Shown here: one piece after another, positions 1-64,000 of the stretch | How the letters are laid out: the number at the start of each line of letters is the position of its first letter | Position numbering within the stretch: position 1 is the first letter of the stretch | Sequence record: OQ032511.1 | Strand: one strand, 5' to 3' | Length of the DNA stretch: 64,000 nt | Source of the DNA: Acinetobacter phage nACB1 | Made by a program: the position numbers and the translations under genes | Notes under the pieces: model-generated | Told to the model about the DNA's origin: nothing | The model's input: only the letters and a program-made list of their open reading frames with translations | Databases searched by the model: none

Positions 1-349
1 TGATCTAACTCATTTCTACTACTATCTCTCCAGTTCTAAGCGTAGCTAATTATCTATATCAGAATTACTGATAATAGATATAAGCATTACTCGTTAGACA
101 GATTGAACTATCAAGATATACTGCGTACAGGGTAGCAAGGAAAACATACACCTATAACTATGTATTTATATTTATATATAAGACTGTACGGAGTACAGTT
201 AATTATAGGAATTAGTGTATAGATAAGAATGTCTATAGCTATAGGTATAAGAATAAGTAGAGCCATACAAAATATACTGTTTTCTCAGATAGTTTTTAAA
301 TAGCTAAGCGCACCTTACTGTCTAGTGTGTAATGTGTATGTGTAATGTG

Positions 350-387
350 TAAAAGAAATAAAGACTAACCTCATTGAGGAAAGTCTT
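350..387 (-). terminator. Rho-independent terminator for the leftward transcript of the 566..838 gene
   Basis: Nested hairpin aagactaacctcattgaggaaagtctt at 361..387. On the minus strand it is followed by UAUUUCUUUU. Confidence 0.45.
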
Positions 388-565
388 GTTCTTCCCATCC
401 CATCCAAGGTTTACCAAGGATAGAATAGTAATAAACTACATGTGCATTCATTAAGCCATATCCACAATGATTAAGATGATAAGTAGTAATAAGATACCGA
501 ATACTTGAATAAGCATAAGCTATACTCCTAATGAATAAGAGTAAGCCTAAGCCTACTCTATTGGT

Positions 566-838
566 TTAATCGAAAGATAGAACACCATCTTTATATGATG
601 CACCCATTGTTGCCATTTGATCCTTTAGTTCTTTACGAACAGTAAGCATCTTCATGCTATCTTGTACATCACTGATCTCTGCTATGTTAGTAGCCTTTGA
701 CTTAGCGATGTATGTGATACGTTCACCTGCTACTGCTACGTTGTCTATCATCTTGATAGTGTTGGTTGCAGTGTTAGCAGCTGTTGATGCAAGTAAAGCT
801 AATGAACCCATGATTGATGGTTGAACTTGTTGAGACAT
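566..838 (-). CDS. hypothetical protein (90 aa)
   Basis: ORF with AGGAG Shine-Dalgarno 8 nt upstream of ATG on the minus strand. The minus-strand terminator lies downstream at 350..387. Confidence 0.55.
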   Translation of the reverse strand: MSQQVQPSIMGSLALLASTAANTATNTIKMIDNVAVAGERITYIAKSKATNIAEISDVQDSMKMLTVRKELKDQMATMGASYKDGVLSFD

Positions 839-979
839 GGAATATACTCCTGATTAGTTGGTTGATGATCATTCCATCTATAAGCGTAGCTTTTTAAATA
901 CAAGTAGTAAGAATCCTTTTCTAGTATGAGGTATAGGGGGGGTATGTAAAGCTTTAGCTAGGGGGGAGTAGGTAGCCCT

Positions 980-1070
980 ACTTGCATACTAATATTAGAA
1001 AAATTACAAAAAGTTGAGGTTCCACTTGCATACCTAATTATAAAAAATATGAAAAAGTTGAAAAGTTGAA
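980..1070 (+). repeat. Two imperfect tandem copies (about 38 bp) of ACTTGCATAC-TAAT-AT-AAAAA-T-AAAAAGTTGA plus a partial third AAAGTTGA; candidate tandem promoters upstream of the late structural block
   Basis: Direct repeats 980..1017 and 1024..1061 read from the sequence. Each copy has a TTGCAT -35-like hexamer. G7 and G6 homopolymer runs sit just upstream at 946..952 and 961..966. Confidence 0.4.
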
Positions 1071-1112
1071 TCCCTTTCTTTATTTGCCTTATCCTAATAC
1101 AACCTATATCCT

Positions 1113-1349
1113 ATGCTCATATTCAATGAGGTTACTAATATGAACACTATTCATCATACACATCGTAAAGGTCATACCATTTCTGTAATACCTAAGTATC
1201 TAGCAGGTGTTGTTGGTTTAACACGTGAAGGTCATAACACGTGTAAAGCTTTAGCTATTAAACATAAAGCTGACATCTATCATTCAATGAAGGTACATCA
1301 GGTTGATGTGGACTACTATGGCTACTCTCAATATGCTTCATTGGTTTAA
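1113..1349 (+). CDS. hypothetical His-rich small protein (start may be at 1140)
   Basis: ORF. An internal ATG at 1140 is preceded by GAGG. The product has an HHTHRKGH motif. Confidence 0.4.
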   Translation: MLIFNEVTNMNTIHHTHRKGHTISVIPKYLAGVVGLTREGHNTCKALAIKHKADIYHSMKVHQVDVDYYGYSQYASLV

Positions 1350-1359
1350 GGAGTGAGTA

Positions 1360-2040
1360 ATGTTAACTAAAGATGAAATCATTCAGGCTCTACCACCTTC
1401 AGTACAAGGAGGTGTATCTGATACTCTTGTTAATGATCTTAACTCTATTATTACTGATCCTGACTTTAGAGAGACATTTAGAGAGAACATGATCTCTTAT
1501 AACAGAGTACTTGCAGAAGGTAAGTTCAAGCTATCTTCTTATATGAATGCAGTTATGTATGTATCCTACAAGTTAATGGGGTATAACAACATGGATGCTT
1601 ACTCTCTTACCTTTCCTCAGAAGTTTCAGAGTTGGGTAGTAAGTGGTAAGACTAATCAAACCATGTCTGCTCATGTAGCTATGTACAATAAGTCTAAGCT
1701 TGTTAACTTGGTTTATGCTCAAGCAGTTATTCCTACTCATGTACTCAATCAAGATAAGTTCCAGGAAGCTATCAATAGACAGTACTGGTTAATGAACAAT
1801 GCAGCATCAGAGAAGGTACAGTCTGATGCAGCTAACTCTTTAATGATTCACCTTAAACCACCTGAAGAGAAGCAGATTAACCTTAACATTGGAATGGAAG
1901 AGACTGACACCATTAAAGAACTATATGCTGCTATTGGTTCATTAGCAGCTAAACAAGTACAAGCTATTGCAGATAAGACTTTCACAGCAGGTGAAATTGC
2001 TGCATCGCGTATCATAGAAGCAGAGGTGATTGATGTCTGA
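1360..2040 (+). CDS. putative terminase small subunit (N4 gp69-like position)
   Basis: 226-aa ORF with AGGAGTGA RBS, immediately upstream of and overlapping the large terminase gene. Assigned by position only. Confidence 0.4.
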   Translation: MLTKDEIIQALPPSVQGGVSDTLVNDLNSIITDPDFRETFRENMISYNRVLAEGKFKLSSYMNAVMYVSYKLMGYNNMDAYSLTFPQKFQSWVVSGKTNQTMSAHVAMYNKSKLVNLVYAQAVIPTHVLNQDKFQEAINRQYWLMNNAASEKVQSDAANSLMIHLKPPEEKQINLNIGMEETDTIKELYAAIGSLAAKQVQAIADKTFTAGEIAASRIIEAEVIDV

Positions 2041-3670
2041 TTTAATATTAGAAGATGGTGACATCTTTGAAGATGACTTAGGGCTAGATGTAAAGTCAGT
2101 AGAAGAATGGCTTAATGGAGTCTCTTATGTAGAAGACCCTAACTATGTACCTTCTCCTTTTGCCTTAGCATTCGTTAATTTTATTAAGTTGGTTAACGGC
2201 GGACAAGGTGAAGAGAATAAGACACCTACGCTTCATTTAAAGATGTTAGATCAGATTGATCAACCTAATAGTCGTAAGATTGCAAACATGGTACACCGAG
2301 GTGCAGCTAAGACAACTGTACTAGGTGAGTACTTAATTCTGTATCTAGCTACCTTTGGTGAACTACCTACCTTTGGTGTTGTAGACTTTGCATTGTATGT
2401 ATCAGACTCTATTGATAACGGTGTGAAGAACATGCGTAAGAACTTAGAGTATCGTTGGGAGAACTCTGACTTTCTTAAGAAGTATGTACCTCATGCTAAG
2501 TTCACTGACATTCACTGGCACTTTAAGAACTCTTCAGGTAAAGAGTTTATTGTTAAAGGTTATGGTGCTAAGACAGGTGTTCGTGGTACTAAGGCCAATG
2601 GTAAGCGTCCACAACTAGCTATCCTTGATGACTTGGTTTCGGATGAGGATGCTCGTTCTAAGACCATGATTAGTGCTATTGAGGATACAGTACATAAGGC
2701 AATTGACCATGCTATGCATCCAACAAGAAGTAAGATCATTTGGTCAGGTACTCCCTTTAATGCGAATGATCCTTTGTATAAAGCATTGGAGTCAGGTGCA
2801 TGGGCAGTTAACTGTTATCCAGTATGTGAGAAGTTCCCTTGTACAAGACAAGAGTTTAGAGGTTCATGGGAAGACCGCTTTACTTATGATTATGTGAAAC
2901 GTAAGTACTTAGAAGCAATGAAGTCAGGTACTATCCATACGTTTAACCAAGAGCTTATGCTTCGCATTATGTCTGATGAAGATAGACTTGTATTAGATTC
3001 AGATATTAACTGGTATAAGCGACATGATGTACTTAAGCATCTACATTTGTACAACACTTACATCTCTACTGACTTTGCAACTACAGAAGATGAGTCAGGA
3101 GACTTTGCATATATTTCTGTATGGGCTGTTAGTTCAGGAGGTCAGAAGTTTTGGATAGATGGTATCTGTAAGCGTCAAGGTATGGATAAGAATATTGATG
3201 ACTTGTTTGTGTTAGCTCAGAAGTATAAGCCATTGTCTGTAGGTGTTGAGGTTACAGGTCAACAAGAAGGATTCATTCCTTGGATTAAGAGTGAGATGGT
3301 TAAGCGAAGAATCTTCTTTAATTTAGCTAGCTCAGGTAACTCTAATAGACCTGGTATTCGACCTAATACAAATAAGCTACAGCGTTTCTTAGTTACTGTT
3401 CCTTGGTTTAAAGCAGGTGAGATGTTCTTCCCTGAAGAAATGAAGAATGAAAAAGTAATGATTGAAATGCTAGAAGAGTTACGTCTTGCTTCAGCCAATG
3501 GTTTAAAGTCAAAGCATGATGATGCTATTGATACAGTTAGTATGCTTGCTGCTATGTCAGTCTTCTTGCCTGATGCAGAGAACCCAGTACAATACCAAGA
3601 AGACACTGGCTTGTTTGCTTCACCTACAAGTCATGTTGATGTAACCCCTTTATCAACCTATGTGGTGTAA
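2030..3670 (+). CDS. terL: terminase large subunit
   Basis: 546 aa. N-terminal ATPase region VHRGAAKTTVLGEYLILYL. Acidic C-terminal nuclease-like domain WAVSSGGQKFWIDG....DDAIDT. Position and order match N4-like phages (terL-portal-MCP-vRNAP). Confidence 0.8.
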   Translation: MMSDLILEDGDIFEDDLGLDVKSVEEWLNGVSYVEDPNYVPSPFALAFVNFIKLVNGGQGEENKTPTLHLKMLDQIDQPNSRKIANMVHRGAAKTTVLGEYLILYLATFGELPTFGVVDFALYVSDSIDNGVKNMRKNLEYRWENSDFLKKYVPHAKFTDIHWHFKNSSGKEFIVKGYGAKTGVRGTKANGKRPQLAILDDLVSDEDARSKTMISAIEDTVHKAIDHAMHPTRSKIIWSGTPFNANDPLYKALESGAWAVNCYPVCEKFPCTRQEFRGSWEDRFTYDYVKRKYLEAMKSGTIHTFNQELMLRIMSDEDRLVLDSDINWYKRHDVLKHLHLYNTYISTDFATTEDESGDFAYISVWAVSSGGQKFWIDGICKRQGMDKNIDDLFVLAQKYKPLSVGVEVTGQQEGFIPWIKSEMVKRRIFFNLASSGNSNRPGIRPNTNKLQRFLVTVPWFKAGEMFFPEEMKNEKVMIEMLEELRLASANGLKSKHDDAIDTVSMLAAMSVFLPDAENPVQYQEDTGLFASPTSHVDVTPLSTYVV

Positions 3671-3672
3671 TT

Positions 3673-4443
3673 ATGTTTTTAAACGAAGTACATGATCAGC
3701 TTGTTTCATCTGAACTAAGTAAGCATGCAGCAGGTGAGAGTGGTACGCTCAATCCTGAATGGACAGATCGAATCAATCTTATTATTCAAGCAGGTATAGC
3801 TGACCTTAATAAGCTCTTTGCCATTCGAGAGAATGAGTTATTGTTACGTACCAAGTTAGGTAAGGATATTTATGAATTAACTAGTACCAATGCAGTAACA
3901 AGTGGTAATCCATATGCTTTTATTATTGATAGTGTTGAGTCACCTTTCCGTGACGATATTATGCAGATATTCCGTGTAACGGATAGTAATGGTAACAGTC
4001 TTTGGTTAAATACTGATGTTGCTTATCAAGTACCTAATGAAAATATCTATGGTGTGCGTCCTAACTACTTTGTACATCAAGGTATTAACTTTACAGCTTA
4101 TAACACTATTAAGCTGCATAAGGGACATGACTTAGGTGATCTACTTGTACAGTATAAAGCTAAAGCTAAACCACTTGGTTTAGTAAATGATGAAGGTGAC
4201 TTGGTTGATCCTAGTCAAGTGTTCATTGATTTACCTGATCATTTCTTAAATGCTTTATGTGCTTATGTTGGTTCCCGATTCTTTAATCCTGCAGGTGCTG
4301 AGACTATTGGTAATGGTATGTATCATGAAGGTCAGAACTATGCTGCTGTTTATCAGAATGAGATTAAATCTTTGAAAGATAACTTAGGTAGTATTGCTTC
4401 TATGGGTGAGACTACTAACTTCTATCGAAATGCTTGGGCCTAA
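3673..4443 (+). CDS. virion-associated protein (N4 gp67-like position)
   Basis: 256-aa ORF directly after terL, followed by a strong terminator. Confidence 0.5.
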   Translation: MFLNEVHDQLVSSELSKHAAGESGTLNPEWTDRINLIIQAGIADLNKLFAIRENELLLRTKLGKDIYELTSTNAVTSGNPYAFIIDSVESPFRDDIMQIFRVTDSNGNSLWLNTDVAYQVPNENIYGVRPNYFVHQGINFTAYNTIKLHKGHDLGDLLVQYKAKAKPLGLVNDEGDLVDPSQVFIDLPDHFLNALCAYVGSRFFNPAGAETIGNGMYHEGQNYAAVYQNEIKSLKDNLGSIASMGETTNFYRNAWA

Positions 4444-4458
4444 ACCCTAGATACAAAT

Positions 4459-4488
4459 AAGCCCACAATTAAGTGGGCTTTTTGTTTT
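4459..4488 (+). terminator. Rho-independent terminator
   Basis: Hairpin aagcccacaattaagtgggctt followed by tttgtttt. Confidence 0.6.
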
Positions 4489-4591
4489 GGAATGACAACC
4501 AATCAGGTATGACTTGATAATAGTGAGCTTACTGATGGAAGTCAACACTTAAATTGAGGTAGACTTACGACAACTTAAATAGGAATCAACT

Positions 4592-6796
4592 ATGGACATT
4601 AATGTAAACAAACCTGTTCAAGTTCAAGGCAAGACAACTAACTGGAAAAAAGAACCAGAGTTAGCTGATCTTAAGACTGACTTGACCAACTCAACAGCAT
4701 CCCAAAGTGCACAGGTAAGTAAGATTACTAAGTGGTTAGATATATTGTATTTAACAGGTAATGCTAAACCAGTAACCTCAGAAGGTAAGAGTAAGGTAGC
4801 TCCAAAGCTTGTACGTACTCAAGCTGAATGGCGTTACTCAGCATTATCAGAAGTATTTCTTTCTAGTACTGATCTGTTTAATGTGAATCCTTTAACGTGG
4901 GAAGATGTTAAGTCAGCTCAACAGAATGAGCTTATTCTGAATAATCAATTTGATACTAAACTTGATAAGGTTGGTTTCATTGATAAGATGATTCGCGCCT
5001 GTGTTAATGAAGGTACTGCCATTCTACGTACTGGATGGGAACATAAGACAGAAGAAGTCACTGAAGTAGTACCTAATTTTATGATGATTGAAGACCCATC
5101 CTTTGGGCCTGAATTAGAACAAATTATGCAGATGGTGCAACAGAAGCCTGACTTTTTAGAAGATCAGCCTGAGGAAGTACGCTTATCTGTTGAGTACAGC
5201 CAACAAGCAGGTGTACCTATTCGTGTATATCAAGACGGTACACGTACGGAAACTACACAGAAAGTTATTGCTAATCATCCTACAGTAGAAGTATTAGATT
5301 TTAGTTCAATCTATGTAGACCCTACATGTCAGGGTGATTTATCTAAAGCTCAATTTATTATCCATAAGTTTGAGACTAGTCTATCTGATTTGAAGCGCGA
5401 TGGTCGTTATAAGAATCTTGATAAGATTACTCAAGAGAACGCTATGGTAACTACCGATACAGGAAACCAATATGACTCAACGAATAACGTCGGAAACTTC
5501 GTGTTCAAAGATGAAGCACGTAAAAAGATGTACGCTTACGAGTATTGGGGATACTACGATTATGATGATTCTGGTGTTGCTAAGCCTATGGTATGTACTT
5601 GGGTGGGTAACACCATTATCCGAATGGCTGAGAATCCTTATCCTGATAAGCAGTTCCCTTTTGTCTTTATTCCTTTTATGCCTGTTAAGGGGTCACTTTA
5701 CGGTGAACCAGATGCTGAACTTCTTGAAGACAATCAGAAAATCAAAGGAGCAGTAACACGTGGAATGATTGACTTGATGGCTAAGACTTCTGCAGGTCAG
5801 ACAGGTTTTGCTAAAGGTACAATGGATCAAGTCAATTTAAATAAGTTCCGTAATGGTCAAGACTTTGAGTTCAACTCAAACCAAAACCCTCAGTACTCTA
5901 TCTTTACTCAGAATTTCCCTAACATTCCTGAGTCTGCTCCCTTCATGTTGAACATGGTTAATACTGACTCTGAGTCTCTTACAGGTGTACGTGCCTTTGC
6001 AGGAACTGGTGTCAGTGGTGTAAACCTAGGACAAACTGCAGAAGCGGTGAGAACCGCTACAGATGCCGCAACTAAGCGTGAGATTGGTATTGTTAGACGC
6101 TTAGGTAATGGTATGGTTAAGGTAGCTCGTAAATTCCTTATGATGAATGCAATGTTCTTGGAAGAGGAAGAAGTAGTTCGTATTACTAATGAGAACTTCG
6201 TTACTATTAAACGAGATGATTTACGTGGTGATTATGATTTACGTATTAATATTTCTACACCTGAAGAAGACTCAAGTAAATCACAAAACTTATCTTTCAT
6301 CTTACAGACCTTAGGTAATAATCTACCTCCTGAGATTCCAGTTAAGATTATGGCTAAGATTGTTAAGCTACATAAGTTACCTGACTTAGCACATTATCTT
6401 GAGACCTGGGAACCACAACCTGATCCTATGCAAGAAGCTCTTAAAGAACTTGAACTTGCTAAGATCAAAGCTGAAACTGCATTGCTTAATGCTCAAGCTC
6501 GTGAAGCTGATGCTAAGTCATTTGTGCAACAAGCTAAGGTTGGTGTTGAGAATGCTCGTGCAGGTCAGATGCAATCACAAACTGATAAGACTAATCTTGA
6601 GTTCTATAATGAAGCTCAAGGTGTTAAGCATGAACAAGCCAAAGACCTTCAGCAACAGAAGTTAGATACTGAACTTGCCAAGGATGTTTTAAAGAATCAG
6701 AACTCTTTAGAACTAGCTGATAAGTCTCACAATACAGCTGTGATGTTGGAACATGCTAAGGCAAGTTTGCAACCTAAAGAAAAGTCTGTATCATAA
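4592..6796 (+). CDS. portal protein
   Basis: 734 aa, acidic, with a C-terminal coiled-coil tail KELELAKIKAETALLNAQAREADAK. Size and position between terL and MCP are as in N4 gp59. Confidence 0.7.
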   Translation: MDINVNKPVQVQGKTTNWKKEPELADLKTDLTNSTASQSAQVSKITKWLDILYLTGNAKPVTSEGKSKVAPKLVRTQAEWRYSALSEVFLSSTDLFNVNPLTWEDVKSAQQNELILNNQFDTKLDKVGFIDKMIRACVNEGTAILRTGWEHKTEEVTEVVPNFMMIEDPSFGPELEQIMQMVQQKPDFLEDQPEEVRLSVEYSQQAGVPIRVYQDGTRTETTQKVIANHPTVEVLDFSSIYVDPTCQGDLSKAQFIIHKFETSLSDLKRDGRYKNLDKITQENAMVTTDTGNQYDSTNNVGNFVFKDEARKKMYAYEYWGYYDYDDSGVAKPMVCTWVGNTIIRMAENPYPDKQFPFVFIPFMPVKGSLYGEPDAELLEDNQKIKGAVTRGMIDLMAKTSAGQTGFAKGTMDQVNLNKFRNGQDFEFNSNQNPQYSIFTQNFPNIPESAPFMLNMVNTDSESLTGVRAFAGTGVSGVNLGQTAEAVRTATDAATKREIGIVRRLGNGMVKVARKFLMMNAMFLEEEEVVRITNENFVTIKRDDLRGDYDLRINISTPEEDSSKSQNLSFILQTLGNNLPPEIPVKIMAKIVKLHKLPDLAHYLETWEPQPDPMQEALKELELAKIKAETALLNAQAREADAKSFVQQAKVGVENARAGQMQSQTDKTNLEFYNEAQGVKHEQAKDLQQQKLDTELAKDVLKNQNSLELADKSHNTAVMLEHAKASLQPKEKSVS

Positions 6797-6843
6797 GCAA
6801 CAAATGGGGGTAGTCATCTACCCCTTCAATTTAGGAATAGAGA

Positions 6844-7161
6844 ATGAGACCTATAGACGAAGAAATCCTTGACCTACGTAAAAGAAAGGAGATGTTAGTA
6901 TCTCTTGAGAGACTAATGATTAACTCTGACTTTAAGAAGGTAATCAATGAATATTATCTAAGTAAGCATCCTCTTGACCTTATTAAACTTAAAGGACAAC
7001 TCCCTTTAGACCCAACCTTAAACCTAAGTATTGATAGACAACTAGACGCTATAGCACTGTTTGGATTGTACTTAGATAATGCCATGTTCGAGTTACCTGA
7101 CATTGATCTTAAGATTGAAGAAGCAATTACTCGTCGTGACGAAATTACAAGGAATACATAA
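6844..7161 (+). CDS. hypothetical protein (105 aa)
   Basis: ORF in the structural operon. TAATG stop-start overlap with the next gene. Confidence 0.5.
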   Translation: MRPIDEEILDLRKRKEMLVSLERLMINSDFKKVINEYYLSKHPLDLIKLKGQLPLDPTLNLSIDRQLDAIALFGLYLDNAMFELPDIDLKIEEAITRRDEITRNT

Positions 7162-8330
7162 TGTTTGATTATGAAAATATGACCCCTGAGGCAATTGCCA
7201 ACTTAACTGATGAAGAGTTTGCGAAGTTAGACCCTTCAAAAATTCCTAACGTTATGGTAGGTGAACCTGCAGAGGAAGTTGTACCAGAACCTACTCCAGA
7301 AGTAGTTCCTGATCCAGTACCTGTTGAAGAAGAAACTCCTACCCCAGAACCTGAAGGTGTACCGAGTGAAGACACAGCAAATGGGGATGCGAACGAAGTG
7401 GAGCATACCCAAGCAGCTGATGTCGGAACCGAGGTAACAGCTGAAGGGGAAGCAACTCAAACAGCAACTCCAGAAGTAACACCTGCAGAAGTTTCTCCTG
7501 AGAAGTCATTCTTTGAAGCTGTAACTGCTGAGTTCAATGCTAATGGTAAAGCATATAAAATTGATAATGCCGAAGACGTGAAGAAGCTCATGCAAATGGG
7601 ACTCAACTATAATCAGAAGATGGCAGCTATGAAGCCTAATCTAAAGATTGTACGAGCACTCCAAGATGCAGGGATTAATTCAGTAGAACAGTTAGGCCAC
7701 TTACTTGATTTACATGCCAAGAAGCCAGAAGCAATTGCTAAGTTAGTTCAAGACTCAGGTTTAGATACCTTTGAGTTTGAAGACCAAGCTAAGAACTATG
7801 TACCTTCAACACCTCAGGTAAATGACAAAACCATTGAGTTTGAATTGGTAGCTCAAGAGTTAGAAGTGAATCCTAACTTTGGTAAGGTAGTACAACACTT
7901 AGGTACTTTTGATGATCAAACCAAGCAACATATCTTTGAACACCCTGATCTCCTACGTACATTAACTGATCATGTAACTCATGGTTTCTATGACAAGATT
8001 ATGGCTCAGTTAGATGTAGCTAATGCTCTAGGTCAGACACGTGGAATGACCTTCCTACAAGCCTATGAAGCAATTGGTCAACGTATGTTTGGTCAGCAAC
8101 AAGCACAAGCTCCTGTGCAACAACCTGTGGTAACTCCTCAAGTTATTCCACAACCTAAACCTGTGCCTGTTGCAACTAAATCAAATACAGTTAATAATAC
8201 AGCACGACAAGCTGCAGCAAGTGTTACAAGCACAGCTTCATCAAATCACAAACCAGTACCAACAGCTAAGGAAATCTGGGAAATGAGTGATGAAGAATTT
8301 GCCAAGCTTGACCCTAAATTTTTAAAGTAA
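7161..8330 (+). CDS. putative scaffolding or head assembly protein (N4 gp57-like position)
   Basis: 389 aa. Acidic Pro/Glu-rich N-terminus and Gln-rich C half. The motif DEEFAKLDP is repeated at both termini. Lies immediately upstream of the MCP gene. Confidence 0.5.
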   Translation: MFDYENMTPEAIANLTDEEFAKLDPSKIPNVMVGEPAEEVVPEPTPEVVPDPVPVEEETPTPEPEGVPSEDTANGDANEVEHTQAADVGTEVTAEGEATQTATPEVTPAEVSPEKSFFEAVTAEFNANGKAYKIDNAEDVKKLMQMGLNYNQKMAAMKPNLKIVRALQDAGINSVEQLGHLLDLHAKKPEAIAKLVQDSGLDTFEFEDQAKNYVPSTPQVNDKTIEFELVAQELEVNPNFGKVVQHLGTFDDQTKQHIFEHPDLLRTLTDHVTHGFYDKIMAQLDVANALGQTRGMTFLQAYEAIGQRMFGQQQAQAPVQQPVVTPQVIPQPKPVPVATKSNTVNNTARQAAASVTSTASSNHKPVPTAKEIWEMSDEEFAKLDPKFLK

Positions 8331-8342
8331 GGAATATCCTAT

Positions 8343-9503
8343 ATGGCACACTATTACAACGAAGGTGGAAATACTTCTACCGTTGGTACTCAACTTCAAG
8401 ACTTCTACTATGCTCGTGATGCAATCACTGAAGTAGCGAAGGAACAGTACTTCACACAACTCGCTTCTACAACTGATATGCCTAAGCATTATGGCCAACG
8501 TATCGTTCGTTATATCTATGTGCCGTTACTTGATGACCGCAACAAGAATGACCAAGGTATTGATGCAACTGGTGCTGTTATTGCTGATGGTAACTTGTAT
8601 GGTTCAAGCAAAGACATTGGTAAAATCACTGACAAAATGCCAGTACTCTCTGAGTCAGGTGGTCGTGTTAACCGTGTAGGCTTCGTACGTAAAACTTTGG
8701 AAGGTACATTCCAAAACTATGGTTACTTCACTGAATACACAGAAGACTCTTTGAACTTTGATACTGATGAACAATTGATGATGCACATCAACCGTGAAAT
8801 GTTGACTGGTGCTTCTCAAATCTCTGAAGCATTGATTCAAGCTGACTTGTTGAACAACGCGGGTATTACCAAATATGCAGGTACTGCAACTGCTGCAAAT
8901 GAAATTGATAAAACATCAATTGTTGATTTCCAAGATTTGGTCAATTTGACTACTGACCTTGATAACAACCGCACACCGAAAGATACGAAGATCAACACAG
9001 GTTCTGTGAAAATTGATACTCGTACTATCAATGCTGCTCGTTTGATGTATGTTGGTTCTGAGTTGAAAAATACTCTTCGTAAAATGAAAGACTTCTTTGA
9101 TGAAAAAGCTTTCGTTGGTGTTCAACACTATGCTGCAGGTACAACTCCTTTACGTGGTGAAATTGGTTCGATTGATGAGTTCCGTATCATCGTAGTTCCT
9201 GAAATGATGCACTGGTCTGCTGCAGGTGCTACATCTACAGCGAATGATGGTATCCATGTGACTAATGGTAAAGCTAACGTTTACCCAATGTTAGTTGTTG
9301 GTTCTGAGTCATTCACTACTATCGGCTTCCAGTCTGATGCTAAGTCAGTGAAGTATAAGATCATCCATAAGAAACCTGCTGACAATGCAGGCTTGCATAA
9401 CCCTTATGGTAAGATCGGATTCATGTCTATCCAATGGTGGTACGGTTTCATGGTTATTCGCCCTGAACGTATTGCATTAATCAAGACTGCTGCGTTAGTC
9501 TAA
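8343..9503 (+). CDS. major capsid protein
   Basis: 386 aa. Codon usage typical of highly expressed genes (cgt, ggt, aaa). Followed by a terminator. Position matches N4 gp56. Confidence 0.8.
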   Translation: MAHYYNEGGNTSTVGTQLQDFYYARDAITEVAKEQYFTQLASTTDMPKHYGQRIVRYIYVPLLDDRNKNDQGIDATGAVIADGNLYGSSKDIGKITDKMPVLSESGGRVNRVGFVRKTLEGTFQNYGYFTEYTEDSLNFDTDEQLMMHINREMLTGASQISEALIQADLLNNAGITKYAGTATAANEIDKTSIVDFQDLVNLTTDLDNNRTPKDTKINTGSVKIDTRTINAARLMYVGSELKNTLRKMKDFFDEKAFVGVQHYAAGTTPLRGEIGSIDEFRIIVVPEMMHWSAAGATSTANDGIHVTNGKANVYPMLVVGSESFTTIGFQSDAKSVKYKIIHKKPADNAGLHNPYGKIGFMSIQWWYGFMVIRPERIALIKTAALV

Positions 9504-9512
9504 TAACCAAAG

Positions 9513-9535
9513 GGGAAGCTTAGGCTTCCCTTTCC
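9513..9535 (+). terminator. terminator or attenuator after the MCP gene
   Basis: Hairpin gggaagc-ttag-gcttccc followed by tttcc. Confidence 0.45.
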
Positions 9536-9572
9536 ACACAATACTTATTGATTTATTCCTAAAGGAAATATT

Positions 9573-10139
9573 ATGTCTGATGTTCAAAACTCTCCAGAAC
9601 TTGATCAAGCAATCCAGTCTCTTAAAAAGAAAGCTGATATTCTCGGTATCGCTTACAAGTCAAACGTATCTGTCGCTACACTTCAAAAAGCAATTAATGA
9701 CAAAATGGAAGGTACAGGTGTTGGTGAAAGTACACATACTTTACCGACTGCTAGCCCTCAAACACCTACATCAACTAAACCAGACGTTGAAGCCCTCATT
9801 AAAGCTGCACATAAGTTAGTACGCGTAATCATTACTCCTATTGATCAAACCAAAGCAACTAACCTGGAATCAGAGCTTATCTCTGCAGGTAACTCACATA
9901 TTGGTACAATCACTCGTTTAGTACCTTTTGGTGTTGAGTGGCATGTAGAACAAGTAATCCTTAATGCTCTTAAAGAGAAGAAGTTCCAACAGTTCATTAA
10001 GAAGAAAGGTCAGTATGGTGTAGACTCAAATGAAACACGTTATGTGCCTGCATATAGCATTACTATTCTTGATCCTTTAACGGAAGATGAGTTAAAGAAT
10101 TTAGCATTATCTCAAATGCGCTCAGGTGCAACTGAATAA
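9573..10139 (+). CDS. hypothetical virion protein (188 aa)
   Basis: ORF with AAGGAAA RBS. Product is Thr/Pro-rich in the middle. Confidence 0.55.
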   Translation: MSDVQNSPELDQAIQSLKKKADILGIAYKSNVSVATLQKAINDKMEGTGVGESTHTLPTASPQTPTSTKPDVEALIKAAHKLVRVIITPIDQTKATNLESELISAGNSHIGTITRLVPFGVEWHVEQVILNALKEKKFQQFIKKKGQYGVDSNETRYVPAYSITILDPLTEDELKNLALSQMRSGATE

Positions 10140-10150
10140 GGAACTATTGA

Positions 10151-11788
10151 ATGGCCTCTACCAATATTGATATTAAAACAGCTCAGTTAGATCAGCTTGA
10201 TATTAAAGAGCTGACTACTAAGCAGATTAATGGTACGGGTGTATTCGATGTACTTATGAGTACGTCTGCTCTTCATATTAAAGAAGAATATGATAAGGGA
10301 CGTATTCGTGGTCAAGAGTATGCTCAGGTATACCTTGGTGCAATGCAAGCAGTTATGTCTACTTCGGTAGACTACCTTAACCGTAGTAAGTTACTTGGTA
10401 TTGAGATTGCAAACCAAGAGAAGCAAGGTCTTCTCATTGAAGCTCAAACTAAGTTAGCTGAAGCACAAGCAGACCAAGTAACCAAAGAGACTACTCTTAA
10501 GTTGCCTGCTGAAGTGGATAACATTATTGCTAGTACAGAATTATCTGCTGCTAACAAAGAACGTGTTGAAGCTGAAACTACTACAATGCTTCCTGCTCAA
10601 GTAGCCAACCTAACCAAACAAGGTGAAGTATTAGATCAACAAATCTTGGAATCTACATACCGTGTAGAGAACATGTTACCTAAAGAACTTGAACAGATTA
10701 CTGCTCAAATTGCTCAGATGACTAACCAAGGTGAATTAACTAAAGCACAGACTAACCAAGTAACTGCAGAAACTACAACTAAGCTACCTGCTGAGATTGC
10801 TAATATCCAAGCTAGTACTGCATTGAGTGATGCTAATAAAGATCGTGTATTAGAAGAGCTTACACTCATTCCATTACAAGGTACTTTAATTACTAAACAG
10901 ACTGCACAAGTAAGTGCTGAAACAATCCTTACTAATAAACGTGTAGATCAGTTAACTCAAGAACTTGCTAAGATTCCTGTAGAGATTCAACTCTTAGAGA
11001 ATCAAGTAGCAGGTCAATTAGCTCAGAATGAGTTAGTAGCTGCACAGGTTGATAGTGTTGAATTACAGAACACTAAAGTACCTAAAGAAGTAGCTTTACT
11101 TGAAAAGCAAGCTTCACAAGCTGATGCTAGTATTGCATTGACTGGTGCTCAGAAAGATCAGATCACTGCAGAGACTTCTACACGTTTACCAGTAGAAGTA
11201 CAGAACTTACTTAAGCAAGGTGAGAACTTAGCTAAGCAAGCATTGATGACTGATGCACAGACTGCTCAAGTAGTTGAACAGACTAAGCGTTACCCTTATG
11301 ACATTGAAGAGATTCAAGCTCGTATTGCTAATATGACTAAACAGACTCTTATTGCTGAAAAAGATATTGAGTTGAAGATTGGTCAGTTAAGTCTTCAAGA
11401 GAAGCAATTGTTACTATCTCAAGCTGAGCTTGATGTTAAGAAGCAAGAACTTGAAGTACAGAAAGCAGCTGTTGAATCTCAGAAAGCTCAAGCAGAATTG
11501 TATGTACAAAAAGTACAAACTGAACGTGCTCAGACAGAAGGTAATGTTGCTCAAGAAGGTTCAGTACTTGGTGCTAACGTTGCAGTGCTTATGGCTCAAG
11601 CTGATGGTTATAAATCTGATAAGTTACAGAAAGCTGCCAAGATTCTAGTAGATACTTGGAACGTACGTCGTAACTCTGATGATGGTACAGAAGCTAACGT
11701 CACTAACCAATTACATGATGCCAACGTAGGTGTTACTGTAAAAGGCATGATGACTGATGCAGGTCTAACACCTAATACCACAGGTTAA
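10151..11788 (+). CDS. coiled-coil virion structural protein with tandem peptide repeats of about 40 aa
   Basis: 545 aa. Repeated units QVT(K/A)ETTxKLPAEVxNIxASTxLSxANKxRV appear at least 4 times, with strong heptad character. Confidence 0.6.
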
Positions 11789-11805
11789 GTTAAGTAATAT
11801 AGAAT

Positions 11806-11834
11806 AGGGAGCAATTAGCTCCCTTTCTTTTTAG
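11806..11834 (+). terminator. Rho-independent terminator
   Basis: Hairpin agggagc-aatta-gctccct followed by ttctttttagg. Confidence 0.55.
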
Positions 11835-11843
11835 GATTTTATT

Positions 11844-14237
11844 ATGGGATTATTTAGTTCAAAGAAAAAGACTTATACGAGTACCTCAGTATCTCGTATG
11901 GTTGCTGATGAAGACTTTGTACCTTCAAATAAGATGGCAGCATTAGACTATACAATGTCTCAAGCTTCATCATCTGTTCGATTAAGTACTGAGTCTTTAT
12001 CTGATTATTTAATTAGAGCTACTACAAATAACATTGTGGCTCGTGCACGTAAGTCTCGTAAGTATGCGTCTAAAGAATCTTATGCATATGGTTTACCTGA
12101 ATCTACTATGGTGCAAGAAGAAGGTGTAGACGTTAAAGAAGCTATTACTGAAGTGCTTAATACTATGTACCCTGAAGGTGTCATTGTTAAAGATGCTTAC
12201 TTTGGGCCTATGAATAACTTCTATTTCTTACGTCCTATCCTTCAAGATAAGTATGGTTATAACTATGATACTAATGAATTAGTAGAAGAATCTCGAAGAA
12301 TTGGTTTCCCTTGTTATATGGAGTCAGCTCAGATTGTTTATAGTAAATACACTGACCCTATCCTCATTGACCCTGATACCTTGATGCAATACGGTGAATC
12401 TGCAGAAGCAGGTTATACACCTTTCAGAGCATATGACCCTACTAGACCTCAAGTACCTTGGCAACGTAATGGTAATAAGGATATGGATGTTGCTATTGTC
12501 AAAGTGGTTTATAAGGATGCTGCAGGACTTAAGAAGCTATATACATTAGAGATTAATTACTTAGCCTACGAACAAGCTTCTAAACCACCTGCAACAGGTT
12601 TAGATGATAGTGACACTGAGAACATTGATCCTGATGCAGAAGCTCCTGAGCAAGCTCCTACACTAGATGGTGCTGACTACTATCAAGCTAACTATGAATA
12701 TATGCAGAATGGTGTATCTCATAAAGAGACTTTTATCTATGTATATGGTTCTGGTTTAAATACTAAGTTAGATAACCTCTATACCTTTGGTGATAAGTTT
12801 GGTGAACATATTCCACGTATCTATGCACGTTTATGGGGTAAGAAGTTAAATACAGATGAGTCTAAAGACACTCCTGAGTATAAAGCTATGGTTGGTATCT
12901 GCAGACAGCAAGGTATGAACTGGGTTAATTGGGTTGATGAGGTACATAACTCAGTGGGTTCGTTGGATAAAGTTATGCAGATTTATATGACTTATTCTTT
13001 ACCTGCTAATACTACTGACCCTCTTATACAAGATTATCTGTTTAGTTACTTTGAGACTATTTACGGTAAGCTTCCTAACTCAGCTGCTAAGACTAACTAT
13101 GGTGATCTCAACAGAGAATACTTAGCAGGTGGTTCTAAGAATGGACAAGCTTATGAAGTTAGAGATAATCACTATCGTCAACGAATTAGATTTGATGCTA
13201 TTGCTTATGAAGATGTACAAGGTAATTTTGGTGATGTAGGAGCTACTCAAAGTGGTAGAGATAATAAGTTAGTTCGTGTTGGTCGTGTAGGTTCTACAGC
13301 TATATTTAGACCTTATGCTAACGTTACTTGGCATTACTATCGTAAGCAGCTTACCTCAACTACTTACCGTGAATACCGTGTATATGGTTTATCTGTTGAA
13401 GAGATTGTACGTGGTGGTAACACTAGTAGAGCTGCAGGAGATGATGAAGACTTACTGCTTCCTATTGATCTATCTATTGATCATGGTTTCAGTATGAGAC
13501 AGTTAGAAGAGCTATATACTAAGTCTATGTATATAGTAATTAATACACTTGAAGTAGTTAAAACCAAGTGGTATCAGACTGGTCTTTTTAAAGTCATTAT
13601 GATCATTATTGCTATTGTTGTATCTTACTTCTTCCCGCCTGCGGGGGTGGCAATTTGGACATGGATGGCCGCAGTATATGCAGTAGTTCAAGCAGTTATT
13701 ATTGGATTACTGATACAGGTCGCTGTAAAGCTCTTAGTAAAGCTTGGTGTGGATGTAGGTACAGCAGCTGCAATTATTGCAGTAGTTGCTATGTTCTATG
13801 GTGGTTTTACAGCACTAACTAAAACTACTGGATTAGGTGGTATGACTACCATCCAGTTATTACAAATATCTTCTCAGGCTTTCTCTGCTTCATCTCAGGG
13901 CTTTGCTTTACAGACTCAGAAAGCTATTAAAGAGTTTAACTCTGTTATGGCTGACTTATCTAAAGAAGAAGCTGAGCTTCAACGTAAAGCTAGAGAGTTA
14001 GGTATGGGACAACATGGACCTCTTCTAATGTTTGAGCCGCCTATATCTATTGGTGTACGTATGGGTGAATCTCCTGATGATTACTTCGAGCGTAGCATCC
14101 ATGTTACTAATTTAGCGAGTACTGTATACTCGTTACCTGAGATGAATGTAGATATGGGATTACAACTTCCTTCTACATATTCAATTTTAAATTCCTTACA
14201 GGAGAAACAGGATGAACTTCCCATTCTACGGCTTTAA
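11844..14237 (+). CDS. large internal virion protein with a central multi-helix transmembrane cluster
   Basis: 797 aa. Residues of about 590-680 form 3-4 hydrophobic helices (LFKVIMIIIAIVVSYFF...IIAVVAMFYGGF) flanked by soluble domains. Confidence 0.6.
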   Translation: MGLFSSKKKTYTSTSVSRMVADEDFVPSNKMAALDYTMSQASSSVRLSTESLSDYLIRATTNNIVARARKSRKYASKESYAYGLPESTMVQEEGVDVKEAITEVLNTMYPEGVIVKDAYFGPMNNFYFLRPILQDKYGYNYDTNELVEESRRIGFPCYMESAQIVYSKYTDPILIDPDTLMQYGESAEAGYTPFRAYDPTRPQVPWQRNGNKDMDVAIVKVVYKDAAGLKKLYTLEINYLAYEQASKPPATGLDDSDTENIDPDAEAPEQAPTLDGADYYQANYEYMQNGVSHKETFIYVYGSGLNTKLDNLYTFGDKFGEHIPRIYARLWGKKLNTDESKDTPEYKAMVGICRQQGMNWVNWVDEVHNSVGSLDKVMQIYMTYSLPANTTDPLIQDYLFSYFETIYGKLPNSAAKTNYGDLNREYLAGGSKNGQAYEVRDNHYRQRIRFDAIAYEDVQGNFGDVGATQSGRDNKLVRVGRVGSTAIFRPYANVTWHYYRKQLTSTTYREYRVYGLSVEEIVRGGNTSRAAGDDEDLLLPIDLSIDHGFSMRQLEELYTKSMYIVINTLEVVKTKWYQTGLFKVIMIIIAIVVSYFFPPAGVAIWTWMAAVYAVVQAVIIGLLIQVAVKLLVKLGVDVGTAAAIIAVVAMFYGGFTALTKTTGLGGMTTIQLLQISSQAFSASSQGFALQTQKAIKEFNSVMADLSKEEAELQRKARELGMGQHGPLLMFEPPISIGVRMGESPDDYFERSIHVTNLASTVYSLPEMNVDMGLQLPSTYSILNSLQEKQDELPILRL

Positions 14238-14712
14238 TACCCCTGGCTTACAGCTAGGTGAGAACAATGGTTGGATGAATCAAACCAACACAATTCAGCC
14301 TATGCCAACAGCACAGCCATTTGCTAATCAAGTAAGCCCTTGGCAAACAGACTTATCTAGTGCAGTGCAAGGTCAGACTTATTCTACACTTGGTTTAGAT
14401 GCTTCAGGTATGTACAACCCTACTGGTGCATCTGCAGGTGGTATGTCTAACTGGTTATCAGGTAATGCTGATTTACTTAAAGCAGGTGTAGGCTTATTTA
14501 CTGGTGGTGCAAGTGCATGGAATGGTTTACAACAAAACCGCTTAATGCGCGATAACATGAATCAACAAGCATCTATGTTCCGTGAGCAGATGGATTTATC
14601 TAAGAGTAACTACAACTCTAAATTAGAAGATCGCCAACGTGCACGTGTAGCATCTAACCCAACAGCTTATGAATCAGTAGATTCGTACATGAAGAAATAT
14701 GGAGCTAAATAA
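14212..14712 (+). CDS. hypothetical Gly/Asn/Gln-rich protein (166 aa)
   Basis: ORF. Its start overlaps the end of the preceding gene. Confidence 0.5.
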   Translation: MNFPFYGFNTPGLQLGENNGWMNQTNTIQPMPTAQPFANQVSPWQTDLSSAVQGQTYSTLGLDASGMYNPTGASAGGMSNWLSGNADLLKAGVGLFTGGASAWNGLQQNRLMRDNMNQQASMFREQMDLSKSNYNSKLEDRQRARVASNPTAYESVDSYMKKYGAK

Positions 14713-16643
14713 TGGCAGCTATTGATTGGCGGTTCATGCAACCGCTAGATCAGTCTAACCAGATTGCAGCTATGGCAGCAGGAAACAACCAGATTAACAC
14801 TGGTCTTGCTGCTATGGGTAATGCAGTTACTGGCTATGCTGATGCACTTAAACAACGTAATACGGACTCAATTCTCAATGCCTTATATCAAGCACAAACT
14901 ACTGCTGATTTGCCTAATGCCATGTCTGCAGTTCAAGCCCTTCAACAACAGTATGGTCGTGGGTTTGACCAAGCTGCTGTAAGAAATGCCATTGATACTC
15001 GTGGTTCAACGTTAGGACAACGTGACCTACAAGCTATTAACTTACAGCAGGCTCAGAATGCTCAGGCTGCCATTCCACAGATTAATGCTCTTAATGCTGC
15101 ACGTATGCAACAAGCAGGTGCTACACCTGAACAGATGTCTGCTCTAAGTGCTATTCAAGGTATTGATACTTCTGCTCTAGCTCAACAGCAAATTGGTGAT
15201 CTACGTGATACACGTGATTTCAATTATAAGCAGAACATTGATACTCGTAACTATAACCGTCAAGTGCTACGTGATCAGGTTGGAGATAGACAGTGGGAAG
15301 CAGGAAACCAACGAGCTAATTACAGCACTGCTGCACAATTAGCTAGTATGTATGAACAACCTGCTCAATCAGGATGGACTACAGATGCACAGGGTAATCC
15401 TGTACCGTATCAATCTAGTGGTGTAACTAAAGGTGATGCCTTTGGTGCAATCATGGGAAGTCTATTTAATACTGAGTCAGGTGGTAGACATACAGACAGT
15501 AACGGTAACTTAACTCGTTCTCCTAAAGGTGCTTTAGGTGTAGCTCAAATCATGCCTGCTACTGCTGCAAAACCTGGGTATGGAATGAAGTCTATTGACT
15601 TAAAGAACACATCACCTCAAGAGCAAATGCAGTGGGCTAATGAGTATATTAATCGTATCTCTCAGAAAGAAGGTTTTACAATTGAGCAAGGTGTAGCTGC
15701 TTATAATGCAGGGCCTGGTGCTGTTAAAGAAGCTATTAGATCAGGTGGTTCAAACTGGTTATCTAAGTTACCTGCTGAAACTAGAGCTTATGTTCCTAAG
15801 GTAATGGGTGGTGCAGGTCAAGCCATGAATGCTGTAGGTGGGCGTGGTATTACTCAAGCCAACATGTCTAAGGTTACTTCTGACTATCAATCCGCTTTAG
15901 CTAAGCTTAATGCTGATTACGCAAGTCAAGAAGCTAAGAGTCAGGTTAAAGGTTCTCTTGCATCTACAGGTAACAGTGTAGAAACATGGGCTGCTTCTAA
16001 CCGTGGCAAAGATAATACATTCTTCACTAATGCAGGTGACTTAGCTAAGATGGCTCGTCAAGACCCTACATTTAATAAGTTACCTGAGTCAGCTCAGATT
16101 AATGTATTGAATGGTGCATTTGCTAAAATGAATGATGTGAATGCTTTACAGTATGTACCTGATGCTGATTTGAAGAAGTTCATCTCACGTGAAGCTACTA
16201 ACTATAAGCAAGATCGTGTCAATCAGTTTGAAGGTCAGAAGCAAGCTCTGATGGAACAAGCTTATCAAGGTATAGTTGCTCAGTATCAAGCTGTAGGTCA
16301 ACAACCTCCTACACGTGAAGGTGTACGTCAGATACTTGATCCGCAGACTCCTAAACCTCAAGCACCTAAGCCACAGCCTGTACCAACTAAGCAGTCTACT
16401 CCTCCTCCGCAAACTGCACCTAAACAACAAACACCAAGTAAGATGGATACTTACATGGCACAACGTGAAGCTAAGAAGCAAGCTCAACGTGATGCAGTAG
16501 ATAAACGCTTAACAGCTGAAAAGACTAAGAAGCAGGCTCAGCAAGCATCACAGAAGATGCCTAATGGAACTGTTCGTATTGGTTCAACTAATATGTCTCA
16601 AAAGCAGTTAGATGATATTTTAAAGAAATACAAGGTAAGCTAA
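14712..16643 (+). CDS. virion protein with lytic transglycosylase (SLT) domain
   Basis: 643 aa. SLT signatures GVAQIMPATAAKPGYG and AYNAGPGAVKEAI. Gln/Ala-rich N-terminus and Pro/Gln-rich C-terminus. Confidence 0.7.
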   Translation: MAAIDWRFMQPLDQSNQIAAMAAGNNQINTGLAAMGNAVTGYADALKQRNTDSILNALYQAQTTADLPNAMSAVQALQQQYGRGFDQAAVRNAIDTRGSTLGQRDLQAINLQQAQNAQAAIPQINALNAARMQQAGATPEQMSALSAIQGIDTSALAQQQIGDLRDTRDFNYKQNIDTRNYNRQVLRDQVGDRQWEAGNQRANYSTAAQLASMYEQPAQSGWTTDAQGNPVPYQSSGVTKGDAFGAIMGSLFNTESGGRHTDSNGNLTRSPKGALGVAQIMPATAAKPGYGMKSIDLKNTSPQEQMQWANEYINRISQKEGFTIEQGVAAYNAGPGAVKEAIRSGGSNWLSKLPAETRAYVPKVMGGAGQAMNAVGGRGITQANMSKVTSDYQSALAKLNADYASQEAKSQVKGSLASTGNSVETWAASNRGKDNTFFTNAGDLAKMARQDPTFNKLPESAQINVLNGAFAKMNDVNALQYVPDADLKKFISREATNYKQDRVNQFEGQKQALMEQAYQGIVAQYQAVGQQPPTREGVRQILDPQTPKPQAPKPQPVPTKQSTPPPQTAPKQQTPSKMDTYMAQREAKKQAQRDAVDKRLTAEKTKKQAQQASQKMPNGTVRIGSTNMSQKQLDDILKKYKVS

Positions 16644-16669
16644 TTCTAAGTTTATTCTTGTGGTACGAT

Positions 16670-16703
16670 AAGCACGTATTAAGGTACGTGCTTTTTTATT
16701 TAT
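16670..16703 (+). terminator. Rho-independent terminator upstream of the vRNAP gene
   Basis: Hairpin agcacgta-ttaagg-tacgtgct followed by tttttatttat. Confidence 0.55.
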
Positions 16704-16715
16704 ATAGGATTAAAC

Positions 16716-19700
16716 ATGGCAGATTATAAATCACTCCAAGTGTCAGACGCATTATCCCGAATTACTAATCAATTGAAACCACAAGTTACTTATGGTTCCT
16801 TAGGTAGTTCTGTATACGGTCGTAACACTAATACGCCTGATGCTATTGCTGCTGATCAACAAGCTATTCAACAAGGTCAGCAATACTATAACTCTATCTA
16901 TGGTAAGACTGGTTCTGACTATGTACAAGATGCAGGTGTAGCTTTAGCTAAAGGTGTTGTATCAGTTCCACAAGCAGCTGCAGGTATTGTTGACTTGCTT
17001 GATGCAGGTGCTCAATTCGCTACAGGTCAAGATGTTCAAGGTGGACGCTTCTCTAAGAACTTAGCAGATGTAGGTGTAGACTTTGCTACCACTCAAGACA
17101 TTATGTCTGGTTGGTTTAGTGAAGGTACTCAACGTCAGATGCAAGAATTAGCTGCACTTCCTGGAATGTCTACAGAACAATCCTTAGGGCAGAACTTAAA
17201 TTCATTAGGTTCTACTTTAGGTTATGTTGCAGATAATCCATCTATTGCTCTTAACACTATTATCCAATCATTGCCTTCTATTGCTGCAGGTGGTGTTGTA
17301 GGTCGTGGTGCTGCAGCATTAGGTGCAAGAGGAGCTGCAGGTGCTATTGGTGAAGGTACAATAATGTCAGGCCAAGCACAGGCTAATATGGAACGTAATG
17401 CAGAAGGTTATACAACTGGTCAACAAGCATTAGGTGCATTAGGTATTGGTGTATTGGGTGGCTTAGTAGGTCAAGCAGGTAATCGTATTGCTGCTACCCG
17501 TGGAGCTGCTGATATTGATCAGGTAGCTGCAGGTGTTGGTAGTCAAGCTGCAAACCAAGGCTTCAAATCATTAACTGTAGGTACTGCAACAGAGGCAGCA
17601 GAAGAAGCTGCACAGTCTGCATTAGAAAATGTTATTACTAACGTTAGCTCAGGTAAAGATGCAATCCAAGGATTAAACCAAGACTTAGTATTAGGTACTC
17701 TTGCAGGTGCAGGAATGGGTGCTGCTGTTAATGCTAAATCTTCTATTGGTACTGCTGCTTTGGAAGCTGTACAGAATGCAGCTAACAAACAAATTGAACG
17801 TGCTAAGGAGAAGATTAGTCGTGAAGCTCCTGAACAAACTGATACCCCTACTGAACAGTTTACAGACCCAAGTTCTCCTTCATATAACCCTTCTGCTGCT
17901 TTGGTTAGAGAAGCCAAGAAGTTAACTGAAGCTACTACACCTGAAGAACAGTTAGATGTACGTAATAGCTTTAATTACATTATGGAAGAGCAAGAAGCTT
18001 ATCTTGGTGGTTTAATTGAGACACGCGATGCAGTACAGAACATTGATAACTTACGTCAGTCAATTGTTAATGCTGATGCTGCTGTAGAAAGATTTGCAGA
18101 GTCTGACCCTGCTAAGGCAGAACAGATTGCTGCTATCTCAGCTAACTTAAAAGAACAAGTTGCTGTAGCTGAACAGTTCATTGGTAATGAGCAAACTCTT
18201 GATGCTCATATTGCTGAGGTGGAAACTAAGGTACAAGAAGCACGTGATATTCATACTCGTTATGACAGCTTAATGCAGCGTGCTACAACTAATGATGAAA
18301 CTATGGATACTCAAATCTTTGGTGCTCCTCAGAAGTTCACACCAGAACAGATTGAGAAAGCTATCAATGATCCTAAAGTACCAGAAGCTAGTAAACCTGC
18401 TTTACGTGCTTTAGCTGATGCTGTAGTTGCACAGAATGCTGTTAAGAATATTGATGCTGTAAACCAACAGATTACTGGTAAACAGTATGACTCTAATTAC
18501 CGTAGTACTCCTCAATACTTAGCTCAGTTTACTCGTGCTATTAAGCAAGGTAATACAGCTCAACAAGTTAACCTTATGCGTGAGATTGGTGCGTTTGAAC
18601 AATCACATGTGCAGAAAGCTGAGATAGTACAACAAGGTTTAGAGTTAGCTAGTTCAGGACAGCCAGTACAGATTATTCGTAATCAAGATGGTTCATGGGC
18701 ATTCAATCAAGGTGAGTGGTTATCTCGTACTGCTGCTAAAAAGAATGGTGCTATTACTATTGCTTCACCTAAGCAGATTGAAGCTGTAACTAAAACAAGT
18801 GAATACATGCAAGCAGAAGCTCAAGCTATTACTGCTACACGTAATGCAATGGAGCAACTAGATGTACTCAACAACCCTAATGGTTCAGTCGTTAGACCAA
18901 GCAATGTGGCAACACAAAGTACACCTGAAACCCAAGAAGTACCAACGCAACAAGCAACTGATTTCCAAGCTGCTATTGATGAACTCAACTCACTAGAGCG
19001 AGACAACTATGACTATCAACCTCAGCGACGTGTTGAAGACCCACGCGAATCTTTATCACAGCCTAGCTTTGATGGAGCTATCAATGCAGAAAGCCAAGTT
19101 CCTACAGGAACACAATCTACCAGTGGAACCATGTCTAGTGGAGATACCTCCCAAGTACAAACCCCAACGAACACTGAAGGCACTACTCCAGTAGCGAAGG
19201 CTGAACGTGTTGCAAGTCGTAGCGTAAGCGAAGACGTAGCAACGGAAGTTCAGACAAGCACAGAAGCAGCAACCCAAGCAACCAACGAAGAAACTACTGA
19301 AGAAGTGGTTACTCCTGAAGTTAAGAAAGAAGCTGAGCCACAGGATATTAATACTGTAGAGAAAGCAGATAAGAATCCTGCTCGTACTGCTGAACGTGCT
19401 AAAGAGCCTAAGAAACGTAATCTTGTTATTGATGGTTTTAATCAACGTGATACTGTGCTTAATCGTAATGAGAACTTTGTTAAGCGTTTTATGAATCGTA
19501 GTAACATTGCTCCAGTTGTAGAATCTATTACTGGTAAAGCTCCTACACCTAAACAAGAGCAAGCTCTTAAAGACTTTACTAACTTTGCTAATTACTTTGA
19601 TAGTAAGTTAGACATTATTGGTAGTAAGCAAGAAGACTTCCGCTTCCAAGACTTCAATCAATTCTTACTAGTAGATGGTAAGTTACCTGACAATGTTAAG

Positions 19701-22700
19701 ACTGCAGTATCTGCTGCTATGTATTCTTGGATTGCTGAGAATGGTTCTAAGACTCTCAATACTGAGAGAGATGTTGCAGGGTTATTATTACTCAATGACA
19801 TTGATACATTACCTACAACTGTGTTTAACGCATTCACAGGTATTGGTGATCACCAGTCAGTAGTAACAGGTAGCTTAGGACAGAAAGCACTTGAAGCTCT
19901 TGGTTTAAAAGTTGTGTCTGACGTTGACCCTGCTCGTAAGCAAAAACTTGAACAAGCTCTTGGTACTCTTGCAGCTGTAGCACTTACACAGAATGGTTAC
20001 TTAGAACATACTGCAATGTCTGTTGCTGAGTTTGAGCTACATCAAGCATATGCACAGAATGCTAATGAAGGTTCTACCTTTGGTGATCAAACATTCAAAG
20101 GTGGTAAGACTATTAACTTCTTGGTTCCTAAAGCAGGTAAGAAAGTAGATCAAGTAATCAAATCAGCTGCTGAAACTCAAGGTATTGTTCAATCTTTATT
20201 TGGTGTACAGCGTGATATTAAATTACCTTCTCTTGAGCCTGTAACAAGCACACCACAGTCTTTTAACCGTATGGGTTCTGAACTACCTTCGTACACTAAA
20301 GATATGTTAGAAGCTGCTCAGAGCAATGGTTATAAGATGTCTATCCCTGCTATGCAGTTTATGGACAATGTTAAGCAAGATGACTTACTTGAGTTGTTTG
20401 GTTTTATTAAGCCTAATGCTGATGGTGTTTCATTTGATGGTATGCATAAGAAGTTCTGGAAATCTCAATTAGCTTCTAATGAAGCTGTAGAGCGTGCTGT
20501 AGCAATCATTAAAGAACAACGTGCTAACTTAGGTGATGACTCTAAAGAGTTCTTTTTCGAGCACACCAGTTGGACTAACACGCGTTCAGGTTATGATTCC
20601 GCATTTAACTTACAAGCTAATAAGATGCACCGTGCTGTAGCAGGTATGTCAGCTCATGTAGTAGAAGTAGGAATTGAAGCACCTATTAAGAATGGTGAAA
20701 CTACTAAGTTTGGTGAGTTCTTAATGGCTGTAGCAATGGGTGCAGAAGGTGCATCTGATGTTATGGGTATTCAAACTGTAGATAAAGTTTCTGCTGAAAC
20801 ATTCTTACCTAAGTTCCAAGAGTACTTAGCACAAGATTATGTACAAGCAGGTATCGAGTCTATGGCAGCTGCTATAGAGACTAAACCAACTAAACAAGAT
20901 ATGGACAACATCAAACGTGTGGTAACTGAGTTTGATATGGGGCCTATGTCTGTACGTGCATTACAAGCGTTAGCTCAAATGCACATAGCTGAACGTGATG
21001 GTCAACGTACCTTTACTTCAGATATTGGTTTTGAATCTGATGGTGTAACTAATGGCCCAGTCATTACTAACGTAGCTTTAAATACTGCTGATGCACAGAT
21101 GTTAGAAGCAGGTGGTATCTTTACTAGCCGTGCTAAATCAAATGTACCTACTAACAAGGAGCAAGGTAACGAAGACATCTATGAGCAATTAGGTGGTGTA
21201 ATGCAAGCTGAATGGACTGCTTATAAAAAAGCTGTTAAAGGTGGTGCATTAGATTCTGCACTTGGATTAGATGTTATCTACTCTGCCTTTGGTAAACGTA
21301 AAGGTGCTAAACCAATCGTAACTACATCTAACTATGGTGCAGGCATTGCTTCAATTAAACGTGCTAATGCGCGTGAGGTTTTGAATGCCTTCTATACTGG
21401 CTTAGAGTCTGCAGGTAAGAAAGGTGATATTGGTGCAGCACAAGACCTTATTAATGCTGTTAATAAAACCATTAAGTACTCTAACTTTAAACAGAAGTTA
21501 TCTACTCCATTAGCTGTAGCTAAAGGTGATGTTATGGAGTTTCTATTAACTCCTGAACAAGAAGCTGCATTATTCTTTGCTGCTGATCTCCAACATGGAG
21601 AAGCAATCAAGGAGACCCTTAGTAAAGCTATGGCAGGCTTTAATGAAGTACGCGATAACTTAACTGAACAAGCAGTTACTGGATTTAAAATCTATGAGTT
21701 GATTAGACAGAATGCTATTAATGAAGCTCTTAAGAATACTGATGGTGTACTTGTAGATGGTAAGGGTAAACGTCAAGAAGGGCTGACTGCTGATCAAATG
21801 AAAGCAGTACTTAAGTCTATAGAACGTTATACCCCATCTGTAGTTTCAGGTATGGGTAATCTATCTTCTAATAAGAAGAAATCATCTATTCCATTAATGA
21901 AGCAAGATACTGTATGGGATGGTTCTGCTATGTCAGAACAACAGTTTAAGTTCTTAGGTTCTTGGCAACAGTCAGGTACTAAAGAGTTTTCTGTACGATC
22001 TGCTATTAAGCGTGATGCTGTATCTGATCCTGGTGTATCTGGTTTAGCTCTTATCATTCAATCTATTGATGCCATGATTGCTCATACTACTATCGGTAAG
22101 ATGCCTACTCAAAACTACCATGATGCTAACGCATCTGCTGTAGGTCAGGGTAAAGCTATGGCTAAGATTCAGAATGAAGCATTCGTTGATGGTGTTATGC
22201 ATACACATGTTAATCGTGAGTTTGCACGTGCCTTAATGAATCCTTTGACTTTAGTTTTAGATAACAAAGCATTCTACACAGCTAATAAAGATGAGATTAA
22301 TGATGCTATGAAAGGTATCTTTATGTCTCAGAAAGTAGCTACTGCCTACGAGCGTGATTTAGCTAAGCTTACTGGAATGCTTAAATGGGTGAACGTAAAT
22401 CAGTATGGTACTCAAGGCGGTCATTTCCAAATGACTAATGCTAAGCGTAAAGAGATTCTTGATGAGATTGCTCAGCTTAAGAAAGACTATGCTAAAGATG
22501 CGGCATTAGCTAAACGTATTGATGAGATTGTTGAATCAGGTTCTGAGCCTCAAACTGTAGAAGAACACTTACGTCAGAACATTATCATGACTGGTAAAGA
22601 AGTGGTTCCATTGCTTCAAGCAGAACTTAAACAGTTCCAAGGTAAAGAAGGTCAGGTAGGTAAGTTCTCTCAGTTCTATGACAGCATATTAGATTTAGTA

Positions 22701-25700
22701 ACTAAGCAAATGCCTAGTGACTTAGAGATTAATTACTTCTCTGATCTTGAAGCGCCTGAAAATGTTAATGGCTTAAAAGAAGCAGTGGATAACAATAACC
22801 CTGCTTGGTTCACTACAGGTAAGGACGGTAAACCACAGATTAATATTCTACGTTCTGATGCTCCTATTCGTGCACAGGTTCTCGTACATGAGCTTGTACA
22901 CGCTATCACTGTAGATTCTATTAGTCAGGTTCGTAAAGACCCTACAGCGCACGCTAAGGCTGCAGAATCACTAGCTAAGCTTGATGCGCTCTATGAAGAT
23001 ATTAAAGCGAAAGTAAATGCTGATCCTAATGCTACTGACTTACAGAAGTATGCAGTTAAGAATGTAGAAGAGTTTATTGCTACTGGTTTCTCATATCCTG
23101 AGTTTGTTGATTACCTAGATAGCCAATTGGCTCCTAAAGCAGCTCGTGGTAAGAATCGTATTGTTACTGCATTACGTTCATTTGTAGATAGTATCCTAGG
23201 TGTGCTTGAGAGCTTCACAGGGCGTAAGTATTCAGCTAAAGATGCAACTGCACTAGAAGCATTAATCATTGACTCTACAGAGTTCTTAGGACGTGCTCCT
23301 ACACAAACCACTGGTACTCAAACAAGTATCTTTGGTGCACCACAGCAAGCGCGTAATACTGTAGATGGTTACACTGCTTATGAAGTATTTAGTACTTTAC
23401 CTAAACATGCTAACCCACAATTCCAAGCTCATTTGAATCAGATGATGCGTCAGGTTGCTGACACAATCTATTCAGGTTTAGATCAAAAACTTATTGATAA
23501 CAATGATGGTGCTTGGTCTATTGAGAAAGCATGGGAAGAATACACAACTGCAGGTAATGCTGAGACTACCGAGACTGCTGTAACTGCAGGCTTCCGTATG
23601 ACTGAGCAAGAAGCATTTGCTGTTGAGTCTATCTATGCAGCTATGGTTCATGGTTTAAAAGATAAGTCTATGACTCAGGTGTATGCTGAAATGAATAAGG
23701 CATATAACTCTGCTAAAGCTAGACTTAAACCAGAGAACTTCTATCAAGGTGATTGGGCTACTGCTACTCGTCAAGATAAAGCTGATGCTCAAGATATGTA
23801 TGATTACTTCTTTAAACTAGGCCCAACTAATAAGCAGCACTTAGCTCGCTTTATCTCTATGGCTCTAGGTTCTGAGCAAGTAAATAGTATGCTTGGTTTT
23901 GCTGTTAAAGATACTTCTACAGCTCCTTCAAATACATTTGAAAACATTGTTGAGAAAGCTAATACCTTACTTGATTTTGTTGGTGGTGTATTAACTAACA
24001 GTAACTCAGCTCAGAATATTAATAACCGTGTTGGTCTTCTTGCAAAAGAGTTAGCACGTATTGATATGAAGAATCGTGAACATGCTGTTGGTCGTGTTGA
24101 AGCACAGTTAGAAGCTATTGCTGATTACACAGATGGTGTATCTAAGAAGTTACGTGAACGTGTTGTTGAATTTGCAGATAAAGATGCGATTGCTAATAAC
24201 CGTAATACTTATGTACGTCTTGCAAGTAACACTACGCGCTTAGCTGCTAAAGGTGATTTGTGGACTGTACTCGATACATTGAAAGAAGCTAACAACATTG
24301 ATAATCCAAATAGTACCTTAGGTATGATGGGTGAAATTATTAATGAAGCTGCCAACAATGACTCTACTAAAAACCATGTAGAGAAGATGATGCGTATCAC
24401 TAAGTTAAATAACCAAATGAAGGAGAACATTCGTCATACCACTACTAAGAATGTTATGAGCACATTTGAAGATAATGGTCAGTATCTTACTAAAGATCAT
24501 AAGGCTGCTCTTACTACTATGTTACGTTCTGATGTACAGGTGTTGAGTACTACATACTCTACTAAAGAGATTGCTCAGTTATACACTGATGGTAAGTTCT
24601 TACAGAATGAAACTGCTGCAGTAGTTAATCAGCTTAAAGCTTTAGGTGGAGATCAAGTAATGATTAACCGTGCTAAGCAATTAGCTAAGTATATGCTTAC
24701 TGGTAATTCATCTATTGGTTTAGCTAAGAATGCTCAGCTTATTGTTTCTGGTTTTAACTCTGGTGAAGTAGTTGATCTGACTGACCCACGTGTTGACTTG
24801 GTAGATAAACTTGCAACTATGTATGCAATTGAATACACAGATAAAGGTACTCGTAATCGCCTTGGTGAAGTGTTTAAGCGTGAGCTTAAAAACAAAACTA
24901 ATGGTGTAGATACTTCTATCAAGTTCCATCATGAGCTTTCTAAAGAAGCACGTAATAAGTTATTCGTTGATAATGCTACGTCTGTTGTTAAAGGTTTTGT
25001 TCCTGAGATCACTAACCCTAACAAAGAAGTTCGTATTGCTACTAACGATACAGAAGCTCGTCTATATAAAGAGCAGTACTATCGTGAAGTTAAGTCTATG
25101 GTTAAAGACAAGTCTGATAAGACTGGTGCTACTCCTCGTTTATTTATTACTGATGAAGCTAACGTACAGCGTTTAGTATCAGGTGCTGTAGAGATTGTTT
25201 CTACTAACCGTAAAGGTACTGGTGTAAACATGGATGCTAAAGAATTTACTTATGCTGTTAATAGCGTACGTATTCCTAACAGTCCATTATATAACCCTAT
25301 GCTTGATCAAGATGTTTATATGGTTCCTAACTACAATACTCAGAATGAGGTAGTTGGTTTCTCTTATGAAATGTCAGGTAATAACCGAGATAGTTTATTA
25401 GAGCGTAACAATGATTTCTCTGAGTTACTTGGTGCTTATGCTGCAACTAACTTTAACAAGGTTACTGTTCCTGATCAGAACAATAAAGTTATTGATGCTG
25501 CTTACCAAGACTACAAAGATAACTTTGTTAATAACCCACGTGCTTACATTACTGTAGGGCCTGGTGCTACTAACCCTGCATTGGCAGAGACTTGGGCTAT
25601 GTTGCCAGAAGATACACGTAGATACATTGAATCTAAGTTTGGCCCAGATGGTATGGTAATTCGTAATGATGTTTACTTAACTATGTTTGGCTACCGTAAA

Positions 25701-26714
25701 TATTCTTTAAACCAAGCATTCGATAAGATGCCTGAAGCACGTAACATGTTTGAGTCTATCTACACAGATGTTATGAATACTCTGTTTGGTGGTAAGGCTC
25801 GCTTACGTGGTGTACAAGGTGAACGTGCATGGCAAGAAGCTGTAAGTACTATGAAAGATATTATTGTTATTCGTAACGTTAAGACTCTTATTGGTAACAC
25901 TATCTCTAACGCTTTATTGTTATCTGCTCATGGTGTGAGCTTTACTGATATTGCTAAAGACACTGCTACATCTATTCGTGCAGGATTACAGTACCGTCGT
26001 GACATGGCTAACTTGTTATCTATTCGTCAGAAGCAGAAAGCAGGTGTAGGTGATTTCAATAAACTAGAGCAAGAAGCTTTACGTATTGAAGATTCAATGA
26101 GTCGTAACCCATTAGCTGACTTTATCAATGAAGGTATGATGCCTACTATTGTTGAAGACTTAGACCCATCTAATGACCACTACTCATACAAGTCTAAGTT
26201 ACAAGAGCGTATTGATGGTTTAACTACTGATGTACCTAAGTCTGTGAAGACTGCAGCTAAATGGTTAATGGTATCTCCTGATACTCCGTTGTACCAGTTC
26301 TTGAATAATGCTACTCAGTTCTCTGACTTTAGTTCTAAGTATGTGTTGTATAAACACTACACTACTAAAGCTAAAGAAAAGCTAGGACATGAAGAAGCTA
26401 TTCAGATTGCTCAGGATAACTTCATTAACTATGACATTCCTACTTCACGTGGTTTACAGTATCTGAATGATATGGGTGTGGTAATGTTTACTAAATATAA
26501 CTTACGTATTCAGAAAGCATTATTCCAATTGATGAAGAAGCGTCCTGCTTCTGTAATGGCTCAAGCCTTATTGATTGGTACTCTTACTAATATGGAAACT
26601 GCTATTGACCCTATTGTGTTTACACAGTTTGGTAATCCGCTACGTACTGGTGCATTTGGTTTACCAAGTGCTTTAGATGAACCTCTTCCTATTAAGATGC
26701 TTACTGGACTGTAA
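16716..26714 (+). CDS. virion-encapsidated RNA polymerase (N4 vRNAP-like)
   Basis: Single 3332-aa ORF. T7-like single-subunit RNAP motifs occur in order: GFESDGVTNGP (motif A, compare T7 HQDGSCSG), KRKGAKPIVTTSNYGAG (motif B, K-x8-YG) and TQNYHDANAS (motif C, HD). The Gly/Ala-rich N-terminal region is typical of ejected proteins. Confidence 0.9.
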   Translation: MADYKSLQVSDALSRITNQLKPQVTYGSLGSSVYGRNTNTPDAIAADQQAIQQGQQYYNSIYGKTGSDYVQDAGVALAKGVVSVPQAAAGIVDLLDAGAQFATGQDVQGGRFSKNLADVGVDFATTQDIMSGWFSEGTQRQMQELAALPGMSTEQSLGQNLNSLGSTLGYVADNPSIALNTIIQSLPSIAAGGVVGRGAAALGARGAAGAIGEGTIMSGQAQANMERNAEGYTTGQQALGALGIGVLGGLVGQAGNRIAATRGAADIDQVAAGVGSQAANQGFKSLTVGTATEAAEEAAQSALENVITNVSSGKDAIQGLNQDLVLGTLAGAGMGAAVNAKSSIGTAALEAVQNAANKQIERAKEKISREAPEQTDTPTEQFTDPSSPSYNPSAALVREAKKLTEATTPEEQLDVRNSFNYIMEEQEAYLGGLIETRDAVQNIDNLRQSIVNADAAVERFAESDPAKAEQIAAISANLKEQVAVAEQFIGNEQTLDAHIAEVETKVQEARDIHTRYDSLMQRATTNDETMDTQIFGAPQKFTPEQIEKAINDPKVPEASKPALRALADAVVAQNAVKNIDAVNQQITGKQYDSNYRSTPQYLAQFTRAIKQGNTAQQVNLMREIGAFEQSHVQKAEIVQQGLELASSGQPVQIIRNQDGSWAFNQGEWLSRTAAKKNGAITIASPKQIEAVTKTSEYMQAEAQAITATRNAMEQLDVLNNPNGSVVRPSNVATQSTPETQEVPTQQATDFQAAIDELNSLERDNYDYQPQRRVEDPRESLSQPSFDGAINAESQVPTGTQSTSGTMSSGDTSQVQTPTNTEGTTPVAKAERVASRSVSEDVATEVQTSTEAATQATNEETTEEVVTPEVKKEAEPQDINTVEKADKNPARTAERAKEPKKRNLVIDGFNQRDTVLNRNENFVKRFMNRSNIAPVVESITGKAPTPKQEQALKDFTNFANYFDSKLDIIGSKQEDFRFQDFNQFLLVDGKLPDNVKTAVSAAMYSWIAENGSKTLNTERDVAGLLLLNDIDTLPTTVFNAFTGIGDHQSVVTGSLGQKALEALGLKVVSDVDPARKQKLEQALGTLAAVALTQNGYLEHTAMSVAEFELHQAYAQNANEGSTFGDQTFKGGKTINFLVPKAGKKVDQVIKSAAETQGIVQSLFGVQRDIKLPSLEPVTSTPQSFNRMGSELPSYTKDMLEAAQSNGYKMSIPAMQFMDNVKQDDLLELFGFIKPNADGVSFDGMHKKFWKSQLASNEAVERAVAIIKEQRANLGDDSKEFFFEHTSWTNTRSGYDSAFNLQANKMHRAVAGMSAHVVEVGIEAPIKNGETTKFGEFLMAVAMGAEGASDVMGIQTVDKVSAETFLPKFQEYLAQDYVQAGIESMAAAIETKPTKQDMDNIKRVVTEFDMGPMSVRALQALAQMHIAERDGQRTFTSDIGFESDGVTNGPVITNVALNTADAQMLEAGGIFTSRAKSNVPTNKEQGNEDIYEQLGGVMQAEWTAYKKAVKGGALDSALGLDVIYSAFGKRKGAKPIVTTSNYGAGIASIKRANAREVLNAFYTGLESAGKKGDIGAAQDLINAVNKTIKYSNFKQKLSTPLAVAKGDVMEFLLTPEQEAALFFAADLQHGEAIKETLSKAMAGFNEVRDNLTEQAVTGFKIYELIRQNAINEALKNTDGVLVDGKGKRQEGLTADQMKAVLKSIERYTPSVVSGMGNLSSNKKKSSIPLMKQDTVWDGSAMSEQQFKFLGSWQQSGTKEFSVRSAIKRDAVSDPGVSGLALIIQSIDAMIAHTTIGKMPTQNYHDANASAVGQGKAMAKIQNEAFVDGVMHTHVNREFARALMNPLTLVLDNKAFYTANKDEINDAMKGIFMSQKVATAYERDLAKLTGMLKWVNVNQYGTQGGHFQMTNAKRKEILDEIAQLKKDYAKDAALAKRIDEIVESGSEPQTVEEHLRQNIIMTGKEVVPLLQAELKQFQGKEGQVGKFSQFYDSILDLVTKQMPSDLEINYFSDLEAPENVNGLKEAVDNNNPAWFTTGKDGKPQINILRSDAPIRAQVLVHELVHAITVDSISQVRKDPTAHAKAAESLAKLDALYEDIKAKVNADPNATDLQKYAVKNVEEFIATGFSYPEFVDYLDSQLAPKAARGKNRIVTALRSFVDSILGVLESFTGRKYSAKDATALEALIIDSTEFLGRAPTQTTGTQTSIFGAPQQARNTVDGYTAYEVFSTLPKHANPQFQAHLNQMMRQVADTIYSGLDQKLIDNNDGAWSIEKAWEEYTTAGNAETTETAVTAGFRMTEQEAFAVESIYAAMVHGLKDKSMTQVYAEMNKAYNSAKARLKPENFYQGDWATATRQDKADAQDMYDYFFKLGPTNKQHLARFISMALGSEQVNSMLGFAVKDTSTAPSNTFENIVEKANTLLDFVGGVLTNSNSAQNINNRVGLLAKELARIDMKNREHAVGRVEAQLEAIADYTDGVSKKLRERVVEFADKDAIANNRNTYVRLASNTTRLAAKGDLWTVLDTLKEANNIDNPNSTLGMMGEIINEAANNDSTKNHVEKMMRITKLNNQMKENIRHTTTKNVMSTFEDNGQYLTKDHKAALTTMLRSDVQVLSTTYSTKEIAQLYTDGKFLQNETAAVVNQLKALGGDQVMINRAKQLAKYMLTGNSSIGLAKNAQLIVSGFNSGEVVDLTDPRVDLVDKLATMYAIEYTDKGTRNRLGEVFKRELKNKTNGVDTSIKFHHELSKEARNKLFVDNATSVVKGFVPEITNPNKEVRIATNDTEARLYKEQYYREVKSMVKDKSDKTGATPRLFITDEANVQRLVSGAVEIVSTNRKGTGVNMDAKEFTYAVNSVRIPNSPLYNPMLDQDVYMVPNYNTQNEVVGFSYEMSGNNRDSLLERNNDFSELLGAYAATNFNKVTVPDQNNKVIDAAYQDYKDNFVNNPRAYITVGPGATNPALAETWAMLPEDTRRYIESKFGPDGMVIRNDVYLTMFGYRKYSLNQAFDKMPEARNMFESIYTDVMNTLFGGKARLRGVQGERAWQEAVSTMKDIIVIRNVKTLIGNTISNALLLSAHGVSFTDIAKDTATSIRAGLQYRRDMANLLSIRQKQKAGVGDFNKLEQEALRIEDSMSRNPLADFINEGMMPTIVEDLDPSNDHYSYKSKLQERIDGLTTDVPKSVKTAAKWLMVSPDTPLYQFLNNATQFSDFSSKYVLYKHYTTKAKEKLGHEEAIQIAQDNFINYDIPTSRGLQYLNDMGVVMFTKYNLRIQKALFQLMKKRPASVMAQALLIGTLTNMETAIDPIVFTQFGNPLRTGAFGLPSALDEPLPIKMLTGL

Positions 26715-26728
26715 GTAGTAACAAAAAA

Positions 26729-26758
26729 TAGCCCCTCATGAGAGGGGCTTATTTTATT
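26729..26758. terminator. Bidirectional rho-independent terminator at the convergence of the + structural block and the - block
   Basis: Hairpin gcccctc-atga-gaggggc is flanked by aaaaaata upstream and ttattttatt downstream, giving a U-tract on both strands. Confidence 0.7.
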
Positions 26759-26765
26759 ATGAGGG

Positions 26766-27041
26766 TTAATCCATTAATTCTAGTTCAGACATTAATTGCC
26801 CTTCACTAATACATTCTTGCAGTACAGGTTTCTGTTCTTCAAGTGTACGGCCATGTTTACCATTACCGTGATGCTTACGTGGATTACCACACATATCACA
26901 TGAACAACGAGCAGGTGTATTGGCATGAATACCAATAGCTTTGTCTGATGACTTCCACTCATTATCTTTAAACTGTTTAGCAGCTTTTTGTTTCTTACGT
27001 TGCTGCTGTTTAATACGATATTCACGACCACGTTGTTGCAT
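26766..27041 (-). CDS. small basic Cys/His-rich (putative zinc-binding) protein
   Basis: 91 aa with motif CSCDMCGNPRKHHGNGKHG. The alternative-frame ORF 26792..27031 looks like a non-coding translation. Confidence 0.5.
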   Translation of the reverse strand: MQQRGREYRIKQQQRKKQKAAKQFKDNEWKSSDKAIGIHANTPARCSCDMCGNPRKHHGNGKHGRTLEEQKPVLQECISEGQLMSELELMD

Positions 27042-27043
27042 TT

Positions 27044-27220
27044 CTAAATCCAGTTAAAGTTAATACTATCTGAGTCTGCCATAACTTCACGTACATAATC
27101 AACAGCTTCTGTATGTAAGGCTGTTGGGTGTTGTATACGGTAAAGTTCATATAGCTCTACGAACCGCTGTGTGTATGCTTTCAGTCTAGTGTCTGAAGTG
27201 CCTATGTCATGTAGTCTCAT
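27044..27220 (-). CDS. small ORF (57 aa) below the track cutoff
   Basis: Hand-translated: MRLHDIGTSDTRLKAYTQRFVELYELYRIQHPTALHTEAVDYVREVMADSDSINFNWI. Its ATG overlaps the stop of the upstream gene (ATGA). It fills an otherwise 175-nt gap. Confidence 0.35.
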   Translation of the reverse strand: MRLHDIGTSDTRLKAYTQRFVELYELYRIQHPTALHTEAVDYVREVMADSDSINFNWI

Positions 27221-27549
27221 TGGGTATCCTCATAAGTAATAGTGTCTGCTTCTTGAAATATCATCTTAGTCATCTCAATTGCAGTCTGATGATCTAACAC
27301 GATATTGTCTGTACGAATCTTCACGTAAGCTTTCTTGAAGTTTTCAACTTCTTGTTGCTTACGTTTTTCTTCAAGCATTTTTGCATTATATTCAGACTGC
27401 CTTTTTGCATGTTCCATAGAATCCCACATACCCTCTAATCTTCTATTATCACTAAGAATTTTAGAAGCTGTTAACTCACTAAGAGAAACTTCAGAAGCAG
27501 CATAAGGCATACCAAGTAAACCTGCGCGTATTAAATCATCTTTATCCAT
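27217..27549 (-). CDS. hypothetical protein (110 aa)
   Basis: ORF in the operon. Confidence 0.5.
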   Translation of the reverse strand: MDKDDLIRAGLLGMPYAASEVSLSELTASKILSDNRRLEGMWDSMEHAKRQSEYNAKMLEEKRKQQEVENFKKAYVKIRTDNIVLDHQTAIEMTKMIFQEADTITYEDTQ

Positions 27550-27550
27550 C

Positions 27551-27937
27551 TTACTTAATCCGTGTCATTTTACGTTGGAAGTTGGTTAATGGTTTAGCCC
27601 ATGTCAATCCATTCTCACCTTGGTACACCACTGTAGGTGGGTATTCAGGACGTAATGAATGTTCATTGGCAATTGCAAGTACTTTATAGATATTGCTGTT
27701 GATGTGTTGAAATACTTGTCCTGGTTTAGGATAGAAAGATTTCATCACATTCTTAACAGCTTCTTTTAATGACGTGTAAGACTCTACAGATGAGCTGCCT
27801 GAACGAGTTGACCGAAAGATTCGAAATACACCTTCTTTGGTAAACTTGATTTCAATACGAAGTTCAGGAGTAGTAAGTACACGTTCTTGTCCACGAGACA
27901 TGGAACCAAGAGTGTTACGTAAGTTATCGTAATCCAT
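27551..27937 (-). CDS. hypothetical protein (128 aa)
   Basis: ORF in the operon. Confidence 0.5.
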   Translation of the reverse strand: MDYDNLRNTLGSMSRGQERVLTTPELRIEIKFTKEGVFRIFRSTRSGSSSVESYTSLKEAVKNVMKSFYPKPGQVFQHINSNIYKVLAIANEHSLRPEYPPTVVYQGENGLTWAKPLTNFQRKMTRIK

Positions 27938-27956
27938 TAGGATTTCCTTAAATAAA

Positions 27957-27990
27957 AATAGCCACCTTATTCAGGTGGCTTTTTTGTGAA
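27957..27990. terminator. Intra-operon bidirectional terminator or attenuator
   Basis: Hairpin agccacct-tattca-ggtggct with ttttttgtg on + and AUUUUUAUUU on -. The stop codon of the 57-aa membrane ORF lies inside the stem. Confidence 0.55.
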
Positions 27991-28140
27991 GTACATGTTC
28001 ACCTTAACGAGTATCCATAGGATAGCTCCTACAGTCAGTAGTACTGCTGTAATCTTAACTGCCATCCATAAGGCTACTGCCATTGAATACAGAACTAAGG
28101 CTCCCACTACAAATGCTATGAGATACCATAGTTCTTTCAT
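27967..28140 (-). CDS. small double-transmembrane protein (57 aa) below the track cutoff
   Basis: Hand-translated: MKELWYLIAFVVGALVLYSMAVALWMAVKITAVLLTVGAILWILVKVNMYFTKKPPE. It has two hydrophobic helices. Its ATG overlaps the stop of the upstream gene (TAATG). Confidence 0.45.
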   Translation of the reverse strand: MKELWYLIAFVVGALVLYSMAVALWMAVKITAVLLTVGAILWILVKVNMYFTKKPPE

Positions 28141-28625
28141 TACATGAACAACTTAGTACGAGGTGCTTCTGCAACAACTTCTTCAGCTTCAGTCTCAGCT
28201 TCTACTTCAGGAGTTAATGCACGTTCGACTGCTTCAGCAACTGCAACATCTTCTACAGATGGTGTAGCTACTTCACCTGCAGGTTCAGATTCAGGTTCAA
28301 CTACTTCTAAACCAACTTCAGCAATGTGTGCTTTAGCTGCTTCAACTGGAGTGGTTTCAACTACTTGAGTTACTTCAGGTTCTTCAACACCAGTTTCTTC
28401 AGTGATGTTAAGTTCAGCACGTAAACCATCTTTAGGTGATTTAACAAAGTTGATCTTTGCTAAATCTTCTTCGTTGATGGTGTAACCATTGTCAGATAAG
28501 AAGTTACGTACTGCTGCTGTAATGTCAGCTTGATCCAATTCAATTTTGACTTGGCGTTTGATTTGTACTTGCATGTTTGTATTCCAAAATGAGTTGTTTA
28601 AATTCAGGTGTACTGGCTGCAGCAT
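28140..28625 (-). CDS. highly acidic protein with a globular N-terminal domain and an E/V/A/P/T-rich acidic tail (true start probably Met at 28574)
   Basis: Product ...KIELDQADITAAVRNFLSDNGYTINEEDLAKINF... then EEPEVTQVVETTPVEAAK...EVEAETEAEEVVAEAP. The listed start overlaps the RuvC gene by 86 nt. An internal MQVQIKR start reduces the overlap. Confidence 0.55.
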   Translation of the reverse strand: MLQPVHLNLNNSFWNTNMQVQIKRQVKIELDQADITAAVRNFLSDNGYTINEEDLAKINFVKSPKDGLRAELNITEETGVEEPEVTQVVETTPVEAAKAHIAEVGLEVVEPESEPAGEVATPSVEDVAVAEAVERALTPEVEAETEAEEVVAEAPRTKLFM

Positions 28626-29094
28626 AGATAGCTACGATAGCATCTGCCATATGCTCAGCTTCACCTATTTTGATATTCCCTCGGTACATAGGCCAAGGGG
28701 CTTCTGGGTGTTGCTTACTTGCCCACTCTACTACTTCTCGCTTAGTGGCTTTTGGATTGCCTACAACCTTCTTCACAGCTTGTGGAGTTACATAGATAAA
28801 GTGGTCAGCCTTAACGCTACCCAATACACCTAAACAGATACCACGGCCCTTAGCTGCATCTGCACTCTGAGAACCTGTGGGAACTTCTACACAGACAATA
28901 TCTGCGTCATGGACAACTTCCTGTACACCCTCATAGAGTTGTGTAGCAGAGATAATATCCAGTTCTGATGTACGCTTAGTATGGTCTTCCAGAATGCCTG
29001 TATGCACTACACGCATATCTGAGATTACTAAGTTACCATCATCTAATGAGGCATGACCAATGGCCATACCCCAATGTCTAAAGCTAGGGATCAC
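28540..29094 (-). CDS. RuvC-like Holliday junction resolvase
   Basis: Catalytic-acid pattern LDDGN ... VEVPTGSQSADAAKGRGICLGV ... EHMADAIVAIY typical of phage RuvC-family resolvases. The start is either GTG overlapping the HNH stop (GTGA) or ATG at 29067. Confidence 0.7.
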   Translation of the reverse strand: MIPSFRHWGMAIGHASLDDGNLVISDMRVVHTGILEDHTKRTSELDIISATQLYEGVQEVVHDADIVCVEVPTGSQSADAAKGRGICLGVLGSVKADHFIYVTPQAVKKVVGNPKATKREVVEWASKQHPEAPWPMYRGNIKIGEAEHMADAIVAIYAAASTPEFKQLILEYKHASTNQTPSQN

Positions 29095-29645
29095 ATCCTA
29101 CGATTTTTATATGTGAGATGTGGTTTACCCTCCTTACTAGCACTGATGTTATACAATTCGATGACACGTCTAACAATGTTACGCGGGAAGGCTAGTTCAT
29201 CAGCAACTTCTGTAAGACCACCGTAATACTGCTTGGTTTTTGCTAATGCAATGATGCGATCACGGTCAGCGTCAGATACCAATGCTCTGTAATGTTTCTC
29301 ACCTTTACAACTACGGTTCTTCTTAACCATGTCTTCTAGGTTCTCTTTAGGAGTTCCATATTTAAGATTGGATAAGTTGTTGTTAGTGCAGTCATCATCA
29401 AGATGCATAACTAGATGTCCTTTAGGGCATGGGCCTACAAAGGCTTCTAGTACTAATTGGTGTACACGTCTTGATTTACCACCGAGATTTACACGTAGAT
29501 AATCTGAGTCACTGAACGGAGTTAGGCTAAGTAGGTGAGGTGTAGTTAATAAACTTCCCCTACCATTCTTAGGTCGCCAAGACCTTACTTGTCCTTGATC
29601 CGATACATCGTAACCTTCAAAGTTAGGTATTGGCTTCCAAATCAT
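29091..29645 (-). CDS. free-standing HNH homing endonuclease (NUMOD4 + HNH_3)
   Basis: N-terminal WKPIPNFEGYDVSDQGQVRS (NUMOD4-like). HNH core HLDDDCTNNNLSNLKYGTPKEN. Confidence 0.8.
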   Translation of the reverse strand: MIWKPIPNFEGYDVSDQGQVRSWRPKNGRGSLLTTPHLLSLTPFSDSDYLRVNLGGKSRRVHQLVLEAFVGPCPKGHLVMHLDDDCTNNNLSNLKYGTPKENLEDMVKKNRSCKGEKHYRALVSDADRDRIIALAKTKQYYGGLTEVADELAFPRNIVRRVIELYNISASKEGKPHLTYKNRRM

Positions 29646-29648
29646 TAC

Positions 29649-29984
29649 TTAACCTTCGCCATCTTCAGGCACACCCTTGATAGGGAATGTATCCATGATT
29701 TCTAACACGTAATTAATACCTGCTAAGAAACCTGCTTTGTGATCATCATTACCATCAATAACAATGTCATTACCTTCACCATCAACTTCACCAGTTGGGA
29801 TGTCGATACCTACGTTGTCAGGCATTTGTAATTGATGATGCAGTTTCTGAATCATATTGAAGTGCCAATGAGTAACAATGTTACCCATCATTTGCACATC
29901 AGTAATCTTTACAGCTTCTGCTGATACACCCATTGCGTCCAAGTCTTTTTGACTTGGTTCTACTGGTTTAACTTCTTCAGTCAT
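29649..29984 (-). CDS. hypothetical acidic protein (111 aa)
   Basis: ORF. Confidence 0.5.
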   Translation of the reverse strand: MTEEVKPVEPSQKDLDAMGVSAEAVKITDVQMMGNIVTHWHFNMIQKLHHQLQMPDNVGIDIPTGEVDGEGNDIVIDGNDDHKAGFLAGINYVLEIMDTFPIKGVPEDGEG

Positions 29985-30019
29985 TTGAGTTCCTAGTGGG
30001 GCCTAAGCCCCTTAGTTTA

Positions 30020-30724
30020 TTAACCGAATAAACCAGATGGTTTATTTGTTGCAGTGTGAGATGCTTGGTTAGCAGGCGTTGCTGCTTTCTTCGCTTCTTT
30101 CACTTTGCCTTTGTTGGTTTTAAGCCATGCTTCTAAAGCAGCTGCTTCTTGACCATTGGCTTTTTCAACAGCTGATTGCGTTGTTTCAGGATCAAAGCAT
30201 TTAACGATTGAGTTAATAAGAGTGAACTCACCAGTACCTTCATAGTTACCAGTCGCATCATTCTTTTTCTGCTTTTCCTTTTCTTCTTCTTGAACTGCAA
30301 GAAGAACACGTTGACCAATCATAGGAATGACTGCTTGAACATCTTGTAGTACTTCTGCTTTCGCTGTGAAGTCATACAATTTAACTGAGCGTGTTTCCAC
30401 GTCTGCAGCAAGATCAAACAAGCCTTTACCAGTAGTCATAACTGCTAAGTTATTAATTAACTGGAACCCTGGAAGATGGAAATGTTTACCATCTTTTTCG
30501 TAAGTGTTTTGACCAGTTTTATTTGTGATATACACAGTTTCAGTGAGTTTTTTACCATTGTCTAAATTGACATGGACAGTAACATTACGCGCACCTGATT
30601 GAGCTTGACCTACAAATACCATGCCTAGCGTACCGCTATATGCACCTGTATCTAATGTACGTTTGCTAAAATCTTTTTCTGCTTCTACGTTAGTGCTTGC
30701 TGCGCCTGTACCGAAAATTGACAT
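30020..30724 (-). CDS. putative single-stranded DNA-binding protein (N4 gp45-like position)
   Basis: 234 aa with an internal KEKQKK linker and a basic C-terminus. Assigned by size and context within the replication module. Sequence evidence is weak. Confidence 0.4.
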   Translation of the reverse strand: MSIFGTGAASTNVEAEKDFSKRTLDTGAYSGTLGMVFVGQAQSGARNVTVHVNLDNGKKLTETVYITNKTGQNTYEKDGKHFHLPGFQLINNLAVMTTGKGLFDLAADVETRSVKLYDFTAKAEVLQDVQAVIPMIGQRVLLAVQEEEKEKQKKNDATGNYEGTGEFTLINSIVKCFDPETTQSAVEKANGQEAAALEAWLKTNKGKVKEAKKAATPANQASHTATNKPSGLFG

Positions 30725-30726
30725 AA

Positions 30727-31278
30727 TTAAATTCCTGTTGGTTTGCTACCATGATTGTCATGGAAGCCTAGTTCGATTGCTTTTGCCTTACGTTCTCTGA
30801 TGGCATCATCAACGTTATCGTAAGACTTTTGAAAGACCTTCTTACCGTTAAAGGTAATCTCGGCCACATATTTAAAGGTTTGCTTGTTATACCAAATCCC
30901 AACCTCTCCCACTTTAGAGTGAGGGTTACGACTACGGTTACGAGCATTTTCTGCCTTGGTTACTTCACGTAGGTTAGACCATCTGTTATCAGAACGTATT
31001 TGATTAATATGATCTATCTCGCCTTTAGGCCATTCGCCTGTTTGCATAAACCAAATCAATCTGTGTTCTTTGTAGGTGTTACCCATGAAGCTTATTTGTC
31101 TATAACCTGTCTTCTTAACTACACTACCAGCACGCTGCCCAGGTAACATACGTTTAGAGTGAAGGCCACTAGTCCAAATAAGATTTCCAGTAGTAGGGTC
31201 ATATTTTAATACCTGCTTAACGAGTTCAACTGTTAAGTCTTCTCGGTTAATCTTCTTTGTAGAACTCATGTACCACAT
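30727..31278 (-). CDS. free-standing HNH endonuclease with AP2-like DNA-binding domain
   Basis: HNH_3 motif EIDHINQIRSDNRWSNLREVTKAENARN. AP2-like segment YRQISFMGNTYKEHRLIWF. The track ORF extends to 31404, but a Met near 31269-31278 avoids a large overlap with the upstream gene. Confidence 0.75.
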   Translation of the reverse strand: MWYMSSTKKINREDLTVELVKQVLKYDPTTGNLIWTSGLHSKRMLPGQRAGSVVKKTGYRQISFMGNTYKEHRLIWFMQTGEWPKGEIDHINQIRSDNRWSNLREVTKAENARNRSRNPHSKVGEVGIWYNKQTFKYVAEITFNGKKVFQKSYDNVDDAIRERKAKAIELGFHDNHGSKPTGI

Positions 31279-31990
31279 CCAGTAAAGTCTGTGCGTCATT
31301 GTCAATGAAGGTTTCAGAAGGCTTAAACATACCCATTGGCCCGCGAATACGTTCACCAGTTGTGTTCTTGGTAATACGTGTTTGGAACACATGCTTGTAA
31401 CCAACTAGCTTGTCATCTTCTGTGATGTTCAAGAATTGGTTTTGGTACTGTTCAAGATCACGGATAGGAACTTTCTTAACGTTAACGTTTAACGAGAAGT
31501 ATGCTTCGATACCAGTGTTCTTTAATGCACCTTTAACACGCGCTTGTGTTTTGCGTAGACCTGTAGCTTCATCTAGGTCTTCTGCGATATGAGTAATCAT
31601 GATCACATTCTTAGATGACTTAGCTACATACTGTTGCATCAAGTTCTTAAAGAACTGAGAGTAATCTTGCCATTTGGCACGAGTATCGGCAGCACCTACA
31701 ATATGTACTGATTCAAACATTTCCATAAGGAATGATACTGAATCAATTACGATTGTATGAATCTGAGGTTGTGACTCGGCCCATGTAAAGCCTTCGTATA
31801 CCTGCAGTGGATCAGTAATCGTAATGCTTTTGAACTTATTACGGAAAGGTAATTTCTTTCCTGCTTCACAGTTTAAGTATAAGACACCTTCGTGATCGCG
31901 TAGGTTCATTAGGCATGCAGATTTACCTGCTCCAGACTCACCCCCGATTAATACGAGATTGTCGTTTACTTGTTCAATTGCGGCTGTCAT
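31247..31990 (-). CDS. P-loop ATPase (RecA/Sak4-like)
   Basis: Walker A GESGAGKS. Walker B-like IVIDSVSF. Confidence 0.55.
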   Translation of the reverse strand: MTAAIEQVNDNLVLIGGESGAGKSACLMNLRDHEGVLYLNCEAGKKLPFRNKFKSITITDPLQVYEGFTWAESQPQIHTIVIDSVSFLMEMFESVHIVGAADTRAKWQDYSQFFKNLMQQYVAKSSKNVIMITHIAEDLDEATGLRKTQARVKGALKNTGIEAYFSLNVNVKKVPIRDLEQYQNQFLNITEDDKLVGYKHVFQTRITKNTTGERIRGPMGMFKPSETFIDNDAQTLLDVVHEFYKED

Positions 31991-32052
31991 TTTAACTCCA
32001 AAAAGTAAGGAGCCTTAATTGGCTCCTTGTATTGCACCAGACTGAGCGAAGC

Positions 32053-34215
32053 TCAGACCTTGTTAGCTTTGTTCTGAATAGACTTCAGAATTGTAGCTTG
32101 CAGTTCATCAGCAGATAACTTATCTGCCAATTTGTCATTAAGGCTACGAACCTTAATACCAATATCAGTAAACTGATGCCCACTTTCAACAAGCACCATT
32201 GCATAGTTATACAATTGCTTATTACGGTTTCCATCACCTGTATTGTTAAGTACCCAACGCTCTAAGTTATCAAGCTCTTTCTGATCTTTAAACTTAGCTT
32301 CGCGTTCTTCATTCTTCGACGTACGAGGAATAAACGGAAGTACATCAAATAGTTCACCTTCGTTCATGTGTACTTCTACACTGTCACAAGTTAACCATTT
32401 CTTGTTACGTTGGTTACAAGACTCGTCCATATCAAATGGTAATGCTGACATCACATTGTCCATGAACATCTTGTACTCTTCACGATCCAATTCAAGAATA
32501 TAGTTCGTAGGTAATACAATACGATAGCGATCTAAACCATCTTCGTCTTGATGACGTTTAGTGGTATAGAAGAATGCCTTGTAGTCCTTCATCAATTCCT
32601 TAGCTGTACTTAATGGCAATGTACCATCAACATCTAAGACAATTGTATTGAAGCCTGGGATTGTGTGATCTTCACGACGATAGCCTCCATCAAAGTGATG
32701 GTTAGCCCAATGGAAACCATTGACCTTACCTAGTCGCTCTAAGTCATCAAACTTGATACGTTGCTTCTCATAACCCTCTGCAAGCTTATCGCTTGTAGAA
32801 ATGATTAGTTCATCAACGTTAGTACGTTTTAATGATTCACCACGTAAGAACAAAATATTACCGTCATACAATTTCTTGATGATGATATTGTTCTTGTATG
32901 CCCATGCTACTGCGTACTCGAGCATTTGATCTTTCTGTTGCTTAGAACCACGGAAACAAGGTAATGCTTGTTCTAGGTCTGGTAACGTAATGTTGTTACC
33001 ACAGTCCGCTAAATACTTAGCAACCTTTTCGTAATCAAACTCTGGTTGCATCAAACGTGTAAAGTCACGTCCTGAGTCTTCAGCCAATTTCATTGCTGAT
33101 TCAAGATGACTAATACGAATGTTTGGTGAGTAATCACGGAATGCATATGCAGCTGCTAACTTCAATACTTTGAAGAAGCGGTTTTCTAATTCAGAACGTA
33201 AAATGTTTTCATGATCTTTGAGCTGTTCAGCACGGCGATCACAATTGATTTTATATTCCATTAAGTAGACTGCTTCAGCTTGTTCAATACGAACAACTTT
33301 ATTCAAGTTTGAGATGTCAGCTAACTGTTCTAAACCACATGACAATGTATCAAGTTGAGCATCATTAGAGCTATTAAACATTTGGTTTACTAACTCTGTT
33401 GCATCTGCTGCTACATTCTTTTTAACCTTAGCGGTATAACCAAAGAAGCAGCGACGTGCATAACCCATCTCTAACATGTCAATCAAATGACGTTGAGTTG
33501 CACCTGAGTCTAATAGTTTTGACGGTGTACCGAACAATAACATGTTCGTTGGTGTAGCACCTTCAATACGTTCAAAGCGTGTGTTTTCAGCTGATGATTT
33601 TACAAGCTTATCCTTGATCATGCCTGTGTCATACAGTTCAAGGAATGCATTGGTTACTTCTTCTTGACCAACTAAGTTAGCACCAATTTCATCAATCTGT
33701 AGATTGACTCCACCTGCTTTAGCTAAGTTAAGTTTATGACGAAGTTGTTTAACTGCAGGAACTGTTGCAGAGTCAAATGAGAATAACAATGAACCAATAG
33801 AGTTAAACTCTTTAGTTAATCCTGCTAATTCATCATGAGGGTCTGAGCCTTTACGTGTAGCACGTGAGTTGGCTAACTTCTGCATGTTCTGTTCTGCAGC
33901 TAATGGGAACGTGTTTTCCATGAATGACTCACGGAAGCGATCAATGACGCTACGCTCAATCAGACCAGTAGAGTAACCCTTACCAGTACCTGAAGGACTT
34001 AGGTTCATTGCATAAATGTTGATGGGTAATGTGTTACCACCCCAACCTTGAATGTTCGCATGCATCTGAGAAGCAAGTACTCCCCAGTAATACGTACACG
34101 CAATACGGAAGAACATGCGTTCTGAGTTCTGAGTCTTTGCACACATAATATCTGTGAGCATTTCAGTAACTGGGTCATAGGCCATCTGATCGAATGGCTT
34201 TAGTTGTGTTGTCAT
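32053..34215 (-). CDS. primase-like replication protein (C-terminal AEP/prim-pol-like domain)
   Basis: 720 aa. The C-terminal region carries a DxD motif (IVLDVDG) and downstream TKRHQ and hD elements reminiscent of archaeo-eukaryotic-type primases. The N-terminus has the P-loop-like SPSGTGKG. Confidence 0.5.
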   Translation of the reverse strand: MTTQLKPFDQMAYDPVTEMLTDIMCAKTQNSERMFFRIACTYYWGVLASQMHANIQGWGGNTLPINIYAMNLSPSGTGKGYSTGLIERSVIDRFRESFMENTFPLAAEQNMQKLANSRATRKGSDPHDELAGLTKEFNSIGSLLFSFDSATVPAVKQLRHKLNLAKAGGVNLQIDEIGANLVGQEEVTNAFLELYDTGMIKDKLVKSSAENTRFERIEGATPTNMLLFGTPSKLLDSGATQRHLIDMLEMGYARRCFFGYTAKVKKNVAADATELVNQMFNSSNDAQLDTLSCGLEQLADISNLNKVVRIEQAEAVYLMEYKINCDRRAEQLKDHENILRSELENRFFKVLKLAAAYAFRDYSPNIRISHLESAMKLAEDSGRDFTRLMQPEFDYEKVAKYLADCGNNITLPDLEQALPCFRGSKQQKDQMLEYAVAWAYKNNIIIKKLYDGNILFLRGESLKRTNVDELIISTSDKLAEGYEKQRIKFDDLERLGKVNGFHWANHHFDGGYRREDHTIPGFNTIVLDVDGTLPLSTAKELMKDYKAFFYTTKRHQDEDGLDRYRIVLPTNYILELDREEYKMFMDNVMSALPFDMDESCNQRNKKWLTCDSVEVHMNEGELFDVLPFIPRTSKNEEREAKFKDQKELDNLERWVLNNTGDGNRNKQLYNYAMVLVESGHQFTDIGIKVRSLNDKLADKLSADELQATILKSIQNKANKV

Positions 34216-34223
34216 CTTAGTTC

Positions 34224-35204
34224 CTAAATTTTTAATTCACCTGCAGCTATGAGGTCATCTTTCTGACTGCATAGCGTAAATGCAGAACAATAGAGACAAG
34301 CTGTTACTTGTCCCTTCACCACGTCGATACGTCCTTTGCTACCTTTCTCAATAAAGTACTTATTGGCTTCATACATTGAACTAAAGTTCTTTTGGCTTTT
34401 ACCTGTGGAAGCAGGGTTGCTGTAATACTTAAATGAGTCATCCTTACGCCACAAATCTTTATCTGTGCATAAAGGTAATTCTGATTCAGGTAAGTTCTCA
34501 CATGCAATTAGACGCTGCACTTTATGTTCAACGAAGCGTTGTACTTCAGCTTCAGGAAGAAGCTCAAACTCTCGTGAGATAATTTGTGAGTGTGGGTATT
34601 TCTCTCTATCAGATAGATAACGGTTTTTATTCCAATCCATGAAGATAAAGATAATGGACATGCGATCATCAGTAATAATATCAGGATTAAGCCAACGATA
34701 GATGCTACCTTGTAAGATATAATCTTCGTCTTTATTTCCACTAGTCCACGCAAATGTACTTGTAGTCTTGAAATCATGTACGCGACCATCTGCGATGAAG
34801 TCAAACTTACCTGTAACCTTTACTCCAAATACTTCACGGCTACTACGCTTCTCTAAATAGATAGGGATAGTTGGGCCTGTGAATGTCTCAGGATCATGGT
34901 TTACCTTAATGCGGTTAATGGCTTTCTGAGGAACGCCTAATGCAGTTAAGGTATCTGCAAGACTTGGGTCTGTCCATGTACGTTCAATTGCATCATGAAT
35001 TGCTGTACCGATACGAGATTTAATCATACCGCTTACATCTATGGTTCCCTCTCCAGGAGGTAGACGCTTAGTAAGGATGGTTTGACGAATAGGTCTCATC
35101 AATGTGGTAGCAGATAATCCTGCTTCACTTCGATCATACGTATCATGAGCTAACCAAGCTGCAATAGGTAATGGTAGATTTGTTTGATTTGAATATTGCG
35201 CCAT
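34224..35204 (-). CDS. PD-(D/E)XK nuclease with C-terminal Cys cluster (Cas4/RecB-like)
   Basis: Motif GKFDFIADGRVHDFKTT (D...D-x-K). C-terminal cysteines ...LPLCTD...CLYCSAFTLC. Confidence 0.55.
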   Translation of the reverse strand: MAQYSNQTNLPLPIAAWLAHDTYDRSEAGLSATTLMRPIRQTILTKRLPPGEGTIDVSGMIKSRIGTAIHDAIERTWTDPSLADTLTALGVPQKAINRIKVNHDPETFTGPTIPIYLEKRSSREVFGVKVTGKFDFIADGRVHDFKTTSTFAWTSGNKDEDYILQGSIYRWLNPDIITDDRMSIIFIFMDWNKNRYLSDREKYPHSQIISREFELLPEAEVQRFVEHKVQRLIACENLPESELPLCTDKDLWRKDDSFKYYSNPASTGKSQKNFSSMYEANKYFIEKGSKGRIDVVKGQVTACLYCSAFTLCSQKDDLIAAGELKI

Positions 35205-35205
35205 A

Positions 35206-35343
35206 TTAGGTACTCAAATTAATAGTGGGTGTTTCCCCATAACCTGCATCATCAACTGTTATGTCTACACGACGGTAATCAATTAACACTTCAGCTTCTT
35301 GATCAAACTCATTTAATAGTTCTATGAGGTCTTTGACTTTCAT
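35206..35343 (-). CDS. small acidic ORF (45 aa) between nrdB and the nuclease gene
   Basis: Hand-translated: MKVKDLIELLNEFDQEAEVLIDYRRVDITVDDAGYGETPTINLST. GGAGAA RBS. Its stop lies 2 nt before the nuclease ATG. Confidence 0.3.
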   Translation of the reverse strand: MKVKDLIELLNEFDQEAEVLIDYRRVDITVDDAGYGETPTINLST

Positions 35344-35387
35344 ATCTTCTCCAAAGGCAAGAAACCCACCGTGAGGTGGGCTTAGAA

Positions 35388-36446
35388 TTATCCGTTAAGG
35401 ATTTCCTGTTCTATTTCATAATCTGTCTTAAAGTCAGTGTCAGGATATTTCCATTCACCTGTAAGACTACCAATAGAATAGTTTGTGCTTGCAGCTTCAA
35501 AGAAGTTTACAAGACTAGACTTAGCAAATAATAATCCTACCTGAGGTAAGATTTCATCTGTAACGTCAGGGTAGATTGCATCAATACCAATATTCAATTG
35601 ACTGCTACGAGCATTAGCTAATTGTTTCAAGAATACTTCGATCTGATCAATTGATAGATCACGTAGACTGCCTTTACTGTATGCACACTTAGCAAGAGCA
35701 ATACCACGCTCTACAGCAGCATTAAACATCTCTTGGATGTTGTAAATGAAGTCTGCAGTCAATACTCCAGGGTTCTCTGCAAGCTCTTGGTTGATTAACC
35801 AAGTTAAACCTTCACAATGTTGGTTTTCGTCGCGAGCTGACCATGCAACTACTTCTTGACCTAGACAAGTCATCTTACCAAAGCGTTGTGCATTGATAAG
35901 CATTAAGAAGATTCCATAGATGCCAATACCTTCACCACAGATATGTTTAACCAACGTGTAGATACGATGAGATGCTAAACTACCATTGATAGTTTGAGCA
36001 GTCATGAACTCACGTTGATCATAGACTTCATCAATATCCAACATCTCACAGTACTGCTCTTTAGGAATACCGAACTGATCTGGTAACATATCATAACACT
36101 GTACATGAGTAGCTTCACGGTCAATGACTTTAGCTAACCAGTAACGCTGCTCAGGTTGTGTGTACCATTGTGCTAAGTTCTCAAAGTAAGAACCTGCAAC
36201 ATCTACGTCAGCTTGAGTAAAGTATAGAAGTAGGAACTGATAAATAGCCTGCTCTTCTGGATTGGTTTTACCCAATTCTTTCCAGTCTTTAACATCCTGC
36301 CCTAGCTTCTTTACTTCTTCGATAGTCCAGTTCATCTTGCGATGAGTTTCAGCTAAGTTATATAACTCTGGGTATCGGAAAGGTTTCCAGTAATCACGTC
36401 CGTCAACAAGTGTTAATGCGTCGTGACTAATTTGATTAAATGCCAT
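35388..36446 (-). CDS. nrdB: ribonucleotide reductase class I small subunit
   Basis: Di-iron ligand patterns REATHVQCY (E-x2-H, with Tyr 4 residues after His as the tyrosyl radical site) and ARDENQHCEG (E-x2-H). Confidence 0.8.
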   Translation of the reverse strand: MAFNQISHDALTLVDGRDYWKPFRYPELYNLAETHRKMNWTIEEVKKLGQDVKDWKELGKTNPEEQAIYQFLLLYFTQADVDVAGSYFENLAQWYTQPEQRYWLAKVIDREATHVQCYDMLPDQFGIPKEQYCEMLDIDEVYDQREFMTAQTINGSLASHRIYTLVKHICGEGIGIYGIFLMLINAQRFGKMTCLGQEVVAWSARDENQHCEGLTWLINQELAENPGVLTADFIYNIQEMFNAAVERGIALAKCAYSKGSLRDLSIDQIEVFLKQLANARSSQLNIGIDAIYPDVTDEILPQVGLLFAKSSLVNFFEAASTNYSIGSLTGEWKYPDTDFKTDYEIEQEILNG

Positions 36447-36696
36447 TGATTAGCTCCAGTAATTCAGGGTGATAATCACGATTGTCTTTAGCCATAATAC
36501 TAATTAGCTTTCGTGCAATGCTGTGTGGGGCAGTTGAACCAAACACAGATTCAATACCTTTAAAGATATGAATATATGTTTTACGTTCAAATACTAGGAT
36601 TGATTCATTTGCATCAATAGGTAAATAGGTACGAGTACCTATTAAACTTGCAATGACCTGAGTTAGTTTATGCTCATTCACTGGTTTAACCCTCAC
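36436..36696 (-). CDS. hypothetical protein (86 aa) between nrdA and nrdB
   Basis: ORF overlapping both neighbours by a few nt. Confidence 0.45.
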   Translation of the reverse strand: MRVKPVNEHKLTQVIASLIGTRTYLPIDANESILVFERKTYIHIFKGIESVFGSTAPHSIARKLISIMAKDNRDYHPELLELINGI

Positions 36697-38683
36697 AGCT
36701 TAAGCATGCAGTAAAAATATCTGCACGGTTGTAGTCAATAGTGTCATCTGATTTCTCAGATTTAGCGAATGCATTTGATGAAGCCAATGCCATAGTACGA
36801 ATGTAGTAACGAGACTTACATCCTTTCTTCCACATTTGGAAATGAACAGCATTCACATATGAACGTGGAACACCTGGTTTCATAAACAAGTTTGTAGAGA
36901 TTGCTTGGCATACATCTTTCTGTGCACATGCTACATGTTCAACAATCCACATTTGATCTACTTCAAATGCTGTACGTAATACTTTCTTCTCATGTGTATT
37001 TAAGAAGTCTAAGTGTTGTACTGAGCCTTCGTTATCTACAATTGATTTGATTACAGCTGCATTGTTCTTACCATATTTCTCAAGACACTTGAGTAAGTAC
37101 GGTTCAATGATTTGGAAAGTACCTGAGGTAGTCTGTTGTGCATATACGTTTTGGAAACGTGGTTCACGACTTGGTGTAACACCTCCACAGATTAGACTGT
37201 TGGTAGCTGTTGGAGCATCAGCTAATAAGTGTGAGTTACGGCGACCAGACTTAGCCATATCAGGGGCTGCACCACGAGATGCACCAAGTTCATAAGTTGC
37301 TTCAAGAGCTACTTGCTTAACCCACTTGGTTACAGTGTAGGTAATGTCTAATGCTTCACGAGATTCGTAAGGTAGATCACACTGTTTAAAGTATGAGTCC
37401 CAACCCATTGAACCTAAGCCAATAGCTCGTTCTTGTTTAGCACTGAATACTGCTTTACGTAATCCCATAAAGCGATCTTGAACTACACCAATACAGATTT
37501 GTTGTAAATGGTCTTCACCAATGTACACACCTGATTCCTGCATATTCTTACGTAGTGAGTCAGCTAACTCTTCCCATGCAAAGTCTTTGGTACAAGACCA
37601 AACAGCATTCTGAATAAAGTACTCAAGAATGTTATCTAGGAACTCAACCATATCTTTGATGAATTGGCTATTACCTTTCCATTGATCATAGGTAGCCATG
37701 TTGTATGAACTTAAGCAACATACTGCTGTACGTTCTTCATTGTTAGCCAATGTGATTTCAGTACAGATATTTACGTTGTTGAAGTCTAGCCCCAATGCCT
37801 TTTGCTCTTCAGGTAAGAAGCGGCGGCATGTGTCTTCAAACACTAAGAATGGGCAACCTGTCTCGAATGGTAATTCAAGCATTAGTTCCCATAAGTAACG
37901 AGCTGAGATAATTTCTTTGGTTACGCCTTTATGATCTACCAATGCCCAGTCACCATCAGCTAATACTGTGTGCATGAACTTGTCAGTTACTTTAACTGCT
38001 TGGAAGATATTACGGCTACGCTTATTAGGATCACCAGACATTTTACGTGACTCAATAAACTCTACTACTTCTGGATGGTCACAACGAATGTTACCTCCAT
38101 AAACAGCACGTCTATTTGAGCCTTGGTGAGCTGCTGTTACCATTGAATCTTCTACATGGAAGAATGGTACTAGTCCGCCAGACTTTCCTCCTGTGCTCGT
38201 TACAGAGCCTTCTGGACGTAGGTCAGACCAGTCTGCTGCATAACCTCCGCCATTGGATGCAATCCATAATGATTCAGTTAAATGATCAGCAATACCAATA
38301 CGACTATCAGGCACATAACCTGTGTAGCATGAAATTGGTAATGGGCCATATACTGACTCGTAAGCCAAGTGACTAAAGTTAGCTTCAAAGTCAGTTAAGA
38401 ATTTTACGCGTACTGGAGCATTAGCTAATACTGGTGATGCAGGGCCTGCCCATTGACGCTTAAAGTAACCATACATACGTAATGCATGGGCTTCATTTGT
38501 TGCGAATGCCGTAGCACATCGCATATAAGCATCTTGGGGAGACTTCTCATTCTGAACTAAGTAGCGATCAATAACAGTAGCTTTACCTGCAGGGATCATG
38601 TGCCCATCTGCAGTGTAATCAATATGTTGAGATAATAAGCGTGACTTTAAAGGTGGATTATTTGAAGGTCGAATCATTGTCAA
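36686..38683 (-). CDS. nrdA: ribonucleotide reductase class I large subunit (no ATP-cone)
   Basis: Active-site VNICTEITL (N-x-C-x-E). C-terminal radical-transfer YY (SRYYIRT). Terminal CLSCEG redox cysteine pair. At 665 aa it lacks an N-terminal ATP-cone. Confidence 0.85.
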   Translation of the reverse strand: MTMIRPSNNPPLKSRLLSQHIDYTADGHMIPAGKATVIDRYLVQNEKSPQDAYMRCATAFATNEAHALRMYGYFKRQWAGPASPVLANAPVRVKFLTDFEANFSHLAYESVYGPLPISCYTGYVPDSRIGIADHLTESLWIASNGGGYAADWSDLRPEGSVTSTGGKSGGLVPFFHVEDSMVTAAHQGSNRRAVYGGNIRCDHPEVVEFIESRKMSGDPNKRSRNIFQAVKVTDKFMHTVLADGDWALVDHKGVTKEIISARYLWELMLELPFETGCPFLVFEDTCRRFLPEEQKALGLDFNNVNICTEITLANNEERTAVCCLSSYNMATYDQWKGNSQFIKDMVEFLDNILEYFIQNAVWSCTKDFAWEELADSLRKNMQESGVYIGEDHLQQICIGVVQDRFMGLRKAVFSAKQERAIGLGSMGWDSYFKQCDLPYESREALDITYTVTKWVKQVALEATYELGASRGAAPDMAKSGRRNSHLLADAPTATNSLICGGVTPSREPRFQNVYAQQTTSGTFQIIEPYLLKCLEKYGKNNAAVIKSIVDNEGSVQHLDFLNTHEKKVLRTAFEVDQMWIVEHVACAQKDVCQAISTNLFMKPGVPRSYVNAVHFQMWKKGCKSRYYIRTMALASSNAFAKSEKSDDTIDYNRADIFTACLSCEG

Positions 38684-38720
38684 TTCCTAAAAGAAAAGGT
38701 GCGTATACTAACAGCGAAGT

Positions 38721-39365
38721 CTAAGCTTCGCTAGTCCATCCAAGTGCCTTTGCGACAATTGGGAGTTCATTAGTAAACACTTCTTTAGCTTGTTGAGCAA
38801 TGAGCATGTGTTCCTTTTGTGTACCATTACCTGAACGTAGCGTGATGTAATGAATCCACTGACGTACGTTACCAGTCATATAAATCTTGGTTTCAGTATT
38901 GAGTGGTAAGACTTTACGCGCACATTCTTTAGCAATGCCTGCATCTAACATGTCGTTATATAAGTCTTGTGTTTCAGCAAACTGTTGTGCAATACGTTTT
39001 TCAAAGTCAGCAACAATCAACTTAGATTCTTCATCTAAGACTTCAAGAGAGTTTTGGCGATTCTTGTGATCCTGTAAACGTAGTTCAGGTACACGTGCAG
39101 GGTTCATAACTGCTGCATAACGTTGGCTAAATTCTTGAAAGAAAAAGCTACGATGACGAAGCATTTGAGCACCAATATCACGTGTAGTTGTGATCTCTAA
39201 GGTCATATGAGCATGCTCAAAGACAGACCAGTGTCCTTCACGTATACAGAAAGCTAGCAGGCCTGCTACATTATCATTGAATTGGTTTGCAGGGTTTGAC
39301 ACACGAGCAATAAAGCCCATGAGTTTTTCAGCATTAGAACTAATACTGATAAGGTTTACTGACAT
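38721..39365 (-). CDS. thyX: flavin-dependent thymidylate synthase
   Basis: ThyX signature RHRSFFFQEFSQRY (RHR-x7-S). 214 aa. Confidence 0.75.
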   Translation of the reverse strand: MSVNLISISSNAEKLMGFIARVSNPANQFNDNVAGLLAFCIREGHWSVFEHAHMTLEITTTRDIGAQMLRHRSFFFQEFSQRYAAVMNPARVPELRLQDHKNRQNSLEVLDEESKLIVADFEKRIAQQFAETQDLYNDMLDAGIAKECARKVLPLNTETKIYMTGNVRQWIHYITLRSGNGTQKEHMLIAQQAKEVFTNELPIVAKALGWTSEA

Positions 39366-39368
39366 AGT

Positions 39369-39617
39369 TTATTCCTGTTCAGGTTTATACATGTGGGTTA
39401 CGTAAGTTCGATACGCAACCTCATCAATAACGAAGATACCTTCTCCGCTATATTCAACTGGAGTTTCTAGTGGTAGTACTTTGTGAAGTACTCCATCGTC
39501 ATACTCTAAATAAATATCTTCTGTACCATTCTCAGTATCATCTTGAGGATAGATACTTAGGCCAGAGGACTGACTAACTAAGAAGTCAATCTTATCTAAT
39601 AGATCACGTAAGATCAT
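39369..39617 (-). CDS. hypothetical acidic protein (82 aa), first gene of the leftward block
   Basis: ORF with AAGGAA RBS. Confidence 0.5.
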   Translation of the reverse strand: MILRDLLDKIDFLVSQSSGLSIYPQDDTENGTEDIYLEYDDGVLHKVLPLETPVEYSGEGIFVIDEVAYRTYVTHMYKPEQE

Positions 39618-39656
39618 AATTATTCCTTGGTTTTAAAAGTCAGAAGATGGCAGGGA

Positions 39657-39685
39657 CTGCCAAACCAAACTACTCTGTGTATAAT
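39657..39685 (+). promoter_or_regulatory. sigma70-like promoter for the tail fiber gene
   Basis: -35-like cTGcCA at 39657..39662, a 17-nt spacer, then a perfect TATAAT at 39680..39685. A GAGGT RBS and the ATG at 39712 follow. The 5-bp-stem, GGA-loop hairpin ggcagggactgcc at 39650..39662 overlaps the -35. Confidence 0.35.
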
Positions 39686-39711
39686 CAGCTCCATAGCTAT
39701 GAGGTACATAT

Positions 39712-39987
39712 ATGTCAAACCTAACCCCTGAAGATGTAAACATCCAATTAACTGAAACTCGTAACGAGCTTCGGTTAGAAGACTTACGCCTATGGCAAGG
39801 ACTAGAAGATGAAAAGATTTCTCGTATTGCAGGTGATAATGCCAACACAGAATTAAACACATTAACTAATACAGAGCTTGCTGCTCAAGAGTCTCGTCTG
39901 TCTGTTGAAGTAGTTCAACGTGAAGAAGGTGATATTCGTAACATCACTTCATTGACAGCACTTGCTCAAGCATTAGCTGATAGGTGA
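39712..39987 (+). CDS. giant tail fiber, N-terminal fragment (cut off by a frameshift caused by a 55-bp tandem duplication)
   Basis: ATG with GAGGT RBS. The ORF ends ...SLTALAQALADR* inside the second copy of the duplication. The downstream ORF restarts with the same peptide TALAQALAD. Confidence 0.6.
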   Translation: MSNLTPEDVNIQLTETRNELRLEDLRLWQGLEDEKISRIAGDNANTELNTLTNTELAAQESRLSVEVVQREEGDIRNITSLTALAQALADR

Positions 39988-40036
39988 TATTCGTAACATC
40001 ACTTCATTGACAGCACTTGCTCAAGCATTAGCTGAT
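39927..40036 (+). repeat. Exact 55-bp tandem direct duplication (2 copies)
   Basis: 39927..39981 is identical to 39982..40036 (aggtgatattcgtaacatcacttcattgacagcacttgctcaagcattagctgat). 55 is not a multiple of 3, so the extra copy shifts the frame by +1 and creates a TGA. Confidence 0.85.
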
Positions 40037-43000
40037 TACCGCGTTAAGACTGATCTTGAAATTAATAATGAACGTATTGCGCGTCAACAGTTGGGCGTAG
40101 ATTTAAACACACGTGTTGATGATTTTGTTAGTACATTTGATCATAAATTTGTAATGGTCTATCAGACTATTCAAACATATCAAGATGAGACTAACGGTAA
40201 ACTCACACTGTTTGATGCACGTATTAGAAAATACGAAGAGATGCTTCAAGACATCACTACAGATTCTATTCAGATCACTATGGATAATGGTGAGATCAAT
40301 ATGGGTGCGTGGACTATTTTGTCTCAAGCACGTGAATGGGATTTAGAAATCTTAGCTAACTTCAAAGATTATAAAACTCAAACCGATAAAGATATTGATG
40401 AAGCTTTGAAAGATATTCAAGATAAGCTTCCTATTGAACAAGACATTATTGATAAAGCTATTGAAGCTTTGTCTGATGCTCAGATCATCAAAGACTTAGA
40501 TGCTAAGATTGATGGCAACATTGCTGACATTGATACTGTACATCAGCAGCTTATTGCTGAGGTAAACAATCGTCAAAATGAGATGATTGATTACAGTCAG
40601 ACTATTGCTAATGAAATGCAGAAGAATCAGAACGCATTAGTTACTATGGTTCAGACTGAAGCTGAAGCTCGTATTGATGCATTACAGCGTGAGTCTGCTA
40701 TCCGTCAACAAGAACTAGTTAACGAAGCTGCAGAGCGTAGTGCTGAGATTACAGAGCGTATTAAAGATATTGAAGCAGGTACTGGTGCAGATTTAACTGC
40801 AGTAAACCAACGTATTGATGAAGCTAATCTCTACATTGAATCTGTTAAAGATACTCTTGATACTGAGCGTGATGAACGCTTAGCAGATATTGCTACTCTT
40901 GATGATGGTTTAACTAAAGAGATTCAATCACGTAAAGATGGTGATACTTCAATCACTACAGCTTTAAATAACTATAAAGCTTCTAATGACGTAGCTATGG
41001 CTAACTTCCGTGATGAAGTAACTGTGGTTGCAGAATCGAATGCTGCTACTGTAACTAAAGTAAACGCATTAGATGCTTCACTTAAAACTACTAATACTAA
41101 GCTTGATCAGACTACTGCTACAGCAGGTACTGCATTAGATAAAGCTACCTTAGCTCTTACTGAGACAGGTGCTCTAGCGCAGCGTGTAACGCAGACAGAA
41201 GCTAATATTACACAGATCAATAAAGATGTAGCCACTAAAGCTAATGCTTCTACAGTGACTCTCCTAGAGTCTCGTGTGGAGACTATTGATGGTGAAGTAA
41301 AAGCATCTACTAAAGCTATTACTAAATTAACTTCTGACTTAACTACTGTTCAAGGTGAGCTTGATCAGAAAGTAGATGCGTCTGTCTTAGACTCATATTC
41401 AACTACAGTTCAAACCGACAAAGCTATTGCAGATCGCGTACAAGAGTATGATGCGAACTTATACATTGGTGGTCAGAATATTTGGTCTGTTGTAGATCAA
41501 CCTGTAACTAATGAAGCAGGTGTTGCTACTAAGACAGTAGTAAACCAAGGTGAAGAACACTATCGTATTATTATCAATTCTTTTGCATCTAACCGTATTG
41601 TTACACGTTTGGATAATGCACTTGTTGATCGTGGTTTTATTTTTAAAATTGGTGATGACTTCACTGTATCATTTGAAGTACGTGCAAGCCGTAATGCCCC
41701 TGCATCAGGTATCTATTACTACTTTGGTGGTAGTGGATCATTTACATCTAATTTACCTCTAACTACTGAGTGGGTACGTTATGTATTCCCATTGAAAGCA
41801 ACTGGTACTGGTGTAGGAAGTGCTACACAAATGTTTGGTACAAGTTTCTTTAGCACAAGTGGTTGGGCAGTAGATGACTGGGTTGAGTTCCGTCATGTAC
41901 AAATGCAACGTGGTAAGAAGGCTACTGAGTTCCAGAAAGCTACTGCTAAAGTGCAGCAAGGTATTACAACCAATGCTACAGCTATTACTGGTATCAAAGC
42001 TGAAGTAACAAACCATGAAGGTCGTATTACTTCTAACAGTAATAGCATCACTGCACTTACAAATACTGTAAGCCAAACTAATAAAGACTTAGCTACTAAA
42101 GCTGACTCTAAAGCTGTAGCTGATCTTAAATCTCAAGTAGATGTTATGGATGGTAAGATCACATCCAACTCACAATCTATTGTTATTCTTAATAATGATG
42201 TGACTACTATCAAAGGTGATATGCAGAACATGGCTACTACTAGTGCATTACAAGCACTGGATAGTAAGGTATCTGTAATTGATGGTAAGACTACGTCTAA
42301 CACTAATGCAATTACTTCTCTTCAAGGAAGTGTTAATACTATCAATAGTACTTTAGCTACTAAAGCTGATACCTCTGCAGTTAATGCATTGAGTACTACT
42401 GTTACTCAACAAGGTACACAGATCATTGCTAACAGTAATCAGCTTACTAACTTGAGTGCATCTATATCAATGTCTATGCCTGAAGCTAAAGTTACAGGTA
42501 CGTTGGATGGTATTAATTTATTCACACCTTATATTAACAACTCAAATATTAACTTAGTTGATGAAGCTACTGCAGTATCAGGTAAGGTAATACGTATTGG
42601 TGATAACTCAGGTAATGATAACATTGCAGGTATCAGTAATGCTTATGTAGCAATTGATCCTAATAAGTTATACCGAGTTAAGTATCGAGTTCGTCGTGTT
42701 ATTGGTGATGGTACTATTTACTTATCTGTCGTAACAACTAATGCAGATAAGACACGTAACGTAATGCATACCAACTCTGAGACTGCACTTACTGATATTA
42801 GTAATTCATTATATTACGTGGGCAATGCCGCACCTGCCTTAGGTACATGGTTAGAGGGTGAATACTTTTTTAAAGGTAAGTCTGCAGGTACTTCTGGTGG
42901 GACAGGTACAATAGCTTCTCCTCGTACATTCCCTGCTAAAGCTGCATATATCCGCTTAGGTATTCTACCTAACTTTACAGTTAAAGCAGGCCAACAAGAT

Positions 43001-46000
43001 ATTGACTATATTATCTTGGAAGATTATGACGCTATGTCTTTAGGTGATGCTAATGGTACAGCCATCACTAATCTTGGTACTCGTGTAACTAATAACGAAG
43101 GTGCTATTGATGTACATAGTTCTCAGTTAACTAACCTTACTGGACGTATTAGTACTGTTGAAGGTGGTTTAACAACTAAAGCTGATTCCTCTGCGTTGAG
43201 TGCTTTGGAAACTAAAGTTACTGCAGTTGATGGGAAGGTATCTACAAACACTAATGCCATTACTTCTTTACAAGGACGTGTTACATCTGTTGAAGGTACG
43301 TTAAGTACTAAAGCTGACGCTTCTGCATTAGCTAATTACTACACTAAAACTCAAACTGACAGTGCAGTAGCAGGTGGTATCAATGCTTACAATACTTCGT
43401 TGAGTGTAGGCGGGGATAACTTATGGAGTCTTGAAGGTTCTACTAATTCTAACGAATTTGGTGTTACTCAAAAAGTACTACAAGATTCTACGATTGATGC
43501 TCATAGATTTACTGTGTCTAGCTTTACAACGAATATTGCACGTATCCGAAACCAAGACATGATTCCTAATGGTTATGATGGCCAATTAGCTGTTGGTGAG
43601 CAATACACACTTACATTTAAGATTCGTGCTAGTCGAGCTGCTGCTGCAGATTACTATGCTTACGTTGGTGAGACAGGCTTTCCTAATGTAACAACACCTC
43701 TTAGCTTAACTGAAGATTGGCAGACTATTACATCTACATTTACTCTACGTGCTACAGTTTCTACAAGTATTCGTCAGATGTTCTGTGTGACTTTACGCAG
43801 TACAAATGGATGGGCTGTAAATGATTGGTATGATGTTAAAGAGATCATGCTACAGCGTGGTAATAAAGCTACTACTTACGTTAAAGCAGCTGCTAAAACC
43901 AAGCAGTTAATTGACGCTAATGCTTCAGCTATTACTAATACGCAAGCTTCAGTAACTAACCTAGATGGTAAGCTTACTACGCTGTCTACATCAGTAACTA
44001 CGCTTACAGGTCGTGTATCAACTGTTGAGAATGGTTTATCTACTAAAGCAGATGTATCAGCTTTCAATGCATTGGATGCGCGTGTTGTACAGCAAGGTAA
44101 AGACATTGAAACTGTGTCTGCAAGTGTTACTACTGTAAACACACGTATTGATAACTTAGCTATCAGCACTAATAACGTATTACTTAATTCTTACGGTGAA
44201 CGTACAAGTGCTGCACCTACTCAACGTGAATACTTAATGTATGAACGCAGTGTTGCACTTAAAGATTTCTATAATGAAAACTTAGATAAGTTCATTACAT
44301 TAAGTTTTGAAATCAAGGTTCCTGTAGCAGGCCCTGTTCAGGTATACACAAGCAATAACTCTGCACATCAATTCAGTACAGGTATTACTATTACAGAAGC
44401 TGATGTATGGCAGAAGTTTACTTTAAAGCTTGTTCCTAGACCACATCCTACAACTCCTGAGAATGTTGCAGGTTCTACTTTAGAGTTCTATGGTACATAT
44501 GGTACTGGTCGTATCCCTACTATCCGTAAAGCTATGATGGTAGCAGGTGGTGTTGCAGCTGCATGGGAACCATCTCCACGTGATACACAGGCGAGCTTTG
44601 AAGCACAGTCTTCTGCTATCAGTACTTTGGATTCACAGACTAAAGCATTAGATGGTCGTATCATAACTAACGCTAGTAATATCACTACATTACAAGGTCG
44701 TGTTACTACAGCGGAAGGTAAGATTACTTCTAATACAAATGCTATTTCTGGTTTGGAAACTAAGATTACTGAAACCAACGGTAAGATAGATGCACAAGCT
44801 AATAGTGTTACTCGCTTACAGTCTCGTGTGGATAACAATGCAGGTGCAGGTTTATCACAGGATTACTTATGTCTTGATTATGATAGTTGGTATAACCATA
44901 GTAATTTAACTAACTCAATTGCATTGGCTCCATACTTCAATCAAACACTGACAGATGGGCCTTTAGGTGCTAAAGGATTTGCTGCTACTGGTGGTACATT
45001 CTTTATGTACAACAAAACACCATTACCTACTAATAAGACTTATCGAGTTCAGTTCTGGGCTAAGCGTAGCAGTGATACAACTGGTACTGCGTACATTACT
45101 ATCTTACGTCTTAAACCAGGTGAAGCATTAAATGCTCAGTGGTATACATCTATAGCTTTATCAGCTGCAGAGTTACCACGTAATAATACTTGGACTTACA
45201 TTGATAAGATTGTGAACATTACAGGCGGTACTACAACGTATCCTCTTATGTATCTTGGTTTCAGTCTTAACAATGGAGCTTCTGCAGGTACTACAGCAGC
45301 ACAAGGCTTTAAAGTTACTGAGATACTTAACGTAGGTGATACTACTGGTTTAGCTACATCTGATGCATTAACTTCATTGACTACTCGCGTAACAACTGCT
45401 GAAGGTAAAATTGATACTCAAGCAGGTCAGATTACTAGCTTAAATACTACTGTTGCAGGTAAGGCAAATGCGTCTGCTGTAACTAGTCTTGAAGCACGTG
45501 TAACTACTGCAGAAGGTAACATTACTTCTCTTACTACAAGCAGTACTAACCTTACTAACCGTATGACTGCTGCCGAAGGTAAGATCACAACTAACACCAA
45601 TAACTTAACCACTATGACAAATAAGGTTACAGAGATTGATGGGAAAGTGACTGCACAAGCTACACAGATTAACAAGGTAGAATCTACGTTAGCAGGGCAA
45701 GCAATTGGTAGTACTAACTTACACCCTGCAACTATATCAGCTACTACTTGGGAGCCTTACAGCACATCTACAGTAGCTAAAGTTACTGGTGGTTTTAAGA
45801 CTGATTTAGTACGCGTAACTAAGACTGGTGGTTCTGTCGGTGGTGTGGCAACTGTAGCAGCACAACGTAAGATTAACGTACGAACTGGTACACCTATAAT
45901 TGTTACAGCTAAAGTACGTGGTGATGCTATACCTAATTATATTTATATGATGGGTGCATCTGGTACAGCTTCTAACGTTGCAGCTACCTCTATTGAGTTT

Positions 46001-47476
46001 AGTGAACCATTCGGTACTAGCTTCGTAACTATGACTGTTAAATTTAATGGTAATGGTTTTGGCTTCAGAACTAATGCATGGCTCATGATGTCTAACAATG
46101 GTGCTGCATCAGGTACTTGGTTTGAGTTTGCAGAACTTATGGTACAGGATGGAAATACTGCAACTGCATGGTCTGACTCTTACTTAGACGTACCTGAGAT
46201 TGATTTAACTGAGTATGCAAAAGCATCTGCATTAAGCTCATTAGATACTAAAGTAACTCAGATTGATGGACGTGTAACAAGCCAAGCTACTTCTATCACT
46301 CAGCTACAATCTAGTGTTGGTGACAATACATCTAAGCTTCAAGTACAAGGTGAAGTGATTGATGGATTGAAAGCTTCATACTTTGTTAAGACTGATGTGA
46401 ATGGTTTGGTAGCAGGGTTTGGTTTATATAATGATGGTACTAGTTCTGCTTTTGGTGTTAATGCTGATTACTTCTATATTGGTAAAGCATCAGGTGGTAA
46501 GAAACCATTCATTGTAACTACTTCACCTCAAACTATTGATGGTGTTACTTATCCCGTAGGTACATGGATTCATACTGCATTGATTGCTAATGCCACTATT
46601 GGTACAGCACATATTGCAGATGCTTCTATTACCAATGCTAAGATCAATAGTCTTGATGCAGCTAAGATTACTACTGGTACTCTTGATGCAGCACGTATTA
46701 AAGTTGGTGCAGCTACTCAGTATGAGATTGGATATGATCCAATTACTAAAGCTCGTACATTCGTAGCACAACCAGTTACTCCATACCGTGCAGGTGATAT
46801 TTGGAAGAATGGTACTACTACAGCTATCTGTACTGTTACTCGTTTGTCTGGTGCATACGTTGCAGCTGATTGGGGTAAGACTGGTGATGTAACTTCTGAG
46901 AATACTGCAGCTGATACATCTAAAGTTGGCGGTGTCGCTGCAGCTACTGTAAACCAAAATATTACTAATGCACAGACTGCGGCTACTAATGCTGCTACAT
47001 TGGCAGGTAATAAAGGTGAGGTTATCTATGGAACTGCACAGCCTGCTGCTGACAAGCGTTTAGCACAAAACCTATGGATTGATACCACTAGTAATGCTAA
47101 TACGCCTAAGCGTTGGAATGGTAGCGCATGGGTAGCGGTTACAGATAAGGCAGCTACTGATGCTAAGGCTGCAGCTGATGCAGCAGATGCTAAAGCGGTA
47201 GCAGCACAAGTAACAGCTAACTCAGCTAACAACCAAGTTAATGCTTGGAAGTTCACTGGTACAACTGAGATTGATGGTGGTAAGATTCGCGCTGATACAG
47301 TAACTGCTGTACAAATGAATGTAGCTGAGCTTAGTGCTATCACAGGTACACTTGGTACTTTAGTTACTTATAAAGACCCTGCTCAACCTAATAAGGCTCG
47401 TATGGTTATGCAAGGTAGTTTGATTACAGTGTACGATGATAATAATGTTTTACGTGTTCGTATGGGACTTTGGTAA
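40007..47476 (+). CDS. giant tail fiber / receptor-binding protein, main body (continues 39712..39987; about 2560 aa intact)
   Basis: 2489-aa ORF with no ATG or RBS of its own (first codon TTG). Long heptad/coiled-coil stretches (T.NT.AITSLQGRV..., LSTKADASAL) alternate with at least 6 beta-rich modules ending W(A/V).DW.E...MQ.G.KAT. The C-terminus YFYIGKASGG...IDGGKIRADTVTA...RVRMGLW resembles host-specificity / fiber C-terminal domains. Confidence 0.8.
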   Translation: MTALAQALADYRVKTDLEINNERIARQQLGVDLNTRVDDFVSTFDHKFVMVYQTIQTYQDETNGKLTLFDARIRKYEEMLQDITTDSIQITMDNGEINMGAWTILSQAREWDLEILANFKDYKTQTDKDIDEALKDIQDKLPIEQDIIDKAIEALSDAQIIKDLDAKIDGNIADIDTVHQQLIAEVNNRQNEMIDYSQTIANEMQKNQNALVTMVQTEAEARIDALQRESAIRQQELVNEAAERSAEITERIKDIEAGTGADLTAVNQRIDEANLYIESVKDTLDTERDERLADIATLDDGLTKEIQSRKDGDTSITTALNNYKASNDVAMANFRDEVTVVAESNAATVTKVNALDASLKTTNTKLDQTTATAGTALDKATLALTETGALAQRVTQTEANITQINKDVATKANASTVTLLESRVETIDGEVKASTKAITKLTSDLTTVQGELDQKVDASVLDSYSTTVQTDKAIADRVQEYDANLYIGGQNIWSVVDQPVTNEAGVATKTVVNQGEEHYRIIINSFASNRIVTRLDNALVDRGFIFKIGDDFTVSFEVRASRNAPASGIYYYFGGSGSFTSNLPLTTEWVRYVFPLKATGTGVGSATQMFGTSFFSTSGWAVDDWVEFRHVQMQRGKKATEFQKATAKVQQGITTNATAITGIKAEVTNHEGRITSNSNSITALTNTVSQTNKDLATKADSKAVADLKSQVDVMDGKITSNSQSIVILNNDVTTIKGDMQNMATTSALQALDSKVSVIDGKTTSNTNAITSLQGSVNTINSTLATKADTSAVNALSTTVTQQGTQIIANSNQLTNLSASISMSMPEAKVTGTLDGINLFTPYINNSNINLVDEATAVSGKVIRIGDNSGNDNIAGISNAYVAIDPNKLYRVKYRVRRVIGDGTIYLSVVTTNADKTRNVMHTNSETALTDISNSLYYVGNAAPALGTWLEGEYFFKGKSAGTSGGTGTIASPRTFPAKAAYIRLGILPNFTVKAGQQDIDYIILEDYDAMSLGDANGTAITNLGTRVTNNEGAIDVHSSQLTNLTGRISTVEGGLTTKADSSALSALETKVTAVDGKVSTNTNAITSLQGRVTSVEGTLSTKADASALANYYTKTQTDSAVAGGINAYNTSLSVGGDNLWSLEGSTNSNEFGVTQKVLQDSTIDAHRFTVSSFTTNIARIRNQDMIPNGYDGQLAVGEQYTLTFKIRASRAAAADYYAYVGETGFPNVTTPLSLTEDWQTITSTFTLRATVSTSIRQMFCVTLRSTNGWAVNDWYDVKEIMLQRGNKATTYVKAAAKTKQLIDANASAITNTQASVTNLDGKLTTLSTSVTTLTGRVSTVENGLSTKADVSAFNALDARVVQQGKDIETVSASVTTVNTRIDNLAISTNNVLLNSYGERTSAAPTQREYLMYERSVALKDFYNENLDKFITLSFEIKVPVAGPVQVYTSNNSAHQFSTGITITEADVWQKFTLKLVPRPHPTTPENVAGSTLEFYGTYGTGRIPTIRKAMMVAGGVAAAWEPSPRDTQASFEAQSSAISTLDSQTKALDGRIITNASNITTLQGRVTTAEGKITSNTNAISGLETKITETNGKIDAQANSVTRLQSRVDNNAGAGLSQDYLCLDYDSWYNHSNLTNSIALAPYFNQTLTDGPLGAKGFAATGGTFFMYNKTPLPTNKTYRVQFWAKRSSDTTGTAYITILRLKPGEALNAQWYTSIALSAAELPRNNTWTYIDKIVNITGGTTTYPLMYLGFSLNNGASAGTTAAQGFKVTEILNVGDTTGLATSDALTSLTTRVTTAEGKIDTQAGQITSLNTTVAGKANASAVTSLEARVTTAEGNITSLTTSSTNLTNRMTAAEGKITTNTNNLTTMTNKVTEIDGKVTAQATQINKVESTLAGQAIGSTNLHPATISATTWEPYSTSTVAKVTGGFKTDLVRVTKTGGSVGGVATVAAQRKINVRTGTPIIVTAKVRGDAIPNYIYMMGASGTASNVAATSIEFSEPFGTSFVTMTVKFNGNGFGFRTNAWLMMSNNGAASGTWFEFAELMVQDGNTATAWSDSYLDVPEIDLTEYAKASALSSLDTKVTQIDGRVTSQATSITQLQSSVGDNTSKLQVQGEVIDGLKASYFVKTDVNGLVAGFGLYNDGTSSAFGVNADYFYIGKASGGKKPFIVTTSPQTIDGVTYPVGTWIHTALIANATIGTAHIADASITNAKINSLDAAKITTGTLDAARIKVGAATQYEIGYDPITKARTFVAQPVTPYRAGDIWKNGTTTAICTVTRLSGAYVAADWGKTGDVTSENTAADTSKVGGVAAATVNQNITNAQTAATNAATLAGNKGEVIYGTAQPAADKRLAQNLWIDTTSNANTPKRWNGSAWVAVTDKAATDAKAAADAADAKAVAAQVTANSANNQVNAWKFTGTTEIDGGKIRADTVTAVQMNVAELSAITGTLGTLVTYKDPAQPNKARMVMQGSLITVYDDNNVLRVRMGLW

Positions 47477-47499
47477 GTCCCATACCTTAAGGAGTTTTT

Positions 47500-47802
47500 A
47501 TGCCACAAGGTTTACAAGTATTTAATGAGAATGGAGTTCTTATAAACGATACTAATGATAGATTTCCACGCATCATGGGTAATGTTGAAACTGTTGCGGG
47601 AGTAGCAGGAGAGCAGGCTATTAGCATACCTGCGAACACTCAACCTATATTTTTTATGGTAGGTCTAAATGCTAATTCTTATGACAGCCTACCTTATATT
47701 AGTATTACAAATACTTTACTTAAGTGGGATTATCGTCGTTATGAAATTGCTTGGGGTACTTCACCCTATGGAGCTGCAAAAATACATTGGGGGTACTACT
47801 AA
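47500..47802 (+). CDS. small fiber-associated protein (100 aa), paralogous module
   Basis: The N-terminus MPQGLQVFNENGVLINDT matches the start and an internal segment of the next gene. TAATG overlap with the next gene. Confidence 0.55.
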   Translation: MPQGLQVFNENGVLINDTNDRFPRIMGNVETVAGVAGEQAISIPANTQPIFFMVGLNANSYDSLPYISITNTLLKWDYRRYEIAWGTSPYGAAKIHWGYY

Positions 47803-48587
47803 TGCCATCAGGATTAGAAGCTTATTCAGATAGTGGAATCTTACAATTTGATTCTAACTATCCTCAGTACTCTGTGTCGAAAGTAATTACTAAACCTGTA
47901 AACAGCAATAACCCTGTAACCTATACGGCAGGGCCTTCGCATTTACTGGTAGGTGTTAATTTATCTACTGCTGTAAATGCTGCTAAAGGTTTGTGTACTA
48001 TCAATACAGGTACTGTTTATGAAGGTAATAATACTTTTAGAGTTTCTATGCAGTTGGATGTTTATACTTTTGAAAACATAGCTAAGTTTATTGTATTTGA
48101 GCCTTTTAACTTATTGAATGCTCAATCTCCTGGGTCTGGGGTAGGTTTAGAAGTTTTCGACGAGAACTCTAAATTAACCTATACGACCCAAGTTCCCAAC
48201 TTACGTGTTGTAGCTACACATGTTTTACCTGACCAAGTAAAAGCACAAGGTATGTTATATGGTACAGGAGCAGGTGTTATTAATGCTAATAACTATAAGT
48301 GGACTACTAACATATTCCCTGATGATATTAGTAATTATGGTATTGCATTTGCTCAACCTAGGCTAGGTAACAGGGTTGAGTATGATGGGTCAGAGGAAGT
48401 AATTACATTACATGACTCTGCTAAATTTAGTATCAATAGTTCTGGTTATCTTGAAGTATTATTTAGTGCTGCTGAAGGTTCAGCAACTTCTTATGGTGCT
48501 CCTTATAATGCTACAAACATTTGGGTATCTCATGGTGTACAGATTGCCTATGTTATTGATGTAAGGGCTATAAGGCATTTACTTTAA
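47802..48587 (+). CDS. fiber-associated protein (261 aa) made of two copies of the same module
   Basis: Starts MPSGLEAYSDSGILQFDS and has the internal GVGLEVFDENSKLTYTTQ. The track ORF begins upstream at 47751, but the ATG at 47802 is coupled to the previous stop. Confidence 0.55.
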   Translation: MPSGLEAYSDSGILQFDSNYPQYSVSKVITKPVNSNNPVTYTAGPSHLLVGVNLSTAVNAAKGLCTINTGTVYEGNNTFRVSMQLDVYTFENIAKFIVFEPFNLLNAQSPGSGVGLEVFDENSKLTYTTQVPNLRVVATHVLPDQVKAQGMLYGTGAGVINANNYKWTTNIFPDDISNYGIAFAQPRLGNRVEYDGSEEVITLHDSAKFSINSSGYLEVLFSAAEGSATSYGAPYNATNIWVSHGVQIAYVIDVRAIRHLL

Positions 48588-48598
48588 TTTAATTAACA

Positions 48599-48627
48599 AA
48601 GCCCCATAAAGGGGCTTTATTTTATAT
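48599..48627. terminator. Bidirectional rho-independent terminator
   Basis: Hairpin aagcccc-ataa-aggggctt followed by tattttat. A U-tract is also present on the complement. Confidence 0.6.
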
Positions 48628-48816
48628 TGCTACTGTTACTTCGTCTTTGGGTACTTCTACCAGTTTGATGTTATAACCATCTATATCAGAATAAGATAAG
48701 ACAAACTCACTAATACTAACATTTTTGTTAAATTCACGAGCTTCTTTAACGTTAACGAAATCATTAAGTAACTTGATGTGGTCTACTGGCATACCGCGTT
48801 GAACTGTGTCAGTCAT
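48622..48816 (-). CDS. hypothetical small protein (64 aa) on the opposite strand within the + block
   Basis: ORF with AAGGA 8 nt upstream. No TM helices. Could be spurious. Confidence 0.35.
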   Translation of the reverse strand: MTDTVQRGMPVDHIKLLNDFVNVKEAREFNKNVSISEFVLSYSDIDGYNIKLVEVPKDEVTVAI

Positions 48817-48887
48817 GGACTGTATCCTTTAAATAAATATAAGAGTCTGCAATAATACCTCATCTCTAATGATCAAGGATACCTAAC

Positions 48888-49475
48888 ATGGGTAAATTTA
48901 TTACTGCTGCTGAGATAGCAGCTAAAGCTAAAGAGTATGGTATTGAAGAAGCAGCTCTAAAGGCTGTTATGGAAGTTGAGTGTAAAGGTCATGGTTTTAA
49001 TAGTGATGGTACACCAGTTATATTATTTGAACGTCATAAGTTCTATCAAGGACTTATTGCTATTAAATGGATAACTAAAGCTAAAGAATGGTATAAAGCC
49101 TATCCTGATATTTGTAATCCTAACTGGGGAGGTTATGGCAAAGAATCTGCTCAACATGGAAGACTACAACGAGCAGCTGCTCTTAATCGTGATGTAGCTC
49201 TCGAATCAGCGTCTTGGGGTTTAGGACAAGTGTTAGGTAGTAATTGGAAATCACTTGGCTATACGAGCTTACAGGCGTTCATAAACGCTATGTATCAAGA
49301 CGAGGTATCACAACTTGACGCTATGTGCCGCTTCATTAAAGTGAATGGTTTAATCAAGCATATCCAAGCTAAAGATTGGGCAGCATTTGCATTCAATTAT
49401 AATGGGCCTAAGTATAAGGCTAATGACTATGATACTAAATTAGCTGCAGCTTATAAGAAGCATTCAGGAGAGTAA
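48888..49475 (+). CDS. endolysin, N-acetylmuramidase family
   Basis: 195 aa with EVECKGHGFNSDGTPVILFERHKFY and WGLGQVLGSNW segments characteristic of the phage muramidase family found in N4-like phages. No signal-arrest-release or TM segment. Confidence 0.7.
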   Translation: MGKFITAAEIAAKAKEYGIEEAALKAVMEVECKGHGFNSDGTPVILFERHKFYQGLIAIKWITKAKEWYKAYPDICNPNWGGYGKESAQHGRLQRAAALNRDVALESASWGLGQVLGSNWKSLGYTSLQAFINAMYQDEVSQLDAMCRFIKVNGLIKHIQAKDWAAFAFNYNGPKYKANDYDTKLAAAYKKHSGE

Positions 49476-49476
49476 T

Positions 49477-49872
49477 ATGTACTGGAAGGTTTATACAAAG
49501 ATTGCCCCTTTGTTGATGCCATTCTTCATATTAACTACTGTTGTCTTTGGTTCCATTGCTTTATACCGAGGGGAGATAATCCTAGGGTTACAAGCTCAGT
49601 TAATCAAAGACCAAACCAAAGAAGTTAAAGTGATTATTGAGCAGCAGCAAGCAAGTACTGAAATCAGTAAACAATACGAAGAGCGTAAAGCTCAGCGTGA
49701 ACAAGATAGGATAGTGAACAATGTTCAAATTGAAAAAGTTATCAGTGAGTCTGATAACAGCAGTGTATGTTTTGATGATGCTTGGTTGTACCAACTCAAT
49801 AATCAAATCATCTCCTTTAATAGTTCCAGCGAACCTGTCTCAACCATGCCCACAGATACAGGAGCTAACTGA
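49477..49872 (+). CDS. i-spanin (Rz-like)
   Basis: N-terminal TM helix LLMPFFILTTVVFGSIALY followed by a charged coiled-coil. Begins 2 nt after the endolysin stop. Confidence 0.6.
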   Translation: MYWKVYTKIAPLLMPFFILTTVVFGSIALYRGEIILGLQAQLIKDQTKEVKVIIEQQQASTEISKQYEERKAQREQDRIVNNVQIEKVISESDNSSVCFDDAWLYQLNNQIISFNSSSEPVSTMPTDTGAN

Positions 49873-50002
49873 TGGAAAAAATAGCACAGTTCTTAGATGG
49901 TCTAATGATCTTCTTCTGCAGTACAGCGACTGTATGGATAGGCATCAAAGCACTATTCGCATTGTTGATGACTACAATAGGAGGCTTTTAAATGCCAACT
50001 AA
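49721..50002 (+). CDS. o-spanin (Rz1-like lipoprotein), overlapped architecture
   Basis: Signal peptide with lipobox LMMLGC|TNS. Starts in the +1 frame inside the i-spanin gene and extends beyond it. Pro-rich mature part. Confidence 0.65.
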   Translation: MFKLKKLSVSLITAVYVLMMLGCTNSIIKSSPLIVPANLSQPCPQIQELTDGKNSTVLRWSNDLLLQYSDCMDRHQSTIRIVDDYNRRLLNAN

Positions 50003-50570
50003 TTTAAGTCAGTGGGAGCGTGAACGCTTTGTCTATGGTGATGCAGCAGGAGATGGTAAAGGAGACTTCTTACGCGTTCATGCTATTAAAGCAGAGCATG
50101 CAGACAATCTCTTATTCTCTTGGCTTAGTGGTGGAGCAAGTGAAGTACGTTTACCTGATGCACTTCCTATAAGTCGTGGTGGTACAGGTTCTGCTACTGT
50201 AGCAGGTACTATTCGTAACCTTGGGTACTTTGAAGATACTAACCATGTCTTACGACGTGGAACTAAAGTATTAACGTTAGCTGATACAGGTATCTTAGAC
50301 CGCTTTCAAAACTTACCTAATGCTACGTTTACTAAGCGTGCTACAGGTGAGTATGTATTGAAAGGTGTTGAACTAGACACTAAGTTGTTTGGTATGGTTT
50401 TCCCTATAACTAATCTAAACCAGTTACGTTATATTGCTACTACTGCTTTAGGTGCTGTAGGTGAGACTATTATCAAAGTCTTTGTAGCTAACAATGCTAC
50501 TAATCCTCCTAGTCCTGGAGCTGCTGTAGACTTACCTACAGGTGTCTACATAGACATAGAATGTAAATAA
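49992..50570 (+). CDS. short tail fiber-like protein
   Basis: 192 aa containing LPISRGGTGSATVAGTIRNLG, a motif recurrent at the N-termini of phage tail fibers and spikes. Confidence 0.5.
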   Translation: MPTNLSQWERERFVYGDAAGDGKGDFLRVHAIKAEHADNLLFSWLSGGASEVRLPDALPISRGGTGSATVAGTIRNLGYFEDTNHVLRRGTKVLTLADTGILDRFQNLPNATFTKRATGEYVLKGVELDTKLFGMVFPITNLNQLRYIATTALGAVGETIIKVFVANNATNPPSPGAAVDLPTGVYIDIECK

Positions 50571-50574
50571 AAAT

Positions 50575-50600
50575 AGCCCTCTTTTGAGGGCTTATTTTTT
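50575..50600. terminator. Bidirectional terminator at the convergence of the + lysis/fiber block and the - early block
   Basis: Hairpin agccctc-tttt-gagggct followed by tatttttt, preceded by aaataaaaat. Confidence 0.7.
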
Positions 50601-50658
50601 ATGGGATGTTACTGATCGCAAATACAATTGCTAAAAATACAAGTAGGTAAACCATAGT

Positions 50659-51333
50659 TTACTCCATCGCATTGATTAACCATTTAGACCAATCTTCAAA
50701 CTCATTCCAATTGGCTTTGAGTTCATCAACAGACATCCACTTGAAATTACAGAACTCAGCAGGGTCAAGATTCAGGCTAGATTCTTTATAACCTGCTTGA
50801 GCAAGTTTTAATAACAATGGGATACCTACATGACGACATGAAGTAGCATTAGTATATGACTGAATAATACGATTAGCTCGATATGTAAAGTCATCTATAC
50901 TACCTAATGCACCAAACTCACGTGGGTCAATACCAAGCTCTTCTTGAAGTTCTCGGATAGCACCTGCGTAAACTAAGGTAGCCAATGGAGGATAATCTTC
51001 ATCAGTATGTAATTTAACATCATACAAATCTTCTTGGCTTACATGTCCACCTATACCAATAGACCATTGTCCAAATAGACCTGCTTCTTTTCCTTTACGT
51101 TGGTAAGCTAAGTATTTACCTGCTTCATTCATGATCTGGAAGTAACCAAGAATTTGAGGAAATGCAAAGCCTACAGCATCAGCAGTACCTGCATGCTCTT
51201 GTTTACTATCCACAATATCACGAGGTAATAATGCATATGCTGTCTGATCAATATCATCAAAAGAAAATGGAATAACACCTAAGTCAGTGTTACCTAATTC
51301 TTTTCGATGGATAGCTATAACTAATTCGCTCAT
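50659..51333 (-). CDS. Nudix hydrolase
   Basis: Nudix box remnant GGHVSQEDL...AIRELQEELGI (RE-U-x-EE-x-G-U). Confidence 0.6.
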   Translation of the reverse strand: MSELVIAIHRKELGNTDLGVIPFSFDDIDQTAYALLPRDIVDSKQEHAGTADAVGFAFPQILGYFQIMNEAGKYLAYQRKGKEAGLFGQWSIGIGGHVSQEDLYDVKLHTDEDYPPLATLVYAGAIRELQEELGIDPREFGALGSIDDFTYRANRIIQSYTNATSCRHVGIPLLLKLAQAGYKESSLNLDPAEFCNFKWMSVDELKANWNEFEDWSKWLINAME

Positions 51334-51701
51334 TTCTTCGCTCGCTTTTTGTATAAAGACTTTCCAAAGATACGGACGTTATTTAAGTAGAAATCTACTT
51401 CATGTTTACGCCAAGCTTTTTTAAAGTCTTCAGTAGATGTTAAGGTGTGAATTTTATATTCACGTTGGGATGAACAGTCTTTATGTGTCCATGACATGAT
51501 GATGTGTGTGTCATTAACATTTACACCACGTTCAATAGTGTGGTTCTTAAATAAAGGTAAACAAGGTGGTATTTTTAGATCATCAATTGTTAATGCCTTT
51601 GGTTTAGGGTCTTTACGTACTAATAACGTAAGTAATCCTGCTAATAAAGCCATAGATAGCCCTATAAGAATCCCTACTAATAATTCAAGTGTCATTGTCA
51701 T
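51330..51701 (-). CDS. membrane protein (123 aa, N-terminal TM)
   Basis: MTMTLELLVGILIGLSMALLAGLLTLLV is a hydrophobic helix followed by a basic soluble domain. Confidence 0.5.
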   Translation of the reverse strand: MTMTLELLVGILIGLSMALLAGLLTLLVRKDPKPKALTIDDLKIPPCLPLFKNHTIERGVNVNDTHIIMSWTHKDCSSQREYKIHTLTSTEDFKKAWRKHEVDFYLNNVRIFGKSLYKKRAKK

Positions 51702-51761
51702 TCCTTAGCACGAACAGCAGCCAGTAAGCGTAAGCTTACGTTAGCTGCGGTGTGAGTGCGG

Positions 51762-52127
51762 TTAATATTTAATAATGAGTTCGTGGTTGATACTGTAAGA
51801 ATCACACATCATCTCAAGATAATGTTTGATGTGAGCTACAGCAACATTGGTAGGATGTTTGTGATACACAGCAGCTACAAGAGCTGACGTTTGAGAGTTC
51901 AGTTTAATGAACGCATGTAAGCCAATAGGCTCTATGAATACTTCTTGTGGTTTAGTTAAATCACGCCAAGTCTTACGTTCTACATCACCCTCTGCAAGAT
52001 CACGTACACATTCCCATACACGACCAATCTGATGTTCAAGTGTTGGTTTGATACCTGAGTTTACAGCATGAGCTAACATGCCCATGTTGTTAAGTAAGTT
52101 ACTTACTTTAATTACTTGGTTTTCCAT
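51762..52127 (-). CDS. hypothetical protein (121 aa)
   Basis: ORF. Confidence 0.5.
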   Translation of the reverse strand: MENQVIKVSNLLNNMGMLAHAVNSGIKPTLEHQIGRVWECVRDLAEGDVERKTWRDLTKPQEVFIEPIGLHAFIKLNSQTSALVAAVYHKHPTNVAVAHIKHYLEMMCDSYSINHELIIKY

Positions 52128-52452
52128 TGTGATCCTCTGCGATTATCTTAAGTAATTTAACTTGCGCTGCAATAGAAGCAGCTATCACAGAATCGTGCGA
52201 AGCAACGAGTTCAGTTTGCGTATAGTATTGTCCATACGCTTTTGCAGAAGCATGTACATACATACCAGTACGTACGACTTTAAGTTCAGTAACGTAAGGT
52301 GGTACAACTAACTTAGGTGGTTTACCTATTGCTTTGTCTAACAGCCAACTTAATAAAGTCCATAAGAGCTTTATCATAATTACTGCGTACACAACACCTA
52401 AGGTGAAGAAGAATCCAACGGAAGTAATCCATGCATATTCAGGAAAGATCAT
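52108..52452 (-). CDS. membrane protein (114 aa)
   Basis: N-terminal hydrophobic segments AWITSVGFFFTLGVVYAVIMIKLLWTLLSWLL. Confidence 0.5.
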   Translation of the reverse strand: MIFPEYAWITSVGFFFTLGVVYAVIMIKLLWTLLSWLLDKAIGKPPKLVVPPYVTELKVVRTGMYVHASAKAYGQYYTQTELVASHDSVIAASIAAQVKLLKIIAEDHNGKPSN

Positions 52453-53057
52453 GAGTGAAGTCCTAGTACTAATTTACCTCGTTCAATCAAGTCTGTGCAT
52501 TCACGAGGTATAATAATTTTCTTAACTGTTATACGAGGGTCTAACATTAAGGATAAGTAACATTGATTGAATGTCTCAATCATGTCAGGGTCTGCAGCAG
52601 CAGAAGTAGGTGACTCCCCTAATGGAATCCCTGGTTGAACTAACGCAACCACATCGTAGAATTTGTTGGTCAGGTCTATACATTCTTCAGTGTACTCTTG
52701 CATCCATTCTTGATCTGCTTCTGTTGGTTCCTTAGGGAATGACCACATAGCATAACCAATAAGGTCTAGCGGAGTACGATCAGAGAATATATTCATAATG
52801 TCTCTGGTCATATGTTGAGGAAATACACGTTTGTTAATATCTACAAGTTTCTGATCAAACAAGTCAAGTAAACACTCTTGTATATGCTTTCGCGTGTGCC
52901 AAGGATAGTCTTGTTTAGCTGATGAGTAACCTATTGAGTGTTGCATCACAGAGATGCCAATAGGCATATACTCACCGCGTAAAGTGCAAGCAAGTGTCTC
53001 AGCTAAAGTGGATTTACCTACACGGTGCGCACCTACTAAACCATGTAGATTAATCAT
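52449..53057 (-). CDS. P-loop nucleotide (dNMP-type) kinase-like protein
   Basis: N-terminal Walker A LVGAHRVGKSTLAETLA at residues 7-23, as in small nucleotide kinases. 202 aa. Confidence 0.5.
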   Translation of the reverse strand: MINLHGLVGAHRVGKSTLAETLACTLRGEYMPIGISVMQHSIGYSSAKQDYPWHTRKHIQECLLDLFDQKLVDINKRVFPQHMTRDIMNIFSDRTPLDLIGYAMWSFPKEPTEADQEWMQEYTEECIDLTNKFYDVVALVQPGIPLGESPTSAAADPDMIETFNQCYLSLMLDPRITVKKIIIPRECTDLIERGKLVLGLHS

Positions 53058-53365
53058 AGGATACCCTTCTTCTCTAAGAATGTAGTTGCCACAATGTTAG
53101 GCTGCATTAAGTAGTCAGTAACATCAATGTTTGGGTCTTCAGCTATACGAGCTTCTACACACTGACCAATGGCACGACCTAACATAAACAATGTCATTGA
53201 GTCATCTTCGGTGTGCCCTCCTACATACATTTTACTGTCTGTAACAGTAATAAGAATTGAGTTGTCTGCTTCAAGAATACACTTGATCATACCTACTATT
53301 TCATTACGCTTATTGATTACGTTGCGAAGTAATCCAACTGTTTTAGTGATCATAACGATCTCCAT
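53054..53365 (-). CDS. hypothetical protein (103 aa)
   Basis: ORF. The terminator-like hairpin aaggagcctaagctcctt lies just upstream at 53369..53388. Confidence 0.5.
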   Translation of the reverse strand: MEIVMITKTVGLLRNVINKRNEIVGMIKCILEADNSILITVTDSKMYVGGHTEDDSMTLFMLGRAIGQCVEARIAEDPNIDVTDYLMQPNIVATTFLEKKGIL

Positions 53366-53391
53366 AATAAAAGGAGCCTAAGCTCCTTGGT

Positions 53392-53697
53392 TTAACTCTT
53401 AAGAGCTGTACTAACACGCTCCTCTAAATACATGACAAGCCTACTACTCATGTGCACACAGGTTGCAGCAAATACAGCTTTAGTTATGAAAGCAGGTAAC
53501 AATGTTGAAATCTGCGGATATAACTCAAGTGCAAACATGAAGGCTAGTAAACACATCATAACTTCGTGGCTTATCCACAGTTTGCTGATGGTTCCTCTTT
53601 TCCTCATTACTTTGCGTACTATAGATACGTAGGCTGTAACACAAGACATTAATACGGCTACCATGAAAGACAATACATCTGGGTCTACATGGCTCAT
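53392..53697 (-). CDS. small multi-TM membrane protein (start probably Met at 53697)
   Basis: The track ORF extends to 53793. The internal start MSHVDPDV leaves a divergent intergenic region 53698..53825. Confidence 0.45.
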   Translation of the reverse strand: MSHVDPDVLSFMVAVLMSCVTAYVSIVRKVMRKRGTISKLWISHEVMMCLLAFMFALELYPQISTLLPAFITKAVFAATCVHMSSRLVMYLEERVSTALKS

Positions 53698-53825
53698 AGA
53701 ACACTCCCTAACTAGACTAAGGTGTATTCTATGGAAGTTTGTCACGCAAATCCAACCTATATAGTATGTAATGAAACTATATGATATTATCAAGCCTTCT
53801 AAAAACCCTATATAGGATATTTAAT

Positions 53826-54149
53826 ATGCCAGTTGATCAAGATGGTAACATCACAACTACCCCTTCAGTTAATGTCAAGACATGGCATGACGTTGTAACC
53901 ACTGATGGTAAAGACGGTATTGCTCTTCAAGTTGGTGGTATGGCTCGTACCCCTCAAGACACTGGTGGTGGTCTCGAATTAGGTGCAGGCACTGCTTATG
54001 TACTCCCTGCTGCAACAACTGCTGCAATTGGTGGTGTTAAGAAAACCCCTACTATTGCTGCTTTAGCAGGTGGTGCAGATGCTGCAGCTATCGTAACAAC
54101 TGTCAATGATTTGATTGCCAAGTTAAAGACAGCGGGTATTGTTTCCTAA
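53826..54149 (+). CDS. head-fiber-like / virion decoration-like small protein, lone + strand gene inside the - block
   Basis: Start MPVDQDGN (the track ORF begins earlier at 53781). The C-terminal LPAATTAAIGGVKKTPTIAALAGGADAAAIVTTVNDLIAKLKTAGIVS resembles, from memory, the Ala/Gly-rich motif of small phage head-fiber-like proteins. A strong terminator follows immediately. Confidence 0.45.
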   Translation: MPVDQDGNITTTPSVNVKTWHDVVTTDGKDGIALQVGGMARTPQDTGGGLELGAGTAYVLPAATTAAIGGVKKTPTIAALAGGADAAAIVTTVNDLIAKLKTAGIVS

Positions 54150-54165
54150 TAGTACTCAATAAGAT

Positions 54166-54192
54166 AAGGCAGCCTAGGCTGCCTTTTTCTTT
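54166..54192. terminator. Bidirectional terminator
   Basis: Hairpin aaggcagcc-ta-ggctgcctt followed by tttctttt. It overlaps the stop codon of DNA polymerase exon 2 on the other strand. Confidence 0.65.
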
Positions 54193-54805
54193 TCATGATA
54201 TTTCTTCATTGCAGCATCTACTACATCACAGAGTTCAACTTTAGTAGCTGTTCTTGGTAATGTAATACCATGAGACCAGTTAGGATAGAACAAGTCTAAG
54301 TCACCTCCAAGTTTCACTTCGTCGTGAGCAATCTCAGGTAAGTCTTGCCATTCCATCTCTTTGGTGAGATGTCTATTAACCCATTCAACAACTTCAAGTT
54401 CGTTACTAATAACGAGATAAATTGCATCATGAATTAATGCTACTGGCATAATCTTAAGTCTGTAAGGTGATGCCCAAACTTTCTCCATGAATGCTACTGC
54501 AGCTCGGTTATTCAATAAGCCATATGATTGGCCCATAGCATTACCTGCTGTACGCATCTCTGCTTTAGCTTCATTAGAAGTAAACTTATTACCTAAGATG
54601 GTTTTCTTGAGTAATGGTGTACGTAACTTCAAACCAAAGGCTAAAGTAACATACCCTAATTTACAGGCTTCTTCTTCAATACGTTTCATAATGAAGTCAT
54701 CACTGACTACATAAAGCTTGTGATACATCTCCTCAATAGCTTTCGCTACCTCAGGTGCAAAACCACAGTTCTTAACTAACGTAGACCATGTGCCCATATA
54801 TGTTA
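54174..54805 (-). CDS. DNA polymerase (family A), exon 2 (C-terminal palm/thumb, motif C)
   Basis: The ORF frame extends upstream of the annotated Met to ...TYMGTWSTLVKNCGFAPEVAKAIEEMY. This aligns with the YG-MSAFGLARQL segment that follows motif B in Pol I-like enzymes. Motif C-like LIHDAIYLV follows. Confidence 0.7.
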
Positions 54806-55648
54806 CATTTATGTTCAGGATAGTTCGTTAGGCTACCCCCGCTTTGTTCAAGCTGCTGTATGTCACCATACAGATCAGACTATATCATCATCCTTTCGGA
54901 TGCCTTGCGCTTCCACTCACTTGAGTGTACGAGCTATCGCTCTAGTCGTTGAACCTTACTTGCATTCACTACTGCTAATACTTTCCTATTACGCTCTGCT
55001 CTTTGTTGCTTTAAAGCTTCATCAAGTTGAGCTTCTAATCCTACCTCTTTAGCTATCTTACGAAGCTTTGTAGATAAGAATGGTACTTTATAAGGGACAC
55101 GTTCAGCTAATGCTGCGTATGTCTCACCACCAAGCACACTATGCAAGCAATCAATAAATTCTTGCTTAGTAAGTCTGTTGGTGTAAGCACGTAAACCTGC
55201 TTGTACCGCATGTTGTGAGTTTCCTACGCTATCGACCCACTCTAAGTTAGAGTAATGGTTGTTAAGCTTATTACCATCCTTATGATTTACTTCAGGTAAA
55301 CCGTGTGGATTACTCACAAATGCTTGTGCTACAAGCCTGTGTACATAGAAAGTTTCTGGTTTGTTATTCTTCCAAAGTTGTACAGTTAAATACTCTACAT
55401 CCTTATGAGGATACAAACCTAAGTAATCTTCTTTGTGATTACTGTATATGAGTCCTGATTCAGTTACTGAGTAGTTCTCATAATTTTTAATAGCTAGTGT
55501 GTTCATAAGCATCTCCTATATTTGCTATGGTGTATCTTAATAGCAAAAGTAGGTGAATGCAAGTCTTGGCTGCTGATTGTCTCATTGAGATGTCCCAGCA
55601 ATTCACAAGGTTTTCATTACGTATTTCTACGTAATGGCGCAAACATTT
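54806..55648 (-). mobile_element. Candidate group I intron (about 843 nt) carrying an HNH homing endonuclease, inserted in DNA polymerase motif B
   Basis: Exon 1 ends ...RQDSKAPTFA followed by TAA. The non-coding flanks (137 nt 5' and 128 nt 3' of the HEG ORF) contain three perfect GNRA-tetraloop hairpins (CAUUACGUA-GAAA-UACGUAAUG, CAUCC-GAAA-GGAUG, CUGUAUG-GUGA-CAUACAG) and GAUGAUAUAGUCUGA, which resembles the group I S element AAGAUAUAGUCC. The proposed boundaries, 5' exon ending in U and intron ending in G, restore RQDSKAPTFALTYMG (R-x3-K-x3-F-x3-Y). Confidence 0.55.
54934..55506 (-). CDS. HNH homing endonuclease (NUMOD4 + HNH_3) encoded within the intron
   Basis: Start MNTLAIKNYENYSVTESGLIYS with AGGAGA RBS (the track ORF adds MLM upstream). 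HNH core EVNHKDGNKLNNHYSNLEWV. Confidence 0.8.
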   Translation of the reverse strand: MNTLAIKNYENYSVTESGLIYSNHKEDYLGLYPHKDVEYLTVQLWKNNKPETFYVHRLVAQAFVSNPHGLPEVNHKDGNKLNNHYSNLEWVDSVGNSQHAVQAGLRAYTNRLTKQEFIDCLHSVLGGETYAALAERVPYKVPFLSTKLRKIAKEVGLEAQLDEALKQQRAERNRKVLAVVNASKVQRLER

Positions 55649-57641
55649 ACGCAAATGTAGGTGCTTTACTGTCCTGACGCTCAGTTGGATACTTATCTTC
55701 AATACTGTTGATAGAGTCAACAGAAGTAGGATCAATGTCTGGCATACGATCACCAAAGTAAGCATAAGCACGTAGACAGTGACCATCATAACCATCTGTA
55801 TAAACCTTGAGTTTCTCAGGGTCTTTAGTGGTTAATGCTGAGATACGATCTTCTAATGATGCAAAGTCTGCACCACAGAAAATACTGCCATAAGCTGCTG
55901 CAAAGCATGACTTAATTAGCTTACCTAAATCTCCGCCTGCAGGCAGGTTTTGAAGATTAGGATCACTGGATGAAAGTCTGCCTGACTTAGTTCCTCCAAT
56001 ATTGAATGAACCATGTAGGTAAGCCATACCATCAGCTTTAAGCCATGCATCTTCAAACGCAGGGATAAACCCAGTTAGAATCTTCACAAGCTTGGTGTAC
56101 TTATGGAGAGCTTCCATGACCTCTAATTTCTCAGGGTCATTTGTATGCTTACGTAAAGCCTTAATGACTTTACCTCCAGTTGCTCGCTCACCTGAATCAG
56201 TCCACTCAATGACTGGCATTTCCATAACGTCGTATAACAGTACAGCTAGTTGCTGACCGCTATTAAAGTTCAATGGTTCATTAAACTCATGACGCTCTAC
56301 AACCTTCTTCTTTAAAGAAGCTTGTTTGTCTTTCCATGCCTTAGTCTGAAGCTTGTCAGTAGCTTCTTGGACATACGCATTACATTCCATGATCTGAACA
56401 TAACTGTCTGATTCAGCTTGTAGCTGTGCTTTAACTTCCTGAACACGTTCAGGTATCAAAGGTAAACCATGACATTCAATCTGAATAATCATCCGTAAAG
56501 ATGGGATCATCAAATTGTTATAAATATCTAGTTGTTCCTCAGCTACCATAATTGGATAGTAAGTCTCATACACATAGTTTGTACTAAGTACATCTACTAA
56601 GTTGTATCGTAAGATTTGTTCAGCAGGGATACGACGAATGTCTTTAATGTCATCTTCTGCCCAGTTACCTGCAAATGGTTGTGCAAGTACTTTAAGCCCA
56701 TACAGCGTTTGAGCTGTCTGGTTTAAACTGAGATATGCAATGATCTTGGTATCATCAAAGCAACGTGTCAGAACTTTTAGTCCTGTTAACATACCTTCCC
56801 AATCAAGAGGATGTTTCATCCATAAAGAATGAATCAAACACTTGAAGTCATATGAAGCATTATGAGCTATCAGCTTACCGCGATAACCTTCAAAGAACTT
56901 ACGTAGCAATTCCTTAGTTTTAGTTGCTTCAGCGCGTACGCCGTAGTAACCATCCTCAGGAACAATTGGCTGATACTCTACAAAGAAAGCACAGCCTGTA
57001 TGTTTAGACTCTGCAAATGCAATAGTACCTAAACCTGCATCACGTAGGTTCAACGAGAATGCTTCAATATCTACAGCTAATTGAGGTTGGTTTGACAAGA
57101 ATGCCAATTCCTTTTTCAATGCAGATACTGAGTTGGGATAACGCTCTTCATGGATAATGTCAGAGCCAATCTCTACATAGCTACCATGGTAATGAGTTGT
57201 TAAGGCTTGAAGACTGAGATCAATCTTCTCCTTTTGGTTTGGGTTATGAAACAATGCACCGTAACCTAATGAATAGATCACGTACATATCTTCAAACCCT
57301 GGGATACCACATTCACTGACATAACCTAAGTTAACGTCAGCTTTACGTTCTTTGGCTAAGACTTTGTAATAAGCAGAATCAGCTACAAATAAGTATTTGA
57401 TACCTGCTCGTTTATAGTCATCTAACCAATCAGCAATATATTCTTTAATGAGTGTTACAGGTGCTTTACCTGCACGTGTATAGTCTAAGCTCATCGCTAC
57501 GATTTCTTCACGTGGGATACCTGCATCAACCATAGGCTGAACATAGTACTGAATTAATTGTTGCTCTTTAAAAGCAGATTCCTTGATGAGAATACCAATT
57601 TTTGGGGTAGTGTCCCCATCAACGAACTTTAGTGTCTTCAC
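55649..57641 (-). CDS. DNA polymerase (family A), exon 1 (3'-5' exonuclease plus polymerase motifs A and start of B)
   Basis: Exo I VDIEAFSL. Exo III HNASYDFKCL. Pol motifs SSSDPNLQNLP and CGADFASLEDRI (motif A). Ends within motif B (RQDSKAPTFA). Confidence 0.8.
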
Positions 57642-58159
57642 ATAGTTGCTCCTAAAAGTACTCGCATATCAAATTTAGTAAAGTACTGTTCGTACTCATC
57701 TTTGAATGCTTTAACATCATCAAGTGACATTAGTGGTTTAGATTCCATCTGGAAGAAGCCTGCTTCATTGATTGCTGCATGCATACACTCTGGAAGTAAC
57801 TCCAATAAGTCTTCTGCATACTTTGCAATACGTATGGCGTGTGAAACCATGTTCTGACAGATACGCGCTTCTTCTGATAACTCTACTACAAACATTTGGT
57901 ATGCATCATTAAACTCTTGTTTCAATGACTCATGTAGCTGCTGTACACCACTACGCAATACTGTGTCACCCTCTATAAAGTAGGTAACACCTTTGTACTT
58001 AAATTGCATCACACGGTTAGGCATTAGCTCACCATGTCGCTTACAGAACTCTGTATAAACTCGTTCCCAAGCTTTGTTAGCCTGACCAAACAGATCACGA
58101 TTGATCTGATTGATTAAGCGTTGGTTTGATGCCATTACGTGTGAACGTGAGAATGACAT
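57638..58159 (-). CDS. hypothetical protein (173 aa)
   Basis: ORF between the helicase and polymerase genes, overlapping both by 1-4 nt. Confidence 0.5.
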   Translation of the reverse strand: MSFSRSHVMASNQRLINQINRDLFGQANKAWERVYTEFCKRHGELMPNRVMQFKYKGVTYFIEGDTVLRSGVQQLHESLKQEFNDAYQMFVVELSEEARICQNMVSHAIRIAKYAEDLLELLPECMHAAINEAGFFQMESKPLMSLDDVKAFKDEYEQYFTKFDMRVLLGATM

Positions 58160-59382
58160 TAGATGTCTCCTGTGAATACCACTTTATTACGTGCACGCGA
58201 TACAGCTACGTACAGCATACGATTTACTTGATCTTTATCACGGCATCCGCCTATGTCATTAAGATCAATATACACAGTGTCGTAAGTACTACCCTGTGCT
58301 TTGTTGACTGTTGAAGCATACATTAAACGTAGATCAGCATAGTGTTCCATAATCCAATCACCTTTAGTATGTTGATCTGTGTCGTACATTCTTTTAGCTG
58401 CACCTAACACGTCAGTCATATTACGTGGTTGCCATACTGATACACCAAATGAAGTTTGCACTTCACGTGATTCAATACCACTTTGATCAACACGCCACTG
58501 ACCTAAACCAATTACTTGGAATGTACTGTCAGTAGCAAAGCGGAAATTACGATTAATACGGTGCTGCTTATTAACATTCACAACATCACCAATTTGAATT
58601 TCTGGTGAACCATTACGAGCGAGAGATACTATCTCATTAAAGTAGATAGCTCGCTTATTAGTCCATGCTAGCGCACGTACGCTGTTTACAGGGTTGTTTA
58701 GGACATCCTGTACAAATGCTGCTTCAAAGTCTTTCTGTGGCATATGGATGATATTAACACCATCTACGCCTGCACTAGGCATAGGTGCACCTTCAACAAG
58801 TGAACGGAGTCCACGAGACAATGCTTGAATAGGACTATCATCAGACTGACGAACAATCTGATTTAAAGTTACTGTCGGATACCCTGCATTGAATACAGGA
58901 GTTACATCTGAACCTACTGGTTTAAGCTGATTAGGATCACCTAAAAAGATAACCTTACAGTTACGTAGTTTGTTCTGGATGTAAGCTAATAGTTCTTTAT
59001 CAATGAAAGATGCTTCATCAATAACAACTACTTGATCTGCTAGACCAGACTTACCAGTATCCATAATCTTAGTACGTCCATAACCAATGTTCTGAACGCG
59101 TAAACCAAGTAATGAATGAATGGTTACACACTCACGTTTAGTGGCATTAGCTAAAGCATCTGCAGCTTTGTTTGTAGTAGCAGTTAATACTACTTCTATA
59201 TCTTTAAAGGCTCCACCTGATAAAGATACGAATTGAGGCCACTCATCCATGAACGTATTCATTAGAGTGGTTTTGCCTACGCCTGCCCCACCTTCGATAA
59301 CAAGAGTCTGTTGGTTAGTGGTTACAAGCGTAATGATTGCAGCATAGGCATCTTGCTGATCTTGGGTAAGCTGAATAGACAT
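58159..59382 (-). CDS. SF1 DNA helicase (Dda/RecD-like)
   Basis: Walker A GGAGVGKTT. Walker B VVIDEASF. GDPNQLKPV. Motif VI-like TVNKAQGSTYDTVYIDL. Confidence 0.8.
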   Translation of the reverse strand: MSIQLTQDQQDAYAAIITLVTTNQQTLVIEGGAGVGKTTLMNTFMDEWPQFVSLSGGAFKDIEVVLTATTNKAADALANATKRECVTIHSLLGLRVQNIGYGRTKIMDTGKSGLADQVVVIDEASFIDKELLAYIQNKLRNCKVIFLGDPNQLKPVGSDVTPVFNAGYPTVTLNQIVRQSDDSPIQALSRGLRSLVEGAPMPSAGVDGVNIIHMPQKDFEAAFVQDVLNNPVNSVRALAWTNKRAIYFNEIVSLARNGSPEIQIGDVVNVNKQHRINRNFRFATDSTFQVIGLGQWRVDQSGIESREVQTSFGVSVWQPRNMTDVLGAAKRMYDTDQHTKGDWIMEHYADLRLMYASTVNKAQGSTYDTVYIDLNDIGGCRDKDQVNRMLYVAVSRARNKVVFTGDI

Positions 59383-59400
59383 ATAAAAATCTCAATAAAA

Positions 59401-59428
59401 AATAGCTACCTGATTAGGTAGCTATTGG
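59401..59428 (-). terminator. Rho-independent terminator between the AAA ATPase and helicase genes
   Basis: Minus-strand hairpin AUAGCUACC-UAAUCA-GGUAGCUAU followed by UUUUUUAUU. Confidence 0.5.
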
Positions 59429-59435
59429 GGGTTAA

Positions 59436-60671
59436 TTAGAATGCCATTGAATACTTAGGATACATTACAGGCGTAAGAATGAATACATAGCTAACGCTGT
59501 TTTCATCACGCTCATCTGCGTCATCTTCATAACCAGTAATGGTTAATACACCTGTTGCAGGGTCTTGTACCATAGTACAGTTACGACTATAAATATAGTC
59601 ATCCCAATAAGGCATGAAGGTTAGTGTCTTCTTGTCTTTCAACATTGCACCGTGTTTTAAATCGTGACCTTTGTCTTTGTCAGTTACAGGATTGTATTCA
59701 CGGTTTTCTGTTTCATTCCACACAATGCTGCGAGTACCCATAGGGTTAATGCATTCTTCACGGCTAGGGTCTTGTAGACCTTTAAGCAATACTTTGAATG
59801 CTGCACTGCTGAGACCAGTTGTGATCTTAGAAACATCAACACCATTACGGAGTACTTTGTAATCAAAGAAGATGTCATCAAGAGTGATGTCTGGTTTAGT
59901 GTTTAAGTACACTGCAATGTCTTCTAACGCTACGTCAGGACATGCATTTACTTCACGTACTAATGTACCAAGCATATCCATGTTGAATTGAGTGAAGCGT
60001 TTAACGAAAGTCATTAACTCACCTAACTTAGATTTATCAGCTAACTGATCTTCTAAGTAAGCTTGAATAGCTTCGTAATCAACACCTTTGAATGAGATGT
60101 TGAAGAATACACGACCTGGGCGGTTATGGAAGAACTCAAAGCCTTTTGAACCTGATGATGCATTCATTGTTAATACAAACAATGTATGCGAAGCCATAGT
60201 ACCATCTAACAAAGTTAAGATGTTATTACGCGCATCAGTGTCTTTATAGACTTTATCGAACTCGTCCATAAGGACAATTTTCTTTTGAGTAATCTGTTGA
60301 AGGAACTCAAAGAAGTCATCACCTGTGTACGGCACATTACAAAGTAATACGATACCGTCATGCTGTTCAACAAAACGCTTGGCAAGCGTCTTCATCAATA
60401 ATGATTTACCTGAGCCTTTTAAGCCTTCAAGTAATACTGTTGTTGGTACACCTTTACGCTCTTCCCATACTTCCTCAATACGAGGAATATGTTTAAGCAA
60501 GCTGCCATAGATTTTGTCAGCTACTTGTAAAGGTTCAATAGGTACTAAGTGAAAGCCTATACCTGGAGCACATGCAATACGGTAATAACCTGCAGGCACT
60601 TTATCAATTGTGATACCAGAGAAATCAGGAGCAATAGTTACCATGCCAGGCTGTTTAATAAATTGAGTCAT
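59436..60671 (-). CDS. AAA-type ATPase (replication-associated)
   Basis: Walker A GLKGSGKS. Walker B IVLMDEFDK. 411 aa. Confidence 0.55.
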   Translation of the reverse strand: MTQFIKQPGMVTIAPDFSGITIDKVPAGYYRIACAPGIGFHLVPIEPLQVADKIYGSLLKHIPRIEEVWEERKGVPTTVLLEGLKGSGKSLLMKTLAKRFVEQHDGIVLLCNVPYTGDDFFEFLQQITQKKIVLMDEFDKVYKDTDARNNILTLLDGTMASHTLFVLTMNASSGSKGFEFFHNRPGRVFFNISFKGVDYEAIQAYLEDQLADKSKLGELMTFVKRFTQFNMDMLGTLVREVNACPDVALEDIAVYLNTKPDITLDDIFFDYKVLRNGVDVSKITTGLSSAAFKVLLKGLQDPSREECINPMGTRSIVWNETENREYNPVTDKDKGHDLKHGAMLKDKKTLTFMPYWDDYIYSRNCTMVQDPATGVLTITGYEDDADERDENSVSYVFILTPVMYPKYSMAF

Positions 60672-60708
60672 TGTCTATTCCAAAATTAAAGATGACAACT
60701 AGAATTAA

Positions 60709-61923
60709 CTAGTTGTCGAAATGAATTGCTGTACCAAATGTAGGTACAAATCGTGGGTTGTTGTAGATACACCAGACCACAGGTTTCTTAGGGTCTAGCT
60801 CTGCACTGTGATGTAAATAACCATCTGTTAAGATGATTAAAGCTTTACCTTCACTTTCCTTGAATGCTTCAAGTACTGGTTCAATTTGAGTACCTCCTCC
60901 GCCTTTAAACTCTAACTTCATGAAGTCCTGAGCATTAACGACTTTATCGTTAGATTGGAGAATACTGTCAAATTGCATGATGCCAATCTCTTTAGGGTTA
61001 AAGCGTTTAAACACATAACCTATTTCAGAGATAAAGCGGTTGAAGTCATCCTTAGAGACTGAGCCTGATGTATCAATAGCAAAGTCAATTTTACCAATAC
61101 CTTCACTGTGAAGTGATGGCATGATGATGCCCTGACTGATAAAGCGTCTATTAGGCTTACGCCAAGAATAGTCATCTTTACTTAGCGTAAATAAGAATTT
61201 AGCTAAAATTTTATCCCAAGGTAACTTAGGATATAGGAGGTCATCTAACTCACGTTGTAATGAGCCTGGAACTGTACCTGCTTTATCACCTGCCATTTGA
61301 CTGGCTTGTGTTGCTTGCGTAAGTAAGTTCTTATTATGTTCTTCAATTTCTTCAGCTGTAGGCTGTCCCATTGAAGGAGTTTGGTTTCCTGCACCTCCAT
61401 TTTGAGGTGATTGATTTCCTGCACCTGATGCTTGAGGTTCTTTCAAATCAGGCCACGGAGATGGTGCATTGGAGCCGCCTTTGTTCTTACGTTCCATAAG
61501 AAGATCATAAACATCATCTGCTGACATATTACGATAGGTCGAATCATGTAGACCATCTTTAGGCATCTTGAAATTACGTTGAATCAATTCATCATTGATA
61601 ACGTAGTCACAAGCTTCATTCCATGTAGTTGCATCACGGAAACCACGACGAGTACAGTGGTTGTATACGTTGTGCATGATCTCATGCAAGATGAGGAACA
61701 GACGCTCTTCTGGGTCTAATGACAAGAAGAAGTCTGGGTTCATGTACAAGTTAATACCATTGGTTGCAGCAGTTGGTATCTCATCTGCTGATACCCAAAA
61801 GACAGGTGTTTGCAAGATCAACGTAGCGAAGAAAGCTACATCCTTTTTAAGCATGAGTTTGATCTTCGCACGTGACAATGCTTCTGGAGCAGGGTCTAAT
61901 GGGCCTAGTTTAAGTAGTGCCAT
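60709..61923 (-). CDS. VWA-domain protein with N-terminal HExxH metallopeptidase-like domain
   Basis: HEIMHNVYNH (HExxH). C-terminal MIDAS-like DTSGSVS in a VWA fold. Partner of the MoxR ATPase encoded two genes upstream. Confidence 0.6.
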   Translation of the reverse strand: MALLKLGPLDPAPEALSRAKIKLMLKKDVAFFATLILQTPVFWVSADEIPTAATNGINLYMNPDFFLSLDPEERLFLILHEIMHNVYNHCTRRGFRDATTWNEACDYVINDELIQRNFKMPKDGLHDSTYRNMSADDVYDLLMERKNKGGSNAPSPWPDLKEPQASGAGNQSPQNGGAGNQTPSMGQPTAEEIEEHNKNLLTQATQASQMAGDKAGTVPGSLQRELDDLLYPKLPWDKILAKFLFTLSKDDYSWRKPNRRFISQGIIMPSLHSEGIGKIDFAIDTSGSVSKDDFNRFISEIGYVFKRFNPKEIGIMQFDSILQSNDKVVNAQDFMKLEFKGGGGTQIEPVLEAFKESEGKALIILTDGYLHHSAELDPKKPVVWCIYNNPRFVPTFGTAIHFDN

Positions 61924-62323
61924 CGGGTTTAATTCCTATTGTAAATAGTAGTTCATTGATTGAAGATTCTGTCTCAAGCTCAAGACGTAACTTCTTAGTC
62001 ATTCGTGGTAGTGACTTTCTCCGTCCTGTTGAGTTAAACCAAACAAGATTGTTTTTACTCTCTTTAGTGGGAAAATTGTAGGCAAAGTATGATATATCCT
62101 CTGTTACTGCAAATTCCCAACCAAATGCTATACCTTTGTTTGCGAGATCACTCAAAAAGTCTGGATAGACATCTGAATCCCATAGAGCATATTCAGGCCA
62201 TCCCCATGAATGATCAGGAAGTGTATCGTCAAATAAAGTAAATGGTTTTACACGATTAGCATTCATAGGAGTGACTAAGTAACCTGAATTAACCAATTGA
62301 ACATGCGGTAGAATATCTTTCAT
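61910..62323 (-). CDS. hypothetical protein (137 aa)
   Basis: ORF between the VWA and MoxR genes. Confidence 0.5.
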   Translation of the reverse strand: MKDILPHVQLVNSGYLVTPMNANRVKPFTLFDDTLPDHSWGWPEYALWDSDVYPDFLSDLANKGIAFGWEFAVTEDISYFAYNFPTKESKNNLVWFNSTGRRKSLPRMTKKLRLELETESSINELLFTIGIKPDGTT

Positions 62324-62337
62324 AACATTCCTACAAT

Positions 62338-62370
62338 AAATAGGGACTCATCTGAGTCCCTTATTGTTTA
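62338..62370. terminator. Bidirectional hairpin terminator or attenuator
   Basis: agggactca-tc-tgagtccct with a T-rich tract on both sides. Confidence 0.45.
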
Positions 62371-63492
62371 TGCCTTAGTCATCTCAGGTGCATTGCTTTG
62401 CAACCATTGACGCAATGATGGATGTACTACTAACGTTGGTTTACGTTTAGTGAAATCCGTAAAGGTACGTAGTTGGTACTCTTTAGACATACGCTCCATG
62501 AATGGAACTACTTTGTCTAACGTGCTTGCATCTACTTGAGCTGCAATAGAACCTGATAATGCAAACATAGCTGAGATGTTCTCAGATGGAATCTTCGCAT
62601 TAAGAGGGTCTGCACATACTTCTGCAAATGTGGTTAAACCAACGAAGTGCTTAGTAAAGTTCATGTACTCTACTGCAGCTCCTTCACCGATAACACCTGA
62701 CAGTAATGACTGAAGTGATGGATCATTCATACCAACCTGTTCTACAACACGGTTAGCCATTTCCCAAGTACGAGGGCATGGGAATGTTTCTGTCTCAACT
62801 TTTGGATTGAATTGATACAATAAGTTTGGACGAAACTTAATGAATGAAGTGATTGAGTGATGAATGCCTGCGCCTAAAGCCCAGTTCATCCAATCTTCAA
62901 TATTCAATTCAAGATTCATATGAGCTAAACGAGATTTCAATGCTGTAGACATTTCACCTGTTACTGCTGCACCATCATCAATTTTGTTACCTGCAGATAC
63001 GATACGTACTGCTTTATGTAGCGGGTGCATACCCACTTCACGATCAAGAATGATCTTATATGCTGCTGCTTGAACAGACATAGGAGCATTTGTGATTTCA
63101 TCAAGGAATAGTAACCAACCATCATAATGAGGAGTTACATATAACAGATTTCCATTAGTATCTGTTTCTTGATTACCTAATGCATCCAACTTAGGTAACT
63201 TGATTGGTTTACCTTCAGCATCTAAATGTGGAGGTAATGCATCACCTTGAATTGGAAATGCAATGTTAGGTAAGAAGTCACTACGACCATTCTCAATAAA
63301 TGGCATTCCAGATAAATCTGTTGGGTCTGCAGTAGATAGGCGAAAGTCGATAACCTTAAGGTTAAGCTCTTTAGCTACCTGTTTAATTACATCAGACTTA
63401 CCTAGACCTGGAGAACCAATAAGGTTACAAGGTACATTGGCTGCAATAAAAGTCTTGATGAATGTTGCTGCTTTGCTGATTGAAATATTCAT
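62368..63492 (-). CDS. MoxR-like AAA+ ATPase
   Basis: Walker A LIGSPGLGKSDVIKQV. Walker B LLFLDEITNA. Size and motifs as in the CbbQ/NorQ/MoxR subfamily. Confidence 0.65.
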   Translation of the reverse strand: MNISISKAATFIKTFIAANVPCNLIGSPGLGKSDVIKQVAKELNLKVIDFRLSTADPTDLSGMPFIENGRSDFLPNIAFPIQGDALPPHLDAEGKPIKLPKLDALGNQETDTNGNLLYVTPHYDGWLLFLDEITNAPMSVQAAAYKIILDREVGMHPLHKAVRIVSAGNKIDDGAAVTGEMSTALKSRLAHMNLELNIEDWMNWALGAGIHHSITSFIKFRPNLLYQFNPKVETETFPCPRTWEMANRVVEQVGMNDPSLQSLLSGVIGEGAAVEYMNFTKHFVGLTTFAEVCADPLNAKIPSENISAMFALSGSIAAQVDASTLDKVVPFMERMSKEYQLRTFTDFTKRKPTLVVHPSLRQWLQSNAPEMTKA

Positions 63493-63692
63493 TTCTGTTC
63501 TTCCTGAAGCTCACGAATTAGTGTGTTGTGATAACTCATGATTAAGCTTTTTAAGTCATTGGTTTCAGTGATTGGGAGTTGGGAATTAATAAATTCCCAT
63601 GCGTCATCTAAACTGTCATGTGCAGGGTAGATGTGAACATATTCAGGTTTAATTTTATTTGACACTTTTCGCCTGTCTTGCCTTAACAACAA
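63489..63692 (-). CDS. hypothetical protein (67 aa)
   Basis: ORF overlapping neighbours. Start uncertain. Confidence 0.4.
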   Translation of the reverse strand: MLLRQDRRKVSNKIKPEYVHIYPAHDSLDDAWEFINSQLPITETNDLKSLIMSYHNTLIRELQEEQK

Positions 63693-63942
63693 ATGCTGAA
63701 AGTTTCTTAATGTCGTTAAGACCTTGTGACTTCAAGAAATCAAGGATTGCTGTATCAGCTTGGGTTTTATAACCTGCTAGTTCAACAAGACCGTGTTCTG
63801 CTAATGCACGACGTACAGTAACAGGAGCGACATTAAAGCGATAAGCTAATTCTGTCTGTGTTGCGCGTTCACCCTTAGGACGCTGCCATTCAGCAACAAC
63901 AACGTTAGTTTCTGCAGGTGATAATGTGTTCTTGGTTTTCAT
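63655..63942 (-). CDS. small helix-turn-helix DNA-binding protein
   Basis: TQTELAYRFNVAPVTVRRALAEHGL is an HTH-like segment. 95 aa. Confidence 0.45.
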   Translation of the reverse strand: MKTKNTLSPAETNVVVAEWQRPKGERATQTELAYRFNVAPVTVRRALAEHGLVELAGYKTQADTAILDFLKSQGLNDIKKLSAFVVKARQAKSVK

Positions 63943-64000
63943 GGTTTAATCCTATGAATGTAAATGAGAGTTAAAGCAACTTGAGTTGAACTACCTTGAA

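Follow-up and report, generated by a model that had tools for sequence, protein, structure and literature searches.

The deposited genome of Acinetobacter phage nACB1 contains an exact 55-bp tandem duplication that splits the gene of a giant tail fiber-like protein into two reading frames, and on the evidence given below we think this duplication is probably a finishing artifact of the deposited sequence, not a feature of the phage. Our analysis covered positions 1 to 64000 of the record (GenBank OQ032511), a stretch of 64 kb that we refer to as the window. If the artifact reading is correct, the real gene would be a single open reading frame of 2569 codons, and the two coding sequences that now represent it would be the product of the way in which a terminally redundant genome was closed and reopened after assembly.

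An exact tandem duplication in a tail protein gene

The two copies of the 55-bp unit (Table 1) agree base for base on direct comparison, and TRF reports a period of 55, 2.0 copies, 100% matches, and a score of 220 at this site. Identity at period 55 starts exactly at 39927, stops exactly at 40036, and so spans exactly 110 bp with no extension in either direction, and the flanks (GAAGA/AGGTG...CTGAT/TACCG, with slashes marking the outer boundaries) share no base at either boundary, which means that junction microhomology is absent. A search of the window for further matches to the 55-mer, allowing up to 3 mismatches, returned nothing outside the tandem pair, and none of 100 shuffled sequences used as a control gave two matches. 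The pair is also the sole exact tandem duplication with a period of 15 to 1200 bp within the 64 kb. These results bear out the first-pass annotation of this DNA, which had described an exact 55-bp duplication here; as for its further suggestion that the event was very recent, two copies derived from the same reads would explain the 55/55 identity equally well. We also considered whether the unit might carry a promoter, as it contains the motif TTGACA, and rejected this idea because a scan of 39900..40100 detected neither a -10 element to go with it nor any promoter-like site.

Table 1. Coordinates of the tandem copies and of the reading frames that they affect in the nACB1 window
Feature	Coordinates	Strand	Basis
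ORF36, 91 aa, ATG start, "tail protein," N-terminal fragment of the giant tail protein	39712..39987	+	Same coordinates in Table S1 of PMC10057805
Copy 1 of the 55-bp unit, AGGTGATATTCGTAACATCACTTCATTGACAGCACTTGCTCAAGCATTAGCTGAT	39927..39981	+	TRF, direct comparison
Copy 2 of the 55-bp unit, identical to copy 1	39982..40036	+	TRF, direct comparison
ORF37, 2489 aa, TTG start, "tail protein," remainder of the giant tail protein	40007..47476	+	Table S1 of PMC10057805; PHROG and PDB matches
Whole giant tail protein gene	39712..47476	+	Single ORF of 2569 aa once one 55-bp copy is deleted; collinear with the tail protein of XC38 (2479 aa)

The consequences for translation are direct. In the frame of the ATG at 39712, which has a GAGG RBS 7 nt upstream, copy 1 codes for ...GDIRNITSLTALAQALAD, while copy 2 reads AGG TGA (Arg-stop); the stop codon of ORF36 is this TGA, at 39985-39987 inside copy 2, and the C-terminal peptide of the two-copy version is NITSLTALAQALADR, ending in R before the stop. 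Read in the +1 frame, copy 2 yields the peptide of copy 1 a second time and then runs on into the large ORF. The frame of ORF37 is open from 39977, overlapping that of ORF36 at 39977..39987; no start codon occurs in it before the TTG at 40007, and it ends at 47476. The 18 nt before this TTG are ATTCGTAACATCACTTCA, and by inspection they lack a suitably spaced Shine-Dalgarno motif, as does the sequence before the earliest in-frame ATG, at 40154. When one copy is removed, the sequence reads ...TSLTALAQALAD/YRVKTD... across the junction (marked by the slash). The first-pass claims that the repeat frameshifts the gene, that deletion of one copy fuses the 91-aa ORF in frame to the 2489-aa ORF, and that the large ORF lacks an ATG or RBS of its own were all confirmed.

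Overlapping frames in a tail gene could in principle mean that the two-ORF layout is itself functional, whether by a programmed +1 frameshift, by termination-reinitiation, or by gain and loss of the 55-bp unit as a reversible phase-variation switch, but we judge this to be very improbable. A +1 shift within the overlap would indeed give a full-length protein with an insertion of 18 to 19 aa, and tandem repeats are able in principle to expand and collapse. Against recoding, no codon pair in the overlap GCU GAU AGG UGA, as read from the sequence, would allow +1 re-pairing by a P-site tRNA, the downstream RNA folds no better than shuffled sequence (z = -1.0), and no Rfam match was found. Against a switch, a long unit that is present just twice, and in a single genome, does not make a hypermutable tract, and against a functional layout of either kind, none of the relatives described below has a split gene or more than one copy of the unit, so that nothing about the arrangement is conserved. 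We rejected a programmed frameshift because the site lacks a slippery sequence, significant structure, and an Rfam match and because all relatives have a single ORF.

Identity of the gene and its relatives

The nACB1 genome is that of an N4-like phage (Schitoviridae) encoding a 3332-aa virion RNA polymerase (vRNAP), and it is collinear with that of Acinetobacter phage VB_ApiP_XC38. Its vRNAP gene is 9999 bp long and 67.2% identical to that of XC38, in agreement with the 9999 bp and 67% given in the published description (PMC10057805). Matches to the PHROG "tail protein" families 5911 (E value 1.2e-195) and 2589 (E value 8e-171) identify the gene affected by the repeat, and PDB searches recovered 7z4b, a "putative tail tip fiber protein" (E value 5e-16), the J-type central fiber 9ze4, and the P22 gp26 needle; no Pfam family scored above the cut-off. 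The first-pass name, a giant tail fiber, is reasonable given the PHROG tail protein families and the PDB tail tip fiber matches, and "giant tail fiber-like protein" seems to us a fair label, with a putative role in receptor binding.

The protein is modular. When 39712..47476 of the window was compared with L001 8668..16107 and L002 8552..12598, the N-terminal ~530 aa and the C-terminal ~120 to 160 aa proved to be conserved in nACB1, XC38, and At2, with a middle region that varies widely in length (full lengths of 2569, 2479, and 1348 aa, respectively) and consists of repeated coiled-coil and globular units. Among the metagenomic homologs, many are just 590 to 770 aa long.

The N-terminal region, in which the repeat lies, is where the comparison with relatives is most informative. 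After repair, the 2569-aa protein can be aligned from its first residue to both the XC38 tail protein (2479 aa) and the At2 homolog, with 56% identity to XC38 over the first 528 aa, and the ORF36 fragment taken by itself aligns with the N termini of the same two proteins (QFR59721 and XLQ30925). The protein alignment is gapless at the junction (...EEGDIRNITSLTALAQALADYRVKTDLE versus ...EEGDLRNIKSLTELAKALSDYRIKTDLE), and in the DNA alignment one copy faces a gap of exactly 55 columns in both XC38 and At2. Among GenBank phages, tblastn matched only XC38, At2, and Presley, each as one piece, and a search of 5.8 billion proteins added 16 metagenomic homologs with 32 to 72% identity (72% for the best). 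All 19 homologs, comprising the three Acinetobacter N4-like isolates and the 16 metagenomic proteins, are single-copy and collinear across the junction, with conservation of the N-terminal 90 aa, and none of the 19 shows copy number variation or a split gene. Across the ~35 genes that nACB1 shares with XC38, the 55-bp site is the only break in a reading frame.

The uniform single copy in all 19 homologs led us to reject assignment of the repeat to the contingency locus (phase variation) class. It also leaves unsupported the proposal in the first-pass annotation that duplication and loss of the unit act as an on/off switch for a receptor-binding fiber, given that relatives vary neither in copy number nor in the integrity of the gene and that the site has no slippery sequence or significant RNA structure. 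A variant of this proposal takes the duplication to be real and supposes that one-copy and two-copy genomes coexisted in the lysate, with gain and loss through the phage's own annealing protein/exonuclease recombination toggling the giant tail protein; we give this next to no credence, though if true it would mean that an N4-like phage switches an adsorption organelle on and off by duplication.

Assembly history of the deposited genome

The published account of nACB1 (PMC10057805) describes a plaque-purified isolate that forms plaques and has a genome of 80,310 bp with a 973-bp DTR. MiSeq 2x300 reads were assembled with the Geneious de novo assembler into a single contig at 80x, the reads were mapped back onto it, after which the genome was "reoriented" to match either the closest reference or the PhageTerm terminus; the start of our window corresponds to the start of the 944-bp DTR of XC38. 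Table S1 of that paper lists ORF36 at 39,712-39,987 and ORF37 at 40,007-47,476, both as "tail protein" and both matching the same XC38 protein, and the ORFs of the window coincide with that table also at 2,033-3,670, 4,592-6,796, and 16,716-26,714. The authors state that they inspected ORFs manually and deposited two CDSs nonetheless, and the paper makes no mention of a duplication, frameshift, truncation, or Sanger validation.

Other sources describe the tools and the errors that can accompany them. PhageTerm expects a contig with one collapsed DTR copy, advises that contig ends be corrected beforehand, and outputs a genome "reorganized according to termini positions" (PMC5557969). In the Geneious assembler, circularizing contigs with matching ends is an option and not a default described for nACB1 (PMC8852317). 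One phage contig has been reported with 55-bp overlapping ends, which were trimmed before the contig was reopened (PMC8483715), and internal repeats of ~79 bp in short-read phage assemblies were found by Sanger sequencing to be artifacts (PMC10438801). For nACB1 itself, exact-pattern searches in IMG/VR, metagenome contigs, and GTDB genomes gave no match elsewhere, nor did exact-protein look-ups in the protein collection.

Taken together, these practices suggest how the repeat may have arisen. Short reads from a phage with a 973-bp DTR would assemble as a pseudocircular contig that is opened at an arbitrary point, in this case inside the giant tail protein gene, and the resulting linear contig would carry the same 55 bp at both ends. 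Reopening at the PhageTerm terminus, either by hand or via PhageTerm's reorganized output, would then have joined the old end to the old start, and if the redundancy was left untrimmed at the join, the shared segment would stand twice in tandem at 39927..40036. In general form, a contig K+X+K that is reopened inside X without trimming becomes X2+K+K+X1, with an exact two-copy repeat at an arbitrary place. We infer that the raw contig ended at 39981/39982 with a 55-bp end overlap, and that boundary would be the join of the old contig end to the old contig start.

The published genome was reoriented after assembly, and we favor an artifact over the other readings that the first-pass annotation had offered beside it, namely, a pseudogene, truncated products, or a mixed population. 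Several properties of the repeat fit this origin: there are exactly 2.0 copies, 100% identical, of a unit shorter than a 300-nt read; the junction has zero microhomology; the insertion disrupts the frame of a structural gene that is conserved, in a phage that nonetheless makes plaques; it makes the only frame break among the ~35 genes shared with XC38; the relatives are all single-copy, with an alignment gap of exactly one unit; the large ORF is left with no translation start signals; and both untrimmed overlaps and artifactual repeats are documented in the cases cited above. We set aside as irrelevant the coincidence that 55 is the default largest SPAdes k-mer, the assembler having been Geneious, and the untrimmed-overlap mechanism is unaffected by this.

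The alternative that the duplication is real, recent, and fixed or in the majority in the sequenced lysate, so that the giant tail protein gene is truly split, is in our judgment unlikely. Under such a scenario the virions would have no full-length protein, or would have very little of the 2489-aa product through inefficient reinitiation at TTG 40007, and the protein would be dispensable on the laboratory host, like the side tail fibers of laboratory lambda. What was deposited is a consensus from an 80x assembly of a plaque-purified isolate, and if most virions did carry a duplication, the consensus at that depth would look no different, which counts against an artifact, as does the authors' stated manual inspection of ORFs before two CDSs were deposited. 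The remainder of the genome is clean, the 2489 downstream codons remain free of stops, as one would expect if the lesion were very young, and a second tail fiber-like gene, ORF14 ("lytic tail fiber," 14712..16643), could provide adsorption. On the other side, duplications by slipped-strand events or illegitimate recombination usually have microhomology at the junction, and its absence here makes them less likely rather than impossible. A real duplication would also have put an out-of-frame unit into a gene whose N terminus is conserved in all 19 homologs and left the large ORF with no RBS or good start codon. The phage moreover encodes a single-stranded DNA-annealing protein and an exonuclease (ORF27 and ORF29), which would be expected to collapse a 55-bp repeat quickly, and a harmful two-copy allele should therefore not dominate the population. 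The documented reorientation step provides a simpler origin.

The sister genome nACB2 (OQ032512), which came from the same laboratory and workflow, contains no exact tandem duplication and no end overlap. The freedom of a companion assembly from any joining artifact may be counted for a real duplication and against an artifact, but on balance we treat it as neutral. In the same genome, three consecutive CDSs at 23260..25730 are all named "tail sheath." We considered whether these were frameshifted pieces of one gene and rejected this because SH-Ab 15599 also has three genes there; in that phage the same stretch holds one tail sheath gene and two hypothetical genes, and the nACB2 annotation seems to reflect loose naming rather than gene breakage.

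Other regions of the window

Upstream of the giant tail gene, a DNA block at 39630..39690 is conserved in nACB1, XC38, and At2. It contains an inverted repeat, GGCAG-GGA-CTGCC, at 39649..39661 (5-bp stem, 3-nt loop), followed by an invariant TATAAT, and a scan identified a sigma-70-like site, CTGCCA-17-TATAAT, at 39657..39685. The XC38 annotation and two metagenomic annotations start the tail protein at an ATG within this block (MAGTAKP...), and we considered whether the corresponding ATG in nACB1, at 39647, could be the start of the tail gene and its displacement a second lesion. This was rejected: the ATG is out of frame in nACB1 and is replaced by AGG in At2, and what is conserved is the DNA. 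Those two observations suggest that the block most likely serves as a promoter or regulatory element and that the annotated start of the XC38 tail protein probably lies 22 codons too far upstream.

Farther along the window, on the minus strand, the DNA polymerase gene (54174..57641) is split relative to the single 875-aa gene of XC38. Residues 1 to 627 of the XC38 polymerase correspond to 57533..55653 and residues 629 to 832 to 54806..54195, in the same frame, and the ~850 bp between the two parts carry a 192-aa ORF (54934..55512) annotated as a homing endonuclease in the nACB1 paper. A scan of 39000..57800 gave no hit to a group I or group II intron family at or above the Rfam gathering score.

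Implications and comparison with known systems

This finding matters chiefly for curation. In GenBank OQ032511, 55 bases are probably spurious, and ORF36 and ORF37 probably need to be merged into one 2569-aa CDS; as the record stands, those bases turn one gene into two CDSs, and the TTG start of ORF37 is implausible. The two CDSs would find their way into protein databases and into catalogs of host range and receptor-binding proteins, where the gene would appear as a "truncated" fiber, and flagging the repeat guards against reading pseudogenization, recoding, or phase variation into it. Should the duplication instead prove real, nACB1 would be a fresh isolate of an N4-like phage that can do without its largest tail protein, an example of modest yet practical value.

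The natural standard of comparison is the set of homologous genes in related phages. The tail proteins of XC38 (QFR59721, 2479 aa), At2 (XLQ30925, 1348 aa), and Presley are encoded at the same genomic position as that of nACB1, between the thymidylate synthase/RNR block and the lysis genes, and share its C-terminal domain. Their genes are uninterrupted single ORFs, whereas the 55-bp insertion occurs in nACB1 only.

Two well-known arrangements in lambda invite comparison. The programmed frameshifts of phage tail genes such as lambda G/GT likewise involve two overlapping ORFs in a tail gene, but they are -1 shifts on conserved slippery heptamers and are themselves conserved across relatives, whereas nACB1 would need a +1 shift, has no slippery site, and shares nothing of the arrangement with its relatives. 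If the nACB1 duplication were real, the nearer likeness would be to stf of lambda PaPa, an accessory fiber gene split by a frameshift into two ORFs in a viable, propagated phage whose relatives keep the gene intact; Hendrix and Duda reportedly described this strain in 1992 as carrying the stf frameshift and lacking side tail fibers. The stf lesion is a single-base deletion and was confirmed experimentally, whereas that of nACB1 is an exact 55-bp tandem duplication known from one deposited assembly alone.

The closest known thing to the nACB1 repeat is an ordinary finishing error, and the split that it causes is visible, though unexplained, in the published table. An untrimmed contig end overlap in a rotated phage genome is likewise exact, strictly tandem, present in two copies, and shorter than a read, and it likewise falls at an arbitrary position in a terminal-repeat genome that was reoriented after assembly. 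The nACB1 genome differs in having been assembled with the overlap-based Geneious assembler, and the length of the overlap accordingly carries no k-mer signature.

Follow-up and report, generated by a model that had tools for sequence, protein, structure and literature searches.

On its minus strand, positions 54174..57641 of the window (the whole 64,000-nt stretch of phage DNA analyzed here) carry a family A DNA polymerase gene in two exons, 57641..55649 and 54805..54174, parted by an 843-nt insert at 55648..54806. The ORF on the exon 1 side (57641..55647, 664 aa) matches Pfam DNA_pol_A at 3.9e-28 together with a 3′-5′ exonuclease domain and has the C-terminal end ...RQDSKAPTFA; its apparent UAA stop spans the splice site, U55649 coming from the exon and AA from the start of the intron. 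The ORF on the exon 2 side (54797..54174) covers DNA_pol_A profile positions 225-360, and exon 2 supplies LTYMG, which completes motif B, and the HDAIY of motif C. The first-pass annotation had described a polymerase split into two ORFs by a break in motif B, and each part of that arrangement was found again on the minus strand where it had been placed. The features of the locus, all on the minus strand, are as follows.

55649..57641, minus strand: polymerase exon 1, residues 1-664 and base 1 of codon 665; aligns collinearly with At2, XC38 and Presley
54174..54805, minus strand: polymerase exon 2, from bases 2-3 of codon 665 to residue 874, stop included
54806..55648, minus strand: predicted group I intron, 843 nt, subgroup IA-type, with P7.1 and P7.2 present; U55649 precedes it and G54806 is its last base
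54934..55506, minus strand: predicted homing endonuclease gene, 190 aa, I-HmuI-like HNH, with HNH_3 and a NUMOD4-like N-terminus; alternative start 55512
55637..55652, minus strand: P1, exon GCGU plus intron AA (55652..55647) with internal guide UUGCGC (55642..55637)
55615..55636, minus strand: P2 hairpin, 9-bp stem and GAAA tetraloop; double changes in 8 of 9 pairs
55571..55610, minus strand: P3 5′ strand (55610..55604), P4 (55600..55595/55576..55571) and P5 (55590..55587/55583..55580)
55553..55570, minus strand: P6 5′ strand (55570..55568) and P6a 5′ strand (55564..55553), ACUUGCAUUCAC
55516..55552, minus strand: P6b hairpin inside the P6a loop; recovered by the MFE fold and kept in relatives
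54943..54969, minus strand: P6a 3′ strand (54969..54958), P6 3′ strand (54955..54953), J6/7 (54952..54948) and P7 5′ strand GACUA (54947..54943, R element)
54914..54942, minus strand: P7.1 GAGC-GAUA-GCUC (54942..54931) and P7.2 CACUC-AAGU-GAGUG (54927..54914), subgroup IA hallmarks
54878..54909, minus strand: P3 3′ strand (54909..54903), P8 (54902..54889, GAAA loop), J8/7 (54888..54883) and P7 3′ strand UAGUC (54882..54878, S element)
54806..54873, minus strand: P9 (54873..54856, GUGA loop), P9.1 (54853..54841), P9.2 (54839..54817), 3′ tail and terminal G (54806)

Excision of 55648..54806 yields an 874-aa polymerase ORF that aligns gap-free around the junction with the polymerases of intron-less Acinetobacter N4-like phages, to which it is 78.5% (At2), 74.7% (XC38) and 50.7% (Presley) identical. 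Cuts after U55649 and G54806 give the junction peptide KAPTFALTYMGTW, which is the same in phage At2 and which no neighboring splice boundary yields. These splice sites had been proposed from the letters alone, and comparison with the intron-less N4-like homologs bears them out. The insertion point lies in motif B, within the O-helix, between F762 and Y766 (about 763/764 in E. coli Pol I numbering). No Shine-Dalgarno sequence precedes the internal ATG of exon 2 at 54797, and the endonuclease gene has AGGAG.

The P1-P9 fold on which the earlier reading hinged could be drawn in full, as a complete group I fold from P1 through P10 spanning 55648..54806; a U.G pair marks the 5′ splice site, and the last base is G. 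Both the P1 wobble, formed by U55649 with G55640, and the terminal G before exon 2 (omega-G) are present in 8 of 8 introns compared, and in one relative (L105) a G-C pair of P1 is replaced by A-U in a compensated change that is synonymous on the exon side. The P6a 5′ strand reaches across the ORF to pair with 54969..54958 in a perfect 12-bp helix, and the P6b 3′ strand, ...AUAUAGG(AG), includes part of the endonuclease Shine-Dalgarno sequence. All core helices of the window intron are intact, with zero mismatches; P10 comprises only 5 bp here, with no more than 0-3 bp found in most relatives. The three GNRA hairpins reported at first reading correspond to P2 (9 bp, GAAA), P8 (5 bp, GAAA) and P9 (7 bp, GUGA), and the sequence then likened to the S element, GAUGAUAUAGUCUGA, indeed aligns with the Rfam P7-3′/S consensus gAAGAUAUAGUCu.

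The Rfam covariance model RF00028 (Intron_gpI) matched both intron halves on the minus strand, at 41.0 bits (E = 3.8e-8) and 30.5 bits (E = 5.4e-5) in a 5-kb search, and its alignments position the P, Q, R and S elements. Across the whole 64-kb window the two flanks (E = 4.9e-7 and 6.9e-4) were the sole Intron_gpI matches with E <= 0.01, so their likeness to the family is not a matter of chance. Neither half reaches the gathering score of 50 bits, and nothing passes at that threshold, because a 573-nt ORF inside P6a separates the halves of the core; in each of the four further motif-B-site loci that were scanned (L015, L021, L024 and L105), the 3′ half reaches 40-46 bits. No other Rfam family, group II introns included, matched the insert.

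An intron is found at the identical nucleotide in seven metagenomic relatives, giving eight sequences with the window. In an alignment of these eight ORF-deleted introns, 92.6% of cells pair under the P1-P9.2 model, as against 30-43% when the partners are slid by 1-3 columns; changes on both sides, that is, compensatory ones, are seen in 51 of 95 pairs, and none of 500 shuffles (0/500) matches any covariation measure. Double changes affect 3 of 4 pairs in P7.1 and all five in P7.2. Since P7 (GACUA/UAGUC), J8/7 and the U.G pair are invariant across the eight diverged lineages while the other helices covary, the fold appears to be under purifying selection. By thermodynamic z-score the flanks (-4.5 and -3.2) do not stand out, as one coding control reached -3.4. 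The core is further homologous to the phiKZ intron, the T-even td introns, a Staphylococcus phage feature annotated Intron_gpI and the polymerase introns of APK32 and PPWS1, both T7-like phages. Collinearity, fold, covariation, Rfam matches and core homology all support what the first-pass annotation had put at the center of its reading, a group I intron with an HNH homing endonuclease in motif B.

The ORF between the polymerase exons (55512..54934) is predicted, from its sequence and its modeled structure, to encode an I-HmuI-like HNH endonuclease. It most likely begins at the second ATG, 55506, giving 190 aa, because AGGAG lies 6 nt upstream and homologs are about 190 aa long; its last 12 sense codons and stop overlap the P6a and P6 3′ strands, J6/7, the P7 5′ strand and P7.1. 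HNH_3 is matched at 1.3e-6 (28.4 bits against a Pfam cut-off of 24.8), the best PHROG is phrog_59 (1.7e-37), and the only match among PDB sequences is I-HmuI, 1U3E (1.3e-10), which is also the sole significant fold match (E = 1e-9) of an AlphaFold model with pLDDT 89.3. The overlap with 1U3E comprises the N-terminal 112 columns, at 38% identity and an rmsd of 2.3 Å, where the N-terminal beta-sheet region of the model superposes on I-HmuI; the C-terminal helical domain gave no significant structural match in this fold search. No variation is seen at H75, N87, N96 and H99 among 56 homologs, and position 74, at which I-HmuI has the metal ligand Asp74, is an invariant Asn in the family. Of the earlier designation NUMOD4/HNH, the HNH part stands, whereas NUMOD4 (PF07463), present in most homologs, falls below threshold in the window protein (12.8 bits against a cut-off of 23.4, E = 0.14).

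Taken as a whole, the locus is very probably a polymerase gene that carries a mobile phage group I intron of IA2 type. We infer that the gene is transcribed into a single pre-mRNA in which the intron RNA would fold into its P1-P9.2 core; an external guanosine bound at P7 would attack after U55649, at the P1 U.G pair, and the released end of exon 1 would then attack after the terminal G54806. The ligated exons would read ...GCG U/UA ACA UAU AUG GGC... (the slash marking the junction), restoring the O-helix motif B R-x3-K-x3-F-A-L-T-Y-M-G in an 874-aa polymerase, in which the junction peptide APTFALTYMGTWSTLVK is to be expected. By analogy with I-HmuI and I-BasI, the 190-aa HNH endonuclease encoded in the P6a loop probably acts in mixed infections by nicking, close to the insertion site, polymerase alleles that lack the intron, and repair of the nicked allele would copy the intron in, resulting in homing. 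Because part of the ribosome-binding site is within the P6b stem and the ORF overlaps P6a, P6, P7 and P7.1 at its 3′ end, endonuclease translation and ribozyme folding on one transcript are likely mutually exclusive, as in T4 td/I-TevI.

Could the gene instead have been broken by a free-standing HNH gene, such that 664-aa and about 207-aa polypeptides associate with no RNA splicing at all? A gene caller does see three separate ORFs, phage genes split by homing endonucleases are known, and in other N4-like polymerases (L025-L029 and L107) related endonucleases are free-standing, with no ribozyme signal. Yet the break would fall inside the O-helix, between the F and the Y of motif B, and the second polypeptide would begin at the Met of ..TYMG.., losing L-T-Y and having no Shine-Dalgarno sequence; moreover, the U and G splice rules are obeyed exactly where collinearity is restored, and a group I core kept by compensatory changes in eight lineages would be unexplained if the RNA had no function. 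We therefore consider such a split polymerase highly improbable. Marginally less probable still is a decayed intron that has lost splicing or needs a host or phage factor, leaving the polymerase gene non-functional or poorly expressed. The Rfam scores below gathering threshold and the fact that the closest relatives are metagenomic contigs would fit such decay, but the ORF in P6a accounts for the former, the 3′ half recurs at 40-46 bits in the four other loci, and decay is at odds with a window copy whose every core helix is free of mismatches, with invariant P7, J8/7 and U.G amid covarying helices in eight diverged lineages, and with intact polymerase exons 78% identical to those of a cultured phage.

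Catalytic motifs of phage replication genes are known to harbor inteins and bypass elements, and relatives of this polymerase locus may themselves use bypass. Nevertheless, we give no weight to an intervening element of another kind: an intein is precluded by an insert that is out of frame, has many stops and possesses its own start and stop, a group II intron by the lack of any group II or other Rfam match, and translational bypass by the 843-nt length, every bypass known to us being far shorter.

Nine other N4-like polymerase lineages lack a ribozyme, and their endonuclease, 49-56% identical to that of the window, is encoded by a free-standing gene some 27 codons upstream. Their motif B contains a conserved 5-nt insertion, ACN-[UAGCN]-UAY, 8 nt from the intron site; in one further lineage the insert measures about 45 nt and contains stops and a 10-bp hairpin. 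By analogy with T4 gene 60, the 5-nt gap may be a translational bypass; polymerase would then be made in the free-standing state only if ribosomes hop the gap, as with T4 gene 60 and MobA. We tentatively entertain the idea, which we think doubtful, that the window element is the intron-borne state of a two-state, motif-B-targeting endonuclease lineage whose other state is the free-standing gene with the 5-nt gap. If true, mobile group I introns and translational bypass elements would be connected by a natural series within this family, and there would be a second gene-60-type cassette.

For annotation, 54174..57641 should be treated as one spliced DNA polymerase gene with a putative intron-encoded endonuclease and not as two polymerase fragments. 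The intron is the expected kind of element, and the part likely to surprise a specialist is the 5-nt coding gap of the sister lineages. The locus nonetheless adds 763/764 (E. coli Pol I numbering) to the catalog of intron sites in phage family A polymerases and places this combination of intron and endonuclease in at least eight diverged lineages of N4-like-type polymerases. It also shows modular evolution: introns of T7-like phages and phiKZ, at other sites and with other endonucleases, have their ribozyme core in common with the window intron, and the endonuclease family is both intron-borne and free-standing.

The window phage, probably one of Acinetobacter, is N4-like (Schitoviridae), as indicated by a 3332-aa ORF (16716..26714) that matches phrog_2206, 'virion RNA polymerase', at 1737 bits and by the best matches of its DNA polymerase, which are to Schitoviridae. 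The first-pass annotation knew of no such intron reported in N4-like phages, and that impression does not survive: GenBank KF192075 (PhAPEC5) annotates a DNAP 'split by an intron of 672bp', Fouts et al. (2013; PMC3670811) suggested that the Vibrio phages JA-1 and VchO139-I have introns in their DNAP, and Katharios et al. (2017; PMC5746245) described a td group I intron in pVa5, which is also N4-like. An HNH gene likewise sits between two polymerase ORFs in the N4-like phages PhAPEC5, U1G, PGN829.1, BEU44, PMBT57, JA-1 and JSF3, the PhAPEC5 insertion giving an Rfam match of 38 bits. The four insertions that were mapped fall at about residues 560 (PhAPEC5, the SPO1 site), 580 (U1G), 595 (JA-1, motif A) and 614 (BEU44), none of them (0/4) at 664/665, and the Enquatrovirus-group endonucleases are only 31% identical to that of the window. 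No description of a phage polymerase intron at the window insertion site was found in the literature, and the novelty is modest, namely a further insertion site for a known kind of selfish element.

Beyond the N4-like phages, SPO1 also has a group I intron in a family A polymerase, and the window endonuclease is homologous to I-HmuI in its N-terminal and HNH parts, the C-terminal domain being unmatched. The SPO1-type precedent invoked at first reading holds for a polymerase intron as such and not for motif B: the SPO1 intron lies at ..SSNEPN/AQQFP.., in the TGRLSSxxPN/xQ motif (E. coli Pol I 674), which corresponds to residue ~560 of the window polymerase, some 100 codons before motif B, and its host phage (Herelleviridae) is unrelated to that of the window. 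Introns in the same O-helix motif are found in other Herelleviridae, namely Nitunavirus BSTP3 (phiNIT1-like), Silviavirus Stau2 and Kochikohdavirus EFLK1, and splicing of the phiNIT1 polymerase introns has been demonstrated (PMC11878797). BSTP3 intron 1 follows ..TTT GGC TT/, 1 nt downstream of the window T/TA and in the same Leu codon; BSTP3 intron 2 and the Stau2 intron follow the Y-G codons, 14 nt downstream of the window site; and EFLK1 is interrupted in the motif B region, the exon 1 frame running past Y-G. These Herelleviridae introns differ in their 3′ cores, in endonucleases annotated 'HTH homing endonuclease' and in an insertion nucleotide that is not identical, and Rfam found nothing at E <= 0.01 in the BSTP3, Stau2 and EFLK1 loci.

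PhiI/W31, Pf-WMP3, APK32 and PPWS1 share with the window a family A polymerase as host gene, and in PhiI/W31 and Pf-WMP3 the intron ORF is in the P6a loop (PMC3428280). The phage family A sites cataloged there are 674, 676 and 881; Pf-WMP3, APK32 and PPWS1 are interrupted at 674 (TGRLSxxxPN/xQ) and PhiI/W31 at 881 (motif C), compared with about 763/764 for the window. APK32 and PPWS1 have a 3′ core homologous to that of the window, ACGACUA..GUACACUCAAGUGGGUGGAAGCGCA..GAUGAUAUAGUCU..CUGUAUGGGGACAUACAG, and the APK32 ORF extends into the core; their endonucleases, unlike that of the window, are of another HNH type with a C-terminal HNH motif. T4 td, whose host gene and GIY-YIG endonuclease differ, is about 79% identical to the window over ~78 nt of the 3′ core. 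In td/I-TevI, an IA2 intron, the ORF is looped out of P6a, its 3′ end overlaps the core and the ribosome-binding site is sequestered in a stem. Of the cultured phages searched, phiKZ has the intron closest in sequence to that of the window in P3-P5 and P7-P9 (76.8% identity over matched pieces); its P3-P5 is nearly identical to that of the window, and the neighboring gene, PHIKZ072, encodes a 32%-identical relative of the window endonuclease. The phiKZ intron has another host gene and ORF placement, and its contiguous core of about 224 nt passes the Rfam threshold at 87.6 bits.

The family A DNA polymerase gene of the window is interrupted within motif B, where three open reading frames (ORFs) lie on the minus strand:

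57641..55647, minus strand: polymerase N-terminal ORF, 664 aa, with the 3′-5′ exonuclease domain and the N-terminal half of the family A polymerase domain, ending ...RQDSKAPTFA
55512..54934, minus strand: HNH_3-domain ORF, 192 aa, between both polymerase ORFs
54797..54174, minus strand: polymerase C-terminal ORF, 207 aa, with the C-terminal part of the family A domain, including HDAIY

These are the ORFs that the first-pass annotation had described as a polymerase split by an HNH-bearing insert. Among the phages of the collection, those closest to the window are the Acinetobacter N4-like At2, XC38 and Presley (nucleotide identity ~75%), and in all three cases the gene is single and uninterrupted (873-875 aa). 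Joining 55649 to 54805 takes out 843 nt and yields an 874-aa protein that is 78.5%, 74.7% and 50.7% identical to the At2, XC38 and Presley polymerases, respectively. Collinearity with the intron-less homologs, which the annotation had proposed to check by alignment, is thereby restored: the At2 and XC38 alignments are gap-free around the junction, and the junction peptide, KAPTFALTYMGTW, is exactly that of At2. On the minus strand the 5′ boundary reads ...ACA UUU GCG U/AAAUGUUUGCGCC... and the 3′ boundary ...CAUAAAUG/UAACAUAUAUGGGC..., and the intron-less target in At2 and XC38 is CCTACGTTTGCCC/TTACGTATATGGG. The boundaries are unambiguous because a one-base shift of either alters the junction; the 5′ site so placed is preceded by a U, and the 3′ site by a G. 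The insertion site corresponds to ~763/764 of E. coli Pol I (numbering after PMC3428280 and the standard motif B), in the O-helix between F762 and Y766.

The group I covariance-model search proposed in the first-pass annotation gives a minus-strand match in each non-coding flank (55658..55418, 30.5 bits; 55154..54856, 41 bits), but both matches stay under the gathering score of 50. They are the sole Rfam matches with E <= 0.01 in the 64-kb window, across which no family, tRNA included, passes at the gathering threshold. A complete group I fold can be drawn, all of its helix coordinates having been checked against the window sequence:

Helices of the drawn fold (slash, splice site)
P1: GCGU/AA with UUGCGC; U.G pair at the splice site
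P2: 9 bp, GAAA loop
P3: CCUUGUG with CGCAAGG
P4, P5, P6: present
P6a: 12 bp, ACUUGCAUUCAC with GUGAAUGCAAGU; closes around the ORF
P6b: hairpin in the P6a loop
P7: GACUA with UAGUC
P7.1, P7.2: present; subgroup IA hallmark
P8: GAAA loop
P9: GUGA loop
P9.1, P9.2: present
P10: 5 bp, AACAU with AUGUU

Folded singly by minimum free energy, the flanks yield most of these helices. Their z-scores are not distinctive, since one coding control is equally low, and thermodynamic stability was accordingly dropped as evidence for an intron.

The endonuclease has more than 1000 metagenomic homologs, and genomic context was inspected for eight of them (53-94% identity). In seven, the endonuclease gene is flanked by a polymerase C-terminal ORF of 188-208 aa and an upstream polymerase ORF, the latter being either a 664-671-aa exon 1 or, where the gene has further inserts, a short middle exon; in the eighth (P0045, at locus L107) the endonuclease is free-standing. 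The seven lineages with flanking polymerase ORFs (L015, L018, L021, L024, L105, L106 and L108) carry an 837-879-nt insert at the identical nucleotide (..TTY GCR T/...G/TA ACN TAY..). In an alignment of the eight introns, the window's included, with the ORF deleted and pairs counted on the drawn structure, standard pairs fill 92.6% of cells, compared with 30-43% when the 3′ partners are slid by 1-3 columns; 51 of 95 pairs are changed on both sides, and none of 500 shuffled alignments reaches any of the pairing measures. These figures are conservative, as MAFFT misaligned parts of P6a/P6b and P7.1. P7 is invariant, the U.G pair at the 5′ splice site is kept in all eight, and in L105 a synonymous exon change from GCG to GCA is compensated in the guide sequence. 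Beyond this set, the phiKZ intron (Rfam, 87.6 bits) is nearly identical to the window core in P3-P5, and the core is homologous to the T-even td introns, to a Staphylococcus phage feature annotated Intron_gpI, and to introns in the polymerase genes of T7-like APK32 and PPWS1.

The closest metagenomic relatives of the window polymerase (L015:1-3400 and L105:1-4400) have three HNH insertions each, at residues ~603, 614-619 and 664, whereas the window phage has the motif B intron alone. L021 and L024 have one further insert each, upstream of the motif B intron, and that of L021 holds a second group I intron (Rfam, 99 bits).

Taken at face value, the two polymerase ORFs would specify a polymerase made as two polypeptides. 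This is unlikely, given that the break lies within the O-helix, that exon 2 has no ribosome-binding site and L-T-Y would be lost, and that it would not account for the conserved, covarying ribozyme fold. It is likewise unlikely that the insert is the remnant of a decayed intron, considering that every helix is intact in the window copy and that the fold is under selection across eight lineages. An intein, a group II intron or a translational bypass at this site is excluded by the sequence itself.

Within the predicted group I intron, the NUMOD4/HNH endonuclease of the first-pass annotation stands in its HNH part, HNH_3 exceeding the Pfam cut-off, but NUMOD4 is sub-threshold in the window copy. 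There are two in-frame ATGs 6 nt apart (55504..55520, minus strand: AGGAGAUGCUUAUG); because the first abuts the Shine-Dalgarno sequence, the second, at 55506 and with AGGAG 6 nt upstream, is most likely the start, giving a predicted product of 190 aa as in the homologs. The sole solved relative is I-HmuI (E = 1.3e-10), the nicking enzyme encoded by the intron in the SPO1 polymerase gene. With 56 homologs as input, AlphaFold gave a model (pLDDT 89.3) whose only significant match is likewise I-HmuI, across the 112 N-terminal columns. The conserved residues include H75 and N96, and position 74 is Asn rather than the Asp of I-HmuI. The best PHROG is phrog_59, a family also present in polymerase introns of Bastillevirinae (PMC11878797). 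The last 12 sense codons and the stop of the ORF overlap P6a-3′, P6-3′, J6/7, P7-5′ and P7.1, and the P6b stem takes in a portion of its Shine-Dalgarno sequence, from which we infer that endonuclease translation and ribozyme folding compete on the same transcript. Such competition is known from T4 td/I-TevI.

A related arrangement appears in nine other N4-like polymerase lineages (L112/L144, L114 (=L025), L115, L116 (=L029), L130, L135, L142, L163 and L107), in which a free-standing relative of the endonuclease, 49-56% identical, lies at polymerase residue ~637. In each, ~85 nt downstream of it, 5 extra nucleotides in motif B separate the Thr codon from the Tyr codon (..ACN [TAGCN] TAY.., 9 of 9; e.g. 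L116:4339-4361, with ..ACU UAG CUU AUC.. in polymerases of the L116 or L144 type); the window's intron position is 8 nt away. An in-frame UAG results, and the rest of the polymerase lies in the -1 frame. Take-off ACN and would-be landing GCN share their third base in seven of the nine. tRNA-Thr could pair anew with GCN by way of a G.U pair, and with a +5 hop the canonical F-x3-Y spacing would be regained (a -1 slip would leave two extra residues). As a hypothesis, we regard the insertion as a candidate +5 ribosomal hop; gap and free-standing endonuclease together resemble the bypass element of T4 gene 60 and its endonuclease, MobA (PMC5009743), and we found no literature report that describes this for a polymerase. 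The 5 nt may instead be a repair scar that recurs in defective genomes, against which their conservation across diverged lineages argues. The insertion is absent from all cultured N4-like phages matched in the collection, an Rfam scan of L025-L027, L029 and L107 gave no ribozyme signal, and the other recurrent matches to the gap pattern, the 'YVGNTLSYDKAL' group for one, lie outside polymerases. A further lineage, L027 (IMGVR_UViG_3300034072_000840), has a ~45-nt in-frame insert at this point of motif B, around CTAACCTGCTAGCC; it contains two stops and a hairpin of 10 perfectly matched bp (CCCCCTCTCA-TTTAT-TGAGAGGGGG), is followed by ACT TAT CAG (T-Y-Q), and has the look of an extended gene 60-type coding gap.

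In L025, L029 and L107 the polymerase N-terminal fragment bears, upstream of the endonuclease, a conserved terminal extension of ~45 aa (..CYKANVGG..I.FH....YLG....G.ELYELLTNQ..), which intact polymerases lack, and the downstream fragment starts after a conserved EH(N/D). The extension does not look like a canonical split intein. An intein or split intein at the loci with free-standing endonucleases was rejected on inspection of the sequence alone: EH(N/D) is followed by L, V or T, and there is no continuous frame.

The window phage is itself N4-like, with a virion RNA polymerase of 3332 aa; its 2489-aa ORF at 40007..47476 (plus strand), with multiple tail, tail-fibre and baseplate-spike PHROG matches, is unusually large for a tail protein of an N4-like phage. 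Introns have precedents among N4-like phages: Escherichia phage PhAPEC5 (KF192075) has its DNA polymerase annotated as split by a 672-bp intron, at the TGRLSxSxP/N motif used in SPO1, Bastille and T7-like polymerases, introns are suspected in JA-1 and VchO139-I (PMC3670811), and pVa5 has a td intron (PMC5746245). Known positions compare as follows:

Polymerase insertion sites (E. coli Pol I numbering unless relative to the window site)
674: introns of SPO1, SP82, Bastille and Pf-WMP3 (PMC3428280 among sources)
674: APK32, PPWS1 and PhAPEC5 (mapped in the present analysis)
676: phiL7 (PMC3428280)
881 (motif C): PhiI/W31 (PMC3428280)
~763/764 (motif B): window intron (joined-polymerase alignment)
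1 nt downstream of the window site: BSTP3 intron 1 (phiNIT1-like)
14 nt downstream, after the Y-G codons: BSTP3 intron 2 and Stau2

Since the endonuclease resembles I-HmuI, the SPO1 site would be expected; the 882-nt SPO1 intron lies ~100 codons upstream, at ..NEPN/AQQ.., so the SPO1-type precedent invoked earlier does not extend to the site. A tblastn match to SPO1-like phi18 ending at residue 667 is coincidental, the phi18 gene being uninterrupted. A site shared with APK32 and PPWS1, whose 3′ core is the most similar, was rejected because those use the SPO1-type site, as was one shared with the N4-like split polymerases of PhAPEC5, U1G, JA-1 and BEU44, which use four other positions. Mapped N4-like insertions lie near residues 560, 580, 595 and 614 of the window polymerase and none at 664/665, and the cultured phages of the searched collection lack the window intron at the motif B site. 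The element is thus of a familiar type, with splicing predicted, and its exact site and its combination of intron and endonuclease appear undescribed. In Herelleviridae, motif B is already an intron target, with introns and endonucleases different from the window's: EFLK1 has a break in the same region as Stau2's (placed by region), and Bacillus phage BSTP3 (MW354667; L110:2040-3500), whose GenBank polymerase and HNH coding sequences are fragmentary and in part on the wrong strand, holds two group I introns inside motif B with a 10-nt mini-exon between them (..TTTGGCTT/intron/AGCTTACGGT/intron/GAAACA..).
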